Positions 1 through 39,061 of a DNA stretch of 39,061 nt are shown here, piece after piece. This DNA comes from Dehalococcoidia bacterium. GTDB lineage: Bacteria > Chloroflexota > Dehalococcoidia > UBA2979. Location: the NCBI GenBank assembly GCA_034420575.1, contig DAOULE010000116.1, forward strand, positions 1 through 39,061, in the 5' to 3' direction. The stretch's first letter is position 1; every line of letters starts with the position of its first letter. Both the position numbers and the translations under genes were made by a program. Below the pieces are notes generated by a model. That model had not been told where the DNA came from. It ran no database searches and worked only from the letters and a program-made list of their open reading frames with translations.

Positions 1-155
1 AAGGCCCACACCGGGGCCGGGTTGAGCGTGACCCGCGGGGGCTTCGCCTCGCCCGCACTCACCGGCGCCGCCCATCGGCGTCCGCGACCGGGGACTGCCG
101 GCTGCCGGTGAGCAACGCGGGGCTCCGCTTCAGTCTCCCCGGGGGCTCCGTCTCG

Positions 156-1271
156 TCAGCACGCGAACATCGACCTGATGACCGGGTCCTGCTTGGTCGT
201 CTCCTCGATGCGGCCGTCCGGGTAGCGGATGTACTCCGTGGCGCCGTTGCCCGCCCCGACGTAGCAGAAGGAACCTCCCGCCCCCGCGCCGGTCGGAGTC
301 CGTTCGCTGGCGGGGCGTTGCTGGGAGTAATCGATGGGGAGGCTCTGCAGGTCGCTGAGGGTGTCGGGATAGTCGTCGTCGATGATGGTGATGGCTACCG
401 AGGACGGGCTGCCCGCCACAACCTCCGGGGGAAGCGTTCCCAGGTCCACCCCAAAGACATCGTCGCGGATGTCCGCGTCGTGGCGCGTGGCGATTCTCCC
501 CGTGCCCGTGAGCGAGTTTGCGGGGATCGTGATCGACGCGAGGCGTCCGTAGTCGCCCGGCTCCGCGCTGAAGCCGTAGACAACCAGCGGGATGGTCACT
601 CTGCTCGACAGCGCCTCCGACAGGGTGAGCGTGATGGTCACCGGGCTGCCCTCGTCCACCCTGGTGGGGGAAGCGGAGATGGACACCGTGGGCTTGGCGG
701 CCTCCGTCAGGCTCAGCGACACCGTGTCGCCGGCGGACCAGAGAGAGCCGGTGTTGCTAATACTCAACTGACTGTTTTGGGGCCTATTAGCCCTCTGCGC
801 AAGAGTCCCGCCCGCAAGGGCCAACTGTGAGTTGCCGACGTTCAGCGTTAAGGCCGCCTTGAGGCTATCCGGGATCGTCTTGGCGAGTTCGAAAATGAGG
901 GAGTCGGTACTGGTAACATAAACGATTCTACGGACCTGATACTCCACGTCGTCGTATGTAAAGTCATTGTCCGTGAGCACACTCGTCGAACTGCACTCTT
1001 CTCCAGTAGACGCATCGTCGCAACCCACGACGTACGACGCGACAGTGGCCGTGGCGGTCAGCGTAGCGGACCAGACGGTGGACTGCTGCGCTTGGGCGGG
1101 CTGTCCGCCGGGCGCAAGGAATGCCGCCAGCGCAACGAGGGCGGCGGCCAGCAGGAGGAGCGGGGAGCGGCGGCGAGCTAGATTAGAACGTAGGTTCGGG
1201 GGGGGGGTGAAGACATGGAGGCCCCCTGGGGGCGCTCCGTGGCGGGTCGGCTTCTCTCCGTTACTGGACAT
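156..1271 (-). CDS. Secreted Calx-beta-domain protein
   Basis: N-terminal basic stretch plus hydrophobic segment (RRRSPLLLLAAALVALAAFLAPGGQPAQA) looks like a signal peptide. The central segment VSISASPTRVDEGSPVTITLTLSE...AITIIDDD matches the Calx-beta fold pattern. The 108..830 (+) ORF is its antisense shadow. Confidence 0.6.
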   Translation of the reverse strand: MSSNGEKPTRHGAPPGGLHVFTPPPNLRSNLARRRSPLLLLAAALVALAAFLAPGGQPAQAQQSTVWSATLTATATVASYVVGCDDASTGEECSSTSVLTDNDFTYDDVEYQVRRIVYVTSTDSLIFELAKTIPDSLKAALTLNVGNSQLALAGGTLAQRANRPQNSQLSISNTGSLWSAGDTVSLSLTEAAKPTVSISASPTRVDEGSPVTITLTLSEALSSRVTIPLVVYGFSAEPGDYGRLASITIPANSLTGTGRIATRHDADIRDDVFGVDLGTLPPEVVAGSPSSVAITIIDDDYPDTLSDLQSLPIDYSQQRPASERTPTGAGAGGSFCYVGAGNGATEYIRYPDGRIEETTKQDPVIRSMFAC

Positions 1272-1525
1272 GGCTGCGGCGTCCTCCTTCGATGGCGTTT
1301 CGCCCCCGTGCCGGCCACGGGGCAGGACCTGCCGGTCGGCACCTTCCCTCGGGCACGGCCACCCGGCCCGTGGGGGCTGCTGCCATCCGTAGCCAGCGAC
1401 CCAGTTTAGCGATCCGCGGATGAAGTCAGGGTGAAGTCACGCCCCGGATTCGATGAAGGAGTGGTGAATTCCGCCCCGCACGCTAGAATCATCCCCGGAT
1501 AGGCCCTTCCCGGGGAGGTGACGAG

Positions 1526-3898
1526 GTGGAGCACGCCGACCAACGGCCCCCCGGAACGGAGCCGCCGGGAGACCGCCTCTCCCGCCTCAGCGAGGCCAGC
1601 CTTCGCATCAACGAGAGCCTCGACGTCGACACGGCGCTCCAGGCCGTGATGGAGAGCGCCCGCTCCCTGACCGACGCGCCCTACGCCCTGATCATCACCC
1701 TGGACGCGTCGGGCGCGGTCGAGGACCACCTCATCCTGGGCTTCGACCCCGGCGACGTGGAGCGGCTGTGGCAGGCCCCCCAGGGGGAGCTGTTCTTCGA
1801 GTACCTCAACGCCCTGCCGGGTCCGCTGCGGGTGGGGCACCTGGAGGAGTTCACGGGGTCCATCGGCCTCGGGGAGTTCCGCTCGCCCGTCGAGCTCACC
1901 GCGTTCATGGCCGCCCCGATCCTGCACCAGGGGGTGCGCTCGGGCCACATCTACGTCGGGCACGGCGAGCCGGGGCGGGCGTTCTCCCGGGAGGACGAGG
2001 AGACGCTCGTGATGTTCGCCTCGCAGGCGGCCCTGGTCATCGCCAACGCCCGCACCCACGGGGAGGAGCGACAGGCGCGGGCGGACCTCGAGACGCTGGT
2101 CAACACCTCGCCCGTGGGCGTCGCCGTCTTCGACGCCCGCACGGGGGCGCCGGTCTCCCTCAACCGCGAGGTGCTGCGCATCGTGGACGGGCTGCGGGAC
2201 GAGGGCCAGAAGCCGGAGGACCTCCTCGAGGTGCTGACCTGCGTGTGTGCGGATGGCCGCGAGGTCTCCCTCGCGGAGCTGCCGCTGGCGGAGGCGTTCA
2301 GGGACGGGGAGACGGTGCGGGCGGAGGAGATCGTGCTGCGCGTTCCGGACGGACGCAGCGTCAACATCCTGCTCAACGCTACCCCGATCCGCGCCGAGGA
2401 CGGCGAGCTGGCTTCCTTCGTCGTCACGCTCCAGGACATGAAGCCGCTCGAGGAGCAGGAGCGGCTGCGGGCCGAGTTCCTGGGCATGGTCAGCCACGAG
2501 CTGCGCATGCCCCTGACCTCCATCTGGGGCTCGGTGATGGCGATGATGGAGTCGCCGGAGCCCGACCCCGCCGTGCTGCGCCAGTTCCAGCGCATCATCC
2601 TCGACCAGGTCGGCGGCATGCGCGCGCTCATCGACGACCTGCTGGACGTGGCCCGCATCGAGACGGGCGCGCTCGCGGTGGACCCGGAGCCGGCCGAAGT
2701 GACCGTGCTCGTGGACCGGGCCAGGAACGCCTTCACCAGCGCCGGGGGCCGGCACGAGCTCGCCCTCGAGGTGGAGCCGGACCTGCCCCTGGTGATGGCC
2801 GACCGCAGGCGCATCGTCCAGGTCATCGGCAACCTGCTCTCCAACGCGGCGCGGCACTCCCCGGAGTCGTCCGTCATCGAGGTGTCCGCCGTGCGCGAGG
2901 GCGGTCACGTCGAGGTCTCGGTGGCCGACCGGGGCCGGGGGATACCCGCCGAGGACCTGCCGCTGCTGTTCCGCAGGTTCTCCCGCCGGGAGGAACGCGA
3001 CGCGGGAGGCGACACCGGCCTCGGGCTCGCCATCTGCAAGGGCATCGTGGAGGCCCACGGGGGCCGCATCCGCGCCGAGAGCGACGGCCCCGGCCTGGGG
3101 GCGCGGTTCGTCTTCACCCTGCCGGTGGTCGAGGGGGCCGGACCGGCCCGCCGCCCCGCCGCCCGCTCGCAGGACGAGGGGCCGTCCGCGGGAACGGTCC
3201 TGGTGGTGGACGACGACCCGGTGGTGCTCCGGTCGGTGCGCGAGACCCTCGCCGGCGCCGGCTTCCGCGCGGTGGTGACCGCCGACCCGGAGGAGGCGCT
3301 GGCGCTGGTGGCCGAGCACCGCCCGCGCCTGGCCCTGCTGGACCTGATGCTGCCGGAGCGGGACGGGGTGGAGCTGATGGGGGACATCCTCGCCGCATCC
3401 CGCATCCCGGTGATCTTCCTCTCGGCCTACGGCAGGGAGGAGGTGGTCGCCGGGGTGCTGGAGCAGGGCGCCACCGACTACATCGTCAAGCCCTTCTCGC
3501 CGACGGAGCTGGTGGCCAGGGTGCGGGCGGCCCTTCGCCGCGCCGGGGAGCCGCGGCGCCTCCCTCCCGAGGAGCCCTTCGTGCTGGGCGACCTGCGCAT
3601 CGACTACGCCGCGCGCCGGGTGACGGTCGCGGGGCGCCCGGCGCCGCTGACGCCGACCGAGTTCGACCTGCTGGCGACGCTCGCGATGGAGGCGGGGCGG
3701 GTGGTGCCCCACGAGCGCCTGCTGCGGCGCGCCTGGAGCCCGGGCAAGCCGGGGAACCTGCGCGTGCTGCGCACCCACCTCAAGCACCTGCGCCGCAAGC
3801 TGGGCGACGACGCCAGCAACCCCACCTACATCTTCGCCGAGCCCCGCGTCGGCTACCGGATGCCGGAGGGGGAGACGGCCCCGGACGCTGACAAGTAG
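1526..3898 (+). CDS. Hybrid sensor histidine kinase fused to a full OmpR-type response regulator (GAF-PAS-HisKA-HATPase-REC-wHTH)
   Basis: GTG start. H-box FLGMVSHELRMPLTSI, N-box NLLSNAARHS, G-boxes DRGRGIP and GTGLGLAICKGIV. Receiver VLVVDDDP...LDLMLPERDGVEL...KPFSP. OmpR wHTH LTPTEFDLLATLA...RVGYRM. No TM segment. Confidence 0.85.
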   Translation: MEHADQRPPGTEPPGDRLSRLSEASLRINESLDVDTALQAVMESARSLTDAPYALIITLDASGAVEDHLILGFDPGDVERLWQAPQGELFFEYLNALPGPLRVGHLEEFTGSIGLGEFRSPVELTAFMAAPILHQGVRSGHIYVGHGEPGRAFSREDEETLVMFASQAALVIANARTHGEERQARADLETLVNTSPVGVAVFDARTGAPVSLNREVLRIVDGLRDEGQKPEDLLEVLTCVCADGREVSLAELPLAEAFRDGETVRAEEIVLRVPDGRSVNILLNATPIRAEDGELASFVVTLQDMKPLEEQERLRAEFLGMVSHELRMPLTSIWGSVMAMMESPEPDPAVLRQFQRIILDQVGGMRALIDDLLDVARIETGALAVDPEPAEVTVLVDRARNAFTSAGGRHELALEVEPDLPLVMADRRRIVQVIGNLLSNAARHSPESSVIEVSAVREGGHVEVSVADRGRGIPAEDLPLLFRRFSRREERDAGGDTGLGLAICKGIVEAHGGRIRAESDGPGLGARFVFTLPVVEGAGPARRPAARSQDEGPSAGTVLVVDDDPVVLRSVRETLAGAGFRAVVTADPEEALALVAEHRPRLALLDLMLPERDGVELMGDILAASRIPVIFLSAYGREEVVAGVLEQGATDYIVKPFSPTELVARVRAALRRAGEPRRLPPEEPFVLGDLRIDYAARRVTVAGRPAPLTPTEFDLLATLAMEAGRVVPHERLLRRAWSPGKPGNLRVLRTHLKHLRRKLGDDASNPTYIFAEPRVGYRMPEGETAPDADK

Positions 3899-3960
3899 GC
3901 GAGCGTGGCGGGGAGCCGCAACTCGACATGACGACCTGGACGTCGGAGGCGTCGCTGCCG

Positions 3961-4605
3961 TCAATCATCCGCAAGTCTCAGAATTGCTTCCCAATCAAGC
4001 GCCTGCCCCGCCTCACGTTCTCTCGTGATCATGTCGAAAATCGCAGGTGCCTTTGACGAATCGATTCCTTCGGCGACGACTCCGACGGCGTCAGCGTACG
4101 CAACCATCAACGAGGTCAGAGTGAAGTACGCCAACAGGAGATAGCGCACGTAGCCTCCGTTGTTGAAGCCTCCATTTCCGCGCGAGAGCGCCAGGGAGGC
4201 GATTGTGGGGTGAGCAAAGGAGTTGAGTTCTCCTTCACTCACGAGGAACGAGTGCCGACTGCGGCTTCCCGCCGCAAGGGATTCGGGCAACGACTCCTGC
4301 ACAAGAGGATCCAACGCAGCTGTAGCTGCCCTGATCTCTGGTGCCATCACGTGCAGCACATCGCCGTCCATCTGCCACGATGCCACGGCCTGAACGTGCA
4401 GGGATGCCTTACGCAGCATGGCCCGGTCGGCGAATTCGCCGTCCACGTGCCATTCTGTGCGTGCGTCCAACTCTCTGTGAGTGGCCAGCAGGTCTCCGAG
4501 TCGTTGCAGTACCTCTTCGCATCTGTCGTTGAGCTGGTGCAGCGCTTCGCTGGTCGAGGCGGGCGGTGGTGTATTCATAGGGCATCTCCGGCCATGAGCA
4601 GTCAA
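3961..4605 (-). CDS. Hypothetical protein (214 aa), distal gene of a coupled pair
   Basis: Long ORF in the lower-GC island. Its start overlaps the stop of the upstream 300-aa ORF by 4 nt (ATGA). No motif I recognise. Confidence 0.55.
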   Translation of the reverse strand: MTAHGRRCPMNTPPPASTSEALHQLNDRCEEVLQRLGDLLATHRELDARTEWHVDGEFADRAMLRKASLHVQAVASWQMDGDVLHVMAPEIRAATAALDPLVQESLPESLAAGSRSRHSFLVSEGELNSFAHPTIASLALSRGNGGFNNGGYVRYLLLAYFTLTSLMVAYADAVGVVAEGIDSSKAPAIFDMITREREAGQALDWEAILRLADD

Positions 4606-5504
4606 TCGTGAGGTTCGCTACGGGTTGTTTGACCGGCGACGAACGAGCGCTCGGCCTCACGCTTTCTCTCCAGCAACTCGATCGCATCATCGAAAGGCCG
4701 TGAGTCCTCGTTCACCGTGATCACAATGACGCCGTATCCAGCTACCATTCGAGCGAGCAGGTCGGCCAGGTAGGCAAGAAAAAATCCGAATGCAAAGGCC
4801 TCGACGTCCCTGGGAGGCTGAATGACGCCGCCGAGGACGGATGACTCGTTCAGCGCGTCTGAATCAACCTTGCAGAAGCGTTCGCTCAGGAAGTTGTACC
4901 AGTTCGCACCCCCGGCCACGACCTCCAGCTTGTCCGCGATCGTCACTCGCTTCGGCCTGCCCTGTCTTTGAACACCGATTTGCCGTCGCCCGCGGAGAAT
5001 CGATCGCTGACGGCCATCGTCGTCGAATGCGACGCCCGACAGACCCTTCAGGGTCTTGGTCACGTCGTATTCGGTGGTGTTCAGGATGCGCTTGAAGTCG
5101 CGCGAGTTCTTGTTTACCGCCAGGTCCGCCCATGACAGCACCGGCCCGGCGCACTCCAGGACCACTCGCAACTGGACCGCCAGCGAGTGCGGGTTGCTCG
5201 ATTGATCCGCCGCAAGTGCGCCAGCACTGTGAAGCAGCGCCTTCTTGAGAAAGAGCCCGCAATGATTCTGGATGTTCACCTGGGCGCCGATCTCATCGGG
5301 GTGGCCGAAGATGTGCGGGAAATCGCTCTCGAAGTCGGCTTCCGAGAGGATCCTGGATATCATCTCGGCCGCTTCGCGAGTGAAGCGGCCCATGGTTTCG
5401 CGGTAGGCGTCCGGATCGGTTACGGGCAGTTGGTTGCCCGACGTCTCCTCAGGCTGAACCCCCGAAGACTGCTGGTCTCTCGCGTTCATCCGGCCTACCA
5501 GCAC
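4602..5504 (-). CDS. Hypothetical protein (300 aa), proximal gene of a coupled pair
   Basis: Long ORF with plausible globular composition and no recognisable catalytic motif. Translationally coupled to 3961..4605. Confidence 0.6.
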   Translation of the reverse strand: MLVGRMNARDQQSSGVQPEETSGNQLPVTDPDAYRETMGRFTREAAEMISRILSEADFESDFPHIFGHPDEIGAQVNIQNHCGLFLKKALLHSAGALAADQSSNPHSLAVQLRVVLECAGPVLSWADLAVNKNSRDFKRILNTTEYDVTKTLKGLSGVAFDDDGRQRSILRGRRQIGVQRQGRPKRVTIADKLEVVAGGANWYNFLSERFCKVDSDALNESSVLGGVIQPPRDVEAFAFGFFLAYLADLLARMVAGYGVIVITVNEDSRPFDDAIELLERKREAERSFVAGQTTRSEPHD

Positions 5505-5685
5505 CCCAATCGCGAAGCATCAACGCTCACGCAAGTATGCCGCGAGGCGGGGCCAAGCCAAAGCGCCACCAGGTGGCCACATTGTTTCGTCGCAGGCGCT
5601 AGAAAAGACTGGCGCGCCTACGGCTACGGTGCGAGCGAGGTTGACGTAGCAAACGCCTGCTGTCGCCGTCGAGGCTCGGATGCGC

Positions 5686-5841
5686 TTACTTCTTCGAGGG
5701 AGGCCGGTCCTTGCCGCCGCCCTTCTGCGGGCTGTCGTCTTCCCAGTCGTCCGGGCGTTCGTCCTCGCCTCGCGACTGCCAGTAGGCGTCGTTGTTGGGA
5801 TTGAGCTGGTTGGCTCGGTTGTCGTCGCTGTTCTTACCCAT
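5686..5841 (-). CDS. Small hydrophilic protein (51 aa) with NQLNPNNDAYWQSRG motif
   Basis: ATG at 5841 gives MGKNSDDNRANQLNPNNDAYWQSRGEDERPDDWEDDSPQKGGGKDRPPSKK. A diverged paralogous copy lies at 7627..7779 on the opposite strand. The N-Q-x-N-P-N-N...YW.SRG pattern recurs in small bacterial proteins (from memory). Confidence 0.55.
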   Translation of the reverse strand: MGKNSDDNRANQLNPNNDAYWQSRGEDERPDDWEDDSPQKGGGKDRPPSKK

Positions 5842-5851
5842 GCCCCGAAGT

Positions 5852-6112
5852 CTACACGCGTTCCCCGAGCCGCCCGTCTTCATCGCCTACCGGAACATCG
5901 TCCCGCCCGGCGAACACGGGCACGGTCCCGCGCTGCCACGGCACGCCGCGCGACTCGCGGATGCGCTCCAGCGCCGTTCCGGGGCTCGGCTCGCCCCCCT
6001 TGGTGGACCATGTATGAGCCTTCTTGCTGCCCCACGCGGGGAAGGGAACTCCCCGCCCGAGGTGGCGTCTGAACCGGGCAGGGTCCGCCTCCACGGTCCG
6101 AGACTCAGTCAT
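5852..6112 (-). CDS. Hypothetical small protein (86 aa)
   Basis: ATG at 6112 (MTESRTVEADPARF...). ORF only, no recognisable motif. May be decayed sequence. Confidence 0.25.
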   Translation of the reverse strand: MTESRTVEADPARFRRHLGRGVPFPAWGSKKAHTWSTKGGEPSPGTALERIRESRGVPWQRGTVPVFAGRDDVPVGDEDGRLGERV

Positions 6113-6176
6113 GACGCCCCCTATAGCGCCCCCGATAGCGCCCCCCGTCGTGAGCGGTGAACACGACTCGGCCCAT

Positions 6177-6569
6177 CTATCCCTCAGGGCGCTTCCAGCG
6201 TCCCGCTCGGCCACGCCCCTCGGACGCGATCAGACCCGCGCGCCTTAACTCCTCCAGTGCCCTCCGCAACTGTCGCTCGCTGACCTGGGAGCCCAACTGG
6301 GCGTGGATGTCGCGCCGGGTCAGTCCGCCTTCCGCATCATCCAGCAGGGCGACAATCAGCGCGCGGCGTTCGATGGGAGCGCCTCTCCTTGTGGCCGCTG
6401 GCGGCAAGGGTTGTCCGTGACGGAAGCGCACAGTGACTTCGCCGCTGATGTCCTCGATCTCCGGGGCCGGAAGCCCTGCGAGCCGCCGTCGCCCCTGCTC
6501 GCCGGGCTGTTCGGCGATCCGTCGAAGGTTCTGGGCGGCGTGCTGGCCGGCCTGTGCCGCTCGGCGCAC
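6177..6569 (-). pseudogene. Winged-helix DNA-binding C-terminal fragment (possible remnant of a larger regulator)
   Basis: The C-terminus IERRALIVALLDDAEGGLTRRDIHAQLGSQVSERQLRRALEELRRAGLIASEGRGRAGRWKR is a typical wHTH. The rest of the 225-aa ORF is low-complexity and overlaps a better-looking + strand ORF. The only plausible internal start is GTG at 6569. It resembles the tail of AlbA_2/ATPase-type regulators. Confidence 0.35.
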
Positions 6570-6678
6570 GTCAACCCGAGTCGTCCGGCACCGCCCGGGG
6601 GCAGCCAGCCTAGACTGAGCTTCGCGGGCGCGAGCCGAGGCAGGGGTTCGCCTGCCTTGTGCGAGAGGAGGTGGACCC

Positions 6679-7032
6679 GTGATAGATGTACTCGAAGCCG
6701 TGGCCGCGGACTGGTGGCACTCAGTCACCGTGGGAGTCCTCGTGCTCGCGCTGCTGCTCGAGACCGCCGCGGCGTACGCGAGCCACAACTCCAGCATCGG
6801 CAGCGAAGCCGGCTCACCGCCTGTGCCGAGATGGTCGAAACGGTTGTGGGTCAAGAGCTACGAGCCCAAGCCCAATCACCATCACAACCACCCGCCCCTG
6901 CACTTCCCTGCATTTGACTCTCACGTCGCCGCAGTGCTGCGGGGCATTGCCCGCTTGATGCTGGGGCTGATGTTACTCGCCCGCATTGCTGCGAAGCAGC
7001 CCGCGTTGCCAGCCGTCGACCTCGGGCTCTAG
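6679..7032 (+). CDS. Possible small membrane protein (117 aa)
   Basis: GTG start. Strongly GC3-biased codons in the first half. Two hydrophobic segments (WWHSVTVGVLVLALLLETAAAY and IARLMLGLMLLARIAA). No homolog recognised. Confidence 0.3.
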   Translation: MIDVLEAVAADWWHSVTVGVLVLALLLETAAAYASHNSSIGSEAGSPPVPRWSKRLWVKSYEPKPNHHHNHPPLHFPAFDSHVAAVLRGIARLMLGLMLLARIAAKQPALPAVDLGL

Positions 7033-7626
7033 ACTCCTGCCCCTGGTCGGTGACCCACGAGGAAGTCCGTGTCTACTACTCGCCCGAATCCCCCTACAAG
7101 GGGATGGGAGAGACATACCCGCGAGAGCCGACGATCCTGATTTCGCGTTCGGGACTCCTGCCCCCAGGAGACGAGCCGGTCGACGGCAATCCCGTTCGCG
7201 CCCTCAACACGGACGGGAGATGGGAGCGAGCAAGCGCGTGGAGACTTCATCATCCGATGGCGGTTTCGTTCAACGACGGCTCCGCGAACGACTCGCCGGG
7301 GCCGGGCCTGTTCGCCACCGGGCACTGGATTGCCCGGCGGCGCTATCCTCACTCGGAGACCGCTTGTGGGGAGGGCTGCCATGGCCGTACGCCGACCCAT
7401 CGACGAGACCGGCCGCCCTCGGCGATGAGATATACGAGCGCGACATCCGCGCTGAGGTCGAGGCCGACCACCATGGTGAGTACGTCGCCATCGACGTGGA
7501 CAGCGGCGGCTGGGCTATTGGCGGTGAGTTGCTGGACGCATCGGATCGTCTGCGGGCCGAGCGCCCCGGTGCCGTCGATGTCTGGCTGATCCGCGTCGGC
7601 CACCGACTGTTCCTGCAGGGGCCGGC

Positions 7627-7779
7627 GGCAAGAGCGACCGCGACAACCACGCCAACCAGCTCAATCCGAACCACGATGCCTACTGGCAGTCACGGGGCGA
7701 GGACGAGCGTCCCGATGACTGGGAGGACGAGGATCGCCCGCGGCAGGGCGGCAAGGACCGTCCGCAGCCTAAGAAGTAG
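7627..7779 (+). pseudogene. Second, start-less copy of the NQLNPN..YWQSRG mini-gene
   Basis: Frame 1 reads GKSDRDNHANQLNPNHDAYWQSRGEDERPDDWEDEDRPRQGGKDRPQPKK and ends at TAG 7777-7779. There is no ATG, GTG or TTG between the upstream in-frame stop (7525-7527) and the conserved part. Confidence 0.4.
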
Positions 7780-7956
7780 GCCGTGGGCCCGATCGCGCCC
7801 GAGGACAAGCGGGCGCCCTCGATCTATCGCTCCTGCTGCTAGCCTTGCGTCAAACGTGGCTCGTGCCGATCCTAGGCCCGCCCTAATAGGCCGCTACCCT
7901 CGGAGCCCTACCTGTAGACGGTGACTTGTGATTCCCGAGCGAAGACCTGAGCGACC

Positions 7957-9897
7957 ATGACTCCAGCCGCTGCCTCCGCGCCGGACTGGGACCTGGAGCA
8001 ACTGGAAGTCATCCTCGATGACCCCGCGAGTTGGCAGTTCGTCGTGGCCGGCCCTGGGGCTGGGAAGTCTGCCGTCGCGTGCCAGCGCATCGCCTATCTG
8101 ATTGACGAGGGGGTGCAGCCGTCGCGCATCTTGCTGATCAGCTTCACGCGGACGGCCGTGGCAGAACTGCGAGACCGGATCGTCGCGTATGCGGTGGCGG
8201 GTGAGCGGGCGCGCAGCGTGCGAATCTCGACGATTGACTCGCATGCATGGAGGCTTCGCGTTGGGTTTGAAGATGAGGCGCTGGCGGATCCCCTCGAAGG
8301 TGAGTCGGCTTTCGATCTGAGCATCTCCCGAACGGTCACGCTGTTTCGTGAGAAGGACCCGAGCCTGCTCGACTTCATGTCGCGCGTCGAGCATCTGATC
8401 ATTGATGAAGCGCAGGACGTCGTCGGTGTGCGCGCCGACCTCATGATCGAGATTCTGCTCGCCCTCTCGGATGAATGCGGTGTGACGATCCTGGCCGACC
8501 CGGCTCAGGCGATCTATGGGTTCACAGACGACCAGGACGAGGCGGCGGACTCGGGGAATCTGCTCCTTGAACGCCTCCCGACCGAGAGTCCGCGCAGCTT
8601 CGTCGAGAGGCAGCTGAATGAGATTCACCGCATACAGAACGACAGCCTCGTTGACTTGTTCCGCCGCTCGCGCCAGACGATAGAGCAGCCCGATGGACAC
8701 GAGACCCACGTCGATCGCGTGATCTCCGTCATCCGCGACAACTCTCAGGAGGACCTCGGAGCCACCACGTATGAGAAGGTCGCTGACCTTGTCTCGGACT
8801 CTGAGAGCGACTCTCTGCTGGTTCTCTTCCGCCGACGCTCAGAAGTGCTGACGGCCTCATCCTACTGTTCCAGTTCAGGAGTCCAGCACCGTCTGCGGCT
8901 GTCGGGTCTGCCACCTGTGATTCAGCCATGGATTGGCTGGCTCTTCGCCGAGTACAACGGGGCAACCATCTCGAAGGCAGAGTTCGAGGAGCTCTGGGCG
9001 AGGCGCTCGAGCATCGCAGCCGCCCCACTTGAGGGAGGGCGCCCAGACGGTGCCTGGGCGCTGCTCCACCACCTGGCGGCTGGTGCCGCCGAGGGCACCG
9101 TTGACCTGCACCATCTGCGCAGCCTCCTGTCTCGGTCGCGGCCTCCAGTCGAGGTCTGCCTTCCCGATCCAGGGCTCGGTACGCCAATTCTCGGAACGAT
9201 CCATGCTTCGAAAGGGCGCGAGGCAGAGACTGTTGCCCTGGTCTTGCCTACCACGGCAAACGGATTCGATTCAGACTCAGAAGCCGAGGTTCTTGAGGAA
9301 GGCCGCGTCTACTACGTGGGAGCCACACGAGCGAGAGATGCGCTCCTGACCGCCAACAGCAGCAGCGTGTGGGCCAGCCAACTCGACTCCGGGAGGGTCT
9401 TCAGGAAGCTCCGGAGCGCCGGTCGCAGGCCGCCGCGGGCACAGCTGGAGATTGGGCGCGACGGCGATGTTGACCGCACCGCCCATCTGGGATGGTCCAG
9501 TGGCGTTGAGGTCCAGGCGGTGCTGGCAGAAGCCTCGCGCGACATGCTGTCCGTGCGAGCCGAGAGCCGCGCGGAGGAAGGCTACGACTGGAGGCTGGTG
9601 CTCCAGGTGCCGTCTGGCGCGGGCTCAGCCAGGCGCGTTGAAATAGGGCAGATGAGCAAGGTGTTCCGCTCCGAGATCAGCGCGCTGTGGAGCAGACTGG
9701 ACACTGACAGCACGCTCAAGCCGGGGCACTACATCGAGAACCTCTACCTGTTTGGCGTCACGACGGTGGCACTGACCGAGAGTGAGCGCGACGCCGTGCG
9801 CCAGCCATTCAAGGACAGCGGGTTTGCCCTGGCCCCAGTCGTGAAGGGGTTCCCCGTGGTGCAGTTTCTCTATCGGGGTCGGAGGAGTCAGTGGTAG
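7957..9897 (+). CDS. SF1 UvrD/Rep-like helicase with an uncharacterised C-terminal domain of about 170 aa
   Basis: Walker A VVAGPGAGKSAV, LLISFTRTAVAEL, Walker B/motif II HLIIDEAQDV, C-terminal motifs GTIHASKGREAETVALV and VYYVGATRARDAL. The last roughly 170 aa have no motif I recognise. The stop overlaps the drmA start by 7 nt. Confidence 0.8.
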   Translation: MTPAAASAPDWDLEQLEVILDDPASWQFVVAGPGAGKSAVACQRIAYLIDEGVQPSRILLISFTRTAVAELRDRIVAYAVAGERARSVRISTIDSHAWRLRVGFEDEALADPLEGESAFDLSISRTVTLFREKDPSLLDFMSRVEHLIIDEAQDVVGVRADLMIEILLALSDECGVTILADPAQAIYGFTDDQDEAADSGNLLLERLPTESPRSFVERQLNEIHRIQNDSLVDLFRRSRQTIEQPDGHETHVDRVISVIRDNSQEDLGATTYEKVADLVSDSESDSLLVLFRRRSEVLTASSYCSSSGVQHRLRLSGLPPVIQPWIGWLFAEYNGATISKAEFEELWARRSSIAAAPLEGGRPDGAWALLHHLAAGAAEGTVDLHHLRSLLSRSRPPVEVCLPDPGLGTPILGTIHASKGREAETVALVLPTTANGFDSDSEAEVLEEGRVYYVGATRARDALLTANSSSVWASQLDSGRVFRKLRSAGRRPPRAQLEIGRDGDVDRTAHLGWSSGVEVQAVLAEASRDMLSVRAESRAEEGYDWRLVLQVPSGAGSARRVEIGQMSKVFRSEISALWSRLDTDSTLKPGHYIENLYLFGVTTVALTESERDAVRQPFKDSGFALAPVVKGFPVVQFLYRGRRSQW

Positions 9898-12800
9898 CCC
9901 AGGACCTCTTCCGAGACACCATTCTCGAACGGCTCCGCGAGGACCTTCTGGGGCCGTCGGATGCGCAGGAGGTCATTGCCGACAGGCCGACACAGCGCTA
10001 CAGCACTGGCATCCTCTATCCGCTGGACAGCTATGTTCAGGATGAGGAGGATCAGGACTCCGCCCTCGCGGTCAACGAGAAAGAGGACACGGCTTCGGAG
10101 CCGGACACGAGCGGTGTCCCTCTGCACGCTGCGCTGAAGCCCTCCACGGCTGGGCTTTCATTTGCGGTCGCGCCCGCAGGCGACGGGCGGGCCGCTGCTG
10201 TGGTCTTTGAGATCCGATGCGCGACCTACGAAAGATTCACGGTTGACGAGGACGGCCGGGAGACAGCGGACCCAACCTCAAGCCGCTCCCAGGAACGCTG
10301 GCGGCGAGCCCCGCATGATGCCTCGGTGGCCGTCGAGCTGGTCCCGGGAGAGTTCAGGCAGGACCTGAACTCGGACGGGATGGATGACCTCGAGCTGTAC
10401 GTGCTTGTGTCCCCTCACGCGGGCCTGCTCACCGTCACCGCTGCGCTCTCAAACAAGCGCAGGCGCGGAGACTCACGGGTCTTCGACGAGGCGCAGCATT
10501 TCTTCCAGGTCGAGCTGTCTGCCTCGACCGTGACAGACGGGGAGTTCGCGCCACGCCCGTCCAGGCGCGCGGAGACCGACGACGACAGCCGGAGCGCGGC
10601 GCTCATCTATCGTGACGCCGTTGAGTACGTCGTGGGCCATGGCTGCTCAGCCAGGGCGGTGTTCGCGGGCGATGGCAGTGGGGCACTCCGCGAACTGAAG
10701 ACGGAGTGGATCCCCTCTGTGACGGTCCCCGCCACCAGCGATCAGGGGGATGAGGTCTTCCAAGCGCTGCGCGAAGGCGACGCCTCCCGGCCTCTCGACG
10801 CGGCATGGCTCGCTGAAGCGAGCGAGGCGCACCTGGTGCAGGGGCTCGAGCGGCTCGTGACGGCCTACAGGGAGTGGGTCAGTCGGGAGGAAGGACGCGT
10901 AGACGGGCTGCCAGTGACGATGCGCCCCCAGGCCGGCAAGCACCTCGAGCGGTGCAGGCACGGGGCGGATCGCATGGCCGAGGGCGTCAACGCCATCCGC
11001 GCCGATGCTGAGATCCGCTCGGCCTTCCAGCTGTCGCAAAAGGCCATGAGCCTCCAGTTCGGCTGGCAGCGCGAAGGGGAGAAGCTGGTCTGGCGCCCGT
11101 TCCAGCTCGGCTTTCAGCTTCTCGTGCTCACGTCGCTGGCCGCCCGGGAGCACCCCGGCCGGGAGATCATGGATCTCCTCTGGTTCCCCACGGGCGGAGG
11201 GAAGACAGAGGCCTACCTGGCGCTGACGGCCTTCGCGATCCTGCTGCGTCGGCTGCGGTCCACCGAGGAGGACGACGGCGCCGGCGTTGCCGTTCTGATG
11301 CGCTACACCCTGCGGCTCTTGACCGTCCAGCAGTTCCAGCGTGCGGCCGCGATGATCCTCGCCTGCGAACTGCTGCGGCGGCAGTCACTGGAAACTGGGT
11401 CGGAGACTCCTGACCTGGGCGACGCTCCCATAGGGATCGGCCTCTGGGTTGGCTCCGCCGCGACGCCGAACACCCTCCGGGAAGCTCGGGACCAGAGCGG
11501 GGACTCCCCCAGCACGCATCGCCAGATCGTCGCGTGTCCCGCGTGCGGGGAGACGCTCAAATGGAGCCTCTCCCGATCTGAGTCATCTGTGAGCTGCGAG
11601 TCCGAACCGGGCGTGTGCGAGTTCGCCGGCGTCGCCAGCCTGCCAATCTGGACGATTGACGAGGAGATCTACCGGCACTCTCCGGCCCTCGTGATCGGCA
11701 CGATCGACAAGTTCGCTCAGATCGTCAGGAACATGAGCACCAGGGCGCTCTTCGGGGGGCTCGCGAGCCATGCTCCCCCTGACCTCATCATTCAGGACGA
11801 GCTCCACCTCATCTCCGGGCCTCTCGGTTCGATCGCCGGGCTCTACGAGGTGGCGATCGACGAGCTCTGCCGGCAAGGCGCCGTTCGTCCGAAGATCATC
11901 GGCTCCACGGCGACGATTCGCAGAGCGGAAGACCAGATACAGGCGCTGTTCGACCGGGTGACCTACCAGTTCCCTTCGCCCGGCCTCGACGCAGGCAACT
12001 CCGGCTTCGCGGTGGTTGACGAGGGGCACCCCGGCCGGCTGTACGTCGGCCTGACAACCGCCGGCCGTTCGGCCACCTACATGCTCCAGGCCCTGGCAGC
12101 CTCGCTGCTGCAGGCCGCAGACGAGCCCGGCGCCTCGCCCGAAGAGAGAGACCTGTACTGGACCCTGGTCGTCTATTTCAACTCGCTGCGCGAGCTCGGG
12201 CACGCGCTCCTGCTGATGCAAGACGACGTTCCGGTCTCGATCGGCCAGCTGGGCGCCCGCCGGGGTGAGCAGCCCAGGGAGGTCGGTCCCCCGGCAGAGC
12301 TGACCAGCCGTGTGCGCTCGTACGAGATACGGGACATGCTGGCCCGGCTGGAGACAAGCGCCGGTGCCCCAGGGGCTGTCGATCTCCTGCTCGCATCCAA
12401 CATGATCTCGGTGGGCATGGATGTCTCCCGGCTTGGGCTGATGGTCGTGAACGCCCAGCCCAAGACCCTGTCGGAGTACATCCAGGCGACGAGTCGGGTG
12501 GGGAGGGGCAGCGTTCCCGGGATCATCATCACCATGTACAACAACATGCGCGCCAGGGACCGGTCGCACTACGAGACCTTCGAGACGTGGCACCGCTCTC
12601 TCTATCGGGATGTGGAAGCCACGAGCGTCACGCCCTTCGCGTCGCGGGCGCAGGACAAGGCCATCCATGCGGTCCTCGTTGCCCTGGCGCGGCACCGAGT
12701 TCCCGGAATGGCCGACCGGCCCATCCTCGACGACCTTCGGCGCCCGCAGGTCGAGCAGGCCGCCGCGCTCATTGAGGCGCGCGTCGCACGCGTCGATCCG

Positions 12801-13070
12801 AGCGAGCGCCTCGTGGTCTCCAAGAAGCTCAAGCTCCTCATAGACGAGTGGGCCGGCCGCCCTGACCTCCAGACCTACTGGGACGACTATCAGAAGAAGA
12901 CCAGCCTCCTCCTGTCGGCTGAGCAGTTCGCCGCCACGTTGGCTGGCGATGCCGACCTCGACGCGGGCGGAGCTCGGAGAGCCCTCTGGCCAACCCCGAA
13001 CTCCATGCGCGACGTCGAGCCGGGGACTCCATTCGTGCTCAGGCAAGCGCTGAAGGCCGGGGATAGCTAG
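9891..13070 (+). CDS. drmA: DISARM DrmA-like SF2 (DExH) helicase
   Basis: GTG start preceded by GGAGGAG. Motif I FPTGGGKTEAYL, motif II QDELHLISG, motif III GSTATI, motif V SNMISVGMDVSRL, motif VI QATSRVGR. Long N-terminal extension. Followed immediately by a DUF1998 gene. Confidence 0.85.
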   Translation: MVAQDLFRDTILERLREDLLGPSDAQEVIADRPTQRYSTGILYPLDSYVQDEEDQDSALAVNEKEDTASEPDTSGVPLHAALKPSTAGLSFAVAPAGDGRAAAVVFEIRCATYERFTVDEDGRETADPTSSRSQERWRRAPHDASVAVELVPGEFRQDLNSDGMDDLELYVLVSPHAGLLTVTAALSNKRRRGDSRVFDEAQHFFQVELSASTVTDGEFAPRPSRRAETDDDSRSAALIYRDAVEYVVGHGCSARAVFAGDGSGALRELKTEWIPSVTVPATSDQGDEVFQALREGDASRPLDAAWLAEASEAHLVQGLERLVTAYREWVSREEGRVDGLPVTMRPQAGKHLERCRHGADRMAEGVNAIRADAEIRSAFQLSQKAMSLQFGWQREGEKLVWRPFQLGFQLLVLTSLAAREHPGREIMDLLWFPTGGGKTEAYLALTAFAILLRRLRSTEEDDGAGVAVLMRYTLRLLTVQQFQRAAAMILACELLRRQSLETGSETPDLGDAPIGIGLWVGSAATPNTLREARDQSGDSPSTHRQIVACPACGETLKWSLSRSESSVSCESEPGVCEFAGVASLPIWTIDEEIYRHSPALVIGTIDKFAQIVRNMSTRALFGGLASHAPPDLIIQDELHLISGPLGSIAGLYEVAIDELCRQGAVRPKIIGSTATIRRAEDQIQALFDRVTYQFPSPGLDAGNSGFAVVDEGHPGRLYVGLTTAGRSATYMLQALAASLLQAADEPGASPEERDLYWTLVVYFNSLRELGHALLLMQDDVPVSIGQLGARRGEQPREVGPPAELTSRVRSYEIRDMLARLETSAGAPGAVDLLLASNMISVGMDVSRLGLMVVNAQPKTLSEYIQATSRVGRGSVPGIIITMYNNMRARDRSHYETFETWHRSLYRDVEATSVTPFASRAQDKAIHAVLVALARHRVPGMADRPILDDLRRPQVEQAAALIEARVARVDPSERLVVSKKLKLLIDEWAGRPDLQTYWDDYQKKTSLLLSAEQFAATLAGDADLDAGGARRALWPTPNSMRDVEPGTPFVLRQALKAGDS

Positions 13071-14897
13071 ATGCAGAACGAGCTGGGCGACGTGAGGCGA
13101 AGCCAGGTCATCACATCCCACGGTCCCGGCTCGATCATTGACTTTCGGGCTGGCGGGCATGGCGGCGCGGGCGTCTCCGTGGTTGGGGCAGGGCTGGAGG
13201 AGTGGGACCGCTGGGCGCAGCCGCCCGGACTGGCGAACCCTCAGACCATCTATGAGCCAAGGCTTCAGAACGCGCTCGGCGTGGACGGGTTTCGCCTGCC
13301 TCCGGTGTCGCCCCAGATCGCTCCCAACACCTACTCGCGTCGCACAGGACGGCTCGTCGGCGTGCGCTATCCGCGGTGGCTCCAGTGTCCGCGCTGCCAC
13401 CTGATTGGGGAGAGCAGGCGGTGGAGCGAGGATCCCGGAGACCCTGCCCTGTACTGCGCTCCCTGCTCTGACCGGGCAGGAGGGCGGAATCGAGTTCATG
13501 CAGTTCCAGTCCGCTTCATCGTGCTCTGCGAGAAGGGTCACCTGGACGAGTTCCCGTGGGACTGGTGGGTCAGGCACGATGAGGACTGCAAGCAGCGACG
13601 CGACCTGAGGCTGTCGGGGAGTTCCGCGGCCGGTCTCGCCGGCCTGGTCCTCACCTGCGAGCGATGCGGAGCTGCGAGGTCGATGGAGGGCTGCTTCGGG
13701 CCAGACGCCATTCCGGGCAACTGCCAGGGGCGGCGACCGTGGCTGGGCACCGACGCTGACGAGCAATGCTCCGAGCAGCCGCGAGTTGTGCAGCGCGGGG
13801 CATCGAACATCTACTTCTCGGTGGTTGAGTCGGCTCTCGACATTCCACCGTGGTCGGATGAGCTGCAGAAGAGGATCGGGATGCGCTGGGCCATGCTGGA
13901 GCGGGCGGCGGACACGGCCGCGCGGCTCGTGCTGATTGACGCGCTCGGGCTCCCTGAGAGCCTCGGCATGCCAGCCGACGAGTTGGCATCGGTCATAGAG
14001 GATCGTGTCAGCCGGCTCAGGTCCCCTGGGCGCAACCTTCGCTTCGAGGAATATCAGCAGTTCGTCCAGCACTCCGAGCCATTCGGCGAGAACACCGAGT
14101 TCGAGGTCCGCCCGTTGGCTCCGCCGCCAGAGCTGGCGGGATGGCTGGAGATGGTGGTGCGCGCGACGCGACTCCGCGAGGTGAAAGCCAATGTTGGCTT
14201 CACGCGCATCGTTCCGCCGACGCCTGGCGACAACGAGAGGGTGGCTCCCATCTCCTTGGAGCGCCTGAACTGGCTGCCTGCGGTCGAGAATCGGGGTGAG
14301 GGGGTGTTCCTGCAGCTCAAGCCCGAACGGGTGCGGGAGTGGGAGCAGCGACCAGCCGTGCAAGAGAGGGTCGCTGGCCTGCAGGAGGCCTACGGGCGGT
14401 GGTGGCAGCAGCGCGGCATGGACGGTGATCCACCGAGGCCTCTCACCGCGAGGCTGCTGCTTGTGCACAGCCTGGCGCATGCTCTCATCCGCCAACTCGC
14501 ACTCAGCTGCGGCTACGGTAGCGCATCCCTCCGGGAGCGCATCTACGTCGACTCCGGCGAGTGGGAGATGGCCGGCCTGCTGGTGTTCACCTCATCACCG
14601 GATGCCGACGGCACGCTCGGAGGGCTGGCGAGGCAAGCTGAGGCGCGGAACCTCGTTCCCCTCTTCGAGGACTGCCTGGCAGGGATGGCGTGGTGCTCAT
14701 CCGACCCGCTGTGCTCTCAGGGGGTTCACGCCAGCACCGCAGCCTCCAACGGCGCTGCGTGCCATGCGTGCATGCTCGCCTCCGAGACATCGTGCGAGGA
14801 GTTCAACGCGTGTCTCGATCGAGTCATGCTGGTCGGGACGGTAGAGCACCCTGAAATGGGGTATTTCTCAGACTACCTGAGTGCCACGCGGGAATAG
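13071..14897 (+). CDS. drmB: DISARM DrmB-like DUF1998 protein
   Basis: ATG directly after the drmA stop. Zn-ribbon-like CPRCH...CAPC, then CEKGHLDEFPWDWW, and a C-terminal Cys cluster CSSDPLC...CHACMLASETSCEEFNACLDR characteristic of DUF1998. Confidence 0.85.
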   Translation: MQNELGDVRRSQVITSHGPGSIIDFRAGGHGGAGVSVVGAGLEEWDRWAQPPGLANPQTIYEPRLQNALGVDGFRLPPVSPQIAPNTYSRRTGRLVGVRYPRWLQCPRCHLIGESRRWSEDPGDPALYCAPCSDRAGGRNRVHAVPVRFIVLCEKGHLDEFPWDWWVRHDEDCKQRRDLRLSGSSAAGLAGLVLTCERCGAARSMEGCFGPDAIPGNCQGRRPWLGTDADEQCSEQPRVVQRGASNIYFSVVESALDIPPWSDELQKRIGMRWAMLERAADTAARLVLIDALGLPESLGMPADELASVIEDRVSRLRSPGRNLRFEEYQQFVQHSEPFGENTEFEVRPLAPPPELAGWLEMVVRATRLREVKANVGFTRIVPPTPGDNERVAPISLERLNWLPAVENRGEGVFLQLKPERVREWEQRPAVQERVAGLQEAYGRWWQQRGMDGDPPRPLTARLLLVHSLAHALIRQLALSCGYGSASLRERIYVDSGEWEMAGLLVFTSSPDADGTLGGLARQAEARNLVPLFEDCLAGMAWCSSDPLCSQGVHASTAASNGAACHACMLASETSCEEFNACLDRVMLVGTVEHPEMGYFSDYLSATRE

Positions 14898-15609
14898 TCT
14901 CTTGGGGACTGCGCGGGATCTCGTCGAGCTCGAGAGAGCCCTCAGGGCCGAAGGGGCGTTTGACCCGTTCGCCCCTGCGGGGCATGGCGGCCTTGGAGAG
15001 TCCCCCGCCGCTGCATCGCTGATAGAGCACCTCGGCAGGGTCAACTTCTCTGATCCAGAGCGGACGCTGAGGCTGTGCCTGCAGGCCCTGAGCGTTCAGC
15101 GCGAAGAGCTCACCACCAGCGCCTCAGAAGCCGAACTGGTCGCCACGCTCCCTCCGGGGCTGCCAGGGCTGGCGAGGACGACAGCTCAGGTCGTGTCTGA
15201 GATGCTGCGCCCCCCGCTTGGGGAGGTGATCCTGCTGGGCTACGAGTTGACTGACCCGAGCACAATGAACCTCTTGGTGCAGGCTGAAGCCGCAGGTGCG
15301 GATGTGATCGCGATCTGCGACCGGACACGCGGCGCCGCGGAGCGGGTCCTCGAGCTGGGCCTCCACCGAGCGAGGGTCTTTCAGGATCGTGAGCGGCCAG
15401 ACGGACCCCCGTACGCCTCCATGCACGCGAAGTGCCTCTTGGTCGACGGGCGGGATCTGCTCGTCACGTCCGCCAACTTCACGTTTCACGGGCTTCACGG
15501 GAACATCGAGGTCGGTGTGAGGTTGTCTGGAGCCCCGGCCGCCGAGGCTCGCCACATCTTCTCGCATCTGGTGGAGAAGCGGATCGTGGAAGAGGTTGGA
15601 GCTTCTTGA
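14881..15609 (+). CDS. drmC: DISARM DrmC-like phospholipase-D-family (single HKD) nuclease
   Basis: HKD motif HAKCLLVDGRDLLVTSANFT. Overlaps the drmB 3' end by 17 nt. The start (GTG 14881) is uncertain. Confidence 0.8.
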   Translation: MPRGNSLLGTARDLVELERALRAEGAFDPFAPAGHGGLGESPAAASLIEHLGRVNFSDPERTLRLCLQALSVQREELTTSASEAELVATLPPGLPGLARTTAQVVSEMLRPPLGEVILLGYELTDPSTMNLLVQAEAAGADVIAICDRTRGAAERVLELGLHRARVFQDRERPDGPPYASMHAKCLLVDGRDLLVTSANFTFHGLHGNIEVGVRLSGAPAAEARHIFSHLVEKRIVEEVGAS

Positions 15610-15623
15610 GGCACCCGTCGCCT

Positions 15624-15648
15624 CCCGACCCTGGTGCCGAGGGTCGGG
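15624..15648. terminator. Hairpin between the convergent drmC and C5-methyltransferase genes
   Basis: Perfect 9-bp stem cccgaccct / agggtcggg with a 7-nt loop, in the 84-bp gap between two convergent stops. No clear U-tract. Confidence 0.4.
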
Positions 15649-15693
15649 GAGCCGAGCGCCTGTAGCAGAGAGGGTCGCGCCCGGCCGTCTCCG

Positions 15694-17058
15694 TCACAGC
15701 GGGAGGGGCTGCTGTCCTGCCCCCCCTTCAGGCACCGAGGACGGGGACTCGCCTTCGCTCAGCAGTCTCCTCGCAATCTCATGCACCACGTCGACGTGAA
15801 CCGCGTTGCCCAGGGCCTTGAATGTCGCGTCCCGCGAGGCTGGAACATGGAAGTCTGACGGGAAGCCCTGCAAGCGAAGTCCCTCAGCCCGGGACAGGTG
15901 TCGGCGCTCGGGGCCGAGGATGGGAATCTGGGTGCTGGTCATCGCGACCAGAGAAGGGCTGTTCGCGTATCTCTTCACCCGCAAGCCCGAGGGCCGGAAT
16001 TGGAGGATGTGCCGCCACAGGTCTCGCTCCTCGCCTTGACAGTTCCACTCCAGCTTCCGAAGAGAGGGAGGGAAGGCCTTCAGGTCGCTGACCCACCCGG
16101 CAGGAAGCCGATCGTGAACTGTCGAGAGCCAGGCGCGGTTCTTCCTGATGAACTGCACCTTCCACTGAGGAAACTCCACGGCCTCGGTCCGCGCATAGCG
16201 GGGCAGAAGGTTGAACTCTTCCCAGAGGTCCGCCCTTCCGTTGCTCGACGGGGCGAACCCAACCTCCTGAGCCCGCGCCTCAGCCCAGGGCGTCATCTCT
16301 TCGTAGGGGTAGTTCGCATCGAACTCATCACCCCAGATCGGAAACGAGGGCAGCGTAACCTGGCCCTCCGGCAGTGCCCTGAGGAATGCGTTCCAGTGCT
16401 CGATGCAGCGCTCGTGCTGCTCGCCGATCGCCGTCTCGTCGCGGTCCCGGTCAGACAGCTCATCCTGCCGCTGGACCACTTGAGCCATCGAGGTCGCAGC
16501 CTTCCTGTCCCTTGGAGGAAACGGGCTCGCTGGGAGGTCCGCGAGCGAGGCGACCGCGAAGAATCGTTCCCTGTGGTGAGGGTGTCCGAGGTGGTGGGGG
16601 GAGAGAAGACCGTCGCCGCCACTGGTGACATGCAGAGTCCCGTGAACGTGGTACTCGAGGTCTTCCAGGCTCTCCTTGACTACCGACCACGTCCGTCCTT
16701 GGTCGTGGCGCTCGAAGTTCCCGACATTCTCCAGGATCACGACGCTGGGACTGTGCTTCTCGATGACCTCTCGGATCTCGTGAAAGAGAGTCCCGATCGT
16801 CTGGTCCTTCAGGCCGGCCTGAGCGCCGGACTTGGAGAACGGCTGGCACGGAAAGCCGGCGCAGAGCACATCGTGCGGAGGGACCTGGTCCTTCACGAGT
16901 CTGATGTCGCCTTGGACCTCCGGCCCGTCAGGGAAGTTCTTGCTGTAGACCTCTTGGAGTTGGCTGTCGATCTCCGAGGCAAAGACGCACTCGTGCCCAA
17001 GACGCTCGAGTGCCAGGCGGAAGCCGCCGAGGCCAGCGAAGAGGTCGATGAACCTCAT
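15694..17058 (-). CDS. DNA (cytosine-5)-methyltransferase (DrmMII-like)
   Basis: Motif I IDLFAGLGGF, motif IV GFPCQPFS, motif VI ILENV, RERFF, QGFPSDF, motif X LGNAVHVDV. Confidence 0.9.
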   Translation of the reverse strand: MRFIDLFAGLGGFRLALERLGHECVFASEIDSQLQEVYSKNFPDGPEVQGDIRLVKDQVPPHDVLCAGFPCQPFSKSGAQAGLKDQTIGTLFHEIREVIEKHSPSVVILENVGNFERHDQGRTWSVVKESLEDLEYHVHGTLHVTSGGDGLLSPHHLGHPHHRERFFAVASLADLPASPFPPRDRKAATSMAQVVQRQDELSDRDRDETAIGEQHERCIEHWNAFLRALPEGQVTLPSFPIWGDEFDANYPYEEMTPWAEARAQEVGFAPSSNGRADLWEEFNLLPRYARTEAVEFPQWKVQFIRKNRAWLSTVHDRLPAGWVSDLKAFPPSLRKLEWNCQGEERDLWRHILQFRPSGLRVKRYANSPSLVAMTSTQIPILGPERRHLSRAEGLRLQGFPSDFHVPASRDATFKALGNAVHVDVVHEIARRLLSEGESPSSVPEGGAGQQPLPL

Positions 17059-17256
17059 CAGCAGAACGTCCCTGAGCAGTGCAGCGTTGGAACGCTACGC
17101 ACGGTTGCATCCCTCCACCTCGTGACTTGACCCGTCACTCCTGACCGTAACGGCCTGGCTCCCAATAGGCAGTGCGTCAAGGGGGCACCTAAGGGTTCGG
17201 GGGAGGTCATCTGCATCGCCACGTAGGTCGGGGGAGTCTGCTGGGCCGAAGGTCGA

Positions 17257-17517
17257 CTACTGTGCGTCCGCCGAGTCGAGTTGCGCCCCCGTCTGGCGCA
17301 GAACCGTGATGGTGCGGTGACCGTCGTCGCCGTCCTCAGTCTCTGCCCAAAAGTCGTCCAAGGAGCGATAGAAGGAGATTGTCTCGTTCCCGAGCACCAG
17401 TGTTGTGCCGTCATCGAGTTCGAGGATGTCGAGTTCTACTCCCCCGCCGGAGTTCCATGTGTCTACATTGCGGAGGTGCGCTGCGCGATCGGTGCTATCC
17501 ATGTGGTGAGTGTACAC
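17257..17517 (-). CDS. Small acidic hypothetical protein (81-86 aa) between the two methyltransferase genes
   Basis: ORF co-directional with both MTase genes. Start is GTG 17517 or ATG 17502. No recognisable motif. Confidence 0.4.
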   Translation of the reverse strand: MYTHHMDSTDRAAHLRNVDTWNSGGGVELDILELDDGTTLVLGNETISFYRSLDDFWAETEDGDDGHRTITVLRQTGAQLDSADAQ

Positions 17518-17572
17518 CCCGACACTTCCAGCGCCGCGCGGGGCCGCTCGGCCCTACCGTCAGCACGGAGCG

Positions 17573-19291
17573 TCAACTCACGGCGGACGTCCGAGGATCG
17601 ATCTCTCGCTCGCTCGCACGTATATGCTCCGTGATGGTTCGCAGGTCCAGTGCACCGAGGTCCCACCCTTCTCGGAATCCCCGTCGGAGCATCTCGAGGT
17701 AGAGGTGGCTGGGCGTGACGCCCGGTTCCATCAGGAGTTCGTCGACGGCCGCGGAGATTTCAGAGTCGCGCGGTACTACATGGTGCGTACGGGCTTCACC
17801 TGGCTTCATCGTGAGCACGAGATCGAGTGTTGCGACATTCTCGAACCCCGAGGCTAGGCCCTTTACTGACCGCTGCCCCTTGTCGAGCACGGCCGTGTGT
17901 TCCGGAACGACTTGAAGGCCAGCGTCGCGGATCGCCCGTTGCACGAGCTGCCACATGGCACCAGCGCTATTGCCAAAGATCATCGAGATGCAGCCTGCAT
18001 CCTTCAGCACCCTCTTGCACTCCGCGAGTGCCTCAGTCAGGAGTTGCTCGTAGCGGGCGGCCGATCGGTGCGAGTCGGTCTGGACGCGATCGACCACGGC
18101 CTCTGCAGCAGGGTCCGTCGTAGAGCCGAGCCATGCTTCGTGAAAGAGGTTCATGTCCGAGTAGAAGATGTTCGATCCGAACGGGGGGTCGGTGAAGATG
18201 TAGTCGACCGAGTTGTCAGGCAGCGGCAGTTCCGCAGCGCTGGCGAGGTCGTACGTCACATCGCCGGCGCTGCCGTTCCGGAATAGCGGACCGCCCTCCC
18301 GGTGGGCCCGAATCCAGTCATCGGACCGAATGACTGCCTCCACCTTGCGGGAGAACAGGTCGAGCACGTTCCACTCATAGAACACCGGGGCCACGTAGTA
18401 GTTCGCGTTGGCGGCGTTGAGAGGCCGCTTCCTGGACCACTGGTAGCGCTTGCTGGCCCTCGTGAGGATCGCTGTGAACGCGAAGAGCAGCTTCTGCCTG
18501 ATGGCCTCATCCGTGGTCTCGTCGATCGCGGACTTGAGAGCCCCAAGGACCAACAGATTGCGTCGAGAGAAGAATCGTGCGGTCGAAGTCAGCCCGTGGC
18601 GACCGAGCGCCGATGCGATGAACATCTGCCGCGCCTTGTCGATCTCGAGATCAGGCCAATCGATATCGGTCGCAGAGAGACCCACGGTCGGCTCGGACCA
18701 AGCCTGCTCCAGTTGCTTGTCGCTGCATGAGCATCTGATCCAGTCAACCACGGGTTCTTCGTTGAGCTTCCGAGATCTGCTCGTCACCAGCCCTTTGCAG
18801 TCCGGGCATCTCATCTCGCGCTTGTCCCACTCGGCGGATTCGAGCGAGCGGTAGAAGTTGACGGAGCGCCTGCAGGTGGCGCATTGGACCGTCGAACTCC
18901 ACACGGTCTTCGCAAGCTCGCCGGTAGACCCGCACGCGCCGCACTCGACCGCGTAGACATTGCCCAGGCGGTCATGAGTGGAGCGGACGACGCTGGCGGC
19001 TGCTTCCCGAAGCTGGTCAGGTTCGACCAGATTCACGTAGTTCGCCCCGATGTGCCTGCCCAGAACCGAGACATCGAAGAGTCTCGCGTTCCGTCCAAGC
19101 AGTGTCGCGGCGACGCCTGTCATCCCGGATCCGGCGAAAGGATCGGCGACGGTGTCACCCGGCGAGGAGAAGGCCTCAATGAAGGGTAGAATCGCCGGGA
19201 GCGGCACCTTCGTGAGGTAGGCGTGCGCCATGTATACGGGGTCGCTACGCTTCGCCTTGATGGTTTCTGGAAGCAGCCTCGGGTCACCCAT
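17573..19291 (-). CDS. Amino (N6-adenine or N4-cytosine) DNA methyltransferase with Zn-ribbon-containing insert
   Basis: Motif I region HAYLTKVPLP...GDTVADPFAGSGMTGVAA lies at the N-terminus. Motif IV DYIFTDPPFGSNIFY lies about 300 aa later. Between them are Cys pairs (CGACGS...CATCRRS and CPDCKG). Confidence 0.85.
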   Translation of the reverse strand: MGDPRLLPETIKAKRSDPVYMAHAYLTKVPLPAILPFIEAFSSPGDTVADPFAGSGMTGVAATLLGRNARLFDVSVLGRHIGANYVNLVEPDQLREAAASVVRSTHDRLGNVYAVECGACGSTGELAKTVWSSTVQCATCRRSVNFYRSLESAEWDKREMRCPDCKGLVTSRSRKLNEEPVVDWIRCSCSDKQLEQAWSEPTVGLSATDIDWPDLEIDKARQMFIASALGRHGLTSTARFFSRRNLLVLGALKSAIDETTDEAIRQKLLFAFTAILTRASKRYQWSRKRPLNAANANYYVAPVFYEWNVLDLFSRKVEAVIRSDDWIRAHREGGPLFRNGSAGDVTYDLASAAELPLPDNSVDYIFTDPPFGSNIFYSDMNLFHEAWLGSTTDPAAEAVVDRVQTDSHRSAARYEQLLTEALAECKRVLKDAGCISMIFGNSAGAMWQLVQRAIRDAGLQVVPEHTAVLDKGQRSVKGLASGFENVATLDLVLTMKPGEARTHHVVPRDSEISAAVDELLMEPGVTPSHLYLEMLRRGFREGWDLGALDLRTITEHIRASEREIDPRTSAVS

Positions 19292-19319
19292 GATGGCATC
19301 TTACCAGTTGACTCATCGT

Positions 19320-19340
19320 CTGTAGACTCGAAGTCTACAG
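19320..19340. promoter_or_regulatory. 21-bp perfect palindrome (C-box-like operator) in a divergent promoter region
   Basis: ctgtagact-cga-agtctacag, containing GACT-N3-AGTC. It lies in the 67-bp gap between the MTase start (19291) and the XRE gene start (19359). Confidence 0.65.
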
Positions 19341-19358
19341 GATTCCTACCGTTGTCGC

Positions 19359-19601
19359 GTGATGACGGCACCACGCTCGGCGACAGCAACGCAAGGGCGT
19401 GCCGCCTTCGGACGTCGCGTGCGCTCGCTCCGCGAAGCTGCGGGACTCTCCCAGGAAGCCCTTGCGGAGCAGTCAGGTCTGCACCGGACGTACATCAGCA
19501 GCCTGGAGCGTGGCCGCCGTAATGTCGGACTCGACAACATCCTCCGGCTTGCGGCGGCGCTTGGTGTTGAACCCGGCGAGTTGCTGGAGTCCTGGTCCTA
19601 A
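19359..19601 (+). CDS. XRE-family HTH protein resembling an R-M controller (C) protein
   Basis: 80 aa. HTH LSQEALAEQSGLHRTYISSLERGRRNVGLDNILRLAAALGV resembles C-proteins. The stop TAA overlaps the ATG of the next gene by 1 nt. Confidence 0.8.
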   Translation: MMTAPRSATATQGRAAFGRRVRSLREAAGLSQEALAEQSGLHRTYISSLERGRRNVGLDNILRLAAALGVEPGELLESWS

Positions 19602-21091
19602 TGGGATTCAAGGAGGACGCTGACTTCGCGCGCTTCCTCTCGATGGGCGCGATCGGCACTGCCGCGGTCGCTGAGCATCTCGGTTCCGACCTTGGGCACG
19701 CACCGGTTGAGCTTGAACGCTACGCGATGGCGAACAAGGTCTGGCAAACGAAGGTCAAGCGGTTTCGGCTGCCGGACCTCGTCTGCACTCGCTGTGGTGT
19801 CCGCGTCGAGTCACGCGCGAAGTCGGCTCTGTCCCTGGTCCTGTCTCACTCTGACACTCCGGGACGCGAGTGGGACGGTGGCGGCATGCGGGATCACGAC
19901 CTCTTCGCGTTCATCCGGGTCGAACTCGGTTCGTCGGATCCGCGCGTAGGGGTGCCGGCCTACTTCGAGACCTTCGCCCTGCGCCAAACCGTCGAGCTTG
20001 CACGGCGCAGCGCACCGAAGGCGGCATCGGAAGGCTCTGAGGTGACCTTGAAGTGGCCCAGCTGGGTACCAGGGCGCAGTGGCCGAGTGACGGGAATCGA
20101 CACGGATGGTCGTGTCGTCTGTCAGTGGGACAACGGCCGTACGTACCGGTACGGGCAATGGAGGAAGTGGGGAGGGGATGGAAACCTGTACGTCACCGTG
20201 GGGGACCACTTCACTGGTGGAGGAACCTTCGTCGCTGGTGTTGTCGAGGAGCCTTCAACCCTGTCGTGCCCTGGGGAGACGTGGGATCTTGCTGCCTCAC
20301 TCCAGACTCTTGACGAGACGGAGCGCTACGCGGCGGTCAAGGTAGCCGGCCTGCTGGGCCGGAACGAACTGGCGGCCCTTATCGCCGCGCTTGCCCGGAG
20401 TGACGATTGGCGGCTGCGTCTCGAGGCATACGGCAGCCTTGCCCGACTGGAGCATGATCCCTGGACCGACCGGATTGCCGAGGTCGCTGCGGACGAAGAG
20501 GTCGAGCCTGAGCAGAGGATGGAGGCAGTGTTCCTGCTCAGCGAGATTCCTAATCCCGCGGCGACGACAGCACTGGGCGCGATCGCAAGGAACCATGGCC
20601 TTGGCAGCGAGGTACGCGCAGCGGCAGCGTGGGGCCTTGGGCAAGGCGCAGCGCCAAGAGTGGAATTGCTCCTCCCGCTCGTGTCGGATGACGACCCGCT
20701 CGTCGCGCTCCACGCGATCACGGCTATCGAGCAGATCACGGACGGTCAAGCGTCGAAACTAGTGGCGTTGCTCGGCGCCGAGCCCAGGGTTGCCACGGGT
20801 GCCGCAAGAGTCCTTCAGAGGCTGGGCCGCGTTGAGGAACTCCTGGATGCCTTCGAGACGGGCGGCACTCAGCGCCTGTGGGCATTGAGGGCATTGGGCG
20901 ATCTGCCGCCCGATGAGGTTCGGGCGCGCGCTGGTTCGCGCCTCACAGACGAACTCGTGGAGTTGCTTGCGCCGCTCTGGGCGGGGCAGAACGATTGGCT
21001 GCGGTCCGAGGACGGGAAGGCCGGGCTAGACTCGCTCGACGTCCAGAAGGTTCGGGCGAACCCGAGCGTCCCTTGGACCTCGAGCCGGTGA
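19601..21091 (+). CDS. 496-aa protein: PD-(D/E)xK-like N-terminal domain, beta-rich middle, HEAT/ARM-like repeat C-terminus (candidate effector or restriction nuclease)
   Basis: N-terminus has ELERY...RLPDLVCTRCGVRVESRAK (D59, E70-x-R/K). The C-terminal half has repeated helical units: ERYAAVKVAGLLG, WRLRLEAYGSLARL, EVRAAAAWGLGQG, PLVALHAITAI, RLWALRALGDL. Coupled to the upstream C-like gene. Confidence 0.7.
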   Translation: MGFKEDADFARFLSMGAIGTAAVAEHLGSDLGHAPVELERYAMANKVWQTKVKRFRLPDLVCTRCGVRVESRAKSALSLVLSHSDTPGREWDGGGMRDHDLFAFIRVELGSSDPRVGVPAYFETFALRQTVELARRSAPKAASEGSEVTLKWPSWVPGRSGRVTGIDTDGRVVCQWDNGRTYRYGQWRKWGGDGNLYVTVGDHFTGGGTFVAGVVEEPSTLSCPGETWDLAASLQTLDETERYAAVKVAGLLGRNELAALIAALARSDDWRLRLEAYGSLARLEHDPWTDRIAEVAADEEVEPEQRMEAVFLLSEIPNPAATTALGAIARNHGLGSEVRAAAAWGLGQGAAPRVELLLPLVSDDDPLVALHAITAIEQITDGQASKLVALLGAEPRVATGAARVLQRLGRVEELLDAFETGGTQRLWALRALGDLPPDEVRARAGSRLTDELVELLAPLWAGQNDWLRSEDGKAGLDSLDVQKVRANPSVPWTSSR

Positions 21092-21418
21092 GACGATTCA
21101 CCTCGCTGATGCCGCAAGCGAGTCTGGGCGCGTCGTCATCGAGGCCACGGCTACAGGCTGAACAACACCTCAAAGGTGGGTACCGCCTACCGTCGAGTTG
21201 GCCCCGCTGACAGCGAGACCGCCCACCTGAAAGTTCGCAGTACAGTCAGCGTGGGCCCACCAGCACGTACCCCACTCATGACTCGGCCGAGAGGGCCACG
21301 TCCGGCCGCGTCTCCGCCTCCGATGGGCTGCTCGCGCCTCGTCGGCGGCGATCTCCAGCCGCTGCTGAGGTGCGCGGAAGCGGCATAGCCCCGGACGCGG
21401 GCGCAGGCTCCGCCAGCA

Positions 21419-22567
21419 TCAATAGATGCCGGGGACGATGCGGTACGGCACCTTCTCCTGGTACTCGGCCCACTTCTCCTGGCCGTACTTCTCGGCGCAG
21501 GCCGCGTCGTCCGCGCGCTGGCGCGAGGTGAACAACCAGAGCGCGAAGACCAGGTACGCCCACGACCAGGCGACGGTGAAATGTCCGAAGGAGAGGCCCA
21601 CCGCCACGGCGAAGAGGAGCTCGCCCATGTAGTTGAAGTGGCGGGCGACGCCCCAGAAACCGCTGGTGAGGATCTTGCGGTCGCCGGCCTGGATGTAGCG
21701 CGGCTCGATGATCCCGAGGAACTTGCGTTCGGGCCAGCGCTTGAAGGTGTACTTCTGGATGTTGGCGCCCCGGGCTATGCCCCATCCGACCAGGAACAGG
21801 GCGGGCGTGCCGATGATCCAGACGTAGGTCCAGGCGGTCGAGAAGCCGGGGTCGGGGTAGGCGGCCATGCCGTACAGGGGAAGGATGTAGAGCCAGCCGT
21901 AGGCGATGTTGTCGCCCCAGAACATCTTGAAGCCCATCCGCTCGTGGATGAGGTCGTAGGTGTAGAGCCGGACGCGCTCGAAGATGTGGTCGTCGAACAC
22001 GTAGAAGGTGAAGATGGCGGCGTAGACGAAGACGCCGGGGTTGACTTCGTTGGTGGGGCTGAACTGCTCGTAGTGCCAGGCCGCGCCCGACATGGCATTG
22101 ATGCCGAGCATCGTGCTGCCCACGACGTAGAACGTCATCTTGAGGTCGAGGCGGTCGTTGAAGAAGCGGATCTCCTGGACGCGGCCGAAGTAGAAGTCGA
22201 CAAAGGGGTTGCGGTCCCTGGTCTTCGGCTGGGTGTAGACGGCGATGGCCGTGAAGAGCACTGCGAAGCCGGTGCCGCCCGCGACTGCGTAGAGCGAAGT
22301 GCGGTAGAACCACTCGCGCTCCAGCCCGGGGATGACCTCGAAGCCCCAGACGAGGTTGGCGATGACGAAGACGAGGAGGCCGTTGAGCCGGTACCTGCGG
22401 GGCTTGCCGGTCCTCTCGTCGGTAGCGTATCCGAGGACCCACCTGCCGGGCAGGAGCACCGTCAGGATCGAGAGGGCAATGAAGATCACGAGGGGCGTGA
22501 AGAGGGCGGCGACCTTATCTGCCGTGGAAAGCTCGAACAGGTGCGCAATCCCAAGCCACTCGACCAT
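21419..22567 (-). CDS. ERG4/ERG24 (sterol C14/C24/7-DHC reductase) family membrane protein
   Basis: Polytopic membrane protein with the family signature LTSGFWGVARHFNYMGELL near the C-terminus. Confidence 0.8.
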   Translation of the reverse strand: MVEWLGIAHLFELSTADKVAALFTPLVIFIALSILTVLLPGRWVLGYATDERTGKPRRYRLNGLLVFVIANLVWGFEVIPGLEREWFYRTSLYAVAGGTGFAVLFTAIAVYTQPKTRDRNPFVDFYFGRVQEIRFFNDRLDLKMTFYVVGSTMLGINAMSGAAWHYEQFSPTNEVNPGVFVYAAIFTFYVFDDHIFERVRLYTYDLIHERMGFKMFWGDNIAYGWLYILPLYGMAAYPDPGFSTAWTYVWIIGTPALFLVGWGIARGANIQKYTFKRWPERKFLGIIEPRYIQAGDRKILTSGFWGVARHFNYMGELLFAVAVGLSFGHFTVAWSWAYLVFALWLFTSRQRADDAACAEKYGQEKWAEYQEKVPYRIVPGIY

Positions 22568-23096
22568 AGCTGGACCTCCTTCCCCTGGTGCCGCCGGGCC
22601 CTCGCGCTCAGGGGCCTACCAACGATTCCAGTGTATGGAACCGGCGTGGGCCGCGGTGTCTGCAGCGACGAGCAGTTCCTCCCCAAGACCGACCTCGGAT
22701 TCCACTACCGCAGCGGCCCCTGTGACGCGATGTGACGCTCGCGCGCGAGCGACCGCCGCCCCGCATCGTCCACGTCAATCACGCTGACGGGTGACGCGGG
22801 GCGGGCCACCCGACATATTCCTGCGACATTTCCTCCTTAGCCTGAGCGACATCACAGGAGAAGGAGGACCTGATGATGTTCGAGAACACGACCGCGATTC
22901 CGCTCCGGGTCGGGCCAGGCCTGGCCGCCACGCGAGTCCCGGGCCGGGCCCGGCTCGGGCGCCGAGGAGAGCGGAGGTGGTTACCCGTAGCGGTCCTCAC
23001 AGGGTAGTACCCTGACTATCGGACCCGGCCGCAGCAAGACGCGGCGCCTCCCCCCGGGCGCCGCGTCCATCACCCCCTCCCACCGAGGACTCCCTG

Positions 23097-23774
23097 ATGG
23101 ACGACACCGTACTGATCATCGAGGACGACCGGCGGATCGCCCACTGGGTCAGCGTGTACTTCGAGCGCGCCGGATTCTCCACCGAGGTAGCGCACGACGG
23201 CGAAGCTGGCCTCGATGCCGCCCGCGAGCTGGCGCCAGACCTCGTCATCCTCGATCTGACGCTCCCCCGCCTTGACGGGGTCGAGCTGTGCCGCATCCTG
23301 CGTCGGGAGTCGGACGTGCCGATCATCATGCTGACGGCGCGGGAGGCTCCCCCGGAGCGCGTCACCGGGCTGGAGAGCGGGGCGGACGACTACATCATCA
23401 AGCCCTTCGACCCCGACGAGGTGATCGCGCGCGCCGAGGCGGTGCTGCGTCGCAGCAGGGGCAGGGTCCAGCAGGTGCTCACCCGCGACCACATCACCCT
23501 CAACGAGACCACCGGGACCGTGACCGTCGATGGCGAACACGTCGCGCTGAGCCAGGCCCAGATGGCGCTGCTGGCGACGTTCATGCGCCACCCCAACCAG
23601 GTGCTGGCGCGCGACCAGCTCATCGCGCTGACCTTCAACGACGACTTCGAGGGGTTCGACCGCGCGATCGACAATCACGTGGCCCGGCTGCGGAAGCAGA
23701 TCGACCGCGACGGCAGGCAGCCCATCCAGACCGTCTACGGCGCCGGTTACCGCTTCGTGGTGGAAGACAGCTGA
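23097..23774 (+). CDS. OmpR-family response regulator
   Basis: Receiver VLIIEDDRRI...LVILDLTLPRLDG...KPFDP. wHTH LSQAQMALLATFMRHPNQVL...VYGAGYRF. Confidence 0.9.
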   Translation: MDDTVLIIEDDRRIAHWVSVYFERAGFSTEVAHDGEAGLDAARELAPDLVILDLTLPRLDGVELCRILRRESDVPIIMLTAREAPPERVTGLESGADDYIIKPFDPDEVIARAEAVLRRSRGRVQQVLTRDHITLNETTGTVTVDGEHVALSQAQMALLATFMRHPNQVLARDQLIALTFNDDFEGFDRAIDNHVARLRKQIDRDGRQPIQTVYGAGYRFVVEDS

Positions 23775-25198
23775 TGTCGCTGCGCTGGCGGATCATGGCC
23801 CTGACCGTCCTCGTGGTCGTCCTCACCGTGCTGATCAGCGTGAGCGTCGGCTACTACGCGACGCAGGCGCGGCTGGGCGCGTTCGTCAGCGAGATCGGTG
23901 GCGGCGAGGCCACCCAGCTGGCGGGGAGGCTGAGCCAGGAGTACACGGCCGGCGGCGGCTGGGATGCGGCGGACGAGGTGCTCGCGGAGGCCGGATACGG
24001 CTACCTCGCCTCGCCCGGGCAGCAGGGCCTGGGCGAGGACGAAGAGACCCACATCGAGGCCTCGCACCGGGACCCCGTGCGCGTCGTCATCGTCGGCGCC
24101 GACGGGCGCGTCGTGACGGACAACTTCGGCCGCCTCGCACCCGGAACCCTCGCCCCGGAGCTCGAGGGCCACCGCGAGACGATCTCCAACCTCGCCACGA
24201 ACCAGCCGGCCGGCGACGTGTACGTCGACGTGGAGCGGGAGCTCCTGTCGAGCGAGTCGCACGGGTTCCTCACCACGCTCCTCTCCATCACCCTCATCGG
24301 CGGCGTGCTGACGGTGGGTGTCGCCATCCTGCTGGGCTGGTGGGTGTCGAGGCGGATCACGGCGCCGGTGACGGCGCTGACCGATGCCACGCAGGCGATC
24401 GCGCAGGGCGAGCAGGTCCGGCTCCCGGTCACCTCCTCGGACGAACTGGGGCGGATGAGCGAGGCGTTCAACCGCATGATCTCAGCCCTCGCGACGCAGC
24501 GAGAGCTGCGCAGGCGGCTGGTGAACGACGTCGCACACGAGCTGAACACGCCGCTGAGCGTCATCCAGCTGGAGGCGAGAGGGCTCGGCGACGGCCTGCA
24601 GACGCCGGAAGACGCGTCCAGCCAGATCATCCAGGAGGTGGACCGCCTCCGCGGCCTCGTCACCGACCTGAACTCGCTGGCCGAGACCGACCACGGGGAA
24701 CTCGCGCTTTCGCTGCAGCCCACCTCCGTCCACGAACTGCTCGCCTCGGAGGTCGAGCGCTGGCAGCGGCAGGCCCGGGTCCGAGGGGTGGAACTCTCCC
24801 TCGACGCCCCCGGCGAGATCCCGGACATGACGCTCGACGTGCTCAGGATGCGGCAGGCCGTGGGGAACTTGCTGGGCAACGCCATCGACGCCGTCGACGA
24901 GGGCGGAAGCGTCGTCCTCGGGGCGCGGCTGGACGGCGACGAGACCCTCGCCATCACGGTCGCCGACGACGGGACGGGCATCGACGCCGCCGACCTGCCC
25001 CACCTGTTCGACCGCTTCTACCGCACGGACCAGTCTCGCAGTCGCGGGATCGCCGGCACGGGCCTCGGCCTCGCCATCACCCGCGCGGTCGTCGAGGCCC
25101 ACGGGGGCACGGTCACCGTCGCAAGCGACGGGCCGGGCCAGGGCGCCACGGTGAGCGTCCGCCTGCCCGTGGCGAGGGAGCGCCCTTCGCCGCCCTGA
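23774..25198 (+). CDS. Membrane HAMP-domain sensor histidine kinase
   Basis: ATG overlaps the regulator's TGA. Two TM segments, HAMP, H-box VNDVAHELNTPLSVI, N-box GNLLGNAIDAV, G-boxes DDGTGI and GTGLGLAI. Confidence 0.9.
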   Translation: MSLRWRIMALTVLVVVLTVLISVSVGYYATQARLGAFVSEIGGGEATQLAGRLSQEYTAGGGWDAADEVLAEAGYGYLASPGQQGLGEDEETHIEASHRDPVRVVIVGADGRVVTDNFGRLAPGTLAPELEGHRETISNLATNQPAGDVYVDVERELLSSESHGFLTTLLSITLIGGVLTVGVAILLGWWVSRRITAPVTALTDATQAIAQGEQVRLPVTSSDELGRMSEAFNRMISALATQRELRRRLVNDVAHELNTPLSVIQLEARGLGDGLQTPEDASSQIIQEVDRLRGLVTDLNSLAETDHGELALSLQPTSVHELLASEVERWQRQARVRGVELSLDAPGEIPDMTLDVLRMRQAVGNLLGNAIDAVDEGGSVVLGARLDGDETLAITVADDGTGIDAADLPHLFDRFYRTDQSRSRGIAGTGLGLAITRAVVEAHGGTVTVASDGPGQGATVSVRLPVARERPSPP

Positions 25199-25323
25199 GC
25201 CGGGCGCGGGCGCCGGGTCGGGATGCCGGTGCGAGGCGGGCTCGCCTGTCGCCATACTGTGCCGTGCGGCATCCTTGGATCGCGCACGGCCCCGCACCGA
25301 GGGCCGCGCCACTGGGAGGCGAG

Positions 25324-27147
25324 ATGACAACGGCGAGCCACGAGGCGGGTCACCTCGAGGACCGCCGCGAACCGGCGCCCCTCGACACCCTGTCACCCGA
25401 GGAGCGCCTCTTCCGCATGCGGCACTCGGCCGCGCACGTCCTCGCCGAGGCCGTCCTCGAGCTGTTCCCGGAGGCCAAGTACGCCATCGGCCCGCCGATC
25501 GAGCACGGCTTCTACTACGACTTCGAGCTCCCGCGCCCGCTCACGCCCGAGGACCTCACGCGCATCGAGCGCCGCATGCGGGGCACGGTGTATCGCGATG
25601 TGCCGATCGAGGGTGAGTGGATCCCCAAGGACGAGGCGCGCGCGATCTTCGCCGAGCAGCCCTACAAGCTGGAGATGATCGACGAGATCGAGGACGAGAC
25701 CGTCGGCTACTTCCGCCACGCGGCGTTCAACGACCTCTGCGAAGGCGGGCACGCCGAGCGGACGGGGCAGATCGGCGCCTTCGCGCTCACGCACTCGGCA
25801 GGCGCGTACTGGCGCGGCGACGAGCGCCGTCCGATGCTCCAGCGCATCTACGGCGCGCTCTTCCCGACGCAGGAGGAGCTCGACGCCCACCTCGCGGCGC
25901 GCGAGGAGGCCGAGCGGCGTGACCACCGCCGCCTCGGCCGCGAGCTCGAGCTGTTCACGTCGAGCGAGCTCGTCGGGCAGGGCCTGCCGACGCTGCTCCC
26001 GAAGGGAGCGACCGTCAGGCGGCTGCTCGAGGACTGGGTGGTGAGCCTGGAACGTCGCGCCGGCTACCAGCACGTCTACTCGCCGGTGCTCGGCAAGGTC
26101 GACCTCTACAAGCGCTCCGGGCACTGGGACCACTACCAGGACGACATGTTCCCGCCCATCCAGCTCGAGCACGAGGAGCTGGTGCTGCGGCCGATGAACT
26201 GCCCGCACCACATCCTCGCGTATGAGACGGACCTGCACTCCTACCGCGACCTGCCGCTGCGTATCGCCGAGTTCGGCACGATGTACCGCTACGAGCGCTC
26301 GGGCGTCGTCGGCGGCCTCAGCCGCGTGCGCGCCATGTCGCTGAACGACGCGCACATCTTCTGCACCCCGGACCAGATCAAGTCCGAGTTCGCCGGCGTC
26401 ATGCGGCTGGTCGAGGAGGTCTACGCGGTGCTCGGCATCACCGAGTACTCGTACCGCCTCTCCCTGCGCGATCCGGCCGACACCGAGAAGTACGTCGACA
26501 ACGACGCGATGTGGGAGCTCGGCGAGCGCGTGCTCAGCGAGGCGATGGACGAGCTGGGCCTCGACTACTCGACCGCCCAGGGCGAGGCGGCGTTCTACGG
26601 CCCCAAGCTCGACATCCAGATCCGCGACATGCTCGGCCGCGAGGAGACGATGTCGACCATCCAGGTGGACTTCCACCTCCCCGAGCAGTTCGAGCTGCGT
26701 TACATCGGCGAGGACGGCGCGGAGCACCGCCCGGTGATCGTGCATCGCGGGGTGCTCGGCACGGCCGAGCGGATGATGGCGTACCTGATCGAGCTCTACG
26801 CCGGCGCCTTCCCCGTCTGGCTCGCGCCGGTGCAGGCCACGGTCATCCCCATCGCCGACCGCCACATCGACTACGCCAACGAGGTGCGGGACGCGCTGCT
26901 CGCGCATGACCTGCGGGTCGAGGTCGACGACGGCGGTGACCGCATGGGCGCGAAGATCCGCAAGGCGCAGCTCCAGAAGGTGCCGTACATGCTCGTCGTC
27001 GGGGACCGCGAAGCCGAGTCGAACGCCGTCTCGATGCGCCACCGCGCGCTCGGCGACCTCGGGCCCACACCGCTCGCCGAGGCGGTCGAGCGCATCACCG
27101 GTGAGCGCGCCGCGAAGTCGCTGGACCCGGGACCCGAGCCCGCGTAG
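25324..27147 (+). CDS. thrS: Threonine--tRNA ligase (short N-terminus, no obvious TGS domain)
   Basis: RHSAAHVLAEA...GPPIEHGFYYDF editing-domain motif lies only about 35 aa from the start. Class II core FRHAAFNDLCEGGH, RDHRRLG, MYRYERSG, and a C-terminal anticodon-binding domain. Confidence 0.9.
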   Translation: MTTASHEAGHLEDRREPAPLDTLSPEERLFRMRHSAAHVLAEAVLELFPEAKYAIGPPIEHGFYYDFELPRPLTPEDLTRIERRMRGTVYRDVPIEGEWIPKDEARAIFAEQPYKLEMIDEIEDETVGYFRHAAFNDLCEGGHAERTGQIGAFALTHSAGAYWRGDERRPMLQRIYGALFPTQEELDAHLAAREEAERRDHRRLGRELELFTSSELVGQGLPTLLPKGATVRRLLEDWVVSLERRAGYQHVYSPVLGKVDLYKRSGHWDHYQDDMFPPIQLEHEELVLRPMNCPHHILAYETDLHSYRDLPLRIAEFGTMYRYERSGVVGGLSRVRAMSLNDAHIFCTPDQIKSEFAGVMRLVEEVYAVLGITEYSYRLSLRDPADTEKYVDNDAMWELGERVLSEAMDELGLDYSTAQGEAAFYGPKLDIQIRDMLGREETMSTIQVDFHLPEQFELRYIGEDGAEHRPVIVHRGVLGTAERMMAYLIELYAGAFPVWLAPVQATVIPIADRHIDYANEVRDALLAHDLRVEVDDGGDRMGAKIRKAQLQKVPYMLVVGDREAESNAVSMRHRALGDLGPTPLAEAVERITGERAAKSLDPGPEPA

Positions 27148-27229
27148 CACCCCGCATCTTGCCGCCTCGCGCCCGGCGTGACAGGCTAGCGCGCGCCAAG
27201 CCGACGAGTTGAGTGGTCGAGGCCCGACG

Positions 27230-28786
27230 ATGCCCAAGCGCGTGTTGCTGGCGAACCGTGGCGAGATCGCGCTGCGCGTGCAGCGCACGTGCCGCGAACT
27301 CGGCATCGAGACCGTCGCCGTCTTCTCCGAGCCCGACCGCAACGCGCTCCACGTCCGCCAGGCCGACGCCGCCGTCGGCATCGGTCCCGGCCCGGCGACC
27401 GAGTCCTACCTCGTCATCGACCGCATCATCGAGGCCGCGAAGCACACGGGCGCCGACGCGGTGCACCCCGGCTACGGCTTCCTGTCCGAGAACGCCGCCT
27501 TCGCCGAGGCGTGCGACGCCAACGGCATCACGTTCATTGGCCCGCCCGCGTCCGCGATGCAGGCGATGGGCGACAAGGTCGCGGCGCGGCGGCTGATGGC
27601 CGATGCCGGCGTGCCGATCATCCCCGGCGCCAACGACGTCGACGCATCCGACCTCGCGGCCGCACACGCCGAGGCCGAGCGCGTCGGCTTCCCGCTCATG
27701 GTGAAGGCCGCCGGCGGCGGCGGCGGGCGCGGGATCCGCGTCGTCGAGGCCATCGACGACCTCGACGGCGCGATGCAGCTCTCCAGCTCCGAGGCGGCGG
27801 CGGCGTTCGGCAACGCCACCGTCTTCCTCGAGCGCTACGTCTCGCCGGCCCGCCACATCGAGGTGCAGGTGATGGCCGACGCGCACGGCAACGCGCGCGC
27901 CTTCGGCGAGCGCGAGTGCTCGGTGCAGCGCCGCCACCAGAAGCTCCTCGAGGAGGCGCCCTCGGTCGCGGTCGACCCGGACCTGCGGGCGCGGCTCTGC
28001 GACGCGGCGACCGCCGCCGCGCTGAGCTGCGGCTACCGCAACGCCGGCACGGTCGAGTTCCTGCTCGACGACCGCACCGGCGAATTCTTCTTCCTCGAGA
28101 TGAACGCCCGCCTCCAGGTCGAGCATCCCATCACCGAGCTCGTCTACGGTGTCGACCTCGTCGCGCTGCAGCTCGCCATCGCCGACGGAGAGGAGCTCGC
28201 GCCCGGCCCGTCAGGACCTCCCGAGCCGAACGGCTGGGCCATCGAGTGCCGCATCAACGCCGAGGACCCCCACGCCAACTTCGCCCCGTCGTTCGGCCTC
28301 GTCGAGCACGTCGACATGCCGCAGGGGCCGGGCGTGCGCTTCGACTCGATGCTGTACGCCGGCCTCGACGTGCCCGTGTTCTACGACTCGCTGCTCGGCA
28401 AGCTGATCGTGTGGGCCGAGGACCGCCCGGCGGCGATCGCGCGCATGAAGCGCGCGCTGCAGGACCTGCTGGTCGCGGGCATCGACACCAACAGCGCCTT
28501 CCACCTCGCGCTGCTCGACGACCCGGACTTCGTCGCCGGCAACGTCGACACCGGGTGGCTCGAGCGCGAGTTCACCATGCCTCCTCCGGCCGACGACGGC
28601 CGCGAGGCGACGGCGCTAATCGCCGCCGCGCTCGCCGCCGAGCTGGGCGGACGCGCCGACGGCGCGGCGCCGGCCGCAGGGCCTTCGGCCGCCGACCTGT
28701 GGGCGCGCATCGCGCGCGCCGATGCGATGAACACCAGGGTGCAGCACACGGCAGAGCGCGGATGGCGAAGCGGCATCGGTTCGTAG
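27230..28786 (+). CDS. Biotin carboxylase (acyl-CoA carboxylase alpha-type, no fused BCCP)
   Basis: MPKRVLLANRGEIALRV, GYGFLSEN, ATP-grasp MVKAAGGGGGRGIR, EMNARLQVEHP. Confidence 0.9.
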   Translation: MPKRVLLANRGEIALRVQRTCRELGIETVAVFSEPDRNALHVRQADAAVGIGPGPATESYLVIDRIIEAAKHTGADAVHPGYGFLSENAAFAEACDANGITFIGPPASAMQAMGDKVAARRLMADAGVPIIPGANDVDASDLAAAHAEAERVGFPLMVKAAGGGGGRGIRVVEAIDDLDGAMQLSSSEAAAAFGNATVFLERYVSPARHIEVQVMADAHGNARAFGERECSVQRRHQKLLEEAPSVAVDPDLRARLCDAATAAALSCGYRNAGTVEFLLDDRTGEFFFLEMNARLQVEHPITELVYGVDLVALQLAIADGEELAPGPSGPPEPNGWAIECRINAEDPHANFAPSFGLVEHVDMPQGPGVRFDSMLYAGLDVPVFYDSLLGKLIVWAEDRPAAIARMKRALQDLLVAGIDTNSAFHLALLDDPDFVAGNVDTGWLEREFTMPPPADDGREATALIAAALAAELGGRADGAAPAAGPSAADLWARIARADAMNTRVQHTAERGWRSGIGS

Positions 28787-29277
28787 TCGGCGAGGACGAG
28801 CACTCCGTCGAGGTCGACCAGACCCCCGACGGCGTGACGGTCACCCTCAACGAGGGTGAGTCGCTGAGCCTCGACGTCCTCGAGGTGCAGGTGCCCGGGA
28901 CGGTCTCGTTCTTCGTCGGCGGGCGGCAGCAACGCGCGTACGTCTCGCGCAAGGGCGGCGGCTACGAGGTGACGATCGGCGAGCGCCGCTTCACGGTGGA
29001 CGCCGCCACCGCGCGTCGCGGCCGGGGAGCGGTCGGCGGCGCGGAGGACGCGCCCGGCCAGATCACCGCACCCCTCGCCGGCGTGGTCGTCGAGGTGCGT
29101 GTCGCCGTCGGCGACGAACTCGAGGCCGGGGCGACGGTGCTGGTGCTCGAGGCCATGAAGATGCAGAACGAAGTGCAGATCCCGCGCGACGGGACGATCA
29201 CCGCTATTCACGCCGCGCAGGGTGAGAACGTCGACAAGGGCGCGCTCCTGGTCGAGTACGACACGGACGAGGAGTAG
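28762..29277 (+). CDS. Biotinyl/lipoyl carrier-domain protein
   Basis: C-terminal biotinylation motif VLEAMKMQNEV. Overlaps the upstream carboxylase 3' end. Confidence 0.8.
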   Translation: MAKRHRFVVGEDEHSVEVDQTPDGVTVTLNEGESLSLDVLEVQVPGTVSFFVGGRQQRAYVSRKGGGYEVTIGERRFTVDAATARRGRGAVGGAEDAPGQITAPLAGVVVEVRVAVGDELEAGATVLVLEAMKMQNEVQIPRDGTITAIHAAQGENVDKGALLVEYDTDEE

Positions 29278-29379
29278 CCGGCCCGCGCACTCCTCGTTGT
29301 GAGCGCTGATCGGGCGGTGCTACAATCGTTGCCCCACGGCGCGGATGCGCCAAAGCGGCAGACGACGAGGAGCGAACCG

Positions 29380-29922
29380 ATCGCGAAAGAACTGCGCACC
29401 AACGAGCAGATACTCGTTCCGCGGGTTCGCGTCGTCCAGGACACCGAACAGCTGGGCATCATGGATACGCGCGAGGCGCAGCGCCTCGCCGACGAAGCCG
29501 ACCTCGACCTCGTCGAGGTGGCGCCCGGCGCCGATCCGCCCGTGGTCCGGATCATGGACTACGGCAAGTACCGCTACGAGCAGTCGAAGCGCGAGCGCGA
29601 GTCCCGCAAGAGCTCGCGGCACTCGTCGTTGCGCGAGGTGCGGATGCGCGTCAAGATCGATGAGCACGACATCGCGTTCAAGGCGCGGACGGCGCGCAAG
29701 CTGCTGGACCAGGGCGACAAGGTGAAGATCTCCGTGATGTTCCGTGCGCGGGAGATCACGCACCCCGAGGTCGGCCGCGAGCTGCTGGACCGCTTCTACG
29801 AGCGCATCAGTGATGTCGCGAACGTCGAGCGGCAGCCGCACATGGAAGGGCGCACGCTGTCCATGGTGGTGATGCCCGACCCGAAGGCCGCACAGCGCGA
29901 GCAGGAAGCCGCGCCCGCGTAG
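29380..29922 (+). CDS. infC: Translation initiation factor IF-3, probable non-canonical ATC start
   Basis: IAKELRTNEQILVPRVRVV...LDLVEV...PVVRIMDYGKYRYE. The in-frame ATC at 29380 is preceded by GAGGAG (29367-29372) and gives 180 aa. The alternative GTG at 29299 has no SD. Confidence 0.85.
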   Translation: MAKELRTNEQILVPRVRVVQDTEQLGIMDTREAQRLADEADLDLVEVAPGADPPVVRIMDYGKYRYEQSKRERESRKSSRHSSLREVRMRVKIDEHDIAFKARTARKLLDQGDKVKISVMFRAREITHPEVGRELLDRFYERISDVANVERQPHMEGRTLSMVVMPDPKAAQREQEAAPA

Positions 29923-29935
29923 GGAGACCCCGACC

Positions 29936-30130
29936 GTGCCGAAGATGAAGACCCACAAGGGGACGGCGAAGCGCGTCAAGATCTCCGGCCGCGGGAAGCT
30001 GCAGATGCGCGCCCATCACCTCAACAACAAGCGCATGAAGAAGCGCCGAACCAAGCTCGCCGCCCTGCGTGACATGCACGAGGTGCACCCCACGCAGCGC
30101 AAGCGCATCCGCCGCCTGCTGGCCGTCTAG
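29936..30130 (+). CDS. rpmI: 50S ribosomal protein L35
   Basis: GTG start. MPKMKTHKGTAKRVKISGRGK. Confidence 0.9.
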   Translation: MPKMKTHKGTAKRVKISGRGKLQMRAHHLNNKRMKKRRTKLAALRDMHEVHPTQRKRIRRLLAV

Positions 30131-30161
30131 CGCTCACCCGCACACCGAAGGACTCCACCCG

Positions 30162-30521
30162 ATGCCTCGCACCCGTAACCGCGTACAGACACGCAACCGG
30201 CACAAGAAGATCATCGCGCGCGCCTCAGGGCACCGCGGCAAGCGCCACAAGAACTTCAAGGTCGCCAACGAGTCCGTGATGCACGCGCTGCGCTACGCCA
30301 CCGAGCACCGGCGCGACCGCAAGGGCGACTTCCGGCGGCTCTGGATCGTGCGCATCAACGCCGCGGCCCGCCTCCACGGCACCACCTACTCCCGCATGGT
30401 CAACGGCCTCAAGCGCGCCGGCGTCGAGGTCGACCGCAAGATGCTCGCCGACCTCGCCGTGCGCGAGCCCGACGCCTTCGGCGCCCTCGCCGAGCAGGCC
30501 AAGGCAGCGCTCGCCGCCTGA
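30162..30521 (+). CDS. rplT: 50S ribosomal protein L20
   Basis: MPRTRNRVQTRNRHKKII...FRRLWIVRINAAAR. Confidence 0.9.
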   Translation: MPRTRNRVQTRNRHKKIIARASGHRGKRHKNFKVANESVMHALRYATEHRRDRKGDFRRLWIVRINAAARLHGTTYSRMVNGLKRAGVEVDRKMLADLAVREPDAFGALAEQAKAALAA

Positions 30522-30627
30522 TCCACCGGATGCTCAACGATCGTAGGCCGCAATCACGCCCTTCGTAGTCGCCCGCTCACATCACCAACGGTCACCTGAG
30601 CCGTCAGTCGATTGAGCGGCCGCGTGC

Positions 30628-31590
30628 ATGCTGCTTGACCTCACCGTCACCGCCTTCGGTCTCGCCGCTCTCCTGGTCGGCGCGGCCCTCTTCGTGCGGT
30701 CGGCCTCGGCGCTTGGGGTGTGGCTGGGGCTCTCCCCCGTGATTATCGGCGCGACCGTGGTGGCGTTCGGGACTTCGGCGCCCGAGTTCCTGGTGAGCCT
30801 GCGGGCGTCCGTCTCCGACTCCGGGGGCCTCGCCGTGGGAAGCGTGCTGGGGTCGAACGTCACGAACGTGGCCGTGGTCCTGGGTCTCGCGGCGCTGCTG
30901 CGTCCCCTCCGGTTCGACCCGTCGCTCCTCAGGTGGGAGATACCCGTGCTGATCGGCGCGACGGGGGCATTCATCGTGCTCGGGAGTTCGGGGACGCTCA
31001 GCCACCTCGGCGGGGCGGGTCTATTTCTCGGACTGCTTGCGTTCGTCGGGTATTCGCTGCGCGTGCGACCCCAGGTCGCAGCTCCGGGGGGCCGCCCCGA
31101 GCCGGCCGCGGACAGCGGCATGCACACCGCCGCCTGGGCGGGCATCCAGTTGGCGGTCCTCGCCGCCGGGGTGATCGCCCTCGCGGGCGGCGCCTACTAC
31201 GCAGTGCTCGGCGCGACGCACGTCGCCGCCGACATCGGGATGAGCGAACTCGCGATCGGGGCCACCGTGGTGGCAATTGGCACCAGCCTCCCGGAGGTGG
31301 CCACAAGCACCGTCGCCGCCGTCCGCGGCGAGTACGAGATTGCCACCGCGAACGTCGTCGGCTCGAACATCTTCAACCTGCTGGGCGTGATCGGGCTGGC
31401 CGGCGCGATTGGAACCCTTCCGGTCGACGCGAGCCTCTACCGCTTCGAGATCCCCGCCCTCGCGGCCTCAACTGCCGTGCTGCTGTTGCTGGCCTGGCCT
31501 CGAGGTCGCGTCGGGTGGGTCGGCGGTCTTGCGCTCCTCGTCGCGTACGCGGCGTTTGTCGGCATCGTGCTTGTGCGGGGCGGGATCTAA
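30628..31590 (+). CDS. Ca2+/cation antiporter (CaCA, YrbG-like) membrane protein
   Basis: About 10 hydrophobic segments and two alpha-repeat signatures, GTSAPE and GTSLPE. Confidence 0.85.
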   Translation: MLLDLTVTAFGLAALLVGAALFVRSASALGVWLGLSPVIIGATVVAFGTSAPEFLVSLRASVSDSGGLAVGSVLGSNVTNVAVVLGLAALLRPLRFDPSLLRWEIPVLIGATGAFIVLGSSGTLSHLGGAGLFLGLLAFVGYSLRVRPQVAAPGGRPEPAADSGMHTAAWAGIQLAVLAAGVIALAGGAYYAVLGATHVAADIGMSELAIGATVVAIGTSLPEVATSTVAAVRGEYEIATANVVGSNIFNLLGVIGLAGAIGTLPVDASLYRFEIPALAASTAVLLLLAWPRGRVGWVGGLALLVAYAAFVGIVLVRGGI

Positions 31591-31789
31591 GCCGTTCGCA
31601 ACGCGCGGCCGCCCGCGGCGACCATCGCGGCGACCCGCTCCCGCGTACGAGGCACCCTCTGATCGCCCCTGTCTGCGGGGTAGAGAGCCCACGTGACGGG
31701 TCTCCGCATGCCCAGGCTCTCAGGCGCTCACCCCAATGCTCTCCCGCAGTCGGGAGAGGGAGTTGGACCCGACGGGGGAGGCCCGCTGC

Positions 31790-32515
31790 CTACTCGAAGC
31801 GCCGCGCGTCGTCCGCCGCGTAGGCGGCCACGAGCTGGTCCGCCCGGCCGGCCGCCTCGATGCGCTCGACCACGTCTGCGAGTTGGCTCGCGGGGATCGC
31901 GCACGTCATCTCCGAGTTGGGCATGGCGGTGCGCACGCGGGAGAGCTGGCAGCCGACGCTGGCGGCGGCGACGCCCTGCTCCTTCGCCATCGCGATGATG
32001 TGGCACTGCGGCTTGCCCTGCATGCTCAGCTCCGGCAGGCCGTCGGAGAGCACCATCAGCTGCCGCCCGGTGACGCGCAGCAGCACCACGTCCGGGTCGA
32101 TCGGCGTCTCGGCCAGCGGGCCGTAGGTCACCGCGCCCGGCTGCTCGGTCACGACGGGAATCTGCGGCACGACCTCGAGCGTCACCCAGCCCGACTCCAG
32201 CAGCGCCGCCACGTCCGAGTTGGCCGCGACATCGTCGAGCGTCTTGAAGCCATGCGTCATGCTCCCGACGCTGCAGTTCGCGTGGTCCTCGGCGACAGTC
32301 GAGAACGTGCTGTCGGCGGACTTCATCCAGAACACGCAGCCCGCCGGGACGCGGCCCGTGCGGCCGTCCGGCATCGCCTCGGGCATCGGCTCCTCGAACG
32401 CGTCGACGCCCTCGGGCCGCTCGGCGCTGAACGTGATGGCGATCGGCGCGATGTCCGTCCCGACACTCGTCATGAGCCGCTGCGAGAGCGCCTGCCAGTC
32501 CTGAGTCGTGGCCAT
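31790..32515 (-). CDS. DUF169-like protein
   Basis: Start taken at ATG 32515 (MATTQDW...). Cys-containing segments (AGCVFW, HANCSVG, PQCH) resemble the DUF169 family. Family assignment is from memory. Confidence 0.6.
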   Translation of the reverse strand: MATTQDWQALSQRLMTSVGTDIAPIAITFSAERPEGVDAFEEPMPEAMPDGRTGRVPAGCVFWMKSADSTFSTVAEDHANCSVGSMTHGFKTLDDVAANSDVAALLESGWVTLEVVPQIPVVTEQPGAVTYGPLAETPIDPDVVLLRVTGRQLMVLSDGLPELSMQGKPQCHIIAMAKEQGVAAASVGCQLSRVRTAMPNSEMTCAIPASQLADVVERIEAAGRADQLVAAYAADDARRFE

Positions 32516-32624
32516 GGAATTCCCCTTCGAGCGCCGCCTGGGGCGACGCGGTCTCAACATCAGGTTGGGGCGACTATAGGCACAGCCGGACCGTACGTGC
32601 CGGGGGCATCGGGCGGCGAGGGAT

Positions 32625-35042
32625 TCAGGCGCGGATCTCCGCCCCGAGTTCGCGCGCGAGGCGGTTCACGAGGCGGCTCTGCTCGCGGTTCGCGTCCTCG
32701 GTCGTGAGGGTGCGGTCGAGGGCCTGGTAGCGGATCGCGAAGGCGATCGACTTCTTGCCCGCCGGCAGCTGCTCGCCGCGGTAGACATCGAACACCCGCG
32801 CCTCGGCGACGAGCCGCGACTGCTCGATGCGCGACTGCAGCTCGCCCGCGGCCACGTCGTCGTCGACGACAAGCGCGAGGTCCTGCTCGACCGCCGGGAA
32901 GCGCGATACCGCCTCCGCGCCGCGCCGCTCTGGCATCGCGTCGAGGAGCGCCGCGAGGTCGACCTCGAACAGCGCCACGGGCCGCTCCACCCCGAACGCC
33001 TCGAGGGTGTCCGGGTGCACCTCGCCGAGCACGCCGACGGGCGCGCCGCCCACGCTCAGCCGCGCGCAGCGCCCGGCCTGCAGGCCGTGCTCCTCGGCCG
33101 GCTCGTACGTGAAGTCCACGCCCAGCCGCTGGCCCAGCTCCTCGACCACGCCCTTCGCGTCGAAGAAGTCGAGCGCGCGGTCCGTCGAGGCGCCCCAGCG
33201 GTCGCGGTCGCCGCCGCAGAGCGCGCCCGTCACCACCTCGCGCTCCGCCGGGAGCGGGCCGCCGGCGTCGCGGCGCGGAGTGTAGACGCGCCCGGCCTCG
33301 AAGATCGCGATCTCGTCCGCCCCCGCGCGCAGGTTGCGGTCGACGGTCTCGAGGAGTGAGTGACGCAGCGAGGTACGCAGCGCCTCGTGGTCCGAGGAGA
33401 GCGTGTTGCGCAGCCGCAGCGGCGGGTTGGCGTCGAGGTCGTCCGAGGGCTGCACACGGCGCAGCACCTCGTCGGTGGTGAGCGAGTAGCTGATCGTCTC
33501 CTGCAGGCCCGCGGCGGCGAGGGCGCGCCGCACGGCCTCGCGCAGCTCGTGCTCGGGCGCGGGCTCATGGAGCGGCACACGGCCGCGCACCGTGGTGGCC
33601 GGCAGCCGGTCGTAGCCGGCGATGCGCACGACTTCCTCGGCAACGTCGTCGGGGATCGCGATGTCCGTGCGCCACCACGGCGCGGTCACCTCGAAGTCCG
33701 CGCCGTCGCGCGCGACCGTGAAGCCGAGCGCGCCGAGGCCGGACTCGACCTCGGCGCCGGGGACGTGGAACCCGAGCAGGGTGTCGAGGCGGTCGCGCGT
33801 GAGCGTCACGTGCGACTCGGCCTGCGGCCGCGGATAGACGTCGACGACGCCCCGGCGCGCCGTGCCGCCGCAGACCTCGACGAGCAGCTGCGTCGCGCGC
33901 TGCGACGCGCGCAGCGCCAGCTCCGGCGCGAGTCCGCGCTCGAACCGCGACGACGCCTCGCTGCGCAGCCGCAGCCGCGTCGAGGTGCGGCGGATGCTGG
34001 CGGGGTCGAACTGCGCGGCCTCCAGCAGCACGCGCGTCGTGCCCTCGGCGACCTCGCTGTCGAGGCCGCCCATCACGCCCGCGAGGGCGATCGGGCCGCT
34101 GTCGTCGGCGATCAGCAGCGTGTCGGGCGTGAGCTCGCGGTCCTCGCCGTCGAGGGTCGTGAGGCGCTCACCTTCGCGCGCGAGCCGCACGACGATCGTG
34201 CCGATGATCTCGTCGGCGTCGAAGGCGTGGAGCGGGTTGCCCAGCTCCAGCATCACGTAGTTCGTGACGTCGACGACGTTGTTGATCGGGCGCTGGCCAG
34301 CCGCGCGCAGCCGCTCCTGCATCCACTGCGGCGAGGGCCCCACGGTGACGCCTTCGACGACCGTGGCGGTGTAGCGCGCGCACAGGTCGGGGTCGTCGAT
34401 GGCGACCGAGGCCGCGTCGTGTACGTCCTCGTCGCCCGCTTCGTAGTCGCCCCCGTGCGGCAGCACCGGTGAGCCGATGATCGCGCCCGTCTCGCGGGCG
34501 ATGCCGACCATGTTCATCATGTCGGCCCGGTTCGGCCACGTGTGCACGTCGAGCACCACGTCGCCGAGGTAGTCGGCGAGCGGGCGGCCCACGGGCGCGT
34601 CGGCGGGCAGTTCGAGGATACCCTCATGCTCGTCGGAGAGGCCGAGCTCGCGCTCGGAGAGCACCATCCCCGCCGACTCGACGCCGCGGATCGTCGCGGG
34701 CTTGAGCGTCGAGCGCTCGCCGTTGCGCGGATCGATCAGCTCCGCGCCCTCTCGCGCGAAGGCGACGCGCTGCCCGGCCGCGACGTTCGGCGCGCCGCAC
34801 ACGACGGTGCGAGGCTCGCCGGCGCCGTACTCGACGGTCGCCAGCTTGAGGCGGTCGGCGTTGGGGTGCTGGTCGACCGAGAGCACCTCGGCGACCGTCA
34901 CCAGCTCACGGCTCCAGTCGCCGATGCGCTCGATGCCTTCCACCTCGGCCGAGGCCATCGTGAGCCGCTCGGCGAACGCCTCGACGTCCAGGTCGTCGGG
35001 GAGTTCGACGTAGTCGCGCAGCCACTTGAGGGAGACGAGCAT
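32625..35042 (-). CDS. pheT: Phenylalanine--tRNA ligase beta subunit
   Basis: MLVSLKWLRDYV N-terminus, tRNA-binding domain, B3/4 and B5 regions. Length is about 800 aa. Downstream of pheS. Confidence 0.9.
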   Translation of the reverse strand: MLVSLKWLRDYVELPDDLDVEAFAERLTMASAEVEGIERIGDWSRELVTVAEVLSVDQHPNADRLKLATVEYGAGEPRTVVCGAPNVAAGQRVAFAREGAELIDPRNGERSTLKPATIRGVESAGMVLSERELGLSDEHEGILELPADAPVGRPLADYLGDVVLDVHTWPNRADMMNMVGIARETGAIIGSPVLPHGGDYEAGDEDVHDAASVAIDDPDLCARYTATVVEGVTVGPSPQWMQERLRAAGQRPINNVVDVTNYVMLELGNPLHAFDADEIIGTIVVRLAREGERLTTLDGEDRELTPDTLLIADDSGPIALAGVMGGLDSEVAEGTTRVLLEAAQFDPASIRRTSTRLRLRSEASSRFERGLAPELALRASQRATQLLVEVCGGTARRGVVDVYPRPQAESHVTLTRDRLDTLLGFHVPGAEVESGLGALGFTVARDGADFEVTAPWWRTDIAIPDDVAEEVVRIAGYDRLPATTVRGRVPLHEPAPEHELREAVRRALAAAGLQETISYSLTTDEVLRRVQPSDDLDANPPLRLRNTLSSDHEALRTSLRHSLLETVDRNLRAGADEIAIFEAGRVYTPRRDAGGPLPAEREVVTGALCGGDRDRWGASTDRALDFFDAKGVVEELGQRLGVDFTYEPAEEHGLQAGRCARLSVGGAPVGVLGEVHPDTLEAFGVERPVALFEVDLAALLDAMPERRGAEAVSRFPAVEQDLALVVDDDVAAGELQSRIEQSRLVAEARVFDVYRGEQLPAGKKSIAFAIRYQALDRTLTTEDANREQSRLVNRLARELGAEIRA

Positions 35043-35057
35043 GTACGTGCGCTCCGG

Positions 35058-35498
35058 CTAGAACTGGTCGAACAGGATCGAGTTGCCGTCGGGGTCCTCG
35101 ATGACGATGTGCGCGGGGCCCTCGTCCTCGGTGGCCGGCAGCGCCACCGCCGGATCCTGCCCCTCGGGCATCTCATGCAGCAGCTCGGTCTCGAGGCCGC
35201 GCTCGGCGAGGCGGGCCTGGACGGCGCGCACGTCCGGCGGGTTGAAGGTCAGGATGTTGCCCTCGAACATCCCCTCGAAGAGGCCGACCATCGCGCCGCC
35301 CTGGCGCATGATCATCCAGCCCTCGCCGCCCCCGAGCGGCTCGAAGCCGAGCTGCTCGTAGAACGCCTGCGAAACCGCGAGGTCGCTCACGGCGAGGCTC
35401 ACCGAGAAGTAGCCGAGGTTGGGGTCGCCCGCGGGCGGCGGCTCGGGTGGCGTGACTTCGCCTCCCGGGTCCTCGTTGCCGGCGTCGCCAGTAGTCAT
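35058..35498 (-). CDS. Glyoxalase/VOC-family protein embedded between pheS and pheT
   Basis: ATG at 35498 lies 2 nt after the pheS stop. YFSVSLAVSDLAVSQAFYEQLGF...HIVIEDPDGNSILF is a VOC fold pattern. Confidence 0.7.
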   Translation of the reverse strand: MTTGDAGNEDPGGEVTPPEPPPAGDPNLGYFSVSLAVSDLAVSQAFYEQLGFEPLGGGEGWMIMRQGGAMVGLFEGMFEGNILTFNPPDVRAVQARLAERGLETELLHEMPEGQDPAVALPATEDEGPAHIVIEDPDGNSILFDQF

Positions 35499-35500
35499 CG

Positions 35501-36559
35501 TCACACCGCCTGGAACTGGCGCAGGAAGCGCAGGTCGTTCGCGTAGAAGTTGCGGATGTCGTCGATGCCGTAGCGCCGCATCGCGATGCGCTCGACGCCC
35601 ATGCCGGCGGCGAAGCCCGTGTAGCGCTCGGTGTCGATTCCAGACGCCGCGAGCACCTCGGGATGCACCATCCCCGCGCCGAGGATCTCGAGCCACCCGC
35701 TGCCGCGGCAGACGGCGCACGACGCGTCGTCGCCGGGGCAGGCGAAGCAGTCCACGGCCACCTCGACGCCCGGCTCGACGAACGGGAAGTAGGAGTGGCG
35801 CAGCATCACGCGGCGCTCAGCGCCGAAGAGCTGGCGCGCGAACTCCCAGAGCGTGCCCTTGAGGTCGGCCAGCGAGACGCCCTCGTCGACGGCGAGCAGC
35901 TCGACCTGCGTCAGCATCCACTCGTGCGTGGCGTCGGTGGCCTCGTAGCGGTAGCAGCGGCCCGGCACGGCGATGCGCACCGGCGGCCCGTGCTCGTCCA
36001 GGTAGCGGATCTGCATCGGCGAGGTGTGCGTGCGCAGCAGCATCGGCTGGCGCCCGTCGACATCCTCGTCGAGCCAGAACGTGTCCCACATATCGCGCGC
36101 GGGGTGGTCCTCGGGGATGCGCAGGCGCGTGAAGTTGTAGTCGTCGAGCTCGACCTCGGGGCCCTCGATGGTGGCGAAGCCCATGCGGGTGAAGGCGTCG
36201 AGGATGTCCTGCAGGGTCTGCGTGACGGGATGGAGCCCGCCGCTGCGGCGCCTGCGGCCCGGCAGCGTCACGTCGACGGCCCCGCTCGCCAGTGCGGCCG
36301 CGCGAGCCGCGGCCCGCAGCTCCTCCTGCCGCGCCTCCAGCGCCGCCTCGAGGTCGCGCTTGAGCTCATTCGCCGCGCGCCCGGCCGCCCGACGCTCCTC
36401 GGCCGGCAGCTCGGAGAGCCCTCGCAGCACCGCCGTCAGCGACCCTGACCGCCCCAGCGTCGCCACCCGCCACGCCTCGACGGCGTCCTCGTCCCCGGCC
36501 GCAGCGAGGGCGTCGCGGGCGTCAGCGGCGAGGGCGTCGAGGTTGGGGGTGGGGGTCAT
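35501..36559 (-). CDS. pheS: Phenylalanine--tRNA ligase alpha subunit
   Basis: [31 protein letters not shown], and a class II motif 3 region [13 protein letters not shown]. Confidence 0.9.
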
Positions 36560-36664
36560 GGGGGGAGTGTCGCGCGGGTGGCGGGTGGGGGCAACGCGGC
36601 GCGCGATCGCTAGCGCGTGCCCCGAGTAACGTTTAGCGTACGCACCGGCGGCAGGTGGTGTGCG

Positions 36665-37855
36665 GTGTTGAAGTCGCTGACGATCAGGAGTTTCCGCAGC
36701 CTAGCCAACGTCGAACTGCGCTTTGAGCCACTTACCTTGCTGGTAGGCCCCAATGGATCTGGCAAGAGTAACGTGATTGATGCCCTTCGCTTCATCAAGG
36801 ACGCGCTCTCAACCAGCCTCGCCGTGGCGGTGAGCCAGCGCGGCGGCCTCCGCTCAGTCCGCCGCGTATCGCGTGGCCATCCCCGCCACTTTGGGTTCCG
36901 TCTTGTAATGGTCATTCGTGACCACGGACCACCACTCACCTCTGAATATTCGTTCGAGATCGGAACGGAACCGGGCGAAGGTGGGTTCAGCGTCCGTCAA
37001 GAGCGCTGCGTGATCCACCGCGGCGATGAATCAGCGCTGTCGTTCGAAACCCGCGATGGACTGTTCGTTGGAGGCTCCTTTGCAGAAACTCGCCTGCGCC
37101 AGCCTGATCAGCTTGCACTCCCGCTCGTTGCTAATGTTGCGCCAGAACCTGAGTTCTTCTACGTGCTCGAAGAACTGACGAGAATGCGCTTCTACAGCCC
37201 GATACCCGACCGCATACGGGAGCCCCAAGACCCCACCGAGGGGAATGTCCTTCTTCCTGACGGAAGCAACGCCGTGTCCGTTGTTCGTGAACTTCGTCGT
37301 CATCACAATGATGATTACACCTTGCTATGCGAGCTCTTGGCAAAGGTCGTCCCGGGAGTCGCCTATGTCACATCGAGAGCTGTCGGGAATAAGGAGACTC
37401 TCCAGTTTCACCAGCTCGTAGACGATAAAGGGAACCCGTGGAGATTCGACCCGGGGAATATGTCCGACGGAACGATCAGGGTCTTGGCGATTCTGCTCGC
37501 GATGTATCAGCCGGATCAGGCTTCGCTGATTGCGGTCGAGGAGCCTGAGTCGACGGTTCACCCGGCTGCCGCGGACGTCTTGGTGGATGTCCTTCGCGCA
37601 GGGAGCCGCAGAAGTCAGGTACTGGTGACCACGCACAGCCCGGACATTCTCGACAGCAATTCCATCGCGAGTGCCGAGATTCGAGTAGTTGAGAAGGTGG
37701 AAGGGCGCACCGAGGTCGGACCACTGGGCGCGAGAAGCCGCGAGGCGATCCGAGATCTTCTCTACCTCCCCGGAGAACTGCTACGGATGGACGAGCTAGA
37801 CCGCGCTGAGTTGGACGCCCCGCAACTGGAATTGTTCCCGAGGTCGAGGATCTAG
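36665..37855 (+). CDS. ABC/OLD-type (AAA_15/AAA_21-like) ATPase
   Basis: Probable GTG start giving [13 protein letters not shown]. Walker [10 protein letters not shown], Walker [15 protein letters not shown]-loop VTTHSPD. Lower-GC codons than the neighbouring genes. Confidence 0.8.
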
Positions 37856-37856
37856 A

Positions 37857-38441
37857 TTGTCCTGCTTGGCCTTGGTCGTCGAGGGCTACGGGGATGTGCA
37901 GGCCGCTCCGATACTTGCCAGGAGAATTCTAGCTGACATTGGAGCGCACCACGTCGTAGTGCCTTCGCCGGTGCGGCTGCACCGAGGGCGGTTCCTGAAG
38001 GGCGACCACGTTGGTCGTGCTGTTTCACTCGCCCTACAGAAGTGCGACGGCCCTAGGGGTGTCTTGATCCTGTTCGACTCTGACGGGCACTGCCCTGTCG
38101 AGCTGTCGAGCGAGTGCTCGGTCCTCATCGGAGAGAGGATCAACACACGCGTCGTGGTCGCTCATAACGAGTTCGAGGCATGGTTCGTAGCGGCTCTCGC
38201 ATCACTGCGCGGGCAACGAGGCGTCTCAGAGACCGCGCTCTTCGAAGGCAACCCTGACGAACTCGCCAACCCGAAGCGGGTGCTCGCGCAACACATGACG
38301 CCAGAGCGCGGTTACTCGGAAACCGTTGACCAGCCGGCATTTGCAGCAACTATGGACATCGAACTCGCGGCTGAACGGTCAAGGTCTTTCAGGAAGTTCC
38401 GCACGGACATCGAGTCTCTTGCGGCCTACGTCAGTTCGTGA
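37857..38441 (+). CDS. DUF4276-like (TOPRIM-like) protein
   Basis: TTG start 1 nt after the ATPase stop. LALVVEGYGD (Glu), LILFDSDG (DxD) and HNEFEAWFVAA match my recollection of DUF4276 and a TOPRIM-like acidic constellation. Confidence 0.65.
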   Translation: MSCLALVVEGYGDVQAAPILARRILADIGAHHVVVPSPVRLHRGRFLKGDHVGRAVSLALQKCDGPRGVLILFDSDGHCPVELSSECSVLIGERINTRVVVAHNEFEAWFVAALASLRGQRGVSETALFEGNPDELANPKRVLAQHMTPERGYSETVDQPAFAATMDIELAAERSRSFRKFRTDIESLAAYVSS

Positions 38442-38495
38442 ACGTGGCCCGACCATTCCTTTGTACAATCGCCTCGCACCCGAAAGGACCACCCC

Positions 38496-38747
38496 ATGAG
38501 CGTTCGCGGCTACATCCTCGTCGAGACCGAGGTCGGGAGGACACAGGCGGTCGGGCGCGCCATGCGCGACCTCGAGTCCACGCTCGCCACGGTCTCCGCC
38601 GTCGACACCGTCACCGGCCCCTACGACGTCATCGTCCAGCTCGACGCCGAGGACCTCGACCAGCTCGGCAAGTGCATCACCGAGGAGCTCCAGGCCGTCG
38701 CCGGCGTCCAGCGCACCACCACCTGCCTCGCCGTCTCCCTCGGCTGA
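38496..38747 (+). CDS. Stand-alone Lrp/AsnC ligand-binding-domain protein
   Basis: 83 aa. GYILVETEVGR...VDTVTGPYDVIVQLDAEDLDQL pattern. Confidence 0.7.
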   Translation: MSVRGYILVETEVGRTQAVGRAMRDLESTLATVSAVDTVTGPYDVIVQLDAEDLDQLGKCITEELQAVAGVQRTTTCLAVSLG

Positions 38748-38825
38748 CATCCCTCCTGCGGGACGCGAGGTAGCACCAGGCGGCCCGGTGTCCTCGCGCC
38801 GCCCTGGATCGCGTACGATCGACGC

Positions 38826-39061
38826 ATGACGACTACTGAGGCCCGCTCCGCCACGCCCGCCGCCATGATCTCCGTCGAGGAGGCGCGGGCGCGCATCCTC
38901 GAACACTTCGCCGCCCTCGAGCCCGTCGAGACGCCGCTGCTCGAGGCCGCCGGCCAGGTGCTCGCCGCCGACGTGCGGGGCGGCTTCGACATCCCGCCGC
39001 TGCCCAACACCTCGATGGACGGCTACGCGGTCCGCGCCGCCGATACGGCGGGCGCCACGCC
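38826..39061 (+). CDS. moeA: Molybdopterin molybdenumtransferase MoeA (5' partial, runs off the window)
   Basis: ISVEEARARIL...PPLPNTSMDGYAVRAAD, the MoeA N-terminal signature. The ORF is open at the window end. Confidence 0.75.
   Translation, partial: MTTTEARSATPAAMISVEEARARILEHFAALEPVETPLLEAAGQVLAADVRGGFDIPPLPNTSMDGYAVRAADTAGAT

Follow-up and report, generated by a model that had tools for sequence, protein, structure and literature searches.

A DISARM-type operon whose lead gene encodes a UvrD-like SF1A helicase, not a recognisable DrmE or DrmD

The window analysed here is the whole 39,061-nt stretch of contig DAOULE010000116.1, from a Dehalococcoidia bacterium (assembly GCA_034420575.1). 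Between positions 7957 and 17058 a run of forward-strand genes, headed by a helicase, converges with a methyltransferase gene on the reverse strand. All five genes had been listed in a sequence-only reading of this DNA, and we found each of them again at exactly the positions given there:

7957-9897, forward strand: UvrD-like helicase gene (lead gene), 646 aa, from the ORF list
9376-9894, forward strand: C-terminal domain of the lead helicase, aa 474-646, alpha/beta
9891-13070, forward strand: drmA, 1059 aa, GTG start; SF2 YprA-family DExH helicase
13071-14897, forward strand: drmB, 608 aa; DUF1998/MZB zinc-binding partner of DrmA
14881-15609, forward strand: drmC, 242 aa from the GTG at 14881; single-HKD PLD-family nuclease
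15623-15649, no strand: GC-rich hairpin, within the 84 nt that separate the converging drmC and MTase stops
15694-17058, reverse strand: C5 cytosine DNA methyltransferase gene, 454 aa, convergent with the operon

The operon proteins match HMMs with E-values from 1e-25 to 1e-273, implying that their ORFs are not chance. Tight coupling of the genes had also been proposed, and by the ORF coordinates the GTG start of drmA does overlap the lead-gene stop by 7 nt, with a gap of 0 nt between drmA and drmB, an arrangement that points to translational coupling. The further claim of a 17-nt overlap between drmB and drmC hinges on the start codon chosen; an independent gene call, made on a metagenome contig of identical sequence, places the drmC start at 14902 (235 aa), after a 4-nt gap. 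Two long antisense ORFs, 11583-14495 (reverse) and 15898-17130 (forward), were rejected as high-GC artefacts. So were the ORFs at 6986-7924 (312 aa) and 17058-17414 (118 aa), which are rich in Arg, Pro, Ser and Thr, have flat or atypical GC by position and were not called by the independent gene finder. The hairpin has a stem of about 10 bp (CUCCCGACCCU...AGGGUCGGGGAG), and a 60-nt fold over it reaches -31.2 kcal/mol (z -2.0 against shuffles), hinting at a likely bidirectional terminator without a T-tract. A consensus terminator scan did not call this hairpin, and a scan for sigma-70 promoters and T-tract terminators gave nothing above shuffle expectation, such consensus being poorly informative in an organism of 65% GC.

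The triad of DrmA, DrmB and DrmC with a convergent C5 methyltransferase, which had been read from the letters alone, was confirmed by Pfam, PADLOC, NCBIfam and PDB matches and by the motifs of the four proteins. DrmA, which provides the SF2 helicase (pfam00271) of DISARM, scores 680 bits on the PADLOC DrmA model, matches the solved Serratia DrmA (7s9v_A in the PDB) at E 2e-146 and carries the motifs GGGKT435, DELH636 and TAT673. On the NCBIfam 'short' model, DISARM_DrmAS, it reaches 909 bits, narrowly missing the curated cutoff of 950, versus 639 bits on the 'long' DrmA model. A separate DrmB with the DUF1998/MZB cysteine cluster follows directly; it scores 501 bits on NCBIfam DrmB_fam (cutoff 240), matches PF09369, aligns over its full length with 7s9v_B (PDB, E 1e-86) and has four CxxC motifs. 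After drmB comes a PLD-family DrmC nuclease (PF13091 PLDc_2, 43 bits, above the Pfam cutoff; PADLOC DrmC, 77 bits) in which the HxK(x)4D motif occurs once, as HAKCLLVD at residue 182. Its NCBIfam DrmC_I score of 90 bits is under the cutoff of 133, and the shortfalls of DrmC and DrmA together mark the lineage as divergent. The associated DNA methyltransferase, 84 nt from the drmC stop, matches PF00145 over its full length (216 bits), and its catalytic motifs are all in place: FxGxG, PCQ and ENV (FAGLG7, PCQ70, ENV110). With PADLOC scores of 286 bits for DruM, 228 for the type II MTase and 166 for DrmMII, it is presumably a self-marking equivalent of DrmMII.

The lead gene had been described as a UvrD/Rep-type helicase, and Pfam, Foldseek, a PDB profile search and intact motifs all agree with that description. 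The 646-aa protein matches PF00580 UvrD-helicase (E 8e-25), PF13245 and PF13361, and a profile search of the PDB returned PcrA at 1e-18. Its helicase core spans about aa 1-470, with a reduced 1B region (aa 95-121, modelled at low confidence by AF2), and contains GPGAGKS32, DEAQD150, DPAQAIYGF181, IHASKGRE415 and VGATRA454, motifs that are invariant across 48 homologues. The AF2 model (pLDDT 81, pTM 0.81) has UvrD, PcrA and Rep as its best Foldseek matches (E 1e-14 to 1e-12), with GajB at 3.5e-9; motifs I, II, III, V and VI on a RecA-like 1A/2A fold place the protein in the SF1A UvrD/PcrA/Rep group. The NCBIfam uvrD, pcrA and rep equivalogs score only 56-68 bits, far below cutoffs above 900, implying that it is not an orthologue of housekeeping UvrD, PcrA or Rep. 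Among the best 25 of 43 PADLOC families the top matches were GajB profiles, at 81 bits, limited to the universal helicase motifs at aa 14-99 and 412-472.

Beyond the core lies a C-terminal domain of 170 aa, modelled by AF2 with a pLDDT of 94 and a pTM of 0.87. As had been proposed from the sequence, it is a domain of unknown function: it has no Pfam match, Foldseek gave nothing significant against the PDB (best E 0.16, TM<=0.22) or BFVD (best E 0.29), and the insert and C-terminal fragments of the protein matched zero PADLOC families even at E<=10. A phmmer search against 1.84 billion representatives returned only 124 matches. In the full-length ones (about 600-1240 aa) the domain sits at the C-terminal end, and the remainder are short and apparently fragmentary; all 10 of the 10 long matches scanned are UvrD-like. 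A PD-(D/E)xK nuclease reading of the domain was dropped, the motif pattern being absent and no Foldseek match supporting it. Together, the motif, profile and model comparisons place the protein in a distinct family of compact SF1A helicases, predicted to be catalytically intact, with a private C-terminal domain.

Class 2 DISARM, as described by Ofir et al. in 2018, reportedly runs drmE-drmA-drmB-drmC-drmMII in Bacillus paralicheniformis, and to our knowledge DrmE has no recognisable domains. With the full-length lead protein as query, neither DrmE nor DrmD was among the best 25 of 43 PADLOC families, and 15 of 15 NCBIfam matches were SF1 helicase models, none of them DrmE or DrmD. The PADLOC DrmE model PDLC02635 does match a control protein (L115:4225-6813) at 2.8e-11, and the DrmD models work on control loci, reaching 1410 bits at L116 and recognising further loci with annotated drmD. 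With this DrmE control, which is a distant match to the model (E 2.8e-11) and not the B. paralicheniformis DrmE, hhalign gave a probability of 0.25% between the lead-helicase family profile and the DrmE-like control family, and of 0.1% between the lead-helicase family and the single control sequence. Pfam content also differs: the 120 listed homologues of the lead helicase have UvrD-type domains only, whereas the DrmE-like family has PF24957, and its consensus lacks both Walker A and a DExx motif. Neither the lead protein nor its fragments supplies the DrmE that class 2 has upstream of drmA, and the SNF2 DrmD and N6-adenine DrmMI that class 1 has there are missing too; every window ORF scanned was free of an SNF2/DrmD match. 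The claim that the lead gene is not DrmE or DrmD was to fall if a recognisable DrmE homologue emerged; we looked for such homology and the protein shows none, so that HMM and profile-profile comparison support, at the level of sequence, a lead gene that is not a recognisable homologue of either. The 801-aa gene of L. plantarum pMK02, which occupies the DrmE position (MTase-X-DrmA-DrmB, L008), was tried as a stand-in for DrmE and abandoned as a control. PADLOC, NCBIfam and Pfam all gave no match for it, it has no more than 8 homologues, all unnamed, and it is unlike the UvrD-like family; it shows only that lead genes are highly variable.

A neighbourhood survey, suggested earlier with DUF1998 genes as the starting point and run here from homologues of the helicase, revealed a strongly conserved association of the UvrD-like gene with DrmA and DrmB. 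The two follow the helicase homologue in 69 of 70 GTDB-species loci, namely those with at least 5.2 kb downstream of it; because the loci were gathered by helicase search, this fraction says how often DrmAB accompanies the helicase, but not how often the helicase accompanies DrmAB. In 63 of these loci DrmA begins no more than 150 nt from the helicase, and in 66 DrmB adjoins. The same gene order occurs in L001, L002, 8 plasmids and 6 of 26 IMG/VR DrmA loci, and the hosts include Alpha-, Beta- and Gammaproteobacteria, Myxococcota, Acidobacteriota, Planctomycetota, Verrucomicrobiota, Elusimicrobia and two methanogens. Percentage identities of the helicase correlate with those of DrmA (r = 0.94) and DrmB (r = 0.92). 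A neighbour-joining tree of DrmA contains a split with 76 UvrD-linked proteins on one side, joined by that of L085 (where the contig also carries a UvrD-like gene), and on the other 24 proteins whose partners differ. The UvrD-linked proteins make up a single clade, distinct from the DrmA of class 1 and from the rest. Local chance does not explain the pairing: with few exceptions, genes of this helicase family directly precede those of one particular DrmA-DrmB clade.

The genes around this trio are more variable. Immediately after DrmB, 45 of 64 loci have a NERD-nuclease/SF1-helicase fusion and 7 of 64 a PLD DrmC, showing that the nuclease module is interchangeable, with PLD DrmC here and the fusion in most relatives. 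Of 79 genome loci, 26 have a C5 methylase within 10 kb; among the closest relatives that could be evaluated (at least 50% identity) the figure is 8 of 9. With so few loci having the methylase overall, methylation-based self-marking may not be a general property of the family, and the form seen in the window, with PLD DrmC and a C5 MTase, is a minority form within it.

The operon lies in an island of low GC3, whose genes have values of 0.65-0.83 versus 0.92-0.97 for host genes, and which holds two methylases. An N6/N4 MTase gene at 17573-19291 on the reverse strand lies beyond the operon and lacks conservation among relatives. The ORFs upstream of the operon have no Pfam or PADLOC matches, and a Pfam and PADLOC scan of the flanking ORFs found no adjoining GajA-like, OLD or TOPRIM partner. 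Elsewhere, related loci adjoin EcoRII, Vsr, HNH/ScoMcrA, AspBHI/Mrr, integrases, transposases and DarT.

Could the lead gene instead be an independent defence or repair helicase, GajB-like or a stand-alone UvrD paralogue, sitting beside a DrmE-less class 2 DISARM? Unrelated systems do adjoin one another in defence islands, and the GajB profiles are the best PADLOC matches of the protein. By one wording, class 2 is DrmABC plus DrmMII with drmE only 'on occasion' (preprint 10.1101/2021.12.28.474362), under which the locus would count as class 2 DISARM already, with one gene added; PADLOC requires drmE for class 2 (PMC9252829). However, the GajB matches cover no more than motifs universal to helicases, and a GajA, OLD or TOPRIM partner is absent. 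Moreover, the near-constant adjacency to DrmA-DrmB across phyla, the correlated divergence, the dedicated DrmA clade and the overlap of the lead-gene stop with the drmA start all argue against an independent gene, and we regard this explanation as improbable. We give no greater weight to the idea of a remote homology between the 646-aa protein and DrmE, whether through a degenerate SF1 DrmE or through a common C-terminal domain, which would make this an ordinary class 2 DISARM. The two proteins share a slot, the one just before drmA, and differ little in length (646 aa, with relatives up to about 790 aa, versus about 790-860 aa), and similarity of fold can escape HMMs. Nevertheless, the hhalign probabilities against the DrmE-like control, itself a distant match to the DrmE model, are close to zero, and the consensus of the control family has neither Walker A nor DExx. 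The PADLOC DrmE model is silent on the lead-protein fragments at E<=10, and the search with the C-terminal domain gave no identified DrmE, the long matches scanned being UvrD-like throughout.

The operon might also be a DNA-repair module, in which a UvrD-like and a YprA/MrfA-like helicase work as a pair with a nuclease. UvrD is a repair helicase, and the YprA family includes the repair factors MrfAB (PMC7797055). Against this, DrmA and DrmB match DISARM models and the solved complex far better than they match repair helicases, and their encoding as two genes is a feature of the DISARM branch (PMC12458937). The low-GC3 island with its two methylases, and the occurrence of relatives on plasmids and IMG/VR contigs and beside restriction enzymes, integrases and transposases, also point away from repair, which we consider the least probable of these explanations.

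Overall, we favour, with a probability of roughly 75%, the reading that the region is a horizontally acquired DISARM-type anti-phage operon linked to restriction-modification, in which the lead helicase is an integral, co-evolving component and neither a mere neighbour nor a DrmE or DrmD homologue. It looks like a DISARM lineage in its own right, equipped with a UvrD-like accessory motor, a widespread and apparently undescribed variant. We infer defence activity and an essential role for the helicase, and likewise its polarity and its contact with DrmAB, along the following lines. The C5 methylase would mark host DNA, and DrmAB would engage unmodified invading DNA via single-stranded ends, as in the solved class 1 complex. 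The UvrD-like motor would take the accessory-motor slot that belongs to SNF2 DrmD in class 1 and to DrmE in class 2; translocating 3'-to-5' on ssDNA from nicks or ends, driven by ATP, it might make or extend ssDNA for DrmAB and pass DNA to the nuclease. The C-terminal domain may, at a guess, dock the motor onto DrmAB. A broader proposal, to which we would give even odds, is that of a third DISARM class, coherent in phylogeny and defined by the pairing of the UvrD-like helicase with its own DrmA-DrmB clade, in which an SF1A motor with a C-terminal domain of new fold is essential and replaces DrmE or DrmD, the nuclease is swappable and methylation is optional. If so, most of its members would recognise DNA as foreign without relying on a mark of the R-M type.

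The presence of a well-understood enzyme type, an SF1A 3'-to-5' ssDNA translocase, in the DrmD/DrmE slot would offer a biochemically tractable handle on accessory function, which could be probed with point mutants and polarity assays and, by way of the private C-terminal domain, by mapping interactions. Natural module swapping around the fixed helicase trio (PLD or NERD-helicase, with or without methylase) could help to separate sensing from effector steps. Current annotation tools do not recognise the architecture: the lead gene draws only partial GajB-type PADLOC profiles, and in the plasmid records examined RefSeq labels the UvrD-linked DrmA clade 'helicase-related protein'. A widespread UvrD-like/DrmAB system has probably been under-counted as a result.

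The sequence-only reading had held this architecture to lie outside the characterised DISARM classes; indeed, we found no description of it in the literature searched, where class definitions came from secondary sources, and the supplements of the YprA-family paper mention neither UvrD, NERD nor DrmE. Gabija GajB is likewise a UvrD-family SF1 helicase in anti-phage defence and gives the best PADLOC profile match, but it has no such C-terminal domain, and the GajA OLD-family ATPase/TOPRIM nuclease that accompanies it in Gabija has no counterpart adjoining the operon. ARMADA type II comprises ArmA (SNF2), ArmB (PglX-like MTase), ArmC (YprA helicase) and ArmD (GajB-like UvrD helicase) (PMC12458937), and is the only described case of an essential UvrD-family and YprA-family partnership in a methylase-linked defence operon. 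There, however, ArmC is a single polypeptide of another YprA clade with fused DUF1998 and Vsr nuclease, an SNF2 protein and a PglX-type methylase are present, and ArmD is the last gene and has an N-terminal RelE-like domain; nothing of the kind is seen here, where SNF2 and a PglX-type methylase are missing from the operon, DrmA and DrmB are split, and the UvrD-like gene comes first and starts directly with the helicase core, without an N-terminal extension. The fusion that follows DrmB in most relatives is of the general type of Nhi-like NERD-nuclease/SF1-helicase proteins, and its slot is that of DrmC, the PLD nuclease found in the window in its place. Class 1 DISARM (drmD-drmMI-drmA-drmB-drmC; Serratia; 7s9v, 7s9w) has the DrmA-DrmB-DrmC core in common with the window and also encodes a second ATP-dependent motor upstream of it, although that motor is SNF2 DrmD rather than SF1A UvrD-like, and its MmeI/PglX-type DrmMI has no counterpart in the window's operon. 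With class 2 the window shares split DrmA and DrmB, a PLD DrmC, a C5 cytosine methylase and one extra large gene directly upstream of drmA, and its DrmA is nearest to the NCBIfam 'short' model. It differs from class 2 in that the upstream gene encodes an SF1A UvrD-like helicase with intact motifs and a private C-terminal domain, the methylase gene converges on the operon instead of running with it, DrmA and DrmC score under the curated cutoffs, and the UvrD-linked DrmA proteins form a clade of their own.

The ORF map reproduced exactly the coordinates that the sequence-only reading had assigned to all five genes, and profile searches bore out each of its domain calls: a DrmA/DrmB/DrmC triad with a convergent C5 methyltransferase, led by a UvrD/Rep-type gene. 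The operon and the adjoining elements are as follows.

7957-9897, + strand: UvrD/Rep-type helicase, 646 aa (PF00580, E 8e-25; PF13245; PF13361)
9891-13070, + strand: DrmA, 1059 aa (PADLOC 680 bits; Serratia class 1 DrmA chain 7s9v_A, E 2e-146)
13071-14897, + strand: DrmB, 608 aa (NCBIfam 501 bits, cutoff 240; Serratia DrmB chain 7s9v_B, E 1e-86; four CxxC)
14881-15609, + strand: DrmC-type single-HKD PLD nuclease, 242 aa (profile searches and motif)
15623-15649: GC-rich hairpin within the 84-nt convergent gap between drmC and the C5 methylase
15694-17058, - strand: complete C5 methylase, 454 aa (FxGxG, PCQ and ENV motifs)

The active sites of the operon are intact. DrmA scores below the NCBIfam DISARM_DrmAS cutoff (909 bits versus 950), and a 60-nt fold in the hairpin gap region reaches -31.2 kcal/mol (z -2.0). 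The tight coupling first proposed for the genes holds at two junctions, one with a 7-nt overlap and one with a 0-nt gap. The 17-nt overlap before drmC depends on which start codon is chosen: gene calling done independently on an identical metagenome scaffold puts the DrmC start at window position 14902, which leaves a 4-nt gap.

The lead protein has the full set of SF1 catalytic motifs (GPGAGKS32, DEAQD150, DPAQAIYGF181, IHASKGRE415 and VGATRA454), which are invariant among 48 aligned homologues of 53-83% identity. Its AlphaFold2 model (pLDDT 81, pTM 0.81) is closest in fold to UvrD, PcrA and Rep (Foldseek E 1e-14 to 1e-12, ~16% identity), with AdnB, RecD and the Gabija helicase GajB (3.5e-9) ranked below them; a PDB search with the family profile retrieved PcrA and UvrD at 1e-18 to 1e-14. 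The protein is not a housekeeping orthologue: with the pcrA, uvrD and rep equivalog models of NCBIfam it reaches 56-68 bits, far under their cutoffs of more than 900.

Might the lead protein instead be a divergent form of DrmE or DrmD, which lead class 2 and class 1 DISARM? HMM comparison gave no match to either among the families listed, and at the level of sequence the protein is not a recognisable DrmE homologue; being one would have undone the original claim. Neither family was among the best 25 of 43 PADLOC families matched by the full-length protein, all of which were GajB profiles bar one; 15 of 15 NCBIfam matches were SF1 helicase models, with no DrmE or DrmD model; and its insert and C-terminal fragments matched zero PADLOC families at E<=10. 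As a positive control for DrmE, we scanned IMG/VR contigs with a DrmA alignment and found locus L115, where an 862-aa gene lies directly upstream of a DrmA homologue and matches PADLOC DrmE (PDLC02635) at E 2.8e-11; this control is a distant DrmE-model match, not the characterised Bacillus protein. PF24957 is present in all seven database relatives of the 862-aa protein, and was found neither in the window helicase nor in the best 120 of its 1147 homologues. When the profile of the UvrD-like family was compared with that of the family of this distant DrmE-model match, the probability was 0.25%, and single-sequence comparison gave 0.1%; the DrmE-like consensus has neither a Walker A nor a DExx motif. 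DrmD models, which score 1410 bits on a control locus (L116), matched nothing in the window. We conclude that the lead protein has no detectable homology to DrmE or DrmD.

The C-terminal domain of the helicase (aa 474-646), originally noted as being of unknown function, is a separate alpha/beta domain modelled at pLDDT 94, and it does indeed lack a Pfam match, a PADLOC match even at E<=10, and any significant Foldseek neighbour in PDB (best E 0.16) or BFVD (best E 0.29). Searching 1.84 billion cluster representatives with phmmer returned only 124 matches. In the full-length ones (about 600-1240 aa) the domain forms the C-terminal end, and the rest are short and apparently fragmentary; all ten long matches that were scanned are UvrD-like with N-terminal extensions. 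In one family member, P0211 (1243 aa), the UvrD-like helicase and its C-terminal domain are preceded by a fused MzaE/AbiU-like N-terminal region (PADLOC MzaE 340 bits), and others carry N-terminal extensions of 100-350 aa, for example a 929-aa Azospirillum protein (L003:5180-7969).

The window helicase has 1147 homologues at E<=1e-5, the best 120 of which are about 586-742 aa long and 54-94% identical; two of the homologues (64% and 59% identity) head loci that share the UvrD-like/DrmA/DrmB/DrmC gene order and have a C5 methylase upstream. A scan for the helicase in one genome per GTDB species gave 79 loci at 32-59% identity, whose gene neighbourhoods we surveyed by tblastn with the window proteins. 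The hosts are Alpha-, Beta- and Gammaproteobacteria, including Pseudomonas, Xanthomonas, Paracoccus and Rhizobium, together with Myxococcota, Acidobacteriota, Planctomycetota, Verrucomicrobiota, Elusimicrobia, Spirochaetia and two methanogenic archaea. Seventy loci extend at least 5.2 kb beyond the helicase, and 69 of them contain DrmA and DrmB; DrmA starts no more than 150 nt from the helicase in 63 of the 70, and DrmB adjoins DrmA in 66. Identities co-vary closely (helicase versus DrmA, r = 0.94; versus DrmB, r = 0.92). Neighbour-joining of 103 DrmA proteins gave a tree in which one split separates 76 UvrD-linked sequences from 24 with other partners. The DrmA of locus L085 falls on the UvrD-linked side, its helicase being on the same contig after rearrangement; outside that side, the only loci with UvrD-like genes are L007 and L096, and these genes are very distant. 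Searches started from DrmA agree with the helicase-started survey: on plasmids, the closest DrmA (39-50% identity) had the helicase immediately upstream or nearby in 8 of 8 records, as did 6 of 26 loci in IMG/VR. The linkage of the helicase with DrmA and DrmB is thus conserved and co-evolving.

The flanking genes vary. After DrmB, the 64 evaluable loci have a NERD-nuclease/SF1-helicase fusion in 45 cases, a PLD DrmC in 7 and another gene or none in 12, so that the window represents the minority PLD form. The fusion is Nhi-like, 540-565 aa long, and takes the place of DrmC (as in L023, L028 at 16888-18573, L043, L052, L090 and L003), which implies that such operons encode three helicases. The commonest upstream neighbour is a C5 methylase (20/67 loci); 26 of all 79 loci, and 8 of the 9 evaluable closest relatives (>=50% identity), have one within 10 kb. 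Elsewhere DrmA-DrmB follows DrmD with an MmeI-like methylase (class 1), type III Mod/Res, a NERD-helicase, a giant sigma-70-family protein or orphan proteins, and this range of lead modules indicates that the core is highly modular. Five IMG/VR loci (L100, L102, L104, L106 and L110) have type III Mod and Res (PADLOC MTase_III 409 bits, REase_III 400 bits) directly before DrmA-DrmB-DrmC, apparently another undescribed combination. Two plasmid loci are further lead-gene variants: L007 (Tsukamurella, 4816-21126) has a C5 MTase, a RelA/SpoT-like 464-aa protein, the distant UvrD-like gene and DrmA, as well as DUF1998, a DEAD helicase and R-M subunit M, and L011 (Streptomyces, 4117-14049) has a 1273-aa 'sigma-70 family' protein, DrmA, DrmB and a small 'DNA helicase'. 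On the Azospirillum plasmid L003, the UvrD-like/DrmA/DrmB/NERD-helicase operon gives way directly downstream to a gene for a DarT ssDNA ADP-ribosyltransferase (14813-15415) and then to a Tn3 transposase.

Within the window, GC3 falls from 0.92-0.97 in host genes to 0.65-0.83 in the genes at roughly 4.0-21.3 kb, which indicates a foreign island; neither a tRNA gene nor an integrase was found. A second low-GC islet (36617-38441; GC 0.59, GC3 about 0.68) lies apart. Other genes of the two regions are listed here.

3961-4605 and 4602-5504, - strand: ORF pair at the left edge of the island, 4-nt overlap, no Pfam or PADLOC match
17257-17517, - strand: acidic 86-aa ORF between the two methylases
17573-19291, - strand: N6/N4-type methylase, 572 aa, upstream of the C5 MTase within the island (DPPF motif; PADLOC type II MTase 302, PglXI 244 bits)
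19601-21091, + strand: divergent HEAT-repeat protein, 496 aa
36617-37855, + strand: 412-aa protein matching Septu PtuA (8ee4_A, E 1.4e-9) and OLD/ABC-ATPase N-termini
37857-38441, + strand: 194-aa ORF abutting the 412-aa gene, no PDB match

The left-edge ORFs, the second of which (4602-5504) gave no PDB sequence match, could form a pair of uncharacterised island genes, and the 412-aa and 194-aa genes may form a separate Septu-like two-gene defence system. The N6/N4 methylase, 86-aa ORF and HEAT-repeat protein are not conserved at related loci. ORFs at 11583-14495 (-), 15898-17130 (+), 6986-7924 (+) and 17058-17414 (-) run antisense to genuine genes or occupy the spaces between them, and were rejected as high-GC artefacts with atypical GC-by-position profiles; two that were inspected have Arg/Pro/Ser/Thr-rich translations, and the last two (312 and 118 aa) were left uncalled by an independent gene finder. 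Upstream of the operon, the otherwise junk ORF 6986-7924 contains a short protein-like stretch at about 7400-7600 (+; …EIYERDIRAEVEADHHGEYVAIDVDSGGWAIGGELLDASDRLRAERPGAVDVWLIRVGH), which could represent a small gene left uncalled, for instance one for a regulator or an antitoxin; at this position the independent caller has an 84-aa ORF on the opposite strand instead.

SF1A helicases translocate 3' to 5' on single-stranded DNA. We propose that the C5 methylase would mark self DNA, and that the UvrD-like protein would serve as an accessory motor, tethered to DrmAB by its private C-terminal domain, that opens or extends single-stranded DNA where unmodified incoming DNA has nicks or ends, for use by DrmAB and the nuclease cassette. 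The DNA bound by DrmAB has single-stranded 5' overhangs, and methylation inhibits DrmAB; neither of the two tested DISARM classes needs DrmC, and in class 2 drmE, drmA and drmB are essential (PMC9142583; preprint 10.1101/2021.12.28.474362).

Overall, the window operon belongs to a DISARM lineage that is coherent and widespread and that differs in its accessory motor and in having an unassigned domain. It does not amount to a categorically new system; exchange of modules is expected among defence systems. With its strong linkage and tractable enzymology, the lineage offers a useful way into the unsolved mechanism of DISARM. Full-text literature searches, with the original DISARM paper outside their scope, returned no description of a UvrD-led DISARM, consistent with the initial view that this architecture is absent from the characterised classes. 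Functionally, the closest precedent is ARMADA type II, in which a GajB-like UvrD helicase is essential beside a YprA-family helicase (PMC12458937); its architecture differs from that of the window operon in every other respect.

Follow-up and report, generated by a model that had tools for sequence, protein, structure and literature searches.

Our analysis indicates that a 3.5-kb cassette in the window (the whole stretch of 39,061 nucleotides of Dehalococcoidia DNA that was analyzed) is likely a self-contained, horizontally mobile Type II restriction-modification (R-M) unit built on the regulatory plan of PvuII. Its 496-aa effector is likely the restriction endonuclease of the system, and with it we propose a putative new Type II restriction endonuclease family whose architecture is without precedent, a nuclease-like head followed by an SH3-like domain and a HEAT-repeat solenoid (hereafter, the HEAT family). 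The original prediction had seen an R-M-like module with an unusual effector. Most simply, this putative enzyme is a bona fide Type II restriction endonuclease and not an exotic "R-M-like" effector. The features of the cassette are as follows.

17567 to 21092, no strand assigned: whole putatively mobile R-M cassette (M, C-box, C, R); nucleotide homology to the Dehalococcoidia MAG locus L001 starts and stops exactly there
17573 to 19291, minus strand: DNA amino-methyltransferase (MTase), 572 aa; Pfam N6_N4_Mtase 7e-20 in two pieces, PADLOC MTase_II 3e-90
19310 to 19335, plus strand: C-box operator, OL GACTCATCGTC, spacer TGTA, OR GACTCGAAGTC, read directly from the sequence
19359 to 19601, plus strand: controller (C) protein gene, 80 aa; GTG start at 19359, alternative ATG at 19362, HRTY recognition helix at 19482-19493
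19599 to 19603, plus strand: TAATG overlap of the C stop and the R start, read from the sequence; TAA (19599-19601) shares its last A with ATG (19601-19603)
19601 to 21091, plus strand: putative restriction endonuclease, 496 aa, founding member of the nuclease/SH3-like/HEAT family
19601 to 20035, plus strand: basic nuclease-like N-domain, aa 1-145, from invariant columns, Foldseek and charge
Within the N-domain, plus strand: candidate catalytic residues E37/E39, D59 (19775-19777), E70 (19808-19810), R72 and K74 (19820-19822)
20036 to 20284, plus strand: beta-rich SH3/Tudor-like middle domain, aa 146-228, from DSSP strands with weak Pfam and partial Foldseek matches
20285 to 21088, plus strand: acidic HEAT-repeat solenoid, aa 229-465, and a conserved low-confidence C-terminal tail, aa 466-496

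Layout and control of the cassette

The original prediction described an amino-MTase diverging from a small controller-like gene that overlaps the effector gene, and every checkable detail of this layout is correct: the open reading frames lie exactly where they had been placed, the 572-aa MTase on the minus strand is divergent from the 80-aa C gene on the plus strand, and the TAATG overlap is present. By itself, the overlap is no demonstration of translational coupling; in PvuII, where C and R overlap as well, each gene is translated on its own (PMC2997769). The C gene lies directly upstream of the effector gene, on the same strand and overlapping it, in agreement with the general rule that a C gene is directly upstream, co-oriented and within +/-20 nt of the R start (PMC2997769).

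The controller arrangement itself is borne out and can be specified as PvuII-type. The C protein, with its HRTY recognition helix, matches PADLOC Control_protein (2e-26) and Pfam HTH_3 (3e-18), and its best solved relative in the PDB is C.AhdI (2e-17), with C.BclI at 5e-14. The C-box is identical at 24 of 26 positions to the published symmetrised PvuII operator GACTCATAGTCTGTAGACTCAAAGTC, and a TGTA spacer such as the one found here accompanies HRTY-type C proteins (PMC2175313). The same C-box motif is kept in the genome loci that bear a C gene. Scans across the cassette for consensus sigma-70 promoters and terminators gave no matches, as is common for C-R operons.

Nucleotide homology between the cassette and L001 (86.6% over 3527 bp) stops at the gene ends, and the flanks are unrelated. 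In the window a DISARM-like gene set (7957-17058) lies directly next to the cassette, which could suggest that the three genes extend this island and act with DrmABC. We rejected DISARM membership as extremely improbable: drmA, drmB and drmC stand beside the cassette in the window only, DISARM genes lie within 8 kb of the cassette in 0 of 58 genome loci, and the nearest relative is homologous up to the exact borders of the cassette and no further.

Domain architecture of the 496-aa protein

The AlphaFold2 model of the effector (pLDDT 86.7, pTM 0.83) has an alpha/beta N-domain (aa 1-145), a beta-rich middle (aa 146-228, with strands assigned by DSSP) and about 17 helices across aa 230-481. It thus agrees with the original reading of the protein as a PD-(D/E)xK-like N-terminal region, a beta-rich middle and HEAT/ARM-like repeats. 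The N-terminal motif (LPD...VESRAK) is real and is the most conserved stretch of the HEAT family. Written as P58-D59-x10-E70-x-(R/K)72-x-K74, it has D59, E70 and K74 invariant among 76 family sequences, down to 28% overall identity, and R or K at position 72. The three invariant residues sit on a predicted beta2-beta3 hairpin (strands 60-62 and 68-74). The N-domain has a median pI of 9.5 and contains an invariant basic loop (aa 40-58, net charge +6). A Foldseek search with the N-domain model points to a nuclease-like fold, the best match being Hjc resolvase (probability 0.90, with a weak E of 0.05 and a target-normalised TM-score of 0.47), and DpnI was found at probability 0.57.

The view that the effector is not a recognisable restriction enzyme was upheld: in PADLOC, NCBIfam and Pfam no model of a known restriction enzyme or defence protein matched it, and HEAT_2 was the sole match. 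The N-domain gave no known nuclease family in Pfam at E-values up to 10 or in a PDB profile search, and no similarity to an approximate Hjc sequence by hhalign. Against a ten-sequence PvuII-family alignment, the N-domain reached an hhalign probability of 0.25%, and the effector had no match to Pfam Endonuc-PvuII. Foldseek with the whole protein was dominated by HEAT and ARM proteins, and matches in the viral structure library were solely to unnamed or uncharacterised entries. A 178-aa "homologue" (P0236) with a single PvuII Pfam match was considered as a sign of a PvuII-like N-domain and rejected, because it arose from a deletion that fused two truncated genes lying side by side. As none of these sequence comparisons led to a known nuclease family, it is the motif and the predicted fold that carry the nuclease assignment, and from these we infer a putative PD-(D/E)xK-type active site composed of D59, E70, R/K72 and K74.

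The middle domain has sub-threshold Pfam matches to DUF4314 and SH3-C_UBE2O and partial Foldseek matches to a segment of ~80 residues in RNA polymerase chain C, to eIF5A and to Tudor barrels. The C-terminal half matches Pfam HEAT_2 (1.1e-11; 45.3 bits with a cut-off of 27.7), and both sequence and structure relate it to alphaRep and also to proteins of the importin and PBS-lyase type. Its net charge is -16 in the window protein and -9 to -30 across the family, and a simple DNA-binding role is not obvious because the domain is so strongly acidic.

The HEAT family, its methyltransferase partners and the target site

The suspicion of an undescribed effector family proved well founded. More than 321 homologues in about 270 clusters at 50% identity form a coherent, unannotated family of proteins of ~476-524 aa with one common architecture, and all distant members tested have HEAT_2. 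In RefSeq the homologues go under the label "HEAT repeat domain-containing protein" or "hypothetical." When 1.84 billion representatives were searched exhaustively with a single N-domain sequence as the query, the N-domain turned up solely in the ~490-aa form and in fragments. Plasmid records held no HEAT-family member and only distant relatives of the MTase (35% identity or less), and literature searches returned no description of a nuclease/SH3-like/HEAT domain arrangement in any restriction enzyme. Carriers include cultured Streptomyces (for instance S. megasporus NRRL B-16372), Nonomuraea, Corynebacterium and Cryobacterium (for instance C. breve TMT4-23), and integrases or transposases adjoin some members of the family.

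We examined 149 loci, counting the window, from two public collections; 143 were assessable, and in the other 6 the contig ends less than 1 kb upstream. Homologues of the effector are indeed linked to methyltransferases, an N6/N4 DNA methyltransferase gene being adjacent in 143 of 143 assessable loci. With the gene pair found again in all assessable loci (143 of the 149 fetched), the arrangement of the cassette genes is far beyond chance. Across genome loci the HEAT-family gene and the MTase gene are the only conserved genes, and they occur in divergent, convergent and both tandem orders. The partner enzymes belong to three mutually unrelated types: orthologues of the 572-aa MTase (43-89% identity) flank 126 of the 149 loci, an M.PvuII-type enzyme is present in 16, and another beta-class enzyme in 1. 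Three of the 16 M.PvuII-type partners were compared with M.PvuII (1BOO) and matched it at E-values of 3e-129, 9e-124 and 2e-101.

The MTase of the window is not of the M.PvuII family, and 1BOO is not among its PDB matches. M.PvuII is a beta-class N4-cytosine MTase of ~320 aa with an SPPF motif, whereas the 572-aa enzyme has a permuted order, with motif I (ADPFAGSG, F52) in the N-terminal part, an insert of ~300 aa rich in Cys, and motif IV (DPPF, aa 368-371) in the C-terminal part. Because of the DPPF motif, m6A appears more likely than m4C as the methylated base.

The two genes of the pair decay differently. Of 56 genome loci, 8 have a HEAT-family gene broken by stops, frameshifts or an insertion, whereas the MTase gene is disrupted in 0 of 55 (Fisher p = 0.006), and such asymmetric decay, with the HEAT-family gene damaged and the MTase intact, is the signature of a toxic gene.

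Which site does the system recognize? For the window's system we consider CAGCTG fairly likely, on the basis of the M.PvuII-type partners (16 loci), the R.PvuII-family genes (E 1e-19 to PvuII structure sequences) that share a module with the HEAT-family gene in 15 of 149 loci, and the depletion of CAGCTG in carrier DNA. The observed/expected ratio of this site is 0.53 in the 58 genome loci plus the window. The 85 independent metagenome loci gave 0.39 (rank 1 of 58 palindromes) and 0.35 (rank 2 of 64), compared with 0.83 (rank 15 of 51) for a small control set, 250 kb of GC-rich replicons that lack the family. Within the clade of the window the depletion is modest (0.63, rank 4 among palindromes with an expected count of at least 8). 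If CAGCTG is the target, the 496-aa enzyme would correspond to R.PvuII, and the 572-aa MTase to M.PvuII, as analogues without homology.

Could the two genes be an epigenetic or regulatory pair without a role in defence, with a non-catalytic HEAT protein that binds DNA or protein and modulates the methyltransferase? The nuclease activity is predicted from a weak fold match, and the C protein is absent from 38 of 56 genome loci, both in keeping with this idea. We nevertheless regard it as very unlikely, given the invariant acidic/basic triad on a nuclease-like hairpin, a PvuII-type C control typical of toxic R genes, a linkage that is kept while the partner MTase is exchanged among three unrelated types, the asymmetric pseudogenisation, the mobile cassette and the avoidance of CAGCTG.

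The dual loci (about 10%) raise a different question. They pair an intact R.PvuII-family gene with an intact HEAT-family gene that retains D59, E70 and K74, under a single MTase, which in some of them is of the 572-aa type. A plain isospecific enzyme would seem redundant there, and the HEAT protein might serve CAGCTG-type R-M as an accessory factor or a second-layer effector instead of being the primary restriction enzyme. It could, for example, be a nuclease that is activated conditionally, with the HEAT solenoid as the sensor of a protein or a DNA state, or a partner that processes DNA after the first cut. The acidic solenoid would fit such a role, as would the sensing of phage proteins by HEAT domains in DSR2 (PMC11263360). 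However, about 90% of the loci, including the window, have no other nuclease candidate, the HEAT-family gene fills the R slot of a C-controlled operon and decays while the MTase persists, and HEAT-domain residues are conserved throughout the family, whereas sensors usually diversify. Hence, we judge an accessory role quite unlikely. That the protein is a conditional nuclease, in which the acidic solenoid controls the small Hjc-like head (by autoinhibition, by mimicking DNA or by sensing a phage or host factor), we consider unlikely as well; it would explain intact HEAT-family copies beside intact R.PvuII genes under one methylase and, if true, would add a second, mechanistically distinct layer to CAGCTG-type R-M systems.

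Proposed mechanism and comparison with known systems

Returning to the protein as the restriction endonuclease of the cassette, we hypothesize that the 572-aa MTase, transcribed leftward, would methylate the host DNA and that the C protein would bind the pair of C-boxes immediately preceding its own gene, which is probably leaderless. In the proposed scheme C acts on the C-R operon as an activator at first and as a repressor later, and the 496-aa gene would therefore be switched on only once methylation is established. The 496-aa protein would then cut unmethylated DNA via the PD-(D/E)xK-type active site of its basic N-domain, and the SH3-like barrel and the HEAT solenoid may contribute to recognition, clamping, dimerisation or regulation. 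A structure of the enzyme with DNA would reveal the part of the HEAT solenoid in site-specific cleavage.

On this reading, a sizeable family that now carries only the label of its HEAT repeats would join the restriction-enzyme repertoire, and annotation models for R-M and defence should gain both the HEAT family and the 572-aa MTase. Carrier strains are predicted to restrict DNA with unmethylated CAGCTG, which bears on their genetic tractability. The cassette also presents an evolutionary case in which the scaffold (C.PvuII and its C-boxes) and apparently the target site were kept and both enzymes were swapped for unrelated analogues; sometimes one methylase serves two unrelated endonucleases.

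Among known systems, the PvuII R-M system (CAGCTG) shares with the cassette the divergence of M from C-R, an HRTY-type C protein, a near-identical pair of C-boxes with a TGTA spacer, the C/R overlap and probably the recognition sequence. The substitution is most direct in five loci (L066, L111, L112, L135 and L145), where a HEAT-family gene stands in for pvuIIR next to a C gene and the gene of an M.PvuII-type MTase. R.PvuII and the HEAT-family protein have no detectable homology, and the latter is three times larger, with its additional SH3-like and HEAT domains. Archaeal Hjc resolvase and the catalytic domain of DpnI, which the predicted N-domain matches best in structure, likewise have a D...E-x-K-type motif on a beta hairpin. 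In contrast to these minimal PD-(D/E)xK nucleases, with which no sequence or profile similarity was found, the N-domain has a conserved loop in place of the usual helix after the third strand and a conserved 19-residue basic loop inserted before the PD, and it is joined to further domains, a beta-barrel and a HEAT solenoid. HEAT-like repeats also occur in the DNA glycosylases AlkC and AlkD, which have a glycosylase head, act in a DNA-transaction context and are not known to be paired with a methyltransferase. DSR2 and AbiK/Abi-P2 resemble the HEAT family in joining an enzymatic head to a HEAT-type C-terminal solenoid in an immunity context; however, their heads are of the Sir2 or polymerase type and they have no methyltransferase pairing, whereas the HEAT family combines a nuclease-like head with methylation.

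The cassette and its controller

The module resembling a C-protein-controlled restriction-modification (R-M) system consists of three ORFs, and our ORF scan returned coordinates identical to those of the original prediction, together with the TAATG overlap of the two smaller genes:

17573-19291, minus strand: MTase gene, 572 aa (ORF scan; Pfam N6_N4_Mtase)
19310-19335: C-box GACTCATCGTC-TGTA-GACTCGAAGTC, 23 nt upstream of the GTG start of the C gene (sequence read)
19359-19601, plus strand: C gene, 80 aa (ORF scan; Pfam HTH_3 and HTH_31)
19599-19603, plus strand: TAATG, the last base of the C-gene TAA being the first base of the effector ATG
19601-21091, plus strand: effector gene, 496 aa (ORF scan; Pfam HEAT_2 only, in the C-terminal half)

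Nucleotide homology to the closest relative (86.6%) spans 17567-21092. Because it ends sharply at the gene ends and the flanks are unrelated, this region is a discrete 3.5-kb cassette. Outside it, between the cassette and a DISARM-like C5 MTase gene, lies an 86-aa ORF (17257-17517, minus strand) with no match in Pfam, PADLOC or NCBIfam, which could have been left over from the insertion or may not be a gene. The N6_N4_Mtase model matches the 572-aa MTase in two pieces in permuted order, with motif I (ADPFAGSG) around residue 52 and motif IV (DPPF) spanning residues 368 to 371. A DPPF motif IV goes with N6-adenine rather than N4-cytosine methylation, and its presence suggests the former activity for this enzyme.

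The 80-aa protein matches the PADLOC 'Control_protein' models (2e-26), and its recognition helix is HRTY. Among relatives of known structure, C.AhdI (2e-17) and C.BclI (5e-14) match best. The C-box matches the symmetrised PvuII operator, GACTCATAGTCTGTAGACTCAAAGTC (PMC2175313), at 24 of 26 positions, and the TGTA spacer is one that accompanies HRTY-type C proteins (PMC2175313); the motif is kept 5' of the C gene in related genome loci that possess one. The predicted control by a C protein thus stands and can be specified: by its sequence, the product is a classic controller of the PvuII type. The operator lies so close to the start codon that the transcript may be leaderless, as is common for C genes (PMC2632904). 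Overlapping C and R genes are a typical arrangement, and the overlap is no proof of the translational coupling once proposed, because the overlapping C and R genes of PvuII are translated independently of each other (PMC2997769). The MTase start codon is 19 bp from the C-box (19291-19335), so that the MTase promoter would have to overlap the operator or sit inside the C gene, and C binding could also modulate MTase transcription.

Architecture of the effector family

The AlphaFold2 model of the 496-aa protein, built from a 45-sequence alignment (pLDDT 86.7, pTM 0.83), has the beta-rich middle and, in agreement with HEAT_2, the roughly 240 aa of HEAT/ARM-like repeats that had been predicted:

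aa 1-145: alpha/beta N-domain
aa 146-228: beta-rich domain
aa 230-481: HEAT solenoid of about 17 helices, matching alphaRep, PBS-lyase and importin proteins
C-terminal tail: conserved, low model confidence
19697-19699, 19784-19795 and 19847-19849: residues H33, C62, C65 and H83

We scored residue conservation across 76 members, down to 28% identity. D59, E70 and K74, the residues of the proposed PD-(D/E)xK-like motif, are invariant; P58, E37, E39, C62 and R68 are nearly so, and position 72 is R or K. The resulting pattern, PD-x10-E-x-(K/R)-x-K, falls on a predicted hairpin (strands 60-62 and 68-74), the canonical position of a PD-(D/E)xK active site. A loop at aa 40-58, modelled with low confidence, is highly conserved and carries a net charge of +6 in every member. 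In a PDB comparison of the N-domain modelled on its own (pLDDT 84.8), the best match was the Hjc resolvase, with weak statistics (E 0.05, probability 0.90, target-normalised TM 0.47), and the endonuclease DpnI was also among the best; both are PD-(D/E)xK enzymes. Because of these weak statistics, and because no sequence or profile method ties the domain to any known family, we regard a PD-(D/E)xK fold as probable, not established.

The beta-rich domain has sub-threshold SH3-type Pfam matches and partial Foldseek matches to Tudor barrels, eIF5A and a stretch of about 80 residues of RNA polymerase chain C. With a median pI of 9.5, the N-domain is basic; the HEAT domain is strongly acidic, its net charge ranging from -9 to -30 across the family. 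Family-wide conservation of HEAT residues, such as E275, E308, E337, R339, W344 and H371, argues for a fixed partner of the solenoid, possibly DNA, the nuclease head or a second subunit, rather than for a rapidly evolving sensor. By analogy with the HEAT sensor of DSR2 (PMC11263360), a regulatory or gating role is possible. H33 and C65 are invariant and H83 is at least 90% conserved among closer relatives, and C62 is kept almost family-wide; some distant members, among them the homologues P0175 and P0176 and the member at locus L066, have other residues at both H33 and C65, and H83 is also lost in some. In a subset of the family, these four residues may make up a structural zinc site of the C2H2 kind.

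A word-indexed search returned more than 321 homologues of 489-551 aa, which, where named, are called 'hypothetical' or 'HEAT repeat domain-containing protein', likewise in RefSeq (Streptomyces, Nonomuraea and Corynebacterium, all cultured). Exhaustive phmmer with the N-terminal 145 residues against 1.84 billion representatives (cut-off E 1e-3) matched 271 clusters; the full-length ones are all about 476-524 aa long, and ten taken from among the most distant clusters all have HEAT_2. Given this uniformity, the nuclease-like head is known in one architecture only. Many short database 'homologues' are fragments of disrupted genes. PADLOC and NCBIfam hold no model for the family, the only NCBIfam match being a far sub-threshold one to the HEAT region. 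As the original prediction had it, the effector is unlike recognisable restriction enzymes, and it defines a coherent, unannotated family.

Methyltransferase linkage and probable target site

A scan of the genome collection, in which each species is represented by one genome, yielded 58 loci. The closest (66-85% identity) are from Dehalococcoidia; many belong to sponge-associated Acidimicrobiia, and others to cultured Streptomyces, Nonomuraea, Corynebacterium and Cryobacterium. In all 56 that have upstream DNA, the effector gene has a divergent orthologue of the 572-aa MTase as its neighbour, and when flanking ORFs were clustered, only the MTase and HEAT-family genes were common across loci. 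To these we added loci of more distant members (28-45% identity) and 80 further loci from metagenomes, which form an independent second set. The expected link of homologues to MTases holds in every locus that can be assessed: an N6/N4 MTase adjoins in 143 of 149 loci, and in the other 6 the contig breaks off less than 1 kb upstream.

MTase partners of the HEAT family
572-aa type (608-aa form included): 126 loci
M.PvuII-type, about 320 aa: 16 loci
Other beta-class MTase: 1 locus

Since the partners are of several types and the gene orders divergent, convergent and of both tandem kinds, the linkage outlasts replacement of the MTase, a classical hallmark of restriction endonuclease genes. Some members adjoin integrases, an excisionase or a transposase. 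The C gene is present in 88 of 149 loci. It is missing in 38 of 56 genome loci, including L004-L030 and related loci of sponge-symbiont Acidimicrobiia, where a conserved intergenic region of about 100-190 bp takes its place, the R start codon is often GTG and 10-17 loci keep the same synteny, which points to vertical inheritance once the controller had been lost.

Premature stops, frameshifts or a 1.6-kb insertion disrupt the HEAT-family gene in 8 of 56 genome loci (L017, L035, L037, L038, L041, L048, L049 and L057), whereas the MTase gene, though longer, is intact in 55 of 55 (Fisher p = 0.006). Such asymmetric decay is what one would expect if a toxic endonuclease disappears while its methylase is retained.

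We consider CAGCTG, the PvuII site, the likely target of HEAT-family systems, on three independent lines: M.PvuII-type partners, co-resident R.PvuII genes and site avoidance. Three of the 16 M.PvuII-type partners were checked against the PDB and match the M.PvuII crystal-structure sequence, 1BOO, end to end (E 3e-129, 9e-124 and 2e-101), sharing the TSPPF motif. In L066, L111, L112, L135 and L145, such an MTase is followed by C and the HEAT-family R gene on the opposite strand, which is the layout of a PvuII system with pvuIIR replaced. A true R.PvuII-family gene lies inside the module in 15 of 149 loci; one matches the PvuII structure sequences over its full length (E 1e-19). In L053, L107, L134 and L138 the 572-aa type is the only MTase present and, judging from this gene content, must therefore protect against the PvuII-family enzyme. 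With expected counts from a maximal-order Markov model, CAGCTG ranks first in depletion among 6-bp palindromes when the 58 genome loci and the window are taken together (O/E 0.53; by clade 0.63, 0.26, 0.33 and 0.58). In the independent metagenome set, O/E is 0.39 (rank 1 of 58 palindromes) at high GC and 0.35 (rank 2 of 64) at low GC, against 0.83 (rank 15 of 51) in a small family-free control of GC-rich replicons (250 kb). Our confidence stops at likely because the control is small and depletion is modest in the window's own clade.

In about 10% of loci, an intact HEAT-family gene with preserved active-site residues stands beside an intact R.PvuII-family gene and one MTase. The two occur in one module with the 572-aa MTase in L053, L107, L128, L134 and L138, and with an M.PvuII-type MTase in L068, L121, L125, L129, L143 and L146. 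Both genes are complete in L053, L107, L121, L134, L138 and L146; L125 has a fragment of the PvuII-family gene, and a contig end cuts that gene or the module in L068, L128 and L143. Wherever contigs permit the check, the MTase is single, so that one methylase serves two unrelated endonucleases. A PvuII Pfam match inside HEAT-family proteins proved to be a product of gene fusion: in low-GC metagenome contigs, two different deletions (L059/L060 and L062/L063) join truncated HEAT-family and PvuII-family genes. The HEAT-family part ends at about residue 107 or 220, an M.PvuII-like MTase adjoins (full length in L062), and both endonucleases are inactivated at once.

Neighbouring defence genes and known systems

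A DISARM-like island (7957-17058) lies directly left of the cassette, with a UvrD-type helicase in the expected DrmE or DrmD position:

7957-9897: UvrD-like helicase
9891-13070: DrmA (PADLOC 8e-205)
13071-14897: DrmB
14881-15609: DrmC/PLD
15694-17058, minus strand: C5 cytosine MTase

No DISARM genes stand beside any of the 58 genome loci. Towards the right end of the window, where GC content is lower, a candidate HEC-01A/HEC-01B defence pair occupies 36617-38441: a 412-aa ATPase with AAA_21/AAA_15 (PADLOC 6e-122) and a 194-aa partner (7e-58).

Restriction enzymes are notoriously diverse, and a new family alone is no surprise. In the literature searched, we found no HEAT-repeat restriction enzyme and no description of this family, in line with the suggestion that it is undescribed. 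It merits experiments for its architecture, for how large and coherent the family is, for the enzymes exchanged on one constant scaffold and for the loci with two endonucleases.

The simplest reading is that the cassette is a Type II R-M system on the PvuII regulatory plan, with the 496-aa protein as its putative endonuclease. It shares with PvuII the type of controller, the type of operator and probably the site. The 496-aa protein fails the homology test for the R.PvuII family and the 572-aa MTase that for the M.PvuII family, as though each enzyme had been swapped for an unrelated analogue on the same regulatory plan.
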